Source: Octopus sinensis (Eukaryota). From it: a DNA stretch of 64,000 nt. The translations under genes and the position numbers were made by a program. Positions 1 to 64,000 of this stretch are shown here, piece after piece. The DNA lies in assembly GCF_006345805.1 (NCBI RefSeq), contig NW_021832221.1, positions 248,797 to 312,796 of the forward strand. Reading direction: 5' to 3'. The notes beneath the pieces were generated by a model. It worked only from the letters and a program-made list of their open reading frames with translations. It was not told the DNA's origin and did no database searches. Numbering within the stretch: position 1 is the first letter of the stretch; every line of letters starts with the position of its first letter.

Positions 1-2710
1 TTATATTGGGTAGTTTGGATTATTGTGCATATGTCGATTCGTGTTCTATTCTGCTGGATTTGTGTGTCGAGGGGTTGAGGACTGGCAATAGGGCGGTCGT
101 CCAGATCGTGGATTTAGCCATCAATGTTGTGATTTATGTTAATTTCAGGAGTTTCTGAATCGTGCGGGGGAGAATTTGAGTCACTCACAAAAATGGGATG
201 AGAAAATGCGGTCAGTTGTGGCAGATTTTGTGGGGGACCTGCAAGATTCGATTAATTTACAATCCAAAGACAACTTGGAATGCTTATTTAAAGTATTCGA
301 AAAAATCTATTCTGTATTTGTCATCCAATAAAATCTAGAAATTTGGATCTTCTTTTCCTCATGTTTTCACTTCGGTTGAAATTTTGCAATATTTTAGTCG
401 CTGTCGTGTCTGGCCAACCTTCGTTCCACGAATGGCTTCGAGTATTCCGAACAGCTCGACAGGACAATTGGAGCTGCGGTCAAATCAATGGGCCCTCAAT
501 TTGTGCTGTCTGTATTGGCAGTGGAATTCTTTCCCAATAATGACTTTGGGGACTTGACACATGGCTGGATCCTCCCATTATTGGCCAAAAATATTAAAAA
601 TGTGCCGCTGGAGTACTTTGTCTGCCGATTTCTCCCTCTGATTGACCAAATACAGGACAGGTGTAATCTGCTAGAACAAAATGGGAGATCAGTGTGTGCT
701 AAGAAATTGTCGACACTCCTGACTCAAATATGGGCACTTTTGCCATCGTTCTGCGACGGGGCGACGGATATATCAAATGTGTGTTTGTGTGTTATTCCAG
801 AGTGTTGATCCGATAATGCAGAGGTTGTATTCCCTGTGTGTGTCCGACTCCCCGCTTGTGGGGATGGCTCTCCGCGCATTGCGGAAGCTCATTGATACTG
901 CCCTGTCGTCCCCGAATTGTCAGTCACTGGGAATCCTCATTTTTAGTGGAGGATCGTCAAGTAGTGGGAAAATATACCAAAACATTCGTGTCTTTTTGCA
1001 TCAACAAAGTGATGGGATTGGAACATTCGAATGAAGGGAGAATATGGAAATGGAGTACATCACTACTATTAGGAGAGTAATCGGCTACTTGGTGAGCAGG
1101 TGAGACGGCAGTCTGTCATTTGTAGGACATTGGTCTGGTTTACTCGATGGTCTTGGGGAAAATGGGTGAACTAACAGTGGATAAATATAAGGAGAACATG
1201 CCATCGCTGTAGTGATTTGCTGACTATAGTAGACGAGCAATGTTGAGTGTGAGCAGAACAGGAGTTGTTTATTTGGGAAATGAACAGATTGGGGGTCTGC
1301 TTGGATATATTGTGAGAATATTGGAGGTGGGGCAGTGGGTGTATTGTAGAGTGGACATTCTATTGACCATTGTGTCCAGAAGAGAGGGTATGTGCTTTTG
1401 GGTGACATTCTTCATCATCCGAGGGGCTGATATATCTTCCCGATTGGGGGAACTCTCCCAATTGCTGTTTGGAGACACTGCAGATTCTTCGTTGAGTTCA
1501 TCAAAAGCAGTTTGCAGTGTATTTAAGTATTGAAGGCTCGATTTCGATGTCTTCTTCTCGTTTCTACGCGGCTTGCAGGTTACTCTGAACAAATTGTGGA
1601 CGGAATGGTCGCAGAAGGAATCATTGGGTTGGGGGAAATAGGAAGGAAGGCAAGAGATGGGGCGCACGTGCTTATTAATGGTGCCCGGCAATATATTCTG
1701 AGGACTGGCGTGGATATGGATTGTTGTGGGGCTACTACTAAAGTGGTCTCCAAATTGATGCTTGGACTGGTGGGAGATGGGTCACTTATATGTCGAGTAT
1801 TGGTAGCACTGAGAGGCCTCATTGGTCGGGAGTCGAGTATTGCTTTGTAAGAGTCCAATATAGTGACATTCACTGAGAAGATGGTGGAATTGTGCATAGA
1901 TAATGGGATCAGACTGTTGGGACATCCTCAGTCGGCTGTTGTACTTGAAAGTCTCGGATTGCTTCACTCCACGTTGATTTACTTCAACTGTGGAGTGGTA
2001 GTTTGTTCAATTCATAAAATGGTATTGTGTTGTCTGATTGAGTAGATTCCTGCTGTGATGAGGGTGGCTGGACTGGACTGTTCCAGTAAGATCAGAATCA
2101 AAAGAAGACGAATTTTGACCAAAGCGTGTAAAATGATTGGGTTGTCTCATGTTTGTTATGAGTAGTCTTGATTCACTGAAGGAACTAGTCCCAGTTGAGT
2201 TCCACAAGGTTTTGTCGAATATTGCCAAATCAATTCGTTCTAATAAAAAGACAAAGAATGATGATGAAGTGACACTCCATGGCCAAATGTTGTTTTCTTG
2301 TATTTATTTGCAGTGAGGGTGGATTGAGTGACTCGTGTGATGAGACTTGTGTGTCCTCCAGGAGTGTGAGGGGAGTGGTCAGACTAAGAAAGAATGATGG
2401 AGACATTGTAGATTTGGCAGATCCTTCTGCCATCGGGAAGACCATGGGTAATGTGTGAATATATATTTTGTTAGAATCTGTTGCTAGAGTGAGTACCCGG
2501 GAGAAATCGGCTGTTTCTGTCACGGAGGATGGGAAATTGGTGGTGATGGGGGAGTGTGGTGGAGATTTGGATGACGAGCCTCATTTGGATGTGAAACGTA
2601 AAAGGAGGAAGTTGGTTGACAAAAAGTCGCGTAAAAAGGCGTGGAAAAAGAATCGAACGACCATGCCTGCCAGTCAGAGGCGTGCCAGGAAAAGGCATGG
2701 ACATTACTGA
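1..2710 (+). CDS. RRP12: RRP12-like ribosome biogenesis protein (NUC173), 5' end outside window, many micro-introns
   Basis: Spliced translation gives EQLDRTIGAAVKSMGPQFVL...GWILPLL...QIWALLPSFC, matching the RRP12 signature GAAVxSMGPE...WLLP...W.LLPGFC. GT-AG introns of 22-28 nt restore frame (e.g. gtgtgtttgtgtgttattccag near 779-800). The basic C-terminus ends at TGA 2708-2710 (exact last exon less certain). Confidence 0.88.
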
Positions 2711-2972
2711 TATATTCTCTACAATTTAAACTTAGTTCTTTAATTTTTTAATGTTTAAAATGCATGTGTATAAAAATTGATATTAGCTATTCGACCCTCT
2801 TTTGGGCAATCGTGTTGATTTATTAAGGAGATTATTCTATCGACAACGCTATACCGTGTTTGATTGATCTTATAAATCATTTGCTGGATATATATTCGAA
2901 ACATATATCCCAGTTTATCAAAACAAACACTGACCATAATTTTACAGTTTTCAACTACCTATTTATGCGAAG

Positions 2973-3255
2973 CAGGTTTTTCCAACCTGCATAATATGAA
3001 ATATAACAAATGCGAAAGTTTGAGAAACATTGATGCTGAAATGTGGCTTTGTCAACCATTCGACCTGATTTGATAATATATGCAACCAACAAAATAATAA
3101 GATTTCATTTTCATTATTATAAAAATTTGGCATTAAATTATCAATTTTTGTACTTGGTTTTACACTCTTAAATTTATTTGTTTATATTTAAATGTGTGCC
3201 GTGGATTATTTTTTTAAGATTAGTGTGCCGCGAGAATATTTTTTGAAAAGCTCTG
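2973..3255. mobile_element. Possible hAT/Buster-like non-autonomous relic
   Basis: Left end caggtttttccaacc, right end gaaaagctctg followed by ctcTAgac (Buster-type nnnTAnnn site), internal gtgtgccg motifs. TIRs are imperfect and the left 8 bp do not match the putative TSD. Confidence 0.3.
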
Positions 3256-3596
3256 CTCTAGACAGCTCTCTCCATTTCGTTCTATTTTAAACAGCGACGG
3301 GCAATATTTTCAGCTTTAAACGCTAATTGAAGTAATCACACTAAACGAGAACTGGTTATTTGTAGATGTCAGGCATTGCTTTTGACTATAGGCAAAAAGA
3401 TTCGTTAGGCGAATTGACCCTCAGACTATACACTTTCTCCTTTAAAAAGAAAAATCGTCATCTCTTAAGTCTTCGGTGAATATTTGGCAAATTTCAGTAA
3501 TTTTGTATTTTTTTATTTTGAACAAAGTAAGTGTATAGTAAAATAATAACCTACAAAAAATATACGAATAAACTATAATTTCGTTTATTGTGGTGT

Positions 3597-4137
3597 ATGA
3601 ATTCAGACTCAGCGAAGAATACATTCCTCGATCAAATAAAAAAACGAAAAATATTAGAAGAAGAAGCCTTGATAGCCGTAATCGACCTACTAAACGTGAA
3701 TATAACCCCAGAGCAACTAAACACGAACGTACTGCCCTAAGAATACTCGTAGTTGGCACATTTGAACAAGCACTACTACAAGGACGTGGAAGAAGAGCGA
3801 TCAATTCAGCACATGTGTGGATACCCTCTCTGTGACAATCCTCTCACCAATGTCCCTATTCATCCTCATTCTCAGGTGCCTCAGAAAAAGTACAAAATAT
3901 GTTTATCGAGCAATACTGTCTACGATATTGCCAATCTTAAGGTTATTCTCTCACTAGGCCTTCTAGAAGTTCTGCAGTACGTCCTGCTACCACAATTCTC
4001 GCTCTGTTTTGAATGGACTGAGTGCTGAGCCTATTTGGGCCAGAACTTGCGAAGGAGTGTTCGTGGACAGGGAGGGTGATGTGTCTTCTTCCTCAAGTTT
4101 GGAGATTACTGCAGATTTTGATTCCATGTGTTTATAA
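3597..4137 (+). CDS. RPAP2: RPAP2/Rtr1 CTD phosphatase-like protein, copy 1 (155 aa, 3 introns of 24, 24, 25 nt)
   Basis: Spliced: ...YYKDVEEERSIQHMCGYPLCDNPLTNVPQKKYKICLSSNTVYDIANLKKFCSTSCY...EPIWAR, matching the Rtr1/RPAP2 zinc-binding domain (ERS..CGYPLC...KYKI...VYD...FCS.C). Confidence 0.9.
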
Positions 4138-4218
4138 AATAATATTTTATTATAAAAATAAATTATTAAATAATAATTAGATACTAAATTTAAATATTTC
4201 TAGTTGACGTGTCTGGTT

Positions 4219-4544
4219 ATGGTACTGTTTTTAATTCAGTAATCATAGGTGATAATTTCAGCAGCAATACTCAACAAAAAAGGAACAGGTGAATTAAAAA
4301 CAAATATTATAGAACTAATATCTCGACAGTTCGTGGATATCGACAGATCCACAATGGAAGGCCTACTGGCCGCCTTCCCACAACTCGTCAAAAACTCTAA
4401 AGACTACACATATGAAGAAATAGGCGAAATCCGCTACATCTATCAGCCAATCGAGGAACTCTACGTGCTTCTAATAACGAACAAGGCCAGCAATATAATG
4501 GAGGATATCGAATGTCTCCGTCTGTTCGCCCGAGTGGTATGCGA
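4219..4544 (+). pseudogene. ARCN1: Truncated delta-COP copy (N-terminal about 90 codons, broken in intron 3 by the duplication junction)
   Basis: Near-identical to 5864-6190 up to cgagtggtatgcga, then switches to the 2760-type spacer sequence. Confidence 0.85.
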
Positions 4545-4545
4545 A

Positions 4546-6190
4546 TGCATGTGTATAAAATTGATATTAGCTATTCGACCGTCTTTTGGGCAATCGTGTT
4601 GATTTAAGGAGATTATTCTGTCGACAACGCTATACCGTGTTTGATTGATCTTATAGATCATTTGATTATTTTTATTCACTGCAATAAAACGTCAAGTTGA
4701 ATACGTGGTTTACTGAGTGCATCGAATTTGGAGCACTGATAGTCAACATCGTGATTCAAGAACTGAATCCTGAATTTATTGTGTTTTTTATAAATTCTTT
4801 TTGTCCCAATATGAGCACTACACGATGTCATCGGCAATGACTAAGCTTTAGACAGCTCTCTCCATTTTGTTCTATTTTAAACAGCGACGCGCAACATTTT
4901 CAGCTTTAAACGCAAATTCGACAAATAGTTATCTATTAATAAAATCTGGACATTTTTAAATATAAAGTAATCTCACTAAACAAGAACTGGTTATTTGTAG
5001 ATGTCAGGCATTGCTTTTAACTATTGGCAAAAAGATTCGTTAGGCGAAATGGCCCTCAGACTATACCCTTTCTCCTTTAAAAAGAAAAATCGTCATCTCA
5101 TTAAGTCTTCGGTGAATATTTTGGCAAGTTTCAGTAATTTTGTATTTTTTTATTTTGAACAATTAAATGTATAGTAAAATAATAACCTACAAAAAATATA
5201 CGAATAAACTATATAAATAATTTCGTTTATTGTGGTGTATGAATTCCAACTCAGCGAAGAATACATTTCTCGATCAAATAAAAAAACGAAAAATATTAGA
5301 AGAAGAAGCCCTGATAGCCGTAATCGACCTATTAAACGTGAATATAACCCCAGAGCAACTAAACACGAACGTACTGCCCTAAGAATACTCGTAGCTGGCA
5401 CATCTAAACAAGCACTACTACAAGGACGTGGAAGAAGAGCGATCAATTCAGCACATGTGCGGATACCCTCTCTGTGACAATCCTCTCACCAATGTCCCTA
5501 TTCATCCTCATTCCCAGGTGCCTCACAAAAAGTACAAAATATGTTTATCGAGCAATACTGTCTACGATATTGCCAATCTTAAGGTTATTCTCTCACTAGG
5601 CCTTCTAGAAGTTTTGCAGTACGTCCTGCTACCACAATTCTCGCTCTGTTTTGAATGGACTGAGTGCTGAGCCTATTTGGGCCAGAACTTGTGAAGGAGT
5701 GTTCGTGGACAGGGAGGGTGATGTGTCTTCTTCCTCAAGTTTGGACATTACTGCAGATTTTGATTCCATGTGTTTATAAAATAATATTTTATTATAAAAA
5801 TAAATTATTAAATAATAATTAAATTGATACTAAATTTAAATATTTCTAGTGACGTGTCTGGTTATGGTACTGTTTTTAATTCAGTAATCATAGGTGATAA
5901 TTTCAGCAGCAATACTCAACAAAAAAGGAACAGGTGAATTAAAAACAAATATTATAGAACTAATATCTCGACAGTTCGTGGATATCGACAGATCCACAAT
6001 GGAAGGCCTACTGGCCGCCTTCCCACAACTCGTCAAAAACTCTAAAGACTACACATATGAAGAAATAGGCGAAATCCGCTACATCTATCAGCCAATCGAG
6101 GAACTCTACGTGCTTCTAATAACGAACAAGGCCAGCAATATAATGGAGGACATCGAATGTCTCCGTCTGTTCGCCCGAGTGGTATGCGAG
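4546..6190 (+). repeat. Tandem segmental duplication, unit 2
   Basis: Direct comparison with unit 1. Differences in RPAP2 are mostly synonymous. Confidence 0.9.
5239..5779 (+). CDS. RPAP2: RPAP2/Rtr1-like protein, copy 2 (intact)
   Basis: Same exon structure as copy 1. Amino-acid differences seen: D4N, Q to H in VPQKK, E to D near the C-terminus. Confidence 0.9.
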
Positions 6191-7581
6191 TGTGTTCTGA
6201 CAGTCCAGCTGTGTGAGTACTGTCCAGAAGTGACAGAGGAAACAGTCTACGACCAAACATTTGATTTAATATTCGCATTTGACGAGGTGGTCACTCAGGG
6301 CTACCGGGAAAACGTGACTCTCAGTCAAGTCCGGAAGTACATTGAAATGGACAGTCTGGACGAAAATCTCTACAATATTGAGAAACAGGCCAAGGAAAGG
6401 AAGGCTAAGCAAACCATCAGACAGGAGGCTCGGAGGATCACTCAAACTAAGATCCTGGAAGCCCGAATGGACCAACCTGAGGCCAATCCCCTCGCAGAAG
6501 CCATCAAACAGAAATTGTGGAAACATTTGACCAAGAATTCCAAACCGAGGGAGTATCCGACTGTAAATCACGTTATTCCTGAATTCCGCCAAAAGTCTAA
6601 TTTTGTATTTATTCGTAGACCTGTGAGGAGTGCCCCCAAACCGGTGCCCGACTCCCTCAAACTTGGGAATACGAGCAAGGAGGCCGAGTTTATGGCTCAA
6701 CTGCGAACAGAGGGGCACGTTTCGAGGACAGTCGACGTTGTTTCTACGGGAAATGTGCAGCGGAAATGGTGGTGATGTGTATGCATGTTTGAGTAGTGTT
6801 GTGGTGTTGGCGAAGGAGTCATTGGAGGTGGATGCAGATTGTGACATGGGATTGGTCAGTCTCAAAATATTCGGGTCACTTTCTGTGCGAATTGGGAATG
6901 GGGGGATGACTCGTTGTGCCGTGGTGGTGAAGGGGAGGGCAGAGGGGATTGTCTTCGAGGTGATTACTCTTCTAATTTGTAGACTCACCCCCGCATTAGT
7001 AAATCCGTGTTTGCCCAGAGTGGCAGATTGGAGTTGGCTGATACTAAATTTGAGTTCCCGTTGGACACGGACGCCTCACTCGTCAAGTGGCACCAGACTA
7101 CGAAAGATGACTCAAAATTGCCCCTCTCTGGTTGATTGTTGGACACATGTGTAGTACACTGCTGGCCAAACCCGAGTTCTGGTGGGATGTGTCTTGTGAG
7201 TGTGGAGTATGATTTGCAGTCCTCAATCGAGTTGTATGATGTGGTTATGACAATTCCCCTCAGGTTGTGTTATCCTTCCAATGTAGGAATCCGAGTTCGG
7301 TTAAAGTGACTCAGTGTGACTGTGGGGAGTTCTTTATTAACCGGTCTCGAGGGTGTGTTGAATGGCGGTTGAGTTCGCTTACGCCTTCTCAGCCTACGGG
7401 GATGCTGGAGTTTACAGGAGAAGGGTCCCCCAAACAGTTTTTCCCAGTGAATGTGTCGTTTGAGTCGTTTTCGTGTCTATCTGGTGTTGGTGTGGAATGT
7501 GTTGTCGTTGGGGAGACGCAGGCTGACTTTGATTTTGAGGAGTCGCTGAATGTCAAGTCATATACTATTAGGTCTACCTAA
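5864..7581 (+). CDS. ARCN1: Coatomer subunit delta (delta-COP/archain)
   Basis: ATG, then a 27-nt intron (5867-5893), then VIISAAILNKKGT, a 24-nt intron (5934-5957), then ELISRQFVDIDRSTMEGLLAAFPQL...IRYIYQPIEELYVLLITNKASNIMEDIECLRLF...FDLIFAFDEVVTQGYRENVTLSQV. The C-terminal mu-homology domain ends GSPKQFFPVNVSF. Confidence 0.95.
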
Positions 7582-9180
7582 TTTTTATTATTACTATTAA
7601 TAATAGTACGTTTAATTTCACTCTTTCTGTGCGCATATGAAAGTGGTGTTCTGTCGTTGACTAAGTGGATAGAATTCCTTTATCCCTTATTTAAGTAAAA
7701 TTTATAAATAGCATTTTTACTATTCCAATTGTACTAGTCAACTTTATTCTACCTATTAAAGTAATCCAATTTTTGTGACTTTTTTTTGTGTTGTGTGATT
7801 TTGGTAATTTTTGAGTAATTTTTTTGAATAATCTAAAATTTAATATTGCTGAATAAACATTGGTTCTGTGATTTTAGAACAAATTTCATTATTTCAAGTC
7901 AATTTTTGAATTGTTCCCAGGTTTTCTTTTGATTATATTTTGTTAAATTTAAAAATTTTATTGGCTTGGCCCGTATTTCAAAATGTTTTATTTTCATTAA
8001 GATCAGCCATAATCATTTCCTGTTTTATAAAAATATTCTTAAACGGTTTTTGAAAAATCGTATTTTACGCATGAAGAAAAAAGTTTGTGAGGTAAGTGAA
8101 TACTATGGAGGATTTCATTCTGTAATTTTTATTCATGTTTCATGTTTATTTATATCATGTTTATTTGTATCAAGATCAATTGACAGTCCATTCCTTTACA
8201 TTTGATTATTTTGTTTTTCAATTCCTGACAGTCTCAATTATACTTTTCCGAGCATGCTCTTTGAAGCAACTCCTTTGTCAAAGCGTATTTGTTGAAAAAA
8301 TTATCTGCTCTGTATAATGAAAAAAACTTGAAGTTTATTATTAGTTTAGAGAAGGGGACCTGACAAGCAGAAGGAGAAATGACCATCGGGAACGGACATG
8401 GCTTTTCCAACGCACATCAATAGCCATCTTGCGTGAGAATTGCCATTCCATCTTATCCTCTGCTGCTAATTAAATACTAAATAATTATGTCATTGACACA
8501 ATAATTATAAATTAAAAAAAGTTTAGAGAAGAAAGGGAGGTGGTGCTTGAAGTTTCATCCTTTATTCACTTCGAAGGCTTTGGGCTTAGGAAATTAATTA
8601 GTTGCTCATTAACTGTTAATGAGTTTCTATTGATTAATGATAGTTCATATTATTAGTTTATGCGTGTAATCAGATATTTCTTTAGAAGAGAATCCATTAT
8701 AGCACTTAAGTTGAGACGGTTAAAAAAAATGTTTCTTATGATTTGATGGCAAATCAGGACAGTTGAGAGCCGCTGCTCTAACATATACACTCTGTCACTC
8801 ATAAAATTTTAGACAGAAAATAATAAACGACACCAAAATTAACAAAAAGACCTCAAAAACAGAAAAATTGACCAAGTTGACTTAAACTTTTATTCTAAAA
8901 GTTTTTCTGAAATAAAAATGTATTTCTCGTATTTTTATAATGAAATAATAACTTTCGAGTAGATTTAATTGACTTCTGGCTGCCCTATTGTTTACTAATA
9001 AATCATTATTCTAGTATTGTTGATGAACATTGATAAAAATAAAGTAAGTCAAGTTAATAAGCGTCGCCATAAGCATGGGACATAATTTTCAGTTGATTTT
9101 TATTATAGTTAAATTCATATTTGATTATAATAAAATTTATAATTTAGTAAAAAATAAATCTAGATTAAGTATTAAGAAAA

Positions 9181-10331
9181 ATGCTCTGCGGTTCTAAACC
9201 TTATAATTAACTACCTAAAATATATTTAGAAGACTCTTGGCTCGACAAATCGTCGACTCCACCAACAGGCTACCTCCAATTGATGTGCGTCCTCCTGCAG
9301 TCATTTCAGGATCTTAAACACATTCGAAACGCCACCACAACCGAACTAATTTTCCCATCACTAGAATCCCTCATGTCTGACATACAGTCCTACGGATATT
9401 TCCAAAAGTGTGATCTGATTGTGATTTTTCTTCCCCTCATGTGGGCATTCGTCCGGACAAGACTAATAAAGGACGTCCAAGTTGGAGGACACGTTCACTC
9501 CTAGTCATTCGTCTCCCGAAGGTGGACACGCATCCCCCAGTCCGTCTCCCGGAGGGTGGCACAGAACTCAGTGCAGACGTGCATTCACTTGCTGTTCACT
9601 GTGTGCTCGTGCTATAGCGTGCTGCACCTCCGAAGGCACTACTTTCACGACCCTCTCTCATTTCTGGGGGGTTAGTTGTGTGTAGTATCCCAGATTGGAC
9701 TGCCATTGAGGCTATCCCCCGAGATATCTACGTCAATTACGTCCTGCAGATGACCAGTTATGTCTCGGGGGTGTACTCCACTCTCTATGTCGATGTTTGG
9801 AGAGCAGACTCCCCCCTTCTCCTGTTCCACCACTTCCTCACCATTAGTCTGATTGGCCTCTCCTACATCCTCAGGTGGACTCTCCAGTGAGTGTAGGTTC
9901 TTTCATACAGGAGTCTTTGTCATGTTTCTTCATGACTTTCTCGACGTGTTTTTGGGAATCGCCAAACTATTTCAATATTTTGGGAAATACTACACTCCTC
10001 TCTGCTTCATAGCCATTTCTAACATTTCTTTATTCCTCTTTTCTGCACTCTGGTTTCCATTTTGGATCATTTTAGGTTCGTCTCGAGGCTTAATTGGTAC
10101 CCAATGAAGGTCTTGTTTGCCTGCTCTGTCGGCTTCGTCGTCTACCCCGAGATTCCCCAGTCCTTCTATTCTGTTTTTAACAGTTTGCTTTGGTTTCTTC
10201 AACTGGCGCACGTTATTTGGTCGTTTGTATGCCATTTTTGGTATTTCTAGTTTATCTTGAAAGCCGTGTATCGCATTCTTCACGGATTCATGCCCGAGTT
10301 CAGAGAAGAGGAGTCAGATGGGGACAAATAA
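9181..10331 (+). CDS. CERS1: Ceramide synthase (TLC/Lag1 domain), CerS1-like
   Basis: VDVWRADSPLLLFHHFLTISLIGLSYILR...GVFVMFLHDFLDVFLGIAKLF...SRLNWYPMKVL, containing the Lag1 HH and HD motifs. The start exon is inferred. Confidence 0.88.
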
Positions 10332-11135
10332 TTACTTTTGTTTGTATATTTAATGCATTTAATGGATTCATTTTATTATCGTTTTTAATGAAAAGCAACG
10401 GCAAACATGTCGTGACTCGTCTAAATTAGTTCTTTGAAATCTCTTAGTAATTTATTGATATTTAAATACTCTTGTGCATAATGGTTGCATGAGATTTAAT
10501 CAATTATCAAAATACACTTTACAGTCACATCTAATAGTTTGGAGTGCACATTTCTGAGGAGGTGAGGTTTATTTTTAATGGCAGACTTGATATTTCCAGT
10601 TGGGGGACTTTTATCATTTGCTTTTGTATTTTATTCGACATTAAATAAATTAAATTCTTACGCGTCTGTAAATTATTTCTTCTCAGTGGACAATAAATCA
10701 ATCACGCAATAAAAGATAAAATTGTTAAAGATTTTCTTCAAAAAATTTCTATAAAGTACAAAAAGAGGAAGAGTAAGGCACTGTATCACGAATAAAAAAC
10801 AGTCTTTATTTTTTGATTCCTCATCCCGAGAATGAACTTGTTGAAAAACAGGTTGAACCCCGAAAAGACGGAAAATACTTTTTTAGGCACAAGACTTTTT
10901 ACACCGATTATGATTAGTTTCATTAAATATTGAATAAAACAGAAATTAAAAAAATAAAAGAAGTTTTGTTTACTTTCATTTTTGAGGCACACCTCTGCAT
11001 CCCCTGACCATTACAACTGCCAATAAAGTACTTTTGGTTCGCCAAACCGGACTGTAATAATTTATATTTTATTTTAATGTGATTAAAAATAAAAAAATAA
11101 TAGACATATTCATATAAAATATTTTTGGTGTCCGT

Positions 11136-12480
11136 ATGATTATCCCACGTTTCTGGCTTAAACAAGACGACAAATTTATTTATATAAATGTAAAAATAAT
11201 GCGCTGTTACATAAAAAATACGGAAATCGTTATCCCCGATGAGAACACATTCATATTCAGTTCCGACCCATACTTTCTCAGACTTAATTTCCGCAACCAA
11301 ATAAAAAGAAAAGACGAGGACGAATGTGATTGCTCTTATGATGCCGACCAAGGTCACTTGCTTAAGTTTATAAAACAGGAGTATTGACCTTCTCAGTATT
11401 AAAGAAACAAAAATCTGAATTTTTTGACGACTTGGAAATGCTGACATTCCTCATGACCCCGCCGGATATCCCCCTACCCAAAAGACCGGGGATCGAAGAA
11501 ATCGACGGCCAGGAATCCGACCACGAGGAAATATGTGTAGGAATCCGCCACCCAAATTCCTACGGATTCGCATTTCGGCGAAACGTTCAGAGTGATGGAG
11601 ACTTTTTCCTAAAAGTACAAAGTTTGGAGTATTTAGGACGACTTTGGTGACATTTTTGACAAATCTTGTATTTTTATCAGCCAGGAGGAGCGGGAGAGAA
11701 TAGAAAATTCACATTTCAACGATTCGCATTATTTGTATGTTGAATAACTGGTTATCCCTCAGGGCAGATCTGCTGGACCAGGATAACGAAATTGCCGACC
11801 TTCTAAAATATGCCCAGCCCGAATGTGACGAGGACAGCCTGTTAGAATTGAAGGATCTGCCGAAAAGAAGCTGTAATTGTTATCCCCATAACAGACCTCC
11901 TGGACGGCGAGGAGGAGAACTGGGCGTGTTGTGGATTAGTGGATGTACTTCTCGCCTATTGCTACGAGGATGTGGTGACTGGGGGCCATTTTAGTGTTGA
12001 GGTTGTCCTTTTATTCTCAGGTGGAGTCTCCGTGGACTATTGTCAGACTGGCAGCCACATTGGGGTGTCTGGTGAGACATGAGACAGTGGGGGACGTCCT
12101 TCGGTCATTCACTCGCCGTTGTTTGTGTTATCCGCTTTATCGAAGTCTCAAGTTGATATCATTTGTACGGACTCGTGTGGCCGAGTTGCTCAAATGTATG
12201 TTTGGGGATTTATTTTAGGCAAGAAGAGTCTGGTTAGTAGTCTTATCCGACTGCGGTCTATTCTGAGGAGTGATAATTACAACGTGCTGAATGATTTGTA
12301 TGTGGATGATTACTGTGTGTGGACTCAGTCCTTGAAGAGTGGGCGACTGGCTGATTTGGCGAAGGAGTTGTCGGAGGTTTATTATGGGGATGGACTGGGT
12401 AGGTTGTGTTGGAGACGGAGGATATTGGCCTCCACATTCCAGAATTACAAATCGCCGCATCTCTCATTCTCCAAGAGTAG
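11136..12480 (+). CDS. SHQ1: SHQ1 H/ACA snoRNP assembly factor
   Basis: MIIPRFWLKQDDKFIYI...FSSDPYFLRLNF...SYDADQG (CS domain); VESPWTIVRLAATLGCL...RSFTRRCLCYPLYRS; ends DIGLHIPELQIAASLILQE*. Confidence 0.92.
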
Positions 12481-12609
12481 ACTGCCTTGTTATTGCTTGT
12501 TTATAAATTGTTTTATTGTTTATGCTACATTGAAAGAATAAATAAAATTACGATTAAGTTATTTAAAATATTCAGATAATAAATTCTTGGTGTTCCAATT
12601 CTTGTTTGT

Positions 12610-14424
12610 ATGCCACATCAATCTAAAAACCGAAAAGTGGCCTTCTCGAAAGAAATCATGTTCTACTCAGCCTGCCAATCCAAGGATTTCGAAGACATTG
12701 AGAACTACCTGAATGCAGGGGCTGACATAAACTATCGCAGTACTTCATCCCTCACTGCTCTCCATCAGGTGCCCTCCCCCACTCCACTCCAGGCCTGTAT
12801 TGATGAGAATTTGAGTCTCGTCCGCCTGTTGATCCACAGAGGAGCCGATCCTTCCGTGAAGGACGAGGAAGGGTGGACTCCCCTCCATGTGGCTGCCTCC
12901 ATCAACAATTTCGAGATAATTCAGTTACTCCTTCACTTAGTCGGAGATTTAGGCTTACTTAAGATTCCTCGTCGAGCACGGGGGGTCTTGTGTCTCTGAT
13001 ATCAACTACGATGGGGAATTCCCTCTCGACATGACCACTGATTCCCAAATCGAGGACTTTCTCAGGGCTAAAATGACCTCCCAAGGTATCCCTCTCAGTC
13101 CCATCTGTTCAGGTGTGGATAGAGAACAGATTCTGGCCAAAGAGCACTCTCAAATGCTGAGGGACGCCCACAAATTGGGTGAATTGGGGGGGAATATGCC
13201 GTGTGACCCCCAGACGGGTGCCACTGCTTTGCACGTGGCCTGTGCGAAGGGATACATCGACGTGATCGAGTTGTGGGTGGGGGTGATTGTAGGGCGTTGT
13301 TGAGTGGGGGGGCGGACTTGGACGTGGAGGACAACGACGGGTGGACTCCCCTCCATGCGGCAGTCCACAATAACCGTGTGGCCGCGGTCACTTTGCTTAT
13401 AAATGCGGGAGCCGACACTACGATTCGATCGAAAATGGTATTTGGGTGTGAATATTGAAGGGGGAGAGCCAGAGGGATTTGGGGGAGGGCGATTTGGTCA
13501 AAATAATCGACGATCTGATAGTGAAAAACGTATTTAAGTTGTTATGACGAGTAGTACCAACTGCGGAAGGACAGAGAATTGCAGAAAAAGCAGTACAATA
13601 CGAAAAGAGAGTTTTAGACATTTTTTGTCGCGATATTCAGAAAAGCAGAAGACGGAGATAAAGGCAATGGACAACACGAACGAATTGAATCACATCCAGT
13701 CGTGCATTGCCGAGTTCGACCCCTCCTCGGACAAGTCTTACTTTTCCCTGGCTTCAGTCGAGCCAATAAGTTCCATCAGGGTGGACTCGTTGTGTCATTT
13801 CAGTCAAAGGGACTTCGCCATCGACTCAGAATGCTCGACCAATTCCACCGAATTGTAGAGACGGACGATTCCCTCTTCTCCCCTCGACTCAAGTCCCCCG
13901 AGTCCCCTAAGAAAGAGTCAGTCGACGTGGAGACTAAAACGTGGTGACATGTTGTATATTTCTAGGTCGAAGGGGAAGAGAATGACTGTGCAGGTTCAGT
14001 CGAGTCGGCCATTTCTAGGAAGTGTTGGACAAGTGCATGGACTTGCCTCCCACCGACAAAATACAGGACGAGGATGCCTGTTTTCAGCGTAGTGTCTCGA
14101 CTAATGTTAAGTCACGAATTCCGTTCCCTACAGAATGCGGTTTTTGGTGAAGGATGCGGAGAAGGAGACCGATTGTGGGAGATGCAGTCGACTGAGGATG
14201 GAGTTGGATCAACTACGGGCGGACAATGACTTGATCAAGACACAACTCAAGTCACGCACGTCGGAGGGGAGTAGAAAGGCTGATGTGAGGATTGGTTTGT
14301 GTGGACTGAGTAGGAACAATTGACTGAAATGGTCGATTATTTGGACAGAATTTGTCGTTTGGAGGACGAGAATCAACGATTGACAGCAGAGAATGACAGA
14401 TTGCGTTCAATGCTTTTTCAGTAG
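12610..14424 (+). CDS. PPP1R12: PP1 regulatory subunit 12/MYPT-like ankyrin protein with C-terminal coiled coil
   Basis: RVxF-type KVAF; ankyrin repeats LTALHQACIDEN, GWTPLHVAAS, TGATALHVACAKGY, DNDGWTPLHAAVH; leucine-zipper-like end LEDENQRLTAENDRLRSMLFQ*. Confidence 0.85.
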
Positions 14425-14879
14425 TTTATTTAATTAGCCCTTTTGAATAGTGGATGCTTTATTTTTATGCTGTTTCTGGTTATTTTCACATTTCTAATTC
14501 ATGCTGAGTTAAATAGACAAAATGTAATGATTTAATGGAATCCATAAATTATCACTTCTTATTGTTCTTCTGTTTGATCTTAAAGTGGTTAGCTGCTTCA
14601 TGAATAGACCATATTGTTTACAAAATCGATTAGAATCGAATAAAGGTTAAGTATTAACCATTTTCACTTTAATCTACAATCGGAATCTTGCATTAATTCG
14701 ACAACACGCAGTTCACAATTGTTTTTCCACTAAATATTTATACCAGGCATCCACAAATTAGACTGGTTCTTGGAGGGACAAAATAATAATTTAACTTTTC
14801 GCAGTACACTAAGATTGGTCAGACTCTCAAACAACGTTTCACTAAACAACGTTTCCGAGAACCTTTTCTTCTTAACTCT

Positions 14880-16800
14880 TAGTTTCGATTAAGATTAAGT
14901 AAATCATGGTTCATAAATCGAACTTACCTTTCAAAATTAGCTATCAACAAAAACAGTCAATGACGAGTTTTTTTGAGTTGGACCGGAGCGTTTGTTATCG
15001 TGCGACCAACGTTTGGTTAATCTGTGGACACTTTGTTGGACCTTTTCGATTCACCTCCTGTCGGACCACGATAACCGCAGGCGTAGGAAATGAACGGTTC
15101 AAAGTATTGACGGTAAATATTCGTCAGTACCGGGTGGGAACCGTTTTTCCATAAACAGGATAGACTTTTGAGTACGTTCATTTTTTTTCACATTTACGAA
15201 GAAGGTTGTCTACGTGCGGGGAGAAGGAGAGGAGCATGTCGAAGGTTACCTCTAAAACCGTCTGACTTCTGTAGAAGGGTACGGACACATTGTTCAACTT
15301 CAAGTTGACCGAAGCCCTTCCCAATCTTTTATCAGATGTGAAAAGGAACGTGGCGGACGCGTTTACCACGAATCGGTTGTCAGTTAGTCATAGGTTGAGC
15401 CAATCCAAGTTACCTTGGAGCCTTTCAGAGGCCTTCTGGGTATCCCGGTCCCTCGAGGCTAATACAATGTTGTCCGCATATGAAAGGACAATATCATTAT
15501 TGAGGTCTTCCAGGAAAAGGTTGAAAAGGGCCGGGGATAAGAGGGATCCCTAGGGTACTCCGTTGGGCAGGAGACAAGACGTGGACTTCAGGCCTCCGAG
15601 GCAAACCCTTCCCCTTCGTCCACTTAGGAAACTGGTGATTCATAGTTTGAGTTTTGGCGGAAATTTAGTTTGAAATATCTTCCTTGATAGGAGCTTCCTC
15701 AAGACAGAGTCGAAGGCTTTGTGGATGTCTAAGAAGCAAAGCACGGCTTTTGGTGCCTCGGTTTGCTTGAAAAGTCGGTACAATTGAATTCCGTCAATGA
15801 CTGTAAGTATGAAGACGTGGACTTTGCCTTTTTGAACCCAGGTTGGAAAGGCCTTTCTGGTAAGAATTCTTGTATTCTTCAAAGAACCATCCTTTCTAGA
15901 ATTTTTGACATGGAGCATAACAGGGAAACCGGCCTGAAAGATGCCGGGTCGTCTCTTGGTCTTTCAGGTTTCAGTATCGGCCTTATTAGAGCCTGTTTCC
16001 ATCAGACGGAATCACATTATGGTTGACCCAGTAGTTGAAGATATCCGTTTGAAACGTGACTCCTTCCACACCAAGATTTTTTAATAGAATGACCTGATTT
16101 TGTTTGGGCCGTAAAAATATAACGTTTTTGTGGAGTGCAAAGTATCCACAACCTCTTTTACTGAGTGGTGGAAAGATTCCGCTTGTTTCTTTAGGCTTCT
16201 GATTGAGAGAGGCGAATCTGATTTCCTGTTCTCCTTGTGTGCTGTTTTCGCGGAGAATTTGATGAGGATGTTCACGTCTTTTTGATCATATTCTTTAACA
16301 ATTTCGGTAGCGTCTCCCTTGGCCACGTCCACAATTCTCCCGTTGAACGATTACGGTTTACGGCTGTAAGAATGCAATTCCATTTCAAACAAGTGTTTCT
16401 GTGTTCACTAGTCTTCAATTTCTTGTTCAATGATCTGATAAAGATCATTATATCAGAAGACATTTGGTTTGATTTCTTGAGGCAATTTCTTTCCTTGGTC
16501 AGGCCGGATCTTCTTCGGCTACAAGCAGCGTGAGGTTGACATTTCGGTATAACCATTGCTCTTGCTTCCAGAATAATTTTCGAGAAAAGCCAATGGCCTT
16601 ATCAAGAGAGCTGAAGTTGTGTAGATTGCAATTCTTTAGTTTCGAGTTCAAAATCTCCTAGGACCGTGGCCAATTCGCCGAATTGTAATTGTATGAAACA
16701 GGAACTTTCGTGTTGACAACTTCCCGTTTGATCTCTACCGCGATCGGATTGTGGTCGCTTCTCGTCTCATAGAGGACTGACCACTCCGTTGTCGATAGGT
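14880..16800 (-). mobile_element. Decayed APE-type non-LTR retrotransposon (LINE), 5'-truncated
   Basis: APE C-terminal motif SDHNPI (about 16742-16759); RT motifs FLDIHKAFDSV, GVP*GSLLSPALFNLF (stop at 15550-15552) and SYADNIVL; several stops and frameshifts. Confidence 0.85.
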
Positions 16801-17595
16801 TAAAATTCATAAACGGTAAAAAAATATGAACGATGATTCACTCAAAAAGAAAAGATTAACTAAACTATACTTTTTTACGATAGAGTTGTCGGTTCCGTGA
16901 AATCAAAACGAAAGTTTTACATTTGGCGTTCATGAAGTGAATCACGGAAGAACCGTATGAGCCAAATTCAATATGCAGTTTTCTCAAAAATCTGAAATTA
17001 AACCAAATTCCTCCTAAAAGTAATCAGCCTCCTAATGTACAGATGTTATTGAAAGATTGAGAAAATCCTCTGCTTCATGTATATTTTCCTGAAACGCATG
17101 AAAGAAAATTTTAATTTCAGGCATTCGTTAATAAGAAATCTTCAAAAAACTGAAAATTGACAGATTTGTGTAAAACTTGTATGCATTTTGCCTACTCAAA
17201 TCCAATTCGAGAGATTAATCCTCATTTTAGGATTCTTCAAAGTGCGTCTACTAATATCTCTACACCACTTTCTCAAACCCATCAATTTAGTTAAGGTTGA
17301 AGAATCTGGAAAGATATCCTAAAAAGTCATTGTTGTGATTTTAGGACAAAAATCACAGCCCCTGTTTACAGCCCAAATTATTTGATTCAGTTTCTTAAAT
17401 TTATTTCTTTAACGAGTCTCTAATAGTTGTACAGACAAAAAGGTCTGTTGCTGCTAGTTTTTAGGTTGCCCTACCCTGGTAGTGTTTATTACACCATCCT
17501 TTAATGCACACAGCATAATTTCCCTCACTTACATCATAAAACAAGTTTGAGTAAATGCACAATCAAAAACCAATTAGTGAGTGTTAGTGGATTAA

Positions 17596-18126
17596 TCAAG
17601 CCAACGCTTTATTGAGCTCATCATAGCACATTTGAGATATTGTGGCTTCGGCCCGTTCAACGTCGTCTTTGGCATTGTTCAGATCAGTGAGGGATTGTGC
17701 CAGCCCATCCCTCACAGCCTGACAATAAACATTCACTATCAATACTTGTTTGTCAATTCTTTCGAGAGGACACAACTCCTCGGCCAAAATGCGCACAGCT
17801 CCCGTTCCTGTCACTGTCAAGGTCCCACTGCTCACTAGCAAAGTCAGGAGGCTCATTGGGGTACCAAAATATTTGACCGTCTCCCCGTTATCCTTGTGCA
17901 CTGAGAGGACACCCGGGCGAAGAACACCTAAAATTGGCACGTGTTCTGCCAGGATTCCCAGATCTCCGTCTACAGTAGAGACGTCTACTTGTTTGATGGA
18001 TTCTGATTTGAAATAAATCTTAATTATAGATTAAATTGAAACTTCATTCGGGGAACTAAGAGTGAAGGCCATTTGTGAGGCTCTCCGAACAGACCGAAGG
18101 AAAATACCAATTGCGGGCGCAAACAT
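17596..18126 (-). CDS. ATP5F1D: Mitochondrial ATP synthase F1 subunit delta
   Basis: MAFTLSSPNE-IYFKSESIKQVDVSTVDGDLGILAEHVPILGVLRPG...KYF-VSSG...ILAEE; three micro-introns; short N-terminal presequence. Confidence 0.95.
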
Positions 18127-18877
18127 ACTCACAAGAAATTAACGATAGGTCCTGTTTTATTTTAAATTTATTTTCAATATAAATACTTTATATTTAACAA
18201 ATTGAAGAAAGCCTTTTACTCTATATTCTATGTCTGTGTATGAAAAATACTGACTTAAATGTTGAAGAACGTCCAGGGTGACTAGTACTCGGAAATCATT
18301 TTCTTGATTTAAGGAATGCTGTGTTTACTGCTTGAATTTGCTCGAATAAAGCCTGCTGTAAATGAAAAGTGCAGAGAACTATGAATTCCAAGGAAATTCT
18401 AGTTTTCCGTGTTTACTCTAAGAGAAAATAGTTTTTCACAGTCGACATAAATATATCAATTGATTTGTTTAACTTTAACAAATAATCATAACAATATTAT
18501 TCTTTGCAAAATATTGACCGAATCAAAATCCAAAACAAAGCGGAGGATAGGATCTTAAAATACCCTTTATTATTAAAGGACCACTTTTCACATCAATTTC
18601 AATGGAGATCTCAGGATTATTCAGAAACATTCGGTTTTTTTCAAGAGATTACTAGACTGCCAAATTATTCAAGAGAAGTAAGATCACTGAAAGATAAAAA
18701 GACTCTTCGAGGGGATTGCGGCGTCTTTCCCGGATCAACTCAATTTTTGACTTTTTCGGCTTAAAATTATTTAATTATTAAACAAAAAGACAAAAATAGT
18801 TGGACAATTTTGCTTTAAAGAGCAAAAGAATTTAATGTTAATTTGACATTTGTGTTAATATAATTAATTTCGTGATA

Positions 18878-20364
18878 TTATTCAATAAAATCAGGAATTT
18901 CCACATTTCTTAATTTTGCTGCCTTCCTTGATGCTAAACATTTTTCCCTTAAAATAAATATTGATTGATTGTTGTTCTTTATTTCGTTTAGGAGCTGTTC
19001 CTTTAACAAAATTAATGAATGCAAAATGTTCTTTCCTGATTTTAGTTCTGATTCCATATTTTCCTGTTGTTTTGATATTGAACAAGAATTATTTTGCAGC
19101 CTTTAAATATATGTTACTTTAATACTTGTTTTCTAATCTATCGTAAAAATTTTCAGTTTTTAGCCGACTTAAATGAAATGACATTTTTGCGTCGATAAGT
19201 CTCTGAGGTCTGACTAGTTCCGTTTTTGACCGAGAAAGGGAGATATAAGATGTTTCGAGTGCACCGATTTGCACAAGAACCTATTTATGATGAGGTTTTA
19301 ATGAAATACATCATCTAGTTGACTTTTAGTGTTTTTGCGTGAGTTTACCATTTTCTGAATCAGCAGTGAGATTGCATCATTTGTGGAATTCCAGTGAGAT
19401 ATAAGTTTCTTGAATGAAAAATATATTTGTTTATTTGTGTTCTTTGCCATTAATTTTACAGCAAAGATTTCAGTAAAAGAATTGTCAATGATTGATTGTA
19501 TTTCTTTGACCCATCTATTTTTTGAAAGTTGAGAATTTTTGGTGAATTTGTTGAGCGAATCACTAATGTGGGCTATTTTGTTACAAAAGTCGTCTATATT
19601 GTAGGCAGAAGTCTTGCTATATATTTCGTTTTTTAATATATTTGACATTTTATGAACTTGCCTGAACTTTAATTTATAAATATAACCCTATTTTTGTATT
19701 TATTTTAGCAGAGACATTTTGGAATTCCTTTTGAATCGTTTCTACGAGTTCCGATTCCTAAAATAAAAAATAATTTTTATTTAATTTTTTTGACAGTAAT
19801 TATATTGCCTATTGTTATAATACACTCCATAATAACCTTCAAAATTGTATTTACAACTTCCTCATGGTTAAAATTTTTTGATTTTATGTTTTGAATCCAA
19901 GATAGGCAGTTACTGGTTACTTGAGCTGGAATATTTATTTGTTGGAGGCTAAAGCTTAGTTGGATATCTGTATCCAGTAATAAATCTCTGGCATGGTTAA
20001 GCAATTTTAAATTATTTTGAAGTTCCAAGTTCCAGTGAGATATTTCTTCAAGTCTGGAATCAAATTCAGATTTTAATTCGGAATATATGTTATTACACAT
20101 GTTCACAGACTGATCATTCAACTGGAGAGAAGTTAATTTGAATCCTTCTGCATTTCGAATTGTCTTCTCAAATGGACTAGTTTCTTGCTTATATGGGGAA
20201 TTCTATAATTATTTAATCATTTTACAAACTGAAAGGTTAATTTGCGGCAAAAAATCTACTAAAGATTTTTTCTCATTGTTTCTGTTCCATAATGTTTTTT
20301 GTCTCATTTGATCAAAATTAAAGGTAGTATACGAGCGGACAAGAGGATTGGAGAGATTGCTCAT
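18878..20364 (-). CDS. Divergent tektin-family protein
   Basis: SRLEEISHWNLELQNNL...IPAQVTSNCL resembles tektin (RL.DI..WK.EL...PL.I..ECL). C-terminal LLNEIKNNNQSIFILREKCLASRK resembles LE.DI..K.NSL.ID..KC...RK. Confidence 0.65.
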
Positions 20365-21362
20365 TATGTAAATTTTTTTTGTTTTGTTGTTGAAATAAGC
20401 TTTTAAATTATTTTTTAAATTGTTCGATAAGTTGCTTTATGACAGCTAAAAATATTTTATTGTAAGTAATCTCACAATCAATTTATATCCAAATTGATTT
20501 ATATGACCTTAATAAACTTGAATTTTACAAAATCAAAAAAATGATGAAAATATTTCTGCTCATTAGTACAAAAATTTTAGTCTATAATTGCATTCTCTGA
20601 ATTGTCTTTTGAATTGGCAATTTTGTGGGCGTCATATAAATTAAAACATATTTTTAGTTCGAAAAGTCAAACTATTTGAAAGGATAAAAATCAAGAATTT
20701 ATTTTACGTCATGATACGTCTTTATCGAGATACATTTATACACGTAAATTTTATCATTTCAGAGAAAACTATAGCGATTGAATTTAAATTTTTTTAATGG
20801 TCTATAATTAAAATGAATTTCAAATCAACTTTTCAGGAATTTTTTAGGTGTTTTTTAAATACGTGTTCACTTTTTCATTATTATTTTGTTAGAAATTTTA
20901 AATGCTAGACAGATATTTTAATCATTGTTAAAATTAGTTCATTTTCAACGATTTTTTTAGAATAATAAAGTTATTGTGTTATCTAAGCCTAAAGAATTAT
21001 TGTGGAATTATTTAAATAGTTGCACAAAAATTGTACTTCAATATCAAATTTTTGGTCAATAATTTAAGATTTATTGTTGTTTTCATTATTACAAAAAACC
21101 ACATTTAATAAAATTTTCATTTCACAGTGGTTTTAAATACCTCTGTGAATAGATTTTCACTGACAAATATGGATTTATTTTGATTTTATGATTACGTTTG
21201 TAATACTGTTAATAATTGCAGATGGATTGAACTAATCTATATATTCTAATTATAATGTACTTATCTTCTTTTAACAGATAAATCAATAATGACCGCACTG
21301 GGTAGGCCGATTTTTCTACTATATAACCGCTTAATGTTTTGTTTTTAGCTGATTTTTTAATT

Positions 21363-24300
21363 ATGATAAGTCCTGATTTTGATTTAGATTCAGGTATATA
21401 TTTAATATAAATCCATAATATACTGATTGTACTTTTCCCTTAATGTTTATACAAATCAATTTCAATAGGAATTCAATCTTCAGGTTCTGTTCCTACACCA
21501 GATAATTGTTCTTTTTCTAGTTTGAAAAAAAACGATAATAACTCGGATTTAGTACCTGATCTTTCCATAAACGATTCAATACTCCGGGTTAGAATCATTA
21601 TTAATATTCTCAAAGGAATTAATTTTGGTCGCAGAAGGATCTTTGGCAAGTCAAATAGTATTTTTGCAAAACGATGTAATTTTTGTAATAAGATTTTATT
21701 GTATAGGAAGAGGAAAAATTATGTACATATTACGATACAATGTGCACTTCAAAACAAGTCGATTGTTTGCAGAATATATTAGAAACTCAAAATCAGCTTA
21801 TTTTGACACACAAATGTAGCAAAGCTTTTTAATAAATCAGATTCTTTGACTATTTGGAGTGGATACAAGATTATTCAGGCGATTTATTCAGATACCACAA
21901 CTTCGCTTAATTATTGGCCAATCGAAAAATTTATTAAATTTCACAAAGCTGAATGGGATGAAATTTACAAAATAGCATCTTCTGGCTGGCTTCCCAGCGA
22001 AGTTAAGGATCGGGAATATTTTCATGGAACGTTTCTAATGTAGATTTTATGTCTATTATTTATAGAATTTTTTTTAAAAATCATAAACTTATTCGGTCCT
22101 GCGAATGGTTATCAAAAATTAAATTAGAAGGTCCGGGTCTTTTAGTCTTTATGCTTTCTCTGGAGAAACTCTGTTTCTTTGATACAGTTAATAGATATCC
22201 ATGTTTCCAGTTCGCTGTCAGTGTTATTTCTTCTTCGCTTTATGATGTAAGAAAGTTTCGAAATTTGATCAAAATTGAAATTCAATCCAGATCTTCAGCT
22301 AAAGAAGAAACTGTACAAGTTTCTCGTATTGCAATTGAGACCGAATTACAAAATCAATCTACAATAAAACATTTTGTCGTGCTCTTTGTTGTCGGTGTCA
22401 CTGAAGAGTCCAACAAGTATTGTTTTTGCCAGAAAAAACCTATCGCTGCTGCCTGTTCTTCAATTGATCGTTCATTCTGTCCTAAACTTCAAACTATTTA
22501 CAATTTTTTACCTCTTAATGAAGAGTGTCAAGGTCCTACAAATTTTCCGATTCTTTTACATGCTAATTTTTGTGTCAGTCAACATGAAAGGAACAATTCA
22601 AAATTCAATTTTGATTGTAAATCCATTTGGAATTCAATTCTAATCCATGAGTGGTTGCCTAGAGCATATTTGGGCTTGATTAAAGAATTTATTGAAAACA
22701 AACCAATCAATCCGTGCATCATATACGGCATGCTTCCTGATGTGAGTTTGGTACCTAATCGGTGGAAAATAATAGCCAATGTTGTTCTTAATGAGTTTCT
22801 TGTCGGTTCTACGGCACTATACGTGGATGCTCAGAAATATTGGACTGATGCCTTGGAACCGTTTATTTTTAATTACAACATTTTTCCATTCTTTAAAGAT
22901 GTGGCCGTGCAATTATCAGTTCATTGTGGTGTACCAATTTCAGTGGTTCCTGACCACATTTTTAAAGCAGTGGAAAAAATATTCGGAGAAAGACTTAAAA
23001 TTTTGACTCCTGCTAAAGTACGTAAATTACTAATTGGAAACGTTTTTTACGATTCTTTTTCTTGGGAGGAAAAAATGATGCTCATTCAGTTTATCACTGC
23101 TGATAAAATTTTTACGTAAATAATTTATTTCAAATATTTTAGAGATCTTATCGGCATAAAGCTTTTACCAGTTTTTGACGAAGTGTTTGTAACTTTTCGC
23201 GATAACCAAGACAAAAATAAAATTTTTATGAATTTCAGAGAATTTGATTCAGAAATCGTTGAGCATTTTCAAGAATCTTTCATTTCCAGAAACTTGCCTT
23301 CCGAAATTGAAGATATTCTACTTCGCCTAACGAAATCAGGTTGGCTATTTCATTCGGAACATATGTAAACAAGATTTTGTTAGGTTGCACTCAACTTTGT
23401 TTCATAACCCAATTTGATGTTTTCAAATTGTTGACAAGAAAACTCGATGAGAGATTCTTTATGAACAACAACTTCAGCGTTTCTCGTAAAGAAAGTCAAA
23501 ATGTTTTGGAATGTGTAAGTTTGTTGTGGAAGCATCTAAAAAACTGGTCTAATTTAGATCTTCTTAAAATCTCCGACTTTCCTCTGATCCCCTTTTTTAA
23601 AAATGATGGAAGGCTTTATCTTGAATCTTATGGTAGTCACACAATTGCTAAAAAACACGGTAAAAATCAGTTAGAAGATATTTTGTGCAATTTTTTGAAT
23701 TATATGGATGGCGTCTTGATTCAAGATCATATGATAGTATCTACGCTTATAAAAAATAATTCGGAAATAAATTGTTACATTCAACCTCCCACTCACGAAG
23801 GATTTGTAAACTTTTTAAATGCTTGGGTTATAAAACACGGTTTCGAGAATATTAAAAGACAATTTTTTCAAATTCCAAAAGACTTTTTTCTTAAATTACT
23901 GAGTTTTATCGAGAAATTAAACTTGCCTCCAGATATTTCATTTCTGTTTAACATTGGTCATTTCAAACCTGTTTCTAATTATTCCGGATCAATGTCCCAA
24001 GACAATAATTTTATTTTTAATGAAAAATTGTGCTTTAAACAAAGAGAAAATATTCCGACATTTGAACTACACCATTATGAATCTTCTAATAGTCCAAAAA
24101 ACGGATTGCTTATGTCTCAAAAGTTACGGTTGGATAGCATAATAGTTGCAACAACTTCTGGACGTCTTGTAAGTTGCACAGACTGTGTTGACTCTTCTGA
24201 TGATTTTATGAAAACTTTATTTGAGGGAATGGATGTGTTTATGGATTTAAATTTCTACAGTCTAAATTTTGTTAATTACCTGGTTGCTATGGGTTTTAAA

Positions 24301-27300
24301 AAACGTAATACTATTACTCCAGATGACCTCAAAAATATCATCAGTCATATTTGTTACAATGAAAAAAACTCTCATGATAACCGAATTGTATGTTTACTTG
24401 ACTTCTTTGAGTCAAATACCGATATTTTACAGAATCCTAAAAATAAAGAACTTAAAGATTACGTAATCTCACAAAAATGGTTTCCAATTAAAACACAGCG
24501 CCCTCCTAATTATCCCAAAACTATTCCGTGGCTTGGAGAATTTGAAAAATTCAATTTTTTTAATTGTAGAGAAATTAGATTACAAAAATATTCTTACCTC
24601 GTCGGAAGTGTTAGTCGAGTACACAAATTTAATATTTCTGCTAAATTAGCATACATTTTTGGCATTGACTGTTCTCCTCGAATAAACGACATTGCAGCCC
24701 ATTATTACAATGTAATGAGATTTCAAACTTCTTCGGATTTTGATCAATTTAATTTGTATATGAAGGCCTTTTATGAATCTCTTAAGAATATTTGTGATGA
24801 AAATCCCCTAAAAATCAATTCATTTATTGATATGATACCGCATAACTGGCTTTGGAATGGCTATCATTTTGTGAACAATGGAAGTTTTTTGTTTCTCACA
24901 AATTTCTTAAAACCGTTTGTTACACTTCTTGCATACTTTAAAATTCCGTACAGCTCAGATGTCTACAGCTTTCTCTCAGAAATCAAAGACAAACACCTGA
25001 AAATTTGTGAGCGTGAAGTAAAAAACGACCTTTCTCTTATTTTCTCATCACTTCAAGATATTCTTTCGACAGAAACATTATTGATTGAAAAATTAGATCT
25101 TCCAGTTTACTCATCCTCTCAGAAATTAAAATTTTCAAAGGGCAATACATGTGTGATATGTCCTTTTCTCAAATCCGAAAATATAGCAAGGAATCACCAG
25201 GTCAGCATACATGGAAAATCGTATAATATTTTACATCAAGACTTTCCTCTAACATTGGCAGAAAAATTAAAAATACAAATTTATAGTCCAAGTGAAACGA
25301 ATATTAAAATATTGAAAAAAGAAGATACAAGCTCATCTCACTCCTTTCTCGCTACCTTCAAAGAAATAATGCTTTTTGGCGATTCTATTCGTTCCTCAGA
25401 AATAAAATTTATGTATGATATGCGAATTCTGAGCAACAATTTTATGAAAAACGCCAGTATTTGCAACACAAAATCGAATTCTCTATGGATATACTTTAAT
25501 TCGTCATTATCATCTTCGTTTTTTGACATTCCAAATGTTAAAGTATTTGATTTTCTGCAATTTTTCTCTCGGAGTATCACGATTTTGACTCGAAACATGT
25601 TTATTGTCTACGACTTTGATTCTGAAAAAAATCCAATAAAAATAAATACGACGAACAGTTTAAATCCATCTGTAAATTACAGAGAATTGTTTAGCTGTTT
25701 TGAAGGAATTTTTGGCTGCCAAATATCTTCTAAGAGTTTCTATTCTGGAATTCTTATTCATTGTCCCCTTCAGAACTTTTGTTTCTATAAAAATACCCAA
25801 AACTCAGTTGATTTATTCATGAATATTTTTTTTGAAGCTTTCTCTAGGTCGACAGTAATGTACATGCTATATTTGGATGGAATATTCCGCTTGTCAATTC
25901 ATTTAAATACGTTTGCTAATCCGGAAAATTCTGAACAGTTGTTCTGTCTTCAAAAATACTGCAGCAATATTTTGCAAAAACCTACTTTCAGAACAACTAG
26001 AGATGACAATGTTGTAGTGGATGAATACATTTGCTTAAATAACTTTGGAAGTTCATTCAAATATCATACTATAGGAATTCATGAAATGCTGTCTTCGTAT
26101 TCATCTATGAATAAAAAACAACTTATATTTACTACATCAGTTTACAACTTCAAATTAAATGTCACAAAGATTGGAATAAAATATATCAATCTGTATGAAG
26201 TTAAAAATCTCGAAGAATGGGCCACATGTATCATAATTCAGCCTATCAATGATCAATCATCAATTTCTGTAATCTGCCTTGCAGTTCCTTATCGGATTTT
26301 AACTAAAAATACAAACAGACACCTCAAATATGGACAGACAATGTTTTCTTCATTGAATACCGAAAAAAACAATTTGCCCGTCAGTATTTACGCGGCAGTA
26401 TATAACAAGAATAACGATTCAGAAATAAAGCCATACGTCATTAACAAATTATATTCGAATAAAAATTTCCACGAATATCTATCAAATGCATATCTTATAT
26501 TTCTTGAAAATATAAGCAAAATGAATTTCAAATTAATTCCACCTTCAGTTTATTATTCACTGTGGCCAATAAATGTTGAAATCGATAGCAAATATTACTT
26601 AATGGCCAGTTCCATGTATCTAAAGATTTTCTCCAGTTTATCAATTAAATATTCACTATTTCCTGTTGATAATGTACTCTCCACAGTTGAACAAATTGCC
26701 ATTTTTGATCAATCTATTACCGATTGCTTAATTTCTGAATTTCTCATAAGTGTTTGTAAATCAATCTGTTGCAAAAAGCTCGTTCTTGATATGCCACAAT
26801 ATCTTATTTCGTTTATAAACAGTTTTTTACCCAAGGATTTAGAAAATGATTGTATTTATGACATTATTAAATTATACACCCATGTTATATTGCCTCGTTA
26901 TAATGAAATTAATTGGGATCTACGAGAAAAATTAATATTTTATGCATTGACAACTTTATTCGAAGATGTTGGGGTCAACTTGGAATATTTTCTATTTATA
27001 CCTATTGCTCCGTGTGGAACTAAACTTGGCTCACCACGTTGTCTTTTGGAACCGTCGCATGATTTTAAAGTTCTTTTCGAAGACATCTCCGATGAGATAT
27101 TTCCCATTGATTCTTTCATATCTCGAGTAGATGTTTTGAACTCTCTCAGGCAACTTGGTTTGAATCGAGATAACATGTCATGGAAACAAATTGCAGGAAG
27201 ATTAAATTTTATACATTCGACCAAATCAGACGAGCTAAAAATAACTAGAATTGCAACTTTGTTTAAATATATTCACAAAAATATTACAAATAAAATTTTA

Positions 27301-30300
27301 TGTGAACCTGAATTACAAAAAGAAATAATATCTTCTAAAATTCTTCCTGTCAAGAAAAACATTTTTTTCTCGTCTGAAATGAGGGAATTTGCGAGTTCTC
27401 ATGAAATTTATTTGCAAGTCTATGAAGCGTGTGTATCAATATTAAATCCAATTTTGGATACTGATGCCATTCCATTAATTGAAGATCCTGGAATACTAAA
27501 ATTTTTCAACATTGAATCAAAAATACCAACAACAGAACTTGTGATCGATAATCTCATGGCTTTGGAAAGATTTAGTGCCAAAAAAGAAGTCAGAGAGTCT
27601 TTAATCCAGAAATATACAAAAGAAATGTATATTGTTTTGAGCAAATCACTTTCTGATAAAATAGACGTTGATCTAATTGTAAGCCGACTCGAAAGAACAA
27701 AATGGGTTTATTTTTCAGGAGAATTTTTATCTACTAAAAAATTATGTTTTGGAAATGTTGTGACATGTCCTTCATATATTTATGATATTTCTTGCAGTTA
27801 TTTGGACAGTCATAAACCACTTTTGCTTCTCCTTGGCGCGAAAGAACATTTTTATGCAAAAGATTATGGAAAAATTTTGAGAAAAATTGAAGCTGGCAAT
27901 GACAAAATCGGTCCAGCTTTGATCAAAAAATACGATATCATTCTCAGTGGCTTAATCGAAGCACTGAGAAAATCTAACAAATCATTTTTAGACTATCAGT
28001 TAATCAACGGGCCAGTGCTTTTACCCGACAAAGATGGAAATTTCGCTATTAGTTCGTGCCTTGTATCTGATTACTGTTTATCTTCCACAAGTGATTTTTA
28101 TAAAGAAATATACTCCCATGACAATTTTCTTCATCCTCTAATTTCACGTAAAAATGCTGAATTTTTGGGAGTTAAAAAATGGCAAGAGATATTATTCGAT
28201 TGTGATGTCGCTACTTGTGATTATCGTATTGAATTATTCGACCGTACTTTACCAAAAAATGATGTTCTATTTGTAATGATATGCAGTGAAATGATAAATT
28301 TTTTTGATCAAATGGCCTGCACCAAAGTAAAAATACTGATTGATTCTCGACAAAACGAACTCGAAAAAAATATTAACTTACAATTTAATTCCCTATTTGA
28401 AGAAAGTTTGTGCTTTCAAGTCGACAAATTTATTAATGACGATGAAATAAACACACAGATGAGTAGAATGTTTTCCTCCTATTATCCCATAAGCTCAAAA
28501 AGTACAATGGGATTTAATGCCGGATCTCTGATTTCTCGGATTGTAGGAATTTTTGGTCAAAATTTTGGCATTGAATCATTTGAAATGATGGAATATGACA
28601 TTAAAAATAATGTCTTTTTACAAAAAACGACCCATAAATACAAAAATATAGCTCTCTTGAAAAAATTATATGAAAATATTTTGAAGATATTTAATTTTGA
28701 TACAACATTTTCTCATTCTTCAACAATATTTCGTTTCCCATTGAATTTCATGAACGTATTGGGAAAATGTTTCAATGTCGAAAAAAATTATATTTTGGAA
28801 CTTTTATCAAAAACCATATCAACGCAAATAATTTTTCTGAATAATATTCGTCAAGTATCTATTCAGGAAATTGACGTTAATTCAACATTTCAAAAAAATA
28901 TATTAATAATTGCCAATACTAAACCATTTGAAAACAATATATATTCGCACTACAAAGAAAATCTTTTAAAATTACAAAATGATTATTTTTCTTCTAAAAT
29001 ACCTATTTCTGTTATAGAGCAAGCATATTGTTTGTATAAAGTCGAAGTCTCAGTCGAGACAAGTTTCAAAACCACATCTACATGGAACTGTTGTGATATG
29101 GTTGGATTTAGTCTTCAAGATTTGCCATCAAACTTTATTTGTGATTCCATCATACGTTCATTTCCCAGAGTAATTGTCGCAGTTGGTGGAAATACAGATT
29201 CACTTGTAGAATTTGATAATATTTTTTGTGACAGGACATTAACTATCTCCCAATCAAATATAAGGGGAACTTATATAAATGGAAATTTTTTATTAGATTT
29301 GACAAATTTTTCACTGGATTGTAGTATCCAACAAAGAAGTGAGTGGAACGAATGTTTAGCCGTAAATATGTGCGCCAAAGCCCACCTTCGGGCGCTCGAT
29401 TATCTCCGAAACAGTTCTAATTCAAACTGTAATGAATTTTTGAAATATCTCCCTACGCCGTCATTCAAGATAGTATCAGAAAGCATTTCACAAAAATATT
29501 TGAGTTGCTTTTACTCGTACCTCTATCAAAATTCTTTTCACTTTTTCCCAAGTAGAAACAAAAATGGTAACATTTTGTGGGATACAGGAAATAACATATT
29601 TTTAATTAACCAAAGCGAGTCGGCGGATTATTTACAAGTATTAAAAACATGTGGAATGAAGTTAATTGAGGTTTCCAGTGAATTTTCGGATACTCTAGCT
29701 AAGTATTTACCTCAAATAAAACAGTTTTCCATCCCGGAGGTACTTTCATTTTTTAAGTCCTTATCGATTGATGATAATTTACTTTCTGAATGTGTTATCA
29801 AATCTGTGCCGAATTTGTGCATAATTTTCAAATATCTTATAAATTCAGACTCTGCCCGTATCGATATAGACGGAATACCTCTAATCCTTACTGCGGATTA
29901 CAAAATTTGTTCAGGTTCTGTCAAAGATTCCAAATATTTATTCAAATATCACCGAATATTTGGAAATTTTCGCCATTTGTTTGTTCACCGAAACATGTTG
30001 AAAATATATCAAAACGAAAAATTTTTATCCAGTGGTATTTTTGTCGAATTGTGCACACAAGATTTGGTTGATTTATTAATAAAGAATGCTAATTTAAAAA
30101 GTCAGCTGACGGTCGAAACCCTCAAAGACCTATCCATGGTTTATCCATCTCAGCTATTTTGGAAAGAGCTCAAGACCCTTTGGAATACAATCGACTTGAT
30201 ATTTATAAAATTTTGTCGAAAAAATCGAATAAATTCTCACGATGCTATTGTGCGGCAATTTTTTTTGGAATTTGAGTTAATCGAGCAATGGTGTTTACTC

Positions 30301-33300
30301 CCGGTAGTTTTCTGGGACTCTCGTGATCAAAAAGTACGGAGACAACTGTTTAGTCTACGGAGTCACAAAAGAATTATGAATATTCCAAAATATATTGATC
30401 CTGAGTTGCAAAACTTTTTTGTTAGAGCTGGAATACCTCAGCCTGACAAATCGAAAATAAAGTTATGGTTTTACAGAAAATTAACGCCGGACATTGATAA
30501 TCCTCGCCATTTCGAACAACTTTTAAAAATGCTTGGTCGAAGCGAAACTGCACCAGAGGGAATGGAATTAGCCGCTTTTTGGAAATTCATCTTAAAGATT
30601 TACGGCCAAGTAAAAGACAAAGAATTTTTATTGAAATTACTCCTCCAACTTAAAATCTATCAACTTTATAATGGAAAATTGACTTCCCTTGAATACCAAG
30701 AAGTGTTTATTTGTTCAGAAAATGATGTACCTGATACTGAATCCGATTCATGGTGTTACTATGAAGGGAAGGCTCTCCTTGCTGCCAGCATGATGGATTA
30801 CGCAAGAATTTTAAAAAGACTAAACTGCAAATTCATTTCAAAAATCGAAATCTATACGAAATTTGTACTTATCCGCTTCAAAACTATGTCTCAATCAGCA
30901 CAGTTGAACCATTTTCGTTATATAATAAATTTGATAACAACAAACGCATTAGATTCTGAAATGAAAAATTTCATGGAATTTATTTCCACGATTCCATTAG
31001 TACGAAACAGTAAAGAGGAAATGATTATTGTTAAGGATCTTTATGATCCAGAAAATCAAAATCTAGTCAATATGTCACTTATTTTCCCAAATATTCGATT
31101 TCCAAACAAAGAGTACTGCTCTTTCGAATTTCTGACTTTTTTAAGAAAACTCGGTCTTATGAATAAACTGCCTGTATGTGTTATAATGCAAATTGGAAAC
31201 ATCTTAAAAACAATTTACTTAAATTCTCCAACTGAACAAACCATTCTTTTAAGCAAAAGTCTTTATGAATGTTGTTTACAGTCATTTACCGGCAATGTAG
31301 ATTTCAAAAATATTGGGGAAATATGCTTTTTGCCGAAATATAATGTAATTCAACAATTGACTCAAATACATCTTCCATTAAACACTGAATCTCGGTCTTT
31401 AAATCTATGCCATTCAGGGCTGGCCGCGGACAGTTCATTAATATGGACTGTTTTGTCTGTACTGCCAGAATGGATTGAAGAAACTGACGAAACACGCCAA
31501 TTCCTCAAAGTCACAGGAGTTGTGTACAAATTGACACCAGAACTTGTAGTAGCCAATCTCTGCAATGTTGCAAAAAATATTACTAAGTGTAATCATAATT
31601 TTGAAGACGTTTGTACAGTTTTATTTAAAATATTTTCATTTTTATCAAAATCTCAACTTGGAGACTCATTAATTAAAATTTTGAGAGACCTTCAAATCAT
31701 TCCAACCAATTCTAAACTATTTGTTAAGCCATCAAAAGCAGTATTTAATATCCACACATTTTATGAAATCCCTTATTATTTAGAGACAGTAAATTTACAT
31801 TTTTTTGGATTTATTGAATTATTTGAACGCATTGGTGTGTGTTATTTTCCGAATATATCAACATTTGCTAAAATATTGTCTGAACTCGCGACTAAAAATA
31901 TCAGTCTTAATGCCAACAATTTAATATATGCTGTTAGAGCGACCAAAGGGCTGTTTTTTGAATTATTGGAAAGATTTGATGACTCGGTCACTGAGATTAT
32001 TGAAACTATTTCCGATGGATTATATCTTCCCACTCGTAGAGGCACATTAGAGATTTCTTCTGATCTTGTATACGTTGACGACATAAGTTTGTTGAAAAGA
32101 CTGAAAGGAATTGATTGCTCAATTTTGCTTACCCACAAAGAACTAGAAATGGATTGGGAATCGTTTTTGAATTCCATTCTAAAAATTCCAATAAAATGGC
32201 GACCAAAGCCTGTTTCAGATGTAATCTTTGAACAAATAGAATTAAACTCGTTGAATTTGCGGCCAAGATCTGACGAGGAGGGATTTTCTGGTCTTATCCA
32301 ATCTCGTCTCAAATCTGAACGCTTTCTTTCAGGAATTTCAAAAATTATATTTGCAGTCGATACTGAATGTTTGAGAACATCGTCATCAAGTGATATAGAA
32401 CGATACAAACAAAAAATCCATTCCGTTGAGATTCTTTCGTTGTTCAATGTAACTACCAACATACATTACCGTGACAAGATTGTTTCAAACTCTGAGTACA
32501 GCTATGACTGTTTTTATCAAGAAAGGCATAATTCACATCCTGTGATATATATAAAACATCACTTATTGTCCGAAAAACGTGTAATTGTTGCTCTAGCCTC
32601 AATTTTGGATAAAATTTGTGATTTTCAGCTTACTCCAAAAAAAGAACTTGTTGTTCACATTTTAACATGCCCAATATATGACATCGAGCGAGAATTGAAC
32701 TACCTTCTTTTAACGGACATTGGAGAACAAATGAATCCAAATCCCACTCCTGGAATGCATATTCCGAACTCTCAGCTTGGTAATTTATCTAGAAACTGTC
32801 GAATGTATCGAAAAAATGAGTTTGTCGCTATTTATGTCAAACATGATCTCGTATATGGGCGAATAGTAGATCAGATCGGAGAAAACGTCTTCACAGTGAG
32901 AATTGGATCTAAGTCTAGTGATGTTGTAAAATATGATATTGAACAATTATTAAAAATATCTGATGAGAAAATTAAAGAACAATATCTACCAAAAATGAAT
33001 GAAAGTACTAAAAATTTTGAGCAAAATGAATGTAAAAAATTTCACGAAACTGCTTCGAAAAATGACGTATGTAACAGAAATGAAATATTTAACGAAACAA
33101 AATATCAAAATGCTCAACGACATGCCAGTTTTAGTCATACAGCCAGCAAGACTTATTCTTTTAAAAGGTCAAGTGTAAATTCGAATAAAAAACCCGAAAC
33201 CTTCGAGACAATTCTCCCCGATTCAGACCAGAATTCGGAAAAATTTAGTTTAGATTTTGAAAGCATTAAACAGAAAATAAAAAGGAAAATAAGCGAGGCC

Positions 33301-34070
33301 ACACAAATGTCTTATGAAAAGCGGAAAAAACTGATTAAAAAACTTCTTTTGAAATGGCATCCAGATAAAAATCCTGGACATTCTGAACTTTGTACTGCAG
33401 TTTTTCAAACAATTCAAGTCGAAATTGAGGCTAACCATTTATTTGACACTTCTAAAAAAAATCCTTGGGAATACATGGGGTTTTCTTGTTGGGACAAGTT
33501 CTACGAGTTTGTAAAAAAGAAAGCCCAGTCAAAGGAAAATTGTTTCACAGAATGTTCACAGAAAGTAAATGAATGTATTAATTTTCAATAGGAATCCAAA
33601 GCTAAAAAAAATAGTTCTGAATCAAGCGACATATCTCATTCAAAATCAAAAACATGGCTTTTACAGGCTAAAGCTGACATAAAAACTGCGTCGACAGTCG
33701 ACTTTTCCCAAACGAGATCATTTGAGTGGATGTCGTACATTGCCTGTCAGGTTAACAATTTTTCTTTAAAAATTGACAGGCTGCAGAAAAAGCTATAAAA
33801 GCAGTTTATTTCAAGCTTTCTAAAAGTCGAAAAGTTGATCACTTGACAAATTTATCGGTTATACTTTTTGAAATCAGAGATGAAAAACTTTCTGAATATG
33901 CAAAACTATTGGATCAGGCTACTTTTCGTAACGCCAGAGAACTCTATCCTAACAATTTATCTACGCCTCATGAAGTTGCCACCCCTCAATCTGGCGAGAT
34001 GGCAGTCCAACTGGCTATCAAAATTATTAAATATGTCGAAAGCACGTTTTTTGAAACACGTGACCAATAA
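21363..34070 (+). CDS. SACS: Sacsin-like giant protein (3 degenerate SRR/GHKL repeats, DnaJ, HEPN)
   Basis: Exon 23384-33564 is an uninterrupted frame; J-domain KKLLLKWHPDKNPG (HPD 33358-33366); HEPN WLLQAKADI...ACQ-AAEKAIKA...ELYP; three SRR starts recognisable. The 5' exons are hand-parsed. Confidence 0.88.
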
Positions 34071-34922
34071 AGACTATTTAACTAATCTAAATTAAACAAT
34101 TAAAAATTTTGTTAATTAATAGATTTTTTTATGCTAATAAATTTTTTTTTATTTTAATTACTAAATTAGTGTATGTAAAGCAGAAGAACTGATGGCGATC
34201 CAGTTTCCCCTCACTATTGCTTGGGACACGTTCTAGAGGAGCCATCTCGTCTCCAGAGGATTGTGTGTTCTAATAGATTGAACAAAATTTATAATAAATC
34301 TTAGTTAAATTCATCTAATTTAAAAAAATAAGTGATAAAATCTTCTAAATTGACAGCTCCCAACATTTGTCATGATAAATTGTAAATGAAGAGTATAATA
34401 TTGTAAAATCCATCCTCGAAGGAGAAGAACTGAATATATTATCTTGTTTGAGGTATAAACTAAAAAAGGCTAAAAATTGTTTTAATAGACCGGAAGCTTT
34501 ATCTTAAAGATTTTTTTATCTAATCACAGGCTTGTTATTGCTTCAACCAACAAATAGGAGATGCGGACAATTGCAGAAGAAAGGCTGAAAAATCACACGA
34601 CATTTTCATGGCCCTTGCAGATATTTTCAGTTCTCTTCAATTAAAAAAATTTTACATCCGTATGGAGGTCCAGTAGATATTGCCGAGTATTTGTCTAAAA
34701 ATTTTGTAAAAGTGGGTCTATTAAGAATGTTCATTTAAAGCGACTAAAAAAATTCAAAACGACTTTAAATAATTAATTTGTTTAAAAAACTTTAGATAAT
34801 AGTTAAACAAATTTTAACAAGACCGTAGAATTTATTATCGGAAAATGTAAAAAAAATCATAAATTTAATTTTTTTTAATTGTATGAACGACAACTTATTC
34901 CAAATTCGAAATTTATGTTATA

Positions 34923-35514
34923 CAGTCAAACCCCTCTAAACCGACTCTTTGGTATACCGGAATTCCCTCAAAATCGGACTAAACTCCTGGTTCCGATTCA
35001 TTTGATAGAACATCACTGCTATACCATCTTTGATATACCGGATCTCATTTATTCCGAATACCGGCCGTATTTTGCGGTCCCAACTTGAATTTTCGAGAAT
35101 CCAATGACAGAAAAAGAATTTGTCAAGTTAGATTTGGAATTAACCACTGAAAATCCAAAAGATTGCGATCAACATACCAAACAGTTTCAGATTCTTAAGA
35201 TAATGACTCAGATTCTGATAAGCAAACAGAGCCAAAACATTTAGAGAAATTAACACCCAAAATGTTAACCAAATACAGACAATCTGTGCACTGTTTACTG
35301 TCAATCTCGTCAATAGGCTGATCTATCTGAACAATAAAGCGATTCCTGAATTGAAGCTAAATACGATGCAACTTATTGACAGATTTTTATTAAGTTTACT
35401 GTTTCAATTTTTCCCTATAAGTAAATTTAATGACTTGTTCAATACATCGGCCTTCCATCTATACTGGACAATTCTGTCGGTCCCGAGAGAAATCATTTTA
35501 ACGGGGTTTGACTG
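34923..35514. mobile_element. pogo/Tigger-like (Tc1/mariner superfamily) non-autonomous element, 592 bp
   Basis: TIRs CAGTCAAACCCC(tc/gt)TAAA at both ends, flanked by TA (34921-22, 35515-16); interior has an acidic, stop-interrupted stretch resembling a transposase C-terminus. Confidence 0.85.
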
Positions 35515-35952
35515 TACCAGTATTGGAACGAAGATCAATCGCCGTAATTGTAAATTGAAAACGGTCAATTATCACGGAACACAATATGCAACTGACTACC
35601 GAAAATATCATAATTAATTATTGAGAACTTTAATTGAATTTTGGCTGAAAATTGAAGAGAGTTGAAATTGCATTTGTGTTTCTTATAAAGAGCTCACGAA
35701 ACGTAAAAATACCGATTTGAACTTCAAGGTCAAAATCGCTTAAAGAAACCGAAAGTGTTTATTTCTTAAGAATTCTTAGCGATCTAGCCACATAGTGGAA
35801 GGATAAAGAAAAGAAGATTACAATAGTCAATTAAAAACTACATTAAGACTAGTGTTACTTTTTCTTGTTAAAAATAATAAATGTTATTTTTTAATTATTT
35901 TTTGAATAATAAAATTTAAGTTTTAAAATTTAAATACAATATAATATTTACA

Positions 35953-36508
35953 ATGAACCGAAATAACAAAATATCTGAAGACGAGCTTACAGGTATTAAA
36001 TTAAAATTTTTTTTAGTGTTTAAGGAAGTTTTCTCCTTATTTGACAAAGATTGTGACGGTACGATTACCTTTGGCGAACTCAAACACGTTATTCGGGCAC
36101 TTGGACACACTGTTACCGAAGAAGAATATGAAGAATTTATCAAAGAACCTTATTTCGCTGGTATTCGAACATTTGAGAATTCTAGTCAAGAAAAATTTCA
36201 ATTTTACTGAATTTATTGATCTTATGTCAGCTAAATTTGTTCCTAAAAATTTTGAAGAATCAATTCGTGAAGCATTTCAGTATTTTGATAGCGCAAACGA
36301 GGGGCAGATTTCTTCAGATCAGTTGGAGAAGGCAATGCTCAAACTAGATGTTAATTTTTCAACCGAATGTGCTCAAAAAATGATCAAAGAGATAGACCTT
36401 GATAATGATGGCTTTGTCGATATTGAAGGTTATGCTAAATTATTTAATTTAACAGAATTCATTTCTCTTTTAAAGATTAAAAAATTAAAATGTCAGTATT
36501 GGCGTTAA
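35953..36508 (+). CDS. Calmodulin-like EF-hand protein (3 introns)
   Basis: [29 protein letters not shown]...[12 protein letters not shown]...[18 protein letters not shown]. Confidence 0.85.
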
Positions 36509-36928
36509 TTCAATTAATATGAACTTTTTAATCAATTTATTAAACAACTTACTGCATATTTGCATGACTTTCTATCGATAAAGTGATTGTTTGCATGCCA
36601 TATTGATAAAACAAGCGTGGATGCCACCTAGGACATAAAACGTAGGACTATGAAGAGTGATATGTTCAAGGTTATTATCAGAATCCAAAAATTTTTTTGT
36701 AAAAAGTACATTAAAGTCAGAAAGGATTTTTATATATTAATGTAGACCAATCCAGATTAAGAGAGTTTTTATTCCGTAGGCAATTGCAAGTCGAAGGGTA
36801 AAATTCTTAGAAAATAATTTACGATAAACGTGAATGTTTAAAATGTAAACACGGTGACGGCAATGCTACTAATTTTAGTAAAAATGATGACAAAATTCCA
36901 AATGTTAAAATATATCGATAATTCTAAA

Positions 36929-38950
36929 ATAATTTGCTTTATTTAACTGATTTAGAAATCAATATAATTAAATGTGATGAAGTTAGTTAGAGGACTTCCC
37001 CGCTTCGTAGATGGAGAAACAGTTTCCTCGTACGATGGCAAGGGAAATCCTCTGAAAAAGGATTGATGGAATTCCGGCAGCATTGAGACCCCTCAAGACA
37101 ACGTCATTTAAGGCTGTGTGGCGTGGTGCCCGCCCAGCACTGCGTCTGCAGGAAAGAGGGTGTAGTCCGTACTGGTCGATCATGGCCCCACAGCGGCACT
37201 TGTGAATTTCACAGATCTTCAAACCGAGACGCAGAGAAATAGCGACTCTGAGACAATCGCCGTCTAGTAGTGTCCCGATGTTCGGTAGGGAAAGGGCGTC
37301 AAGCCAGGCCCCACTGCCCGGACTGCAGCCCGCACGAAGACAGGCCAGCCTGTGCTGGTCGAAACTCTGAAGCAGGACAGAGGAGAGAGTGTCACAAGTG
37401 ATCGAATCCCACTGACCCTGGACGGATGGGTCGGCAGGTCTTTTGGTATACGCAGAATCCCAAAGGGCGAGAGCGGCCACGTGATCAACTGACATTTTTC
37501 GTTCGGGGAGGTTTCTGAGAACGATGTCAGTGAGGGCACGGGATGATGCCAGGGACAAGAGGAAGGCAGGAAGAGCCAGATAAACGGGCGAACGAAGGCC
37601 AATCCCCCCGAGATTAACAGGCAGGGAAGATTGAAGCCACCCCAGAGCGTCGAAATGGATGTTGCACAGATACTCGGCTCCAGACTTCAAGATAGAATCG
37701 ATATCGGATAACAGATTAGGCATGCGAAAACAAGGAGAACTCCTTAGGGTGTACAAAAGCCTCGGAGTTGAGAAATAGTTACGCAGAAGAAAGAACCCGA
37801 CGTGGGCATCAATGAGGGAAAGCCGTTCGATCATGTCTGACAGATTGCTTGGCTTGGCGATGAGCGTTTGTGAGAGGGCCTCGTGACCAATTGGCGAACC
37901 AAGGATTACAAGGTCCTTTGTTTCTGATACCCGCGCGCCTTTTAGAATATGTTCCAGGGCGTCCAGAGTTTCGGCAAAAAAATCGGAAGGAATGTTCAGA
38001 TTTAGGACTTCGGACTTGCTTGAGTTTATCTCCAGACCGATGGATGAAAGGGCCGGGATAATGCTCCGCAGGTCGTCTAAGACAGAGCGGGGAGGTCCAC
38101 AAATCGTCGCGTCGTCCAAGTACCAGATATTTACCGGAGAGCGGACAGAATGAGCGACGGAGTTGACACACATAGCAAATAGAAAAGGCCCCAGGGGATC
38201 TCCCTGTTGCACTCCGGTCGATGAGACGATAAAGGAATCGCCAAACAGGAGGAGGCTGGGTTGTGAGTACGAGAGGTGGACCAGAGGATAAGCGGAGGGG
38301 GCGAGAGAAAGGCAGGTCTCGAGCAAATGATCCCGTCTCACTGTGTTGAACGCATTTGATATGTCCAGTTTAACTAAAAGATATTCCAATGAAGAATCCA
38401 TAAGTTCTCTTACGGCATGGGCAGCCGATTCACACCCTCCACTGACGTCGTCGCCCAATTGGGCTGGCAAAAATTTCGGGACCAACTCGGGGATCACAAC
38501 GTGGCAAACGAGCTTTCCGGCCAATCTGCGGAAAACATTACCCACGGCGATCGGCCTGACCCCGTTATTTTTTTACCCAAAGCAGTGAGATTAGCCGAGA
38601 AGAAAATCGCCCGGGCAAAATCCGGTAAATTCCCACCGATAAGACGGTTACAGAGATTGGTGATAGATTCCAAGAGGAGACGGCCTGCCTCAGCAGTAAG
38701 AGGTGAAGTCAAGTCTTTAATGTGTCCGGGCTTCAGCCCATCTATACCCCCACTGCTGCTTGGGGAAAAACTTTTCAGTGCCTTCTCAACCTGTGAAGCG
38801 GTAACCAGCAGTTGCGGAAGGGCGGTCGTATCGACAGCGGGTTGGGTGCGGGAGTTTACTGGAGGACTGGGGTGCTTGGATCTCAAATTAGACAATGCGG
38901 AAGGAGATAGAGACAAAAGCCGGTTAGAGGAGGCAACAAGTCTGACAGTC
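36929..38950 (-). mobile_element. CRE-clade-like RLE non-LTR retrotransposon, 5'-truncated, endonuclease deleted, 10-bp TSD
   Basis: RT: RPIAVGNVFRRL, GGCESAAHAVR, KLDISNAFN, GVQQGDPLGPFLF, WYLDD; CCHC CRCG...HPLSC; TSD taattctaaa at 36919-36928 and 38951-38960; one frameshift in T7 run 38568-38574. Confidence 0.9.
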
Positions 38951-39549
38951 TAATTCTAAATATAAAAAAACTTCCTCCTTCTATACGACAAAAGTAAAGT
39001 TTGTAATTTTGTCCAAATAAAATGATTTTAAAACAAAACGGAAATAAGTTATGAGAGAAATATAACTTACTATTATTACCAAAAATTACTCTTTTCAATC
39101 TGGGGTGGTTACAAAATCAACACAATGAGCGTAAAATGCCCAATAAGGAATCTTATTATTATAGAACATTTCGTAGAACCACGAACAGAGTCATAGTCCC
39201 ACACATGCCACACACGATACGACTTTCTTAACCATAGTTATTTAACTTCCGCGGTTTTGAGCTTACCTGTAGAGTTTATCCAGTCAATACAGTTATTTTA
39301 GGTTTTTTCCGCGCGTATCTCATAGGGAAATTTTTCATGAAGAATCTTGAATCATATAAAACAGTTAAAACAATCTTGTTATCAAAATAAGTGAGGTCAG
39401 AAAAATAAAAACTGCATTAATAAAAAATCGGGATTATTGCGCAACTTAGTTGCACAATAGAATTGCGAAATAAAAATAATTATTGAGATTTATTGAAATG
39501 AAAAAACACACCATTGAAAATAAGAAATGAATAAACAAGTAAATTGAAT

Positions 39550-40254
39550 TTACTTTCTGGCAAATGTCGGTGTTTGAGGATCAGTTAGACTGGGAACACG
39601 CACACTCGGAAGCTATCGAAAATACAAATAACACAAACTTTAGCCTTCTGATACAACGACCTGGGAACAGGTCTGGCCTTGTAAACCGTGCTGGCACGGT
39701 CAACATTAGTGGACTCTACCACCACACGAGAATGATTTGGTCGCGACTCTATCTGTTTCAATTCGTCTGGGCGTTGTAAAATGCGTCGATTGATTGGGTT
39801 AGCCTTGAACTTTTTGCTGACTTTGTAGAACAACTAAGAACCTCGCCTCCTCCTCTTCCAGTTGCTTGGTGCTCTTCACGGGGTCCCGTCTTATTCGAGT
39901 AGAGAAATTGAATTCTTTTGGCACAGTCAAATCTGAACTGTGCTTAGTGCGGGAGTCTACACTGATTATAAACATTCCTACAATTTCTGAAGGAGAGGAC
40001 AAAGTCCTGGTTGCGCTGTGCATCCGATACAAATGTTTTATGTGTGTTTTGCTAATTTTAAATTTTGTTTTATTTTACTTTTGTGTTCTGTTCTCTATTT
40101 CCAGTGTTCAACTTCTTGAAAGAATTCCTGAATTATATATATTAATAGACTAACGATTTGCTAGAAGTCGAGAGATTGTCTTGAGACTCTTTGTTGTCTA
40201 AATATATGAGAAGAATTCACTACTCGTTCTCTTGTGCCTTTTCTCACTCAACAT
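39550..40254 (-). CDS. TPX2: Miniature TPX2-like microtubule-associated protein (about 185 aa, 6 introns)
   Basis: LTVPKEFNFSTRIR...VKSTKQLEEEEASKKFKANPINRRIL...VYKARPVP...SLTDPQTPTFARK*, matching the TPX2 central region (KST.ELE.EE...KFKAR.L..RIL...TVPKSPAF). Start codon uncertain. Confidence 0.7.
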
Positions 40255-40689
40255 CAAAATAAATCAACGCCGCCTTTTGATATTTTATTTAAAAATAATT
40301 AATTGATAAAATAGTTAAGTATGAGTAATAAATTTAATTTATTCCTTCATAATCCATATATCCAGTTTTTATGTTTCAGATAGTTCTTCATCAAACAAAT
40401 GCTACCGTTTTAAAGTAATATTAATTATACTGCAAAAGGTCGATAAAATTATTTCTAAACGATAGGAGAGGGAGGCTTTGGTTTTCCAGAGGATTTTAGT
40501 AAATTGCAGGTTTCAAAGCAAATCCGATTCTCTACTTGGAGAATAAATAGATTTTGTTAAAAAACTAGTTATCAAGAAATTTGTGTTATATATTAATTAT
40601 TTATTTATTGTGGGAAGCCAAAATATTGAAAATAATAAAATGTCAGTAGCCAAACAACAATTCCAGTAAATCAATTCTCCATTTTCAAA

Positions 40690-43600
40690 ATGAAGAAAGG
40701 GAATGAAAACATTGAGAATTTTTATAATAAATTAAACTATGAAATTAATAATCTCGAGAAACTTATCCAGGATGAAAGTTTTGAGTCACTGACAAAATCA
40801 ATTCCCAGGTAAGTACAAGTGCACCATAAATCCTTAGTTCTATCCTGAATCCTAAAAATGTAAATTATTACAAACTTGAAATTCAAAAATCCCTCGCAGA
40901 AACTCTTACAGTCTTAGATTATGTTGCTGAATTCTTAGATACCCTGCTCGAAAGGACCTATCCAAGCTAATGAAATTTTGAGAAAGGATCTTAAAGAACG
41001 GGAGAATCCTTTTTATACACCAGAATCTCTCCCCAGCATTTTGAATACAGTCATTTGCCGCAAATAATGTTGTTAGTTCTTTATGTCCCGCATTCATACT
41101 TTATCCCGTTGCAAGTATTTGCAGTTGATGAGATGGAAGAGAATATGCAACAATTCTAAAGTGACTGGGCAACATTACGACCAATTCAGTCTTTTTATTG
41201 AGTCATAAATACTTTGTAACTAAATAGATCTCTGATTGCGGAATATGACGGCGACCGTGACAGAATCTCAAAATACCAGAGAATGACAGAAAACCCTGAT
41301 TCCACTGAAGAAATCACGAACGTGGAAGATATACGAATATTATTATACGATCTAATTTTTAACTCAGTTGTTAAACGAAAGATTTCGCTTTATTGCCAAG
41401 TTTGATGTCACTATAAACGAATAGTTGATAAATAGGATCGACGTGACCTCGGAGACCCAAGATTTTACTCAACCAGGGTTTTTCTAATCTGGATTATATT
41501 GTAGAAATATTCAAAATGACCATTTCAAAGATATCAACTCTGACTATTTCCACAAAAATATCCAACTAATATTGCAAAAGAATAATTCTACTTTGGACAT
41601 AAATAACATTAACAGTGAAGCCGATGAACTTGAATTGTTATCTTGGGCAAATCAGATATTTAAGTCTGAGTTCATTTCGACTGGAAACCTTTTTAATTTC
41701 AAGTTGTACTCAATCAAAGAAGTTAGTTTTAATGTACTACAAAACATAGAATATAACACCGTGTGTAGAAAATACAATGATCAAACCATCCAGCTGGAGA
41801 TCACTTGTAAATATATTTCCCCGGGCAAATTACCGGAGTGCATATTTTGATGCAAAATTGAAGGACATGAAAAACTATGATCGATCACTAGAAATAGCAA
41901 GTCAGTTCATTTCCCATCACGATATAAAAGTAAGAAATTTTCCACATTCTAGCATGTCAAAAAAGCACTAACTAGACATTGTCATATTGCGAAAGACATT
42001 GCGAAATACTCAGAGATCAATGTTAATTCGAAAAGCCACTACAAAGAATTTTGGAAATTAATCTACGGTGATTTGGACGCTTCCGTTGAAGAAAAGTATT
42101 TTTTTATGTGAATACCATTAAAGTTGCGGTGATTCGGAAGATATGCATAAACTTCTTGGCATAATGACTAACTCACGTTCTCAGGCACAAGAAAGCGGTT
42201 TTTAATTTTCCAGCAAATATTTAGCCGACGATGAAGACTATTTTGGTACAGTCTCTAACCATGGGCTGTACCTTTCCTATCAACTTCTCAGATTTGTTGA
42301 GATCAAAAAACTTCAGCGAAAAGTTATATTGTATTTAAATATTTCAGTGTCTTGGGATTTTAAACTATTTCATGTCTGTAGAACGAATCATCACAATTTC
42401 AGACTCCTGTGTGGTCGTGGGTGAGGACAAAGTTCATAGTACATGGTTTGTAGTCACCGAGTGCTCATTTGTAGTACAACTGGCCGTAAAAATAATGAAC
42501 ACAGATTAGAAACATTTGATTACCTTTATGACTCGCCTCTTGACTACATGTGTTTTTAATAATAAACCGAATGAGTAGGGTACATGAAGTAGATTTTATG
42601 GAATTTTCTGACATCAAAAGTCACTTTGACTTTTATGTGGAACAGGATGGAGTTCTCCACACTGTTGATTCGCGTGGGATGTACGTAGTATACGACGAGG
42701 CAATCAAAATCAACAAGTATTGTAAATAACTCTAAAAATAAAGTGAACTCCAAAAAGAGCTTTTGTCAGTAGCTTCTTACTATTTGAGAAGAAAATATTC
42801 AATTCACAGAGACAGAAAAAATTCTGTATGTGTTTAAACATTATGCAGATGAGTCCTCATATCGTGGAAGAGTTCGAGAGAATTGACAGATTCGAGATTT
42901 TATACGATATTTGGCAGTGTGAATGGAAGTACTTACAAAGCAAATTGAAAGTTAAAAACGTTCGAGTATATGTTAGCTCGTCAATTTCTTCTTTGAAATC
43001 CTCCTCAACTCATTAGACAAAAAAGTTATTAACAAACTCAATCAAACGATAATTGACAAAATATATGAACGACCTCGTTTTGACGGAGAAGAAGAATATT
43101 TCAAACAAACTTACGATATAGAAGAAGAGTGCAACGAGAGGTATTATCAGTTGATGGTCGGGATTGGTCTTGATCTGGTTAGATGCTGAAATTAAAAGTA
43201 TTTAGGTAAAAGGACAAAGACGCTTTGACTCAATGTTCAAAAACTCAGCCAGTTTATTAGGAATCAACTCTAGATCAAGCGAATTTGAGGACGACCTTGT
43301 GTCAATAAATTATGGAAGGTAGTATTTATCCGTTTTTTCTGGCCCGCCATATGTCCATTTCATTTTTGTGAGTTTCAGGAGAGTTTAGCTGGGTTGTTGA
43401 ATGTGGAAGAATCGTTCTGCTTGTTAAAACTTGTAAAATGAATTGCCTATAAAATAGGATTTAGAAAAGCCCATTTCTAAAGATTCAATTCGTTTTCTAC
43501 AAGCACATATCAGTATAATAAAAGAAATGCAGTCACTGTGGAGTAACTGTGATTTATACGAAGGATCCATAACCAGCATTTCAACTAATGTTTACTTAAT

Positions 43601-46600
43601 TATTTATCTAGGTCTTTAACCCTATTCTTGACAATCCAATATTTGTCGGTAATTTTGCTGCTAAAATATTTAACGAAAAATCAAAAGAATGGTTAAGGTT
43701 AATTTGCAATCTATTAGAGGTTAGAGACTCTTTTTACCTCTAGGGAGTCAAAATCAGGGACAACTTAATAAAACTAATTCAAGAAAAATACGTGCTGATG
43801 AAAGTTTAGTTTACATTATTTTATCTTAGGATTACAAGGAAAACCTTCTGGCAAGTAAAATAGACGAATACCATCTCTACATGCGATACGTGCAGTTTGA
43901 TTACTACTCAGATGGTCAGAAAAACGGCGGAAAAGACGAGATTGACCAGTATTTGACTTAGCTTAATTTTGTAGATACATTCCCAAGAAGGTAGGTCTTT
44001 GCATTGAGGAAATCGACAACGTCCACCTAAACAGTTTCGACCTTACTACGGTCGAGGGAATAAAAAATGTATTTAGAAATATAAAATGTTTTAGTTAATT
44101 TTTACCTCGGATTTGGAGAATATGAGATCTGCCGAGTTGGTCGAGACAGTCAACTGCAATTTGCTATATGCCGCTCTATTATACATGAAGACTTTTTCCT
44201 CTAAAAGTGAAAAGAGAAAATCGTAAAAGTAAATTTGATATGAAATAGAATTTTTGGAATGTATGATGCTTTTTCTTCTAAAAATGGTAATGATAGCTCG
44301 CAGATGACTTCTTTCAAAATTAAAAATTTAAACCCATCAAGCAATATCTTTTACAAATTTCCAGAATTTATTTCAATTCAACTTCTAAAGGTTAGTTGTA
44401 AATAATTATAAACAAAATTAGAGACCCATAAGAGACAAAATGTTACAGGATTTTGCAATAAATTGCAAGCAAAAGGGGATCATTATGAGCAATGTCGAAG
44501 AATTGCAAAAGAATAAAAGGTATATCAAAAATACCGGATTTTAGGAATTTTGTTATCATTTTTTGCCGCTCGTTGCAGGAAAGAGTAGAGGAACTTCTCC
44601 TTAGATCAGGAATTTGCACATTTTATCAGGAAATTTATGAATTACTTGAAGACTTTGTGGCCATTAGGTTGATGTATTCTATTTTTATTTTAAAGAAATG
44701 GGTATTTTTCAACACATAGTGAGTCGGAAGACAACCAAAGTGAAGAAAATAACAAAATCTGGTTAAAATAAAATATTTATTCAGCAGGAATACAAGAGAA
44801 AATTCAGTAATTTCTCCCTGTGGAGATAAAATTGGGAATATATTTTATTTGCCAGATATTCCTGAAATATTAAATTTATATCAAAATAATCTAAAAAAGA
44901 AAGACTTGCTTGAGAAACATTTTCAATTGATTGGAAATCTTTATGGACTTGTGAGTTATCTGTGCATTCTGACAACATTCGAAAAACATTTATTCACTAA
45001 GTATAAGAATAGGAACGAAGTAAATTTTGCTACGTGGGGAGGGCAAACAGAAATCGGTAAATAGTTAAAAATGAATTTTTATAGGAAAAAATTTGCATGA
45101 ACTACAAAGATCAATCGACCAATTAAGGTTGGAAGAAAATTCCATCTCAAAAACAATCGAATTACTTTCCCTAAAGAGGAATATCATTTTCCTAACACTA
45201 AATACGTCCTTCAATCTCATTAAAGAAGATTTATCAGGAAATCAAGTTACAAATTCCGTTTTATATTTATAAATTGATTCAACAGATACTGGCCCAAAAA
45301 ATGGATATCATTAAATTTCGTCTAAGCGAATTTGAAGAAATCGTACCTTATTTTAAATGTAAGTTAGAATAAAATAACATGTAGGGGAATCAAAACAAAT
45401 CCTGAAAAACGTAGGACATCATACTTATTATCATTTGAAATGTCTTTTTTATGGATTCCAACGTATCTCGAGGTCTGTTATAGTTAGTTTTATACATTTA
45501 TTAGAGAAAAGTTGCATGGAGTCATCACAAGCGTGTTTATACTTCTTGATGAATTGCTTAAACATGGAAATACGATAGGAACATGTCTTAGTCTTTTTGA
45601 TGATAATCCCAAACTTGTTAAATCACTGACGTTGGAAGATCAAGAGTCATTCAGTGATCAGTTTTGGACAAACAATAGTCACAGTTTACTTAAAAAGCCC
45701 TGCGCTTTGGACAAAGTCGTTAATTCAATCGAAAGCCTTTATTTACAAAAGATTTTCCTTCTGATGGCTTTGAAACAGATGAAACTTAAAAAACGCTGGC
45801 TTTTTTACAAAAATGCGAGCATTGCAACATTCCTACCAGACGAGTAGATTTGAAAAAATTGTTAAAAATTAGGAATATTTACGAACGTGAAATAAGAGAA
45901 CCTATATTTACTCTCATCCCCACTTCTAAAAAAATCAATAACCACGGATTCTTCAGTTTTTATCCAAACCAAACCGCAGACAACATTTCGTCATTCGAAC
46001 TACTTTTTAAATCAAAAGAAGTATACATTAATAATAAAATTTCAAGATTTTAGTCTTATTGGAGAGGTTGGAGTGTCTGTGTGTAGAGGAAGTAACCAAA
46101 CGAATCCAAAAACAGTTCGTATTAGCATTAGCGGAAAAGCAGCGAAGCGAAGAGACTCTTCCAGTTGATTTATGGAGAAAGAAAGTTAAGCTGTAAATAT
46201 TTATACATTTAGGGCGTCGAAGAAACCCTAACACTGAATCGACCTAATATTATCGAGAAATTGTGCGAGAAAGTGTCATTAATAGCAAAGACCGATGAAA
46301 AGAATCAATTGATTATAAGCCAAAGTGAATTAACAAAAATTCTCCAAGATGCTAAAAGTCAAGTTTTTAAAAGAGAAAGAGAGAATTTTGAAAAGTAAGG
46401 ATATCTTTAAATATCTGTAAGTTATACAGCATACTACCAGACATTGTTGAATCATCACAACATTTTATTGCAGTCAAGAGAACAAGTTCTTATTTTATAA
46501 TCTTTTTACTATAAAGGAGATTAGCAAATTAAGATACAAACTAAATCTGAGAGAAGCTTCCTCTAAGACGGAAGCACTGCTCAGTCTTGCTACATTGACA

Positions 46601-47872
46601 CACTCTCAGATATTAGGTCTGTACTAATTGATTTAAAATAGAAAATAACTCTTTGAGGTTCCGAATTGACTATTTGGAGACAAAGCTCAAATCCACTCGA
46701 CAAATAGTGGAGAGTGAGTTTTCCGAACATTACGGAATGGCTGTGAATAGGCTTCTAAATGCATATAATAATCAATCTGCTGCTCTAAATATATATACGT
46801 GAGTTCTAATAGTTCATTATAGATTGGATTATGAAGAAGAAATACTCAAAAGTATCAAAGAATGTCGTTCAGAAGGGCTAAATAATATCATGAAAATGAA
46901 AGTACAGCCGAGTGGTTTGCTTTCATGAGCTAACAATTGCAGTCAGTTCTATAGAGGAACAGCCGACGGACAATATGGCAGTGGAGCTTGCTGATGGCAA
47001 AAAAACTGATGAGATTCTCCGGACTGTAAATAAGTGGATAGTTTTTTATAACGAACACAAAAAACAGAGAAAAGTAAAAGAAGAGGCTGTTTATTTAGAT
47101 GTTTGAATTGGAAAGAGAACTAAAAAAAATAAAAATGAGTCATCTTAAAGCACAAATGGTGAAAAATAACGAGGACGAATACTATCGAGGAATGTTTCAA
47201 TTGATGGAAGACAAATTAAAAATTGAAGAAAATAAAAACTACCATCTTTCCATGCAACTTGCTAAAAACGTATAGCGGTCAAAAATTGACTTTATTTCTA
47301 AAATTTAGGTCGAATTATTAGATTCAAAGACCAAAGAGGCGAAAATTCAAGCTGAGGGACTAAAACAGTTGGATGCATTAAAAAATCAAAATTACAAAAA
47401 TATGGTATTATTTATTCAGAATGATATTGTAGAAAGAAGAACTGATTGCGAAAGAGCAAGAACTTTCAGAAAGAAATCACGCAATTCAGGAAATGTCACA
47501 GCGATATCATTCAGAGATTTCAAATTATAAAAAGGAAGAAAAATTTGCAAAAGAACGGATTAAAAAGGAGTCTTCTCTTAAACTTCGTTCATTTAATGAA
47601 GTAAAACAACTAAAAGAACAAGTAATGACAAATTAATGTATAAAGATTTATGGTGTGGAAAATAGATCGGTTACATTCTGTTCTCTTCCCAGTAGAAACA
47701 ACACTCCAAGTTCAGGTGAAGTTACAAATATAATGAAACAGGATATGCAAGTCTGCGTTCAGTGTTGAAGCAGCCACAAAGCACTTTTCATGGATCGAAC
47801 GCATACTCTTTGAGAAGAGTGCAGAGTGCCAGATACGACTCGAGGAATAAGACTTTAAAGAAGATTGAATAA
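40690..47872 (+). CDS. CCDC162: CCDC162/DUF4549-like large coiled-coil protein, dozens of micro-introns
   Basis: Exon translations CKYLQLMRWKRIC; VHEVDFMEFSDIKSHF...HTVDSRGMYVVYDEA...ELQKELLSVASYYL; IDRFEILYDIWQCE; IYERPRFDGEEEYF, recalled as matching CCDC162 motifs. C-terminal coiled coil. Not fully parsed; ends approximate. Confidence 0.6.
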
Positions 47873-49108
47873 TGCAAAATTTAGAGTTCAATATTATACT
47901 TAAAAATAATAAAATAACAGTAAATAAATAATTGGATATTTTAATTTACCGAGATTTGGGATTACATGGTTTGGGATATTTTATTTTCTCACTTTTTTCT
48001 CATTCTCACCTTAATCCCTAAACATCGACAGGCAAAGTTCTTTGACAAGAGAATCAGGTCATATCGTTTGTTATCTATTTAATACAGATGGGATTATTTA
48101 GACTGTTGTTTGCTAGAATCTTAGTTTATCAGAATTTTATGTTCAAATATTCGAATATGTGGATTAATAATAATCAAACTAATTCTTCAACTTCTTCCTC
48201 AAATAATTTCCTATTCATCGAGATTTTGTCGGACACATGATGGAAAGTGTGGACTTTTTACCAAAAATTTTTATTTATCTTTGTCAAAAAATTTTATTTG
48301 TATTAATTTAAATTCGCATGTTTTAGGTTTTACATCGTTTGTGTTGGTGTGTGTTAAACTAGTTATCGTGATATAAAATTGCAACTTTTTATTATAATTT
48401 TGCTACATCATGATTATCTGTATTAAGAGGAACATGGGATACTGTTCTATCGATTTGCAGAAACAATTTTATTTGATATCAGTAGACCTATCCGATTTAG
48501 TCCTGTCTAACAACAGAGATCTCATAAACTAATTTATCCACTCCTCCCAGCAATTCGCAATTTCGAGAACCCATGATAAAGGCAATCCTGTGACGTTTTC
48601 TGTCCTTGAAAGTCACCGAATCCTCGATCTGGCGGGACCCTTTTTTAGTAATATTTTTCAGCATAATGGTTTTCTTCAATAAATTAGACCGCCGACATAT
48701 TTAAAGAACGATTGTATCCACATGTTCTCTTATTTTGAACGTTCATGGATTCTCAGTAAACTCTTTCAACATCAAAGTTTGAAAACATCCATTTTTAGTC
48801 GATCTGCATTTTTCAGTATTCATATTTCAGCGAAGTTAATAAACTGGATTTGTGGGACCGATCGGTCTCCCCCGCTTTTTACTTGCTGCTGGTTTCCTAA
48901 AAGATAGCGAAAGAGGGGATTAACTAATTGGATAAATGATAAAAAGATTGGAAAAGAAGATAATAATTGATAAAGATTGAATAAGAATGATTATAATATC
49001 CACAAGAATCAATCGCGAAAGTGCTATGTTGTTGTTGACAACCAATATAAAAGAACATGGACGGCAATACATTGATTATAAACTTATATTAAATGTACTG
49101 TTTCGTCA

Positions 49109-52100
49109 ATGAACTTAACCAGTAACAAGATTGACAGTGAATACATCCCTATTTATATGAACGAACTTCACTCACTGCACCAAGTTGAGATAAATCGGCT
49201 ACATCTTGTTTTAGATGGCGAGAGATGGAACTGGTGAAGAAATCACAAAATTGTTGGGAATCATGTTTAAAAAATTCTCTCATTCGAAATTCATTAAAAA
49301 AATAAATAAATTAGACGACAGCGGGCAGAGTCCTCTGCACTGCGCAGTCCGATCAAATAACGTTGAGGCAATCGATGTGCTCCTTCTTCACGGGGCTGGT
49401 TATATTTTTATTTTGAATAAAGATGTAAATTGCCGGGGAGAGGACGATGTAACTCCGCTAATGACGGGAGCCAGATCCAGAAATGAATTCAAATCTGCCG
49501 AAGTGCTATTTTGTCATTTAAACTACATTTAGGAAGAGAAGAATGACGAAGAATTGACTTTTAACAGACTCAAAGAAAACAACGCAGACCTAAATCAGAC
49601 AGACATCTACGGACAAGGAGCTATTCACTACGCAGTGATGAGAAACAACGTAAATATGCTTCGACTACTTCTCCAATGCGATCAAATCATCATCGAAGTT
49701 CGAGTCATTAAAAATACAAAAATAGTTAAAAGACAAACAAGGAATGAGTCCGGCTCATTTTGCTGCTGCATATGGCCATTTTGACGTTATGGAGATGCTG
49801 ATTGAGAAGGAGATTAGTCTTCTTTCTTTTGATATTTTCTGTCAAACTCCTCTCCATCTGGCAGCCAGTGCTCAGGATGCACGAATCTGCAAGCTTGTTC
49901 TTGAAACTCTGAAGAAAAAACACCCACAAGATTTTGATTCTGTAAAGAATCATATATTCAAAGTCTCAGATTGTAAATATGAAGGACTCTGAAAGTAAGG
50001 CTCCTCTTCACATTGCAATCGAAAAAGAAAACTTCTCAGTGGCTAAATTACTGATTTCAAACGGGGCCGACTGTACAAAAACTTCCTACCAAGATAACTT
50101 TCCCATTCATTTGGCCGCAAAAGGGAACTCAGTGGAAATCATCAATCTCCTAGTTTCTGCCAAAGCACACGTAAACTGTGTAAATGCCCGTGGTGAGACT
50201 CCTCTCCATGTCTCCGCGGCATTTGACAAACCAGAAAACATTGAACTTTTGATAAAATAGTCAACAAATTATTTATTTCTTAGTAAAGCCAACCTGGAAG
50301 CACGGGAAATTGACAGGTTCACTCCAATGATGATTGCTGCGTCATTTGGAAATACAGACTCAGTCCAAATTCTTCTGAAGCATGGTTCAAGGATTGCCAG
50401 TATTGACAAGAACGACAGAAATTCTATTTTTCTTGCAGCTCAGGAGAACCAATCTGTCACTCTCACGGTATGACCTCAGAACTTAAATTAGGTGTTGCTC
50501 GACAGTTGTTCGATGGCTTCAAAGAACTCTTTGGTGAATGTGACCGACCGTTTTGGAGACACGGCTCTTCATAAAGCTAGTGAGAAGGGATATTTCAAGA
50601 TTGTTGAGGTGTCAAAAGTCGTGTTTAGTCATCTACAGATTCTGATAAACCACGGATCCAACTGTACTCTCAAAAATGACAGTGAGCAGACAGGCATGCA
50701 TTTCGGAGCTCAAAATGGATTTTTAAAGTATTTTGTCAAACGGAAACAACAGAGTTGTCAAAATCCTTGCAAAACATGACAACTCGTTGATCCACGGCGA
50801 AGACGAAAACTCCAATACCCCCCTCCACTTGGCTGCCTTAAACGGACACAAGGAAGTTGTAAAATTTCTCATTGAGAATAACGCAGACATGAAGCCAGGT
50901 TGGTTATTTGCATAAACACAGAAACCAATTTTTATGGACACCTCTCGACTGTGCGGCAACAAATGGCAATGTCAAAGTATGTCGAATATTGCTTAATGAC
51001 GACGCCCCAATCGATGCAAAGGATCGTGCAAATGTTGCATTTATTTATATTTGATAAGACAACTCCACTTCATTTGGCATCCGCTTCAGGACACTGTGAC
51101 GTGGTGAGTCTTCTCATCGACGAAGGTGCTGATGTGACCATAAGAGATTCAAATGGATTCAATTCTCTGGACAGAGCTATTTCTACCAATCATCAGTCTC
51201 TTTGCAATTCTCATGTTTTAGAGAAGTTGCTCAAACAATTTTGAGTTCATGTAAATGGAGAGAAGCACTCAGAAATCAATATTTTTGCGACAATCGCAAG
51301 CAAATTATAACTCCAATGAGAGAACTCATCCAGAAAATGCCCGGTTTGTGTCGTGACCAATCATTTGCAGATGTGGCATACATGGTCATGTCCTCAGCAA
51401 TCACAAATAACAATAAATCAAACATCGATCCTTCGTTTTCTATTACATACAACTACGAGTTTTTGGACGATATGTTTGCAGATTGGACAGATATGAACTC
51501 GGAAGTACTCAGCGTCGAAGGTTGTCGTCCCCAAAATGATTTTGGTTAGGAAATAAGGAAACTATAACAAGATATAGCATCACTCCTCAGAGAAAAGACA
51601 AAATAGTCCATACACTGGAATGGATGGTTTTATTCTAACGTGAGTGTTAAGGTCAAATATAAAAAGAAAGAGCTCCTGGGACATCCCCTGGCTATGGAAT
51701 TGATCCATTCAAAGTGGGTTAACTATGGACAGTATTTCTTTTATATAAACATGCTATTCTCTCTGATATTCACAGTGGCACTCACCACTTATTTGTATCT
51801 GTCAAATTCACCAAAGTTTGTATTTATTGACAAATTAATTCAGTCTTCAAAATTCAAGTATTCCAGGATGTCGTTCGGCCTATTTGTCTCCAAATTATCT
51901 TGTCATTGCTGACGTTTGCAAATATATTGCATTTGTCACTTCTGGATGCCTGTTTTTGAGGGAAATTGCTCAGTTGATCAGAGCTCCGCTTAAATACATT
52001 TCTTTCACGAATATTATGGACGTTTGTTCATTCACATTCTGTATCTTTGCTCTTCTAGATTTCACGAACTGCAACAGAGAAACTGGAATTCGAACTGTAA

Positions 52101-52995
52101 CTGTATGATCTCACTCCTAGAGCTGGCAATGGCAACTGGCAGTGGTTTCGGTTTTTCTTGGATGCATGAATACGATTTTAATTATGCAGAAATTTGCCTT
52201 ATTCGGGATTTATGTGGTCATGTTTTTCAATATCCTTAAAACTTTCTTGAAACTTTCGATAGTATTGGTTCTGTTCATTGCCTCTTTCGGAATACTTTTT
52301 TATTTACTACTCAAAAATCAGGTAGTCTTTAATTCAGCATTCTGAGGCACCGTTTGATGGATCGATCGTATTTCTAAAAACGTTGGTGATGATGATTGGA
52401 GAGATTGACTATCAGACAATATTTAATTCAAATGAGACGATTCCTTATCCATTTGTGACATATCCGCTCTTCATTTTATTCATAATTTTTATGATAATAA
52501 TTGCAATGAACTTGCTGGTCAGGAAATAATTCATCAAATATAGGTCGGTTTGGCAGTCGACGATATCAAGGGAGTTCAGGAAGAGGCGGTGCTACAAAAA
52601 ATTGCAAAACAGGCATGACTTGTGTTTTAATTATCAGGTCGAACTTTTGATGGAAGCTGAACGATTTCTGGGAAAAAATATTATTAGAAAATTCGCAGAT
52701 AATAAAAGAACTTTTTATCCAAATCAGCGAAAAAAATATATGGGATTGTTTTACTACTTTGACGAACCAGTCAAATACAACTCAGAAGAATCGTCGAAAG
52801 AGAATAATGTTTGTTTATTATAATAACAAATAGCAAACAATAAATAGCATCATCGACGAACAAGAAAAAATGAAGACCAGTTTTAAAATTATTAAGAAAG
52901 GGATTGTCGGGATTAGAAAAGATCAGGAAAGAATGAAAAAATTGTTGACTAAATTGGTCGGTGAAGATGAAACTGATTACGACAGTGATATTTGA
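49109..52995 (+). CDS. TRPA1: TRPA1-like ankyrin-repeat cation channel
   Basis: More than 10 ankyrin repeats (QSPLHCA, QTPLHLAA, ETPLHVSA, NTPLHLAALNGH, WTPLDCAA); KELLGHPL...KWVNYG; GIYVVMF; pore MMIGEIDY; NLLVGLAVDDIKGVQ...KIAKQVEL. One frame discrepancy near 50895-50935; start may lie further upstream. Confidence 0.92.
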
Positions 52996-53697
52996 TATTC
53001 TAAATTTATCTAATAAAATTAAAAAGCTTTAACCTATTTAAATTTGAGAAATATACGGTAGTCGCAGATAATCAGGAAAATGACCAATTACCCAACAACA
53101 TCGCTTCAGAAGTGATTCTTCTGAAGATTCACCTAAAGAAATCTTGTTACGACTGCTACTTCATTTAAATGAGTAGGGTCGGGTGCCAACTCGAATTCTA
53201 TACGATTCAACAATTTCATCAAATCATCCATCGGTAGTAGTGTCTACATCTAGCAAGGACGTAGTCACTGCAGGTTTTAGACCTGCGATTACTCGTGAAC
53301 ACATAATAATTTTAAACCTCGATTAAGACTTAGATCAGATAAAACTCAATATTTCATCGCTGAATAATTGAATGATAAATATGGGTTTATTAGATCAATT
53401 TAGTCATCAAAAAAAAAGAACAGTCCAAGGAATTTGCGTGTAGGGCGCATTGAATTGAAAACCACGAATGTATCAACCTCGGTTTAGCCCCAGAAGATTT
53501 TTCGGATATTTTTTCAACTAAAAGCTCATTTCGAAGGTGGCGTATTTAATCTCCCACTTTCGCCAGTTTAGGGCAATCCTACGAAGTAATATCAACTTCG
53601 AAAAGAAATGAAAGAGAGAAATTGTCAATAAAACGGAATGAAATATCCGAAAAATAAAATGTTCGGAGACCTTCGAGCTCATTAATCAAAAAATAAA

Positions 53698-54258
53698 TTA
53701 TATAACTCGATCATAAACAGTGCCATTCATAGCATTGCCTTGCATCGTCCACCGAACATTTCTCTCTAAAAGCCCCAAATCAAGATCATTCGCTGCATCT
53801 TTATTAAGAGCATCCTTGGAGGACATTTCATCAAACAACAAACAAAGAGAATAAACCACCGATCCTAAATCAATGGTCGGAATCCAATTGTCCCTAAAAA
53901 TATTCCAATATTTACCCACCGCAGAAAACTGAGGCAAACAGCCCCAGAAGGGTCGATGTTTGGATGATAAATCACATTGCAGCAAACTATCGAAGGAGCA
54001 CGAAAGGGGTATTCATCGGGGAACGTGAATTTAAAATTAAATTGCCCTCCTTTGTAGAACCCCTAAAGTAACTACCAATAATTATACGGATTGAGGAGAT
54101 ATTTTAATATAGAAATATTCATTTTTTGATGGATGGGGGAAAGTGAGAGAGCAGTGAGAAGGGATTTTAAGATTTTCGATATCATAATTTATTCGATTTA
54201 AGCATCTGAGATTTGGTTTTATAGATTCATTTTCGAATTCGGTATAAAGACGAAACAT
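53698..54258 (-). CDS. UBE2M: NEDD8-conjugating E2 Ubc12-like (2 introns)
   Basis: MFRLY...ISPQSGFYKGGQFNFKF...YHPNIDPSGAVCLSFLRDNWIPTIDL...DALNKDAA...ERNVRWTMQG...VYDRVI*; catalytic Cys retained. Confidence 0.88.
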
Positions 54259-54609
54259 CCACCAAAGTCTAACAAAAATAACTTTATTATTATTTTAATT
54301 CAGCTAGATAAAAAAAACTATATTTTTTAATTAATGTGGAAAAATGCTCGGATTATTTATCCAGAATGGGTCATAATGAGTTGAATGGGGCATGATATTT
54401 TTTGGTCAATTTCAAGTAGCAAAATGGTCGGGAAAAAAATCATATTCCTAATCTTAGCAATTATGTGTCAAATAACATGTTTAAGGTACTATAAGCTGCC
54501 AATGTTAGTATATTCCAAATCTTGTCTTCCAGTCATGACAAGGAGATCAAATTTAATGAACTAATTGAAAACCGATTCATTTATGAGAAGACATAAAAAA
54601 TAAAATAGT

Positions 54610-56009
54610 TTATGGCTTTAGAGAAATGGGATTTGTGTCATTTTTCTTATATTTGGAGAATATGCAATATTTGACCATTACAAACACAGCCATAACTGCC
54701 AAGAAGAGTGATATAGAAATAGCAGTAATATACATATGCTCTACTTGGTTATTTAAATATATACTTTTCTTGTTTTTTGGTTTTTTACTCGTCTCCCAGG
54801 TTATTTCGCGACTAGCAATCCCGAGTTCATTAACGCAATAGCACGTTATTCGAAACACCCGTGATCCTTCTTTCTCTATAAAGAGTGTTGAATTGGTGCC
54901 TTAAAAATTATCGAAAGGCAAACTTTGCTCTTTCTTCCTGTTAAAAAGCCAGACATACTTGCATTTTGAAGTGGAAGTACAATATAACGTAAAGTGAGTA
55001 TCATTTTCTTTAAGAATGAGTCGAGTAATAATTGGGGTTGCTGGATTATAGAGAAAATAAAATAACCGTAGTTTATAATCGAAAATGAAATTGAACGATT
55101 CAAGTATCGACAAGAATATACTCCTGGTTTTTTTGGATTAGTTTGTCGTCCAAATTGATCAAAGTACGTCGCATTTTTGAATTCCCTAGAATATAACCGG
55201 GATTTCCAAACCTGTCATAAAAAATACATTTAATATTCAAGTTAGGCTTATTGTTGATAGTATAGAAGACATGGTTGTCCTGAGGATAAGTGAAGCCCTT
55301 TGCCACTGATGCTGCCTTATCGATCTCAAGAATGACTTACCACAATGTATTTCTACGGGACGGTTATTTTTGGAGAGTATTAGATAGGTTTTTTTAATTA
55401 ATTGGGTTCTGTAAAAGAACGCACATTGAGCCATCATTATTAGCTCTGGAGTGGCATTTCCAATAAATATTTTATCTGGAGTAAAGCACAATCCTATACC
55501 CCTCAATACAATTAAATTTCCCTCGTAGTTCGTGTATTTGATCGTGATCTGACCATCGACAAGTCCTTCTGGAAACGAGGGAGCATATGAAGCACAGTCC
55601 AACATTATCCCGCCAGTGCCGCAATTAAGATTGACAATTTGATTAGCTAGGTCAGTTTCTATACAAAATTAACAAAACAAAAGTTACCAGGGAGCCAGGC
55701 AACCTGGAAATAAATAGATTGTCCTGTGCTCGAATAATAGCACTGATAATTCCAATGAGAAATGTTTGCAGAAATCAGTTTTAGAAATGACCCATCAGAT
55801 TCCGTGGAATACAGGGCAGGAGGCCAAGTATTAGTGAGCAGAAAGGGTCTAAATCTATTAAAATGTCTTCTTTACTTTTGTTGATTAAATTTGCAGTTCA
55901 ATTCGAATTTAGTTTTGGGATAGTAGATATCCGCTGATTTTTGAGCTATCAATGTGACAGAATCTATCACGTGCAGGAAAAGGATCATCCAGTTAAATTG
56001 TTGAGACAT
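54610..56009 (-). CDS. Orphan type I membrane protein with Ig-like repeats
   Basis: Hydrophobic N-terminus MSQQFNWMILFLHVIDSVTLIA; Ig-like motifs FELNCKF...WNYQCYY, VEIHCAS...PGVYSCRY, TLYCTS...YVWLFN...ITCYCVNELG; TM YITAISISLFLAVMAVFVMV; short basic tail. Confidence 0.62.
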
Positions 56010-57419
56010 ACTTAACTGCTTTCTACGTAGATTTTGGATTAAATAGAAAAAATAAAGAAAACATCGCAACAAATCAATTTGCCGGTGAGTTATTATAAAC
56101 TTGATCATATATTATGAGTTTTGTTTTATAGATAAGATATCTGATTATTCGCAAAGGATATCTGTCAAAATAGAGTACAGGGCATTTACTAATACTTAAT
56201 TCCACTTGAATGGGAGCATACAGTGGAGAGATTAAATCCATTCAATTTTATTAATCAACCAGTAAAGTAAAAATCAATATGTCACTTTCATCAGCTAGAA
56301 CGACTATTACATGTTAGCATCTTTAATTCATTATAATCATTTAGTTAGTTTGGAAAAATTTAATAGAAACAAATATCAGAAATAATAAAATGTGCTTGGC
56401 TGAATTTGTTTAGTCCAATATTCTGACAATAAAATTTATCAGTAGCTTTAATCAATTACAAAATGTATTGATTAGCACTAGATTATTAGTACTAATTGAG
56501 TATTTAAAATATTTAAGACAACTCAGAGATTACTAGTCCTCTGTAAATTAGATTACTTACAATATTTTACTAACAATTGAAGAGATCGAAACAATTAATC
56601 AAACGTGTATACATAAAAAATGGTTTAACTGATCTCATCGACAGGAAATTAGTCTCCAAACTTTAATGACAAACTACAACCAAATTGGCATGTTTTAGTG
56701 GTTGCATAACCCGAGTCACACATCAAGTTATGAAACCAGCGCCTTCCTAGGTTGCCCACAAAAAACCTCAAGCGGGTGAATATCACCTTTTTTGCGAATA
56801 AGAAAAAAACCGGGACAGCTAAAAGGTCCAGCAGTTGAATGGTCATCAACACAGCGGAGGTTCCAACGAGAAGAGATCGAGTGGTCCATTTTGTAGTGGT
56901 TTAGTGAATGATGATGGCCGGAGTGAAAACGAGGAAGAAGCATTTCGAGGGGTGAACATGTGGTGGTAGTTTACAGAGTAGACGTCAACTTGTCGAGGTG
57001 GAAATGTGATCATGAATTCTTTTCATTGAATGTGAACATTGGTTCAGACCATTAATTTTAGCAGGGAGTATTGTTTTGCAGGCGTAAGTGGACGACCACT
57101 CTCATTTATCACATTTTGAGCAATGCGAAAATGGTAGAATTCACGCAAACAGGAATTGTGCTCCTCTCATTTTAAATGCTTTTCTATTGGGTAGATAGTC
57201 AATAGGTGTTGATTTAACGGGTTTTTTATTGATGACAAGAGTACCAAGGAAAGGTCCGATTCTACGCACGGTTAAAACACACGACGGCCCTGTTAAACAT
57301 TCATAGCTAACTCTTGAGGCACGAGGCCGTTTGGTAAAATAAATGTATAAACAAAAAATATACAAGGCATATTTAAATGCAGTAAAGATATATGAAAATA
57401 TTTCAATAAACTATAAATT

Positions 57420-58650
57420 TTAATCAGAGATGGAAAAATGAGCGTCTTCTTGTTTTGTTACAAAACGAGCACCAAAAGAGAGAATCGACCCGATTATAGA
57501 TTCGATTGACGTCAACATAGCTTCAGTGCAACGACTGGGCGTGCAACATTCAAATTTTCGAAAAAATTGACTCATTGGAAAAAACTCTACAAAAATTTCG
57601 GAGACGGACGGAAAATGATTTCCAACATATTTAATATCCTGCATATACAATACCAGATAGCTAACTTTACTACATTTTGTCTCAATTTCTCTTCGAAACT
57701 TGAAAAAATCAAAATCGGATACCGAAATTGACCTTCCTATCAGTCGCCTTGACCGTTCACAAGAGTCAGTTCTGAATTTCACAAGATTTGCGAATGGGAG
57801 AAAGTCAACAGGAGGCGTAGGGTCAGGTTTGGTTGGTTTGGAATGTACAGTCATTCTATGTTGAATTAGACGTGGACAAACATTTCAGTGTGACAGGACT
57901 CCCTGACGTGTTGGACAAGCTCGGGGAAGTGATAATCATCATTTCTATAATTATAGCGGACAGTGAAGTGGTGGTCCGAATCACTCACATTCCCGATCAG
58001 ACGGGAGGTGAATGACATGTCTTTGGGGAGGGGACTGTCGTAGGGAGACCCCTCGCGACGAATTCGCAAGACAGCCCAATTCCCGTCCTCAGGAAGAACT
58101 CGAAAAAAACTAAGAATTGGTGGAAATTAGGCGGACCGGTAAAAGACAGGGGAAAGTCTGAGAGATGAGATAATACAGCGAATGATTCTGCTGTACTGGA
58201 AGAAAATATGTTCGTGTGATGACAGGCCTGGCGACCTTGATTGTTTTTGGAAACAAAAAATCCACTGTTCTAAAAGAACGGGGGATTCTTTTCCACATCG
58301 GGCCAATATTTCAATATAGAGAGAATAACTGTCGTTGATTTGAATGTTCACCATTTGGTCGACCACGGCTGTCAGGATGTCTTTAAGATAACTCAGCATT
58401 CGCGGACAAAGTGGAATATTAAGTCCAAACTGAGAATTGATTACGTATTCAAAACCCAAATATGACAATCTCCACTTTCCCTTGTCATCTTTGGTTCCTT
58501 GAACTTGCCAGTCCTTGTCCTGGAGCACGATATTGTTTGGATAGAATATATTAAGAGGTATTTTATGTATTGTTTTATGTTTAGTTCATTTGAGCAAAAT
58601 GAAGACCGTCTCCCTTCCGAACTGCTTCCTGGACTTGCTTCGAATGACAT
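57420..58650 (-). CDS. ATG13: Autophagy-related protein 13 (HORMA domain)
   Basis: KQYIKYLLIYSIQTISCSR...IW|FGLNI...LYIEILARCGKESPVLLEQWIF...IRCIISSLRLSPVFY...IGNVSDSDHHFTVRYNYR parallels ATG13 HORMA (KFIKFF..KTVQVIVQAR, WFNL, CVEISL...LEIWC, LKSLL..TRVTPAY). C-terminal DFDFFKF...MSQFFRKFE. Confidence 0.75.
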
Positions 58651-58799
58651 CTTAATTAGGATTGACCGTGTACAATTTTATAATTCAATTATTGCATCAT
58701 ATCATCCTAAATATTGAATAAATTATAATCTAATGAATAAATAAATTACAACTTAACTAAACTCGTTTTAATTGTATTTTTTATAATATTTTACACAGC

Positions 58800-60350
58800 T
58801 GGGCCATCAATAATGCTCTTTAACAAATACCACCGATCTACCAAATCGAAATGAATCCGATTGTATTCTAAGTAGAGTACTCTACTTTGCATAAACTCCT
58901 TTCATCAATCAACGAACGTTGAAATGGAACAAATCGAAAGATTTTTACACAAGTACTACTTTTAATAGTTCGGAAATGTATTCTAAAATGGTATTTGTTA
59001 TCACGATTTGATATCATATTATAAACTTTTTGGAACAAAAATTATCTGTTAATATCTTTTAATGCTCACTCATTAATATTTTAATTACCAATTTGTTCCA
59101 CCACACAACCGGGTATGACCAAATAGGCGATAAATACACACAGATTATTTCCACGAATAAAGAAAAATTGTAATTATCTCACAAACAGTCGGGTAGTGGC
59201 TTTATCTATTTAAATGAGCAATTTATTACAAACATGCACATCACCTTATGGAGTGAATCAAATGTCATCCTGCTGCCATCCTTGCCGTAGGAAAACACGT
59301 GACGCAAACCTAAGGACATCAAAGGCTATGTATCACCTAAGTACAACCTACTAGAATAGCTTGACGTCTCGTAGTTGTAATTTGCTAATAAACCACATTA
59401 AAGGTATGCCTATATGTAAAAAATAATACAACCAATTGCCTTCTGGAAACATCGTCCGGAAAATTGCTGTGAAAATAGCATCCAATGATGCAATCAACGC
59501 AATTTGGAATATTTTTTAAAACTTGGAGTGCGTGGCCGGATGCATGCGTAATCCTCAACAACAGCCTGTCAAAAAAGGATCTGCAAACTCATTTACGTTA
59601 ATAAAAGAAACCATCTTCTCCGGGTGTGCTAAAAATATTCATTTTCTGTCTTGTGCAAAATGGTGACCGCCTTAGACCCCACTTGTCTACTCGGATCCTA
59701 TGTTCAGTCTGATGAACCTCAACCAATGATATCTGGATGGCGGGGTAATATGTGTGAAACTTGAAATAGTCATAATTACTAAGTTTGCAGATCTGAAAAT
59801 GAGTGTGCTTTCTTTCAAAAAACTTAAAAGATTGAATTTGTTTTACGGGATGCTCGTCTTACTTTGAAAAGATATTACTTTGCTGGGCACTCTCGTGTTT
59901 CCGTCCGGTATTAAACCAGAATTCGTAAATAAACTTGCCAAATTTCGTACACTGATCAGAGAAAGTAATTTTGTTGATAGTCGCAGTGTTATTTCATGTT
60001 TTGAAAAAAGGTTGGTCAAAAACTGTGTAGTTTTAGAAATTATGATAAGCTCTAAATATCAATGAATGATAGCTCTAAAAATAGAGTTCTTCCCCAACGT
60101 CCCTTTGCTGAATGGGGCTTGCCAACAATTCATATTTTGCACACAAGGCTCACTTCTCCATTAGAATTGTAAAATTCGGAATTCAGAGTGGATTCGACAA
60201 GAACAATGTGAAATAATCCAAAATAAAACTTTTTCATAGTCGGTAGGTCCCGATGGTGGAATCTATTGTGGATAACTCTCTCCGAAAGTGACCCGGTGTG
60301 TCGGAGCAGAATCAAGTAGCAGATCCCTGTAGTACAGAGGTATCGACTGC
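58800..60350 (-). mobile_element. Possible highly decayed LINE remnant
   Basis: Stop-riddled, moderately GC-rich stretch with only faint RT-like fragments (YLG, FPDD, YLSPIWS). Confidence 0.25.
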
Positions 60351-60492
60351 CGTAAATATAAAAAATTAATTAATTTATTATATATAAATTAAAAATAAAC
60401 TAAATTTGTATTATAATAAATTGATTTGATATACTGCACGTTGTGGGTTAGTCTTGTTGTCATTATATTTCTGCAGTTATTTAAACTCAAGA

Positions 60493-61947
60493 ATGGAGAC
60501 AAAAATAACATATTCTAGCGAAAAGGAGAATCATCTAGAAAACGGTTCAGTAAATTATAAAATTTGATGCCATAATAATCAAACTAATTCAGATTTAATA
60601 GATATCGGCAAGAACACGTATGAGCCCCTCCTAAACTGTCAGTAGTAATTCGACGAGTGATCCTGTAACAGCATACCAACTCATCGAGAATGCTCCAATC
60701 GACTACGAGGAACGGGAGGACGTGATAGAGGACAATCCCACTAATGACATCCAAGTATGAATAATGACACATTGTAGGCGGACCCCTCACTCGACGACAC
60801 TGCCTTCAATTCGGTAAATGTTTATATTACTTATACTTATAGAAGACTGAGGAGGATCAAGTTGGTGTACTGTTTAATGACTTGCAGGAGGGACGTGGTG
60901 ATACGCGAGTCATCAGAGTATTTGTCACTTTAATATACTAGTATAAGAAGGATGGGAGAGGACAGAAGGATGGTTATTTCTTATTCTCATGTCAAGACTC
61001 GAGACATCATCGGTCGAGAAGGAACCAGGATTCCACTCACAACGAAGAAAGTGTATCCTGTCTTCTCCATATCCGCAATTTGACTCGCCCATACTTACTG
61101 GACGACCTACTCGACCTCCTCTCTTCTTCTGGAGAGTTTCTAAGAGAGAGCATTTGGCAGGACAAGATCAAGTTCAGATGTTTTGTGCAGGTTTGTTGAT
61201 GGGGGTATTGTTAAGTACGTGAATGAAGAGGTGGCCCGCTCGGCGAGGAATGCACTGAATGGAATGCGGTGGCCTCCTTCCAATCCACGACAACTCCGCG
61301 TGGAATATTCCGATGAGAACGAATTGGCGGCGATGAAGGCCCGAGATGTGCGGATATCTGAGCAATCGGCTGGAATGCCCAGCAGTGCGGATGTCACATT
61401 CAGCAGGAGGCCGAATGAACGGTTCAAAGTGACACGGAAATACAATGTCCGCGAGTGGGATGCTCAGAAAACAGATTATTCCGGTCCTCAGCCCAAACTG
61501 AGGAAGGAGGATGAGAATGGGAATATTCCACCCCCGTCAGACCGACCGCATAGATATGGCAATACTGTGTTGTGCTATTTGTAGAGGGTGCTGAGAGTGA
61601 GAAAAAGGACGAGAAGGAGGCCGAGAAGTTGTTGGAGACGTTGTTCAGGAAGACGACATCGAAGCCCTCGATATATTGGTGTCCGGTTAATTAGGATGAT
61701 TAATTGGGTAGGCACAAGTAGACGAGTCGAAATGTGATGATATAAATGAAGTATATTTCTTTACTAATGTGTAGGACAAGCCTGCTGAAGTGGTGAAGGT
61801 CCACTGTTATGTTAATTAAGTAGGATTCTCGTCCGAAAGGGAATTCCCCCCGCAAATATTACTCGGTTGACAATGTGGAGTGATTTGTAGAGAAGTAGTC
61901 CTGAGAGGACACGAAGAAGTAGGAGTCCTCGAAGACACAGGAATTGA
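60493..61947 (+). CDS. ACIN1: Acinus (RRM + RSB motif + RS tail), short form
   Basis: LLHIRNLTRPY...WQDKIKFRCFVQYVNEEVARSARNALNGMRWPPSNPRQLRVEY...VREWD...KLLETLFRKTTSKPSIYWCP...RSRSPRRHRN*. Confidence 0.92.
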
Positions 61948-62049
61948 TTGTGTTCTTTTCCTCTTTTTTGGCTAATATTTTTTCGATTCAATTGTTTCTG
62001 TATTAGTTTATTAATCTATTCAACAACACAAGAAACGCGTGTGAGGTTA

Positions 62050-63350
62050 ATAAGACCAGAGAAGAAATAATTAAAATGATTTGTCAAGCTGAGGCAAGTG
62101 TACAATTTTCTTTGGTTCTCGACAGTCTCTCAGGTTGTTAGTTTTTGTGAAAATTTTTTACCAATTTTAGCAAAAGGTGGATTGCAGACTATTTTGAAGG
62201 CGGGTACGACAAGCTCAAAAGCGTCCGAAATGCACTCATATTTCGTCCTTCCTTCCAGTTTCAACACTGGCGGAACCCGTGGTGCTGACGGTAGTTGATA
62301 GCGTCGTCGTAAAAAATTTGTTAACACAGGTGGCATCCTAAACTTGCCTTCCCTAAAAGGAAAGGTAGTCATTCCGTCAGGACGCTTTCCTTCACTCCGA
62401 CAACGACCGACTGGTTTTGTGTAGAAGGGAAGCCTAGAGCTCTTTTGACGAAGTAGTTAGCTTAAATGTGGCGAGGAATTCCACCAGTACTCCTCTTGCA
62501 CGACAAGGTTTGCGAGTCGTTCGGGGAAATTGTGTACCCCCACCTGCAAGTGTGGGATGTCCAAGCCCAAGTGTAAACAGATACCAATCCGTAAGGATTC
62601 ATCGTTTAGTAGTAATCCTCTGCTGGTGACTGGAGTGCTTTGAGCGACTCTCCCATATGCGATTGACAACCGCTGTTTAGTGAGGCCAGTTGAAGTTGGT
62701 CAAACTGAGGGAAGTATAACTAAGCAAATGATGTAAGTAAAATGTTAGATGTAAACCAAGCCAGCGGATCCGATCAGCAAGCAGTCTAATTTCGTAGCAT
62801 TCAGACTACTACTATACAATGGTTGGAAATTGGCATGCTAAAGATGTCAAGATAGCTGATAGGTGTAAGCCTCAACATATCGATCAGACTGCAAAGAGAG
62901 AGGGATGTGTGGGAGAGCCTGGCAAGGGGAAGCGAATATATTTACAAGTTCAGATTTGCCGACGTTTAAAGATAGTCAGATCTTGGAGAAATCAGAAGTT
63001 ATTCTGTTAAAGCCCTCTATAACGACCTCTGTTAGTCCTCTAATCGCTACGTCATCCACGTACAAAAAATTAACACTTTACGAAAGGTTTCGTACAATAT
63101 GGTTAATGAAGAGGACAAACAGCAATGAGGCCAGTCGGTCACCCTGCTTAATCCCACATTCAAACAGGATATTAAATATGTTGGACATCACTTGCAGTTT
63201 TCGGGTTTTGTAAAGACAAGTTGGCTAATGCTGTGGAAGGAATTGGATATTTGGCAAGAAAAACAGTCATGGGAGTAAAAGCGGTAAAAAACTTATTAAG
63301 ATAAAAGAAAAGTGTAGAGAAAGATGGAAAAACGGAAAAAGAGGTGGAAT
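62050..63350 (-). mobile_element. Decayed second CRE-like RLE non-LTR element (RT + endonuclease fragments)
   Basis: ECGIKQGDRLASLLF (about 63125-63160), LYVDDVAIRG (about 63040-63065), LLNDESLRIGICLHLG, RSEGKRPDGMTTFPFREGK (PDG about 62370-62384), DATCV, KYECISDAF; multiple stops and frameshifts. Confidence 0.8.
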
Positions 63351-63396
63351 GATGAAACAAAGATGTAAAGATTATAATGCTTATCTTGACGTCAGA

Positions 63397-64000
63397 CTAA
63401 ACGCATAACCTTAAAGACGCTCGAGTCGTTTGCCTACATTGGCTAATAGAATGAGTCTTGACTTTCTTTGATTTCTTTAGATTAGCATAAATGAAGATGG
63501 ATACCTTCTCATTGTCCCTCGAAATTTTTAATACGTAAAGACGAAGTAGCCATTGATATTCTCTTTGAGTTTTTTTATTTCCTCCATTTTCTGTAAAAAA
63601 TGTAATGTTCAGTAATATTAAAAATTTGATTTTTTCGATTAGATTTCAAGTTTCCAACATTTTTGGTAAAAAGCAAAAAATTAACATGTAATTGCCGGCA
63701 TTAATGACTTTGCCGGTAACATATACACTCTTATCGAAGATTTAACAATCTTTTTTTGAAAAGCATTCATGAATCACGTGTGTGGAAACTAAATCTTATC
63801 GATTACAACCAGAATAATGTCGTCGCCTATTCGTTCACCGTCCTCCATGTGATTTCCTGCAGTAGAGACATTCAAAACAAAAAAATTGTTCTTCGTAATG
63901 GCAGGAGTATTCACAGAAGGAAAGGACAGACTTTTAAGAAGCTTTGATTCATTTAAATAACATCTTTTTTGAGTAAATTCCATTACAGGAAAAACAACCT
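63397..64000 (-). CDS. Probable 3' exons of an unidentified gene extending beyond the window
   Basis: Acceptor tttttacag, then KMEEIKKTQREYQWLLRLYVLKISRDNEK, a 30-nt GT-AG intron, then KSKKV...LCV*. No family recognised. Confidence 0.3.

Follow-up and report, generated by a model that had tools for sequence, protein, structure and literature searches.

Strand skews that change sign along genes are already known from unicellular fungi (PMC3315797). In most of these species, McLean & Tirosh (2011) found a C-bias at the 5′ end and a G-bias at the 3′ end of genes at four-fold sites, which extends into the UTRs, biases amino acids and has been attributed to the phases of transcription (PMC3315797). 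This contradicts the premise, adopted in an earlier sequence-only reading of the DNA described here, that an asymmetry linked to transcription has the same sign throughout a gene. The classical mutational strand asymmetry associated with transcription in animals (Green et al. 2003; Touchon et al. 2003; Polak & Arndt 2008, via PMC10030826) is tied to germline expression. It keeps one sign along the gene and in mammals, if anything, strengthens towards the 5′ end. Invertebrates, plants and fungi have a C-bias at their transcription start sites (Aerts et al. 2004; Fujimori et al. 2005, via PMC3315797), which is, as summarized there, a narrow peak. Replication skew domains, represented by human N-domains, jumps at yeast origins and termini (PMC3459929) and bidirectional asymmetry at CpG islands (PMC2817419), have small amplitudes, extend over 10 kb to Mb and are independent of gene orientation.

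The window analysed here comprises 64 000 nucleotides of contig NW_021832221.1 (Octopus sinensis assembly GCF_006345805.1) and derives from a dicyemid-like parasite genome, in which several short housekeeping genes begin A/C-rich and finish G/T-rich. The resulting sawtooth is a strong instance, in an animal, of the transcription-oriented skew known from yeasts, to which an A/T component is added; it provides no evidence for replication or excision in gene-sized units. On balance we read it as a compositional strand asymmetry that is oriented with transcription, affects broadly (germline-) expressed genes and is reversed in a 5′-proximal zone, an interpretation that we hold with moderate confidence. 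The base counts given in the sequence-only reading proved exact for delta-COP (A66 C45 G29 T40 at 5941-6120; A35 C20 G73 T52 at 6781-6960) and for SHQ1 (C18 G8 at 11221-11280; C9 G22 at 12301-12360), and the introns and the two short spacers it described were found where it placed them. Its view of the gene as the unit of the pattern is supported, if the transcription unit is included under that term. Gene models were made for this analysis and identities assigned via Pfam. Keto skew (G+T−A−C) was measured at third codon positions, and synonymous codons were permuted inside each gene, leaving the protein unchanged, to give a z-score for the 5′-to-3′ slope.

The window opens with the 3′ 786 codons of RRP12 (3-2729, +; Pfam RRP12_HEAT, 2e-44), whose ATG lies 1384 bp upstream. 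As the sequence-only reading had stated, this visible part is G/T-rich; it is so on the sense strand throughout, with a third-position keto skew of +0.14 to +0.26 in every 100-codon bin. The cumulative keto skew then peaks at 3520 (prominence 186), defining a reset point (3520-3597) just 5′ of the ATG of RPAP2 copy a (3597-4137, +; Pfam RPAP2_Rtr1, 4e-14), in which an A/C zone reaching to about 3900-3995 gives way to a G/T zone (flip at 3897-3995; z +3.4). A tandem duplication, with copies 96.8% identical over 1227 bp (blastn), accounts for a truncated duplicate of the 5′ part of delta-COP (4219-4549, +), which is A/C-rich like its parent (skew maximum 4258, minimum 4498). RPAP2 copy b (5239-5779, +) flips from A/C to G/T at approximately 5540 (z +2.9 to +3.1), and across the 84 bp spacer that follows (5780-5863) the plus-strand keto skew drops from +0.20 to −0.18. 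Next, delta-COP (5864-7581, +), aligned full-length to 14 animal orthologues, has an A/C zone at 5903-6670 and a G/T zone at 6671-7581, with G/T bias persisting downstream to about 8749. There the skew resets, 432 bp 5′ of the ATG of a ceramide-synthase-like (CerS) gene (9181-10331; whole feature 8749-10331, +; Pfam TLC domain, 2e-25). The flip noted by eye in this gene exists in its T−A component only (T-vs-A z +2.4; G-vs-C z −0.1), C exceeding G throughout. Another reset, at 10689, lies 447 bp 5′ of the ATG of SHQ1 (11136-12480; whole feature 10689-12480, +; Pfam SHQ1-like CS and SHQ1 domains), which is A/C-rich to 11563 and G/T-rich beyond; the keto values of its intron cores run −2, +4, +2, +9, +13, +12. 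The 129 bp spacer at 12481-12609 takes the skew from +0.23 to −0.19 and leads into a MYPT-like ankyrin plus coiled-coil gene (12610-14424, +; Pfam ankyrin repeats). The two cycles suspected in this gene are present (flip 13174, reset 13555, flip 13940, next reset 14619; third-position keto −0.24 to +0.36, then −0.32 to +0.40), each with a prominence of 45-46 that amounts to only about 2 sigma, in a gene model that is uncertain at approximately 13560-13930. Further along, a UBC (E2) gene (53579-54258, −; Pfam UQ_con, 3e-28), outside the stretch of the main finding, has the same sense-oriented gradient (z +2.0 to +2.2; change-point at codon 76 of 200) and a 3′ end facing a convergent neighbour. 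An ACIN1-like gene (60493-61975, +; Pfam RSB motif and RRM), in which a flip had also been noted, shows it clearly over all bases (standardized slope 3.0) and weakly at synonymous sites (z +0.7).

The change in skew is present at silent codon sites. Third-position keto skew rises almost linearly along delta-COP (−0.52 to +0.64; synonymous-shuffle z +6.6), SHQ1 (−0.40 to +0.72; z +5.4 to +5.6) and RPAP2 (−0.40 to +0.12; z +2.9), bearing out the flip noted by eye in the last of these, and the minus-strand genes g57 (z +2.9) and UBC (z +2.2) also pass this shuffle. For delta-COP, SHQ1 and RPAP2 combined, T/(C+T) increases from 0.41 to 0.68 and G/(A+G) from 0.35 to 0.68 at two-fold sites, while four-fold sites change from A.35 C.31 G.20 T.14 to A.18 C.21 G.34 T.27. 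Where the gradient is strongest, the 5′ and 3′ zones of a gene are complementary in composition at four-fold sites (p = 0.58). When the gene map was slid around the window, the observed fit of 10.0 (null s.d. 1.4) was matched in none of 2000 shifts (p ≤ 0.0005). First and second codon positions trend too, and CerS and TRPA have T-rich 3′ halves that code for membrane segments, as might be expected if chance or protein-domain composition made the sawtooth. The sequence-only reading had itself raised the possibility that protein domains explain the skew wholly. The silent sites and introns show that it is not their by-product, and the amino-acid-encoded skew of orthologous proteins is flat (slopes +0.04 and +0.03, not significant), so protein composition is not the cause. 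The dicyemid proteins are instead drawn to the skew around them (−0.05 over the first 40%, +0.09 over the last 60%; p = 0.004), showing that the skew drags on amino-acid usage and matching an earlier remark on Val/Gly-rich C-terminal parts. For delta-COP, SHQ1 and RPAP2, chance and domain composition are refuted by the permutation, the introns, the map shift and the orthologues; as a general explanation we give them next to no credence.

Beyond the window, a weaker version of the gradient is present in 35 single-copy genes from 10 loci elsewhere in this genome (p = 0.007); it was not found in the 42 transposon ORFs compared with them. Over all 51 single-copy genes of the window and these loci, from approximately 0.3 Mb in total and so short of a genome, the synonymous-shuffle slope has a mean z of +0.98 (p = 2e-4), to which G-vs-C (p = 2e-4) and T-vs-A (p = 1.5e-3) both contribute, whereas purine skew and GC content have no trend in this set. 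Introns share the trend, as had been claimed: in 345 of them, the further along the gene an intron lies, the higher its core keto skew (+0.02 increasing to +0.15; rho 0.15, p = 0.0045). Significant upward change-points occur in 10 of the 51 host genes versus 1 of 43 TE ORFs (Fisher p = 0.010), and the 43 show no trend (mean z −0.04). The strong-gradient genes are housekeeping genes (delta-COP, SHQ1, RPAP2, RRP12, UBC, RPL10A, PNO1, RNase P p30 and enoyl-CoA hydratase). The gradient is absent from some others of this class (ATP5D, CTP synthase) and from the AT-rich genes (a 4051-aa gene, tektin, TRPA and a 1981-aa coiled-coil gene), while skew is flat in tektin, TRPA, innexin and the giant gene.

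Long genes reveal an orientation. RRP12, 4.1 kb with its 5′ end fetched, has an A/C zone of approximately 300 bp (first 50 codons −0.36) and is G/T-rich over the other approximately 3.8 kb; in PI4KA, A/C richness is limited to the first 100 codons visible, and the next 1750 are G/T-rich. The reverse-complement symmetry described in the sequence-only reading is therefore limited to short genes, and the pattern is oriented with transcription. This bears on the gene-scale replicons proposed there, in which spacer origins, a yeast-like A+C-rich leading strand and random termination in genes would yield a miniature N-domain sawtooth. The shape agrees (abrupt jumps at spacers, linear return, the keto axis of G+T versus A+C) and the sign is no obstacle, since S. 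cerevisiae, K. lactis and C. albicans all have an A+C-rich leading strand (PMC3459929). However, the long genes are asymmetric between their two spacers, transposon ORFs and AT-rich genes of the same regions are unaffected, a third-position amplitude of ±0.5 dwarfs known eukaryotic replication skews, and many weak origins should give small additive steps rather than full sign reversals. The scale is approximately 1 kb and the spacing 0.5-2 kb, which to our knowledge any known replicon spacing exceeds by one to two orders of magnitude. We consider this origin very improbable. Gene-sized excision or amplification, each gene being a separate molecule with its own end effects, has negligible probability. 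Dicyemids are reported to have circular DNAs and to undergo chromatin diminution, but when the circular contigs of Dicyema were searched for conserved domains, only mitochondrial ones were found (PMC6543705); the genes here are contiguous on one 313-kb contig, somatic molecules would not produce heritable composition, and the long-gene asymmetry speaks against a symmetric end effect. Convergent antisense transcription, also put forward earlier, likewise found no support here.

The spacers themselves could be the source, an idea that covers the end-directed ssDNA exposure suggested previously. If spacers that contain promoters were repeatedly hit by double-strand breaks, or by some other end-directed process, 5′ to 3′ resection would leave the bottom strand single-stranded to the right and the top strand to the left, so that deamination (C>T, A>G) would enrich the top strand in A/C on the right of a spacer and in G/T on its left. 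This predicts the sign without special assumptions, along with the antisymmetric composition, the near-linear ramp with its flip approximately 40% along short genes, the abrupt resets and the extension of the CerS and SHQ1 zones into non-coding flanks; GC3 is raised in affected genes (rho 0.28, p = 0.05), as biased gene conversion near hotspots would give. Against this, RRP12 has 3.8 kb of G/T and PI4KA more than 5 kb, compared with approximately 0.3 kb of A/C in each, which is strongly asymmetric and far above usual resection lengths. Upstream flanks are on average neutral, the jump is inconsistent at convergent and divergent junctions, and G/T-rich 3′ zones occur where a convergent or TE neighbour provides no downstream promoter (UBC, RNase P p30, L010_14191), for the first two beside convergent, promoter-less spacers. 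The fungal pattern is also strong in the rarely meiotic Candida albicans (PMC3315797). We judge spacer-anchored exposure rather improbable.

The transcription-oriented reading works as follows. In the gene body and the first approximately 100 nt past the stop, the sense (non-template) strand is enriched in G and T, increasingly so towards the 3′ end. Such enrichment is the classical sign of transcription-associated asymmetry. In a promoter-proximal zone of approximately 0.3-0.9 kb, starting at the ATG or somewhat upstream, the polarity is reversed and the sense strand A/C-rich. Where genes of 0.5-1.7 kb lie head to tail with spacers of 84-129 bp, zones of opposite polarity abut, and this is why a near-linear ramp resets at every spacer. 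The asymmetry is presumably mutational and may depend on germline expression; the changes would be transitions, C>T, A>G or both, on whichever strand is more exposed. Its 5′ reversal perhaps arises because RNA polymerase II states, or repair, differ between initiation and the later phases of elongation and termination, an explanation put forward for fungi; alternatively, promoter-proximal antisense transcription may be responsible. The flanks are on average as expected of a transcription unit: upstream they are neutral, and G/T bias (+0.07, p = 0.001) is confined to the 100 nt that follow the stop. Several observations count against this reading. The canonical mechanism does not account for the A/C-rich sense strand at the 5′ end; the complementarity of the two zones and the linear ramp look more like one gradually turning process than like distinct regimes for initiation and termination; in short genes the position of the flip scales with length (rho 0.77-0.84, at approximately 40% of the CDS, in a choice of genes that favours central flips); the A/C zones of CerS and SHQ1 begin approximately 440 bp 5′ of the ATG; and one apparent gene, MYPT, has two cycles, while ATP5D and CTP synthase have no gradient.

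Selection on the nascent transcript, or on DNA during transcription, might also shape the skew, an A/C-rich start keeping the RNA unstructured or R-loop-free and a G/U-rich, C-poor end slowing or terminating RNA polymerase II before a neighbour 84-129 bp away. Terminal GC skew and R-loops were reportedly described by Ginno et al. in 2013 at the 3′ ends of closely spaced human genes; selection here would resemble that case from gene-dense human regions, the sense strand being G-rich towards the 3′ end with a close downstream neighbour, but the dicyemid bias is gene-wide, T rises with G and G-runs are not enriched. Tightly packed tandem pairs do hold the strongest resets (keto jumps of −0.33 to −0.42 at five tandem junctions), the skew is common to introns, fitting a pre-mRNA or DNA-level effect, and the 5′ 200 nt fold less stably than composition-averaged pieces (delta-COP −34.6 vs −52.8, SHQ1 −21.7 vs −48.2 kcal/mol). 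Yet this weaker folding is purely compositional and equals each zone's own shuffle, the ramp covers whole genes and not just their ends, the G/T bias of RRP12 and PI4KA lasts for kilobases far from any terminator, and amino-acid usage is shifted against the orthologue consensus at a cost without obvious return. G-runs, the usual promoters of R-loops and pausing, are not enriched beyond composition and are often depleted (z −1.4 to −2.3 in most G/T zones), so mutation pressure fits the diffuse bias better than selected G-tract signals. Selection, which corresponds to the adaptive C-avoidance idea of McLean & Tirosh (discussed in PMC3315797), is in our view unlikely, although we give it some weight.

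Under the transcription-oriented reading, the classical animal asymmetry is what is seen along the bodies of RRP12 and PI4KA and in the 3′ parts of short genes, strongest here in housekeeping genes, whereas the first 0.3-0.9 kb is opposite in sign to it. Negative sense-strand GC skew near the gene start recalls the start-site C-bias covered in PMC3315797, but forms a gene-long ramp with a coupled A−T component. The fungal pattern is closer: the sense strand is C-biased 5′, G-biased 3′ and intermediate between; four-fold sites, flanking untranslated DNA and amino-acid usage are affected; many but not all genes take part (33% in C. albicans, 10 of 51 here); and correlations with simple covariates are weak (PMC3315797). 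In fungi, however, the negative skew peaks in the promoter or 5′ UTR, where the dicyemid has upstream flanks that are on average neutral, and the fungal A−T skew is flat with A exceeding T everywhere, while in the dicyemid the A−T skew flips together with G−C. The best dicyemid genes also differ in their very large amplitude (third-position keto −0.5 to +0.7), and this is an animal with 25-bp introns that carry the skew too.

The window is eukaryotic, with a G+C content of 35.8% and GT-AG introns of 20-30 bp, in agreement with the median intron of 27 bp and genome GC of 36.7% published for dicyemids (PMC6543705, PMC6736024). In GCA_006345805.1 its delta-COP, encoded on a contig of 312,796 bp, goes under the name 'coatomer subunit delta-like [Octopus sinensis]'; it shares just 35-37% identity with cephalopod and other animal orthologues, so the window is most likely parasite DNA within the host assembly. 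The window and the loci fetched from the same assembly (L001-L011) are all contigs of GCA_006345805.1 with the RefSeq name Octopus sinensis, yet their introns measure 20-30 bp, their GC content is 36%, and the encoded proteins share only ~36% identity with molluscan orthologues. Together they look like DNA of dicyemids, which are kidney parasites, in the host assembly and protein databases, a contamination in which RefSeq proteins labelled Octopus sinensis resemble parasite proteins. No dicyemid orthologues for comparison were present in the protein database, the next best matches being animals (30-49% identical).

Genes were modelled with a small home-made dynamic-programming finder (codon log-odds, short GT-AG introns) and their identities confirmed by Pfam; the final tuned model still misses in-frame introns and truncated RRP12 in the fetched 5′ region. 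The + strand carries RRP12 (3-2729), two copies of RPAP2 (3597-4137 and 5239-5779), delta-COP (5864-7581), a TLC/ceramide-synthase-like gene (CerS, 9181-10331), SHQ1 (11136-12480), a MYPT-like ankyrin protein (12610-14424) and an ACIN1-like gene (60493-61975), while ATP5D (17596-18126), tektin (18878-20364) and UBC (53579-54258) lie on the - strand. A TRPA channel, a 4051-aa gene and a LINE reverse transcriptase (RT) are also present. The 24-nt introns at 3852-3875 and 12769-12792 are in frame and stop-free, and an ORF-based model reads through them; introns of this kind may regularly be overlooked or mis-called in this genome.

Keto skew (G+T-A-C on the sense strand) at third codon positions rises near-linearly along delta-COP (-0.52 to +0.64), SHQ1 (-0.40 to +0.72) and RPAP2 (-0.40 to +0.12), and from -0.16 to +0.5 along UBC on the - strand. 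The sequence-only reading had described a sawtooth of A/C-rich 5′ and G/T-rich 3′ gene parts; all of its numbers, hand counts included, were reproduced exactly, and the two cycles that it suspected in MYPT are present in third-position keto skew. We permuted codons of the same amino acid among positions within each gene and compared the slope of third-position keto skew against position. The observed slopes exceeded the shuffled ones for delta-COP (z +6.6), SHQ1 (+5.4 to +5.6), RPAP2 (+2.9 to +3.4), the - strand gene model g57 (+2.9) and UBC (+2.2); they were not significant for CerS (+1.3) and MYPT (+1.5), and flat or negative for the window part of RRP12, the AT-rich genes and the RT. Both transition pairs shift along delta-COP, SHQ1 and RPAP2 combined, T/(C+T) from 0.41 to 0.68 and G/(A+G) from 0.35 to 0.68, and all four bases change at four-fold sites in these genes. 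Four-fold GC skew goes from -0.20 to +0.39 in delta-COP, from -0.19 to +0.25 in SHQ1 and from -0.33 to 0.00 in RPAP2. Intron cores of SHQ1 track their surroundings (keto -2, +4, +2, +9, +13 and +12). When the gene map was slid around the window, none of 2000 shifts matched the observed fit (10.0 for five genes, against a null s.d. of 1.4). The + strand keto value jumps from +0.20 to -0.18 across the 84-bp spacer between RPAP2 and delta-COP and from +0.23 to -0.19 across the 129-bp spacer between SHQ1 and MYPT. The skew resets at 3520, 5903, 8749, 10689, 12612 and 14619. The A/C zone begins ~440 bp upstream of the ATG in CerS and SHQ1, and in some genes the G/T bias continues 0.2-1.2 kb beyond the stop. 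The sawtooth reflects a gene-oriented strand asymmetry at the level of DNA or pre-mRNA; protein or translation alone is not the cause, since the gradient is seen at four-fold and synonymous sites.

Two stretches near MYPT deserve mention. In the middle of the gene (13380-13950), where the skew resets, two long open frames lie in an A/C-rich stretch with an internal ATG at ~13680; the sequence may represent a single gene, a pair of genes, or one gene that also starts internally. Another A/C-to-G/T cycle spans 14619-16801 (reset 14619, flip 14960, reset 16801) with no confident gene: it holds a 233-aa, 7-exon + strand model with no Pfam match and, on the - strand, a decayed RT-like fragment (15640-16556).

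Amino acid composition follows the skew. For delta-COP and SHQ1, 14 animal orthologues each were aligned, and every residue received a score, the keto content of its first two codon positions. The orthologues have no positional trend in this amino-acid-encoded index (slopes +0.04 and +0.03, not significant), whereas the dicyemid proteins depart from them by -0.05 over the first 40% and by +0.09 over the remaining 60% (p=0.004, both genes pooled). The suspicion that the skew biases amino-acid usage was therefore well founded: the protein is dragged by the skew, not the reverse. Together with the synonymous shuffles, this comparison rules out protein composition as the cause, and an origin of the pattern in chance or protein composition has next to no probability.

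The sequence-only reading had also held that the pattern is reverse-complement symmetric, and had asked whether its switch point scales with gene length. Both statements apply to short, strongly graded genes. Four-fold composition of the ten strongest genes is A.35, C.28, G.18, T.19 over the first 40%, statistically the same as the complement of their final 60% (A.34, C.26, G.20, T.20; p=0.58); the flip falls about 40% of the way along the CDS, and its position increases with gene length (rho 0.77-0.84, in a set whose selection favours central flips). Neither extends to the long genes RRP12 and PI4KA. If the pattern were oriented by transcription, a short A/C zone was predicted in the missing 5′ end of RRP12, and the region was fetched as a check. 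The start codon of RRP12 is 1384 bp upstream of the window; third-position keto skew is -0.36 in the first 50 codons and + strand keto ~-0.2 over ~300 bp, while the remaining ~3.8 kb is G/T-rich, placing the flip at ~7% of the gene. In PI4KA (locus L003) the A/C-rich part is confined to the first 100 visible codons; the next 1750 are G/T-rich, and the flip lies within the first fifth. Upstream of RRP12, the preceding gene (L011 1-1824, window -4000 to -2178; 493 visible codons, 14 exons) is G/T-rich in its last ~300 bp (+0.13 to +0.33), and a reset lies between it and the RRP12 start.

G/T-rich 3′ zones also occur beside convergent neighbours (UBC, RNase P p30), and averaged flanks are neutral upstream, with a G/T bias in the first 100 nt after stops (+0.07, p=0.001) and nothing further. 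These two observations and the asymmetry of long genes mean that the transcription unit fits better than a symmetric, spacer-centred process. Single-strand exposure anchored at the spacers, for which the symmetry of short genes might speak, is accordingly a rather unlikely explanation. In a related but doubtful version, a single bidirectional process at short promoter-bearing spacers would expose opposite strands on its two sides and leave an antisymmetric, deamination-type signature across short genes; candidates would be repeated breakage with resection, or DNA synthesis that starts at very high density. On this view the sawtooth would chart the sites of this process at sequence level, on top of ordinary transcription-coupled G/T bias in long genes.

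The gene-scale replicons put forward earlier fare worse. Known replicons are far larger than a period of ~1 kb, and the long genes are strongly asymmetric. A fixed ~1-kb periodicity was rejected: cumulative-skew excursions of prominence 30-50 also arise inside the flat 4051-aa gene and do not exceed random-walk noise, the TRPA wiggles are weak, and only gene-anchored excursions stand out (prominence 76-186). The sign of replication skew varies by lineage, the yeast leading strand being A+C-rich (PMC3459929), and replication therefore cannot be dismissed on its sign. What speaks against it is the scale and amplitude of the pattern and the asymmetry of long genes, the RRP12 and PI4KA flips departing from the orientation-independent symmetry between origins expected of replication domains; we regard it as very improbable. 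Gene-sized excision or circles, also proposed from the sequence, can be set aside: the genes are contiguous on one 312,796-bp contig and the published circular contigs of Dicyema have mitochondrial domains only (PMC6543705), so that extrachromosomal or eliminated gene-sized units have only the slimmest chance of being the cause.

To ask how general the trend is, we examined ten further dicyemid-like loci of ~22 kb from the same assembly, reached through LINE RT paralogues (total sample ~0.3 Mb); ORFs with paralogues across loci were classed as transposon-derived and set aside from host genes. The 35 single-copy genes at these loci, several of which appear transposon-derived by eye, have a mean z of +0.71 (p=0.007; six above +2, one below -2), against -0.01 for the 42 repeated ORFs. 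Across 51 host genes from the window and the other loci, mean z is +0.98 for keto (p=2e-4), +0.77 for G-vs-C (p=2e-4) and +0.82 for T-vs-A (p=1.5e-3), with no positional trend in purine skew or GC content; the keto trend is absent from 43 transposable element (TE) ORFs. Significant upward change-points were found in 10 of the 51 host genes and 1 of the 43 TE ORFs (Fisher p=0.010), and intron-core skew rises from +0.02 to +0.15 (n=345, rho 0.15, p=0.0045). In the ten strongest genes, A falls from.35 to.20 and T climbs from.19 to.34 at four-fold sites (chi-square p=8e-13). On average the gradient is modest: third-position keto is ~-0.05 over the opening 450 nt and +0.08 to +0.11 over the closing 450 nt. 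The sawtooth genes of the window therefore stand at the far end of a trend that is shared more widely. Strong gradients elsewhere (RPL10A, PNO1, RNase P p30 and enoyl-CoA hydratase) likewise belong to housekeeping genes, and both specialised genes and TE ORFs lack a gradient; a housekeeping-versus-specialised sorting of all 51 genes was dropped as too subjective. TE ORFs across loci have C>G and T>A at third positions over their whole length, unlike host genes. A copy of the LINE-like RT ORF of the window (36983-39169, - strand), 77% identical, is found on a different contig, and the assembly contains many relatives of 45-60% identity.

The classical transcription-associated signature is a G+T excess on the non-template strand (PMC10030826). 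A single-sign excess of this kind fails here: gene bodies and 3′ parts (RRP12, PI4KA) and introns conform, but over the 5′-most 0.3-0.9 kb the sign is reversed. The reading we favour, and consider somewhat probable, is mutation pressure linked to transcription in genes expressed in the germline, with polarity reversed in a promoter-proximal zone. Two RNA- or DNA-structural candidates were rejected. For 5′-3′ RNA pairing (mRNA circularization), duplex energies between the zones do not go beyond composition (z -1.4, -0.7 and -2.4), the 5′ zones folding weakly solely because of their base composition; against G-quadruplex or G-cluster terminator elements, the G/T zones show no excess of G-runs.

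Opposite skews within genes were described in fungi, where they are present at four-fold sites, extend into UTRs, bias amino acids and affect a third of C. albicans genes, with a weak expression correlation (McLean & Tirosh 2011, PMC3315797). The dicyemid genes resemble this type in having a sense strand with C>G towards the start of the gene and G>C towards its end, a gradient at four-fold and synonymous sites, introns included, and amino-acid usage that differs between protein ends. In fungi, A-T skew is flat (A>T), and the authors argued against a transition-type strand bias (PMC3315797). In the dicyemid, by contrast, A-T skew flips along with G-C rather than staying uniformly A>T, as the T-vs-A trend indicates, and a coupled flip is what a transition-type (C>T, A>G) strand bias predicts. 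Both mutational (polymerase-phase-specific) and adaptive (C-avoidance) explanations were offered for fungi (PMC3315797); in the dicyemid, selection on transcription mechanics would be compatible with a signal at the DNA or pre-mRNA level but is, we think, unlikely. Skew is not mentioned in the two dicyemid genome papers or in a 2026 paper on ultra-short introns. The base pattern is already known from fungi; the animal case, the coupled A-T flip and the unusual amplitude are new.

The skew moves third-position G+T from about 25% to about 80% within one gene and measurably shifts the encoded amino acids, and codon-usage, gene-prediction and phylogenetic models of this fast-evolving lineage cannot safely assume stationarity along genes. 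The signal is stronger than in the fungi where sign-changing skew was described, and the system offers tiny introns within the ramp as near-neutral reporters, very short spacers and an A-T component that limits the possible mutation types. D. japonicum has a published genome, stranded RNA-seq and 1.24% heterozygosity (PMC6736024), resources that allow direct tests of mutation against selection and of the part played by expression.

Two further features of the window were noted. A tandem duplication of ~1.6-1.8 kb (2759-6190) accounts for the second RPAP2 (3597-4137 versus 5239-5779) and a truncated delta-COP 5′ part (~4219-4549), and 4541-5020 includes pieces of 2759-2883 and 3255-3383. The copies are 96.8% identical to their partners, and their ~25 unpolarized differences (10 C/T, 6 A/G) are too few for a substitution spectrum. 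The ~4051-aa gene (21740-34070, + strand) contains a single uninterrupted exon of 3426 codons (23311-33588), where elsewhere an intron occurs every ~200 bp; it is AT-rich (GC3 0.28), with no skew gradient and a weak DnaJ match near the C-terminus.
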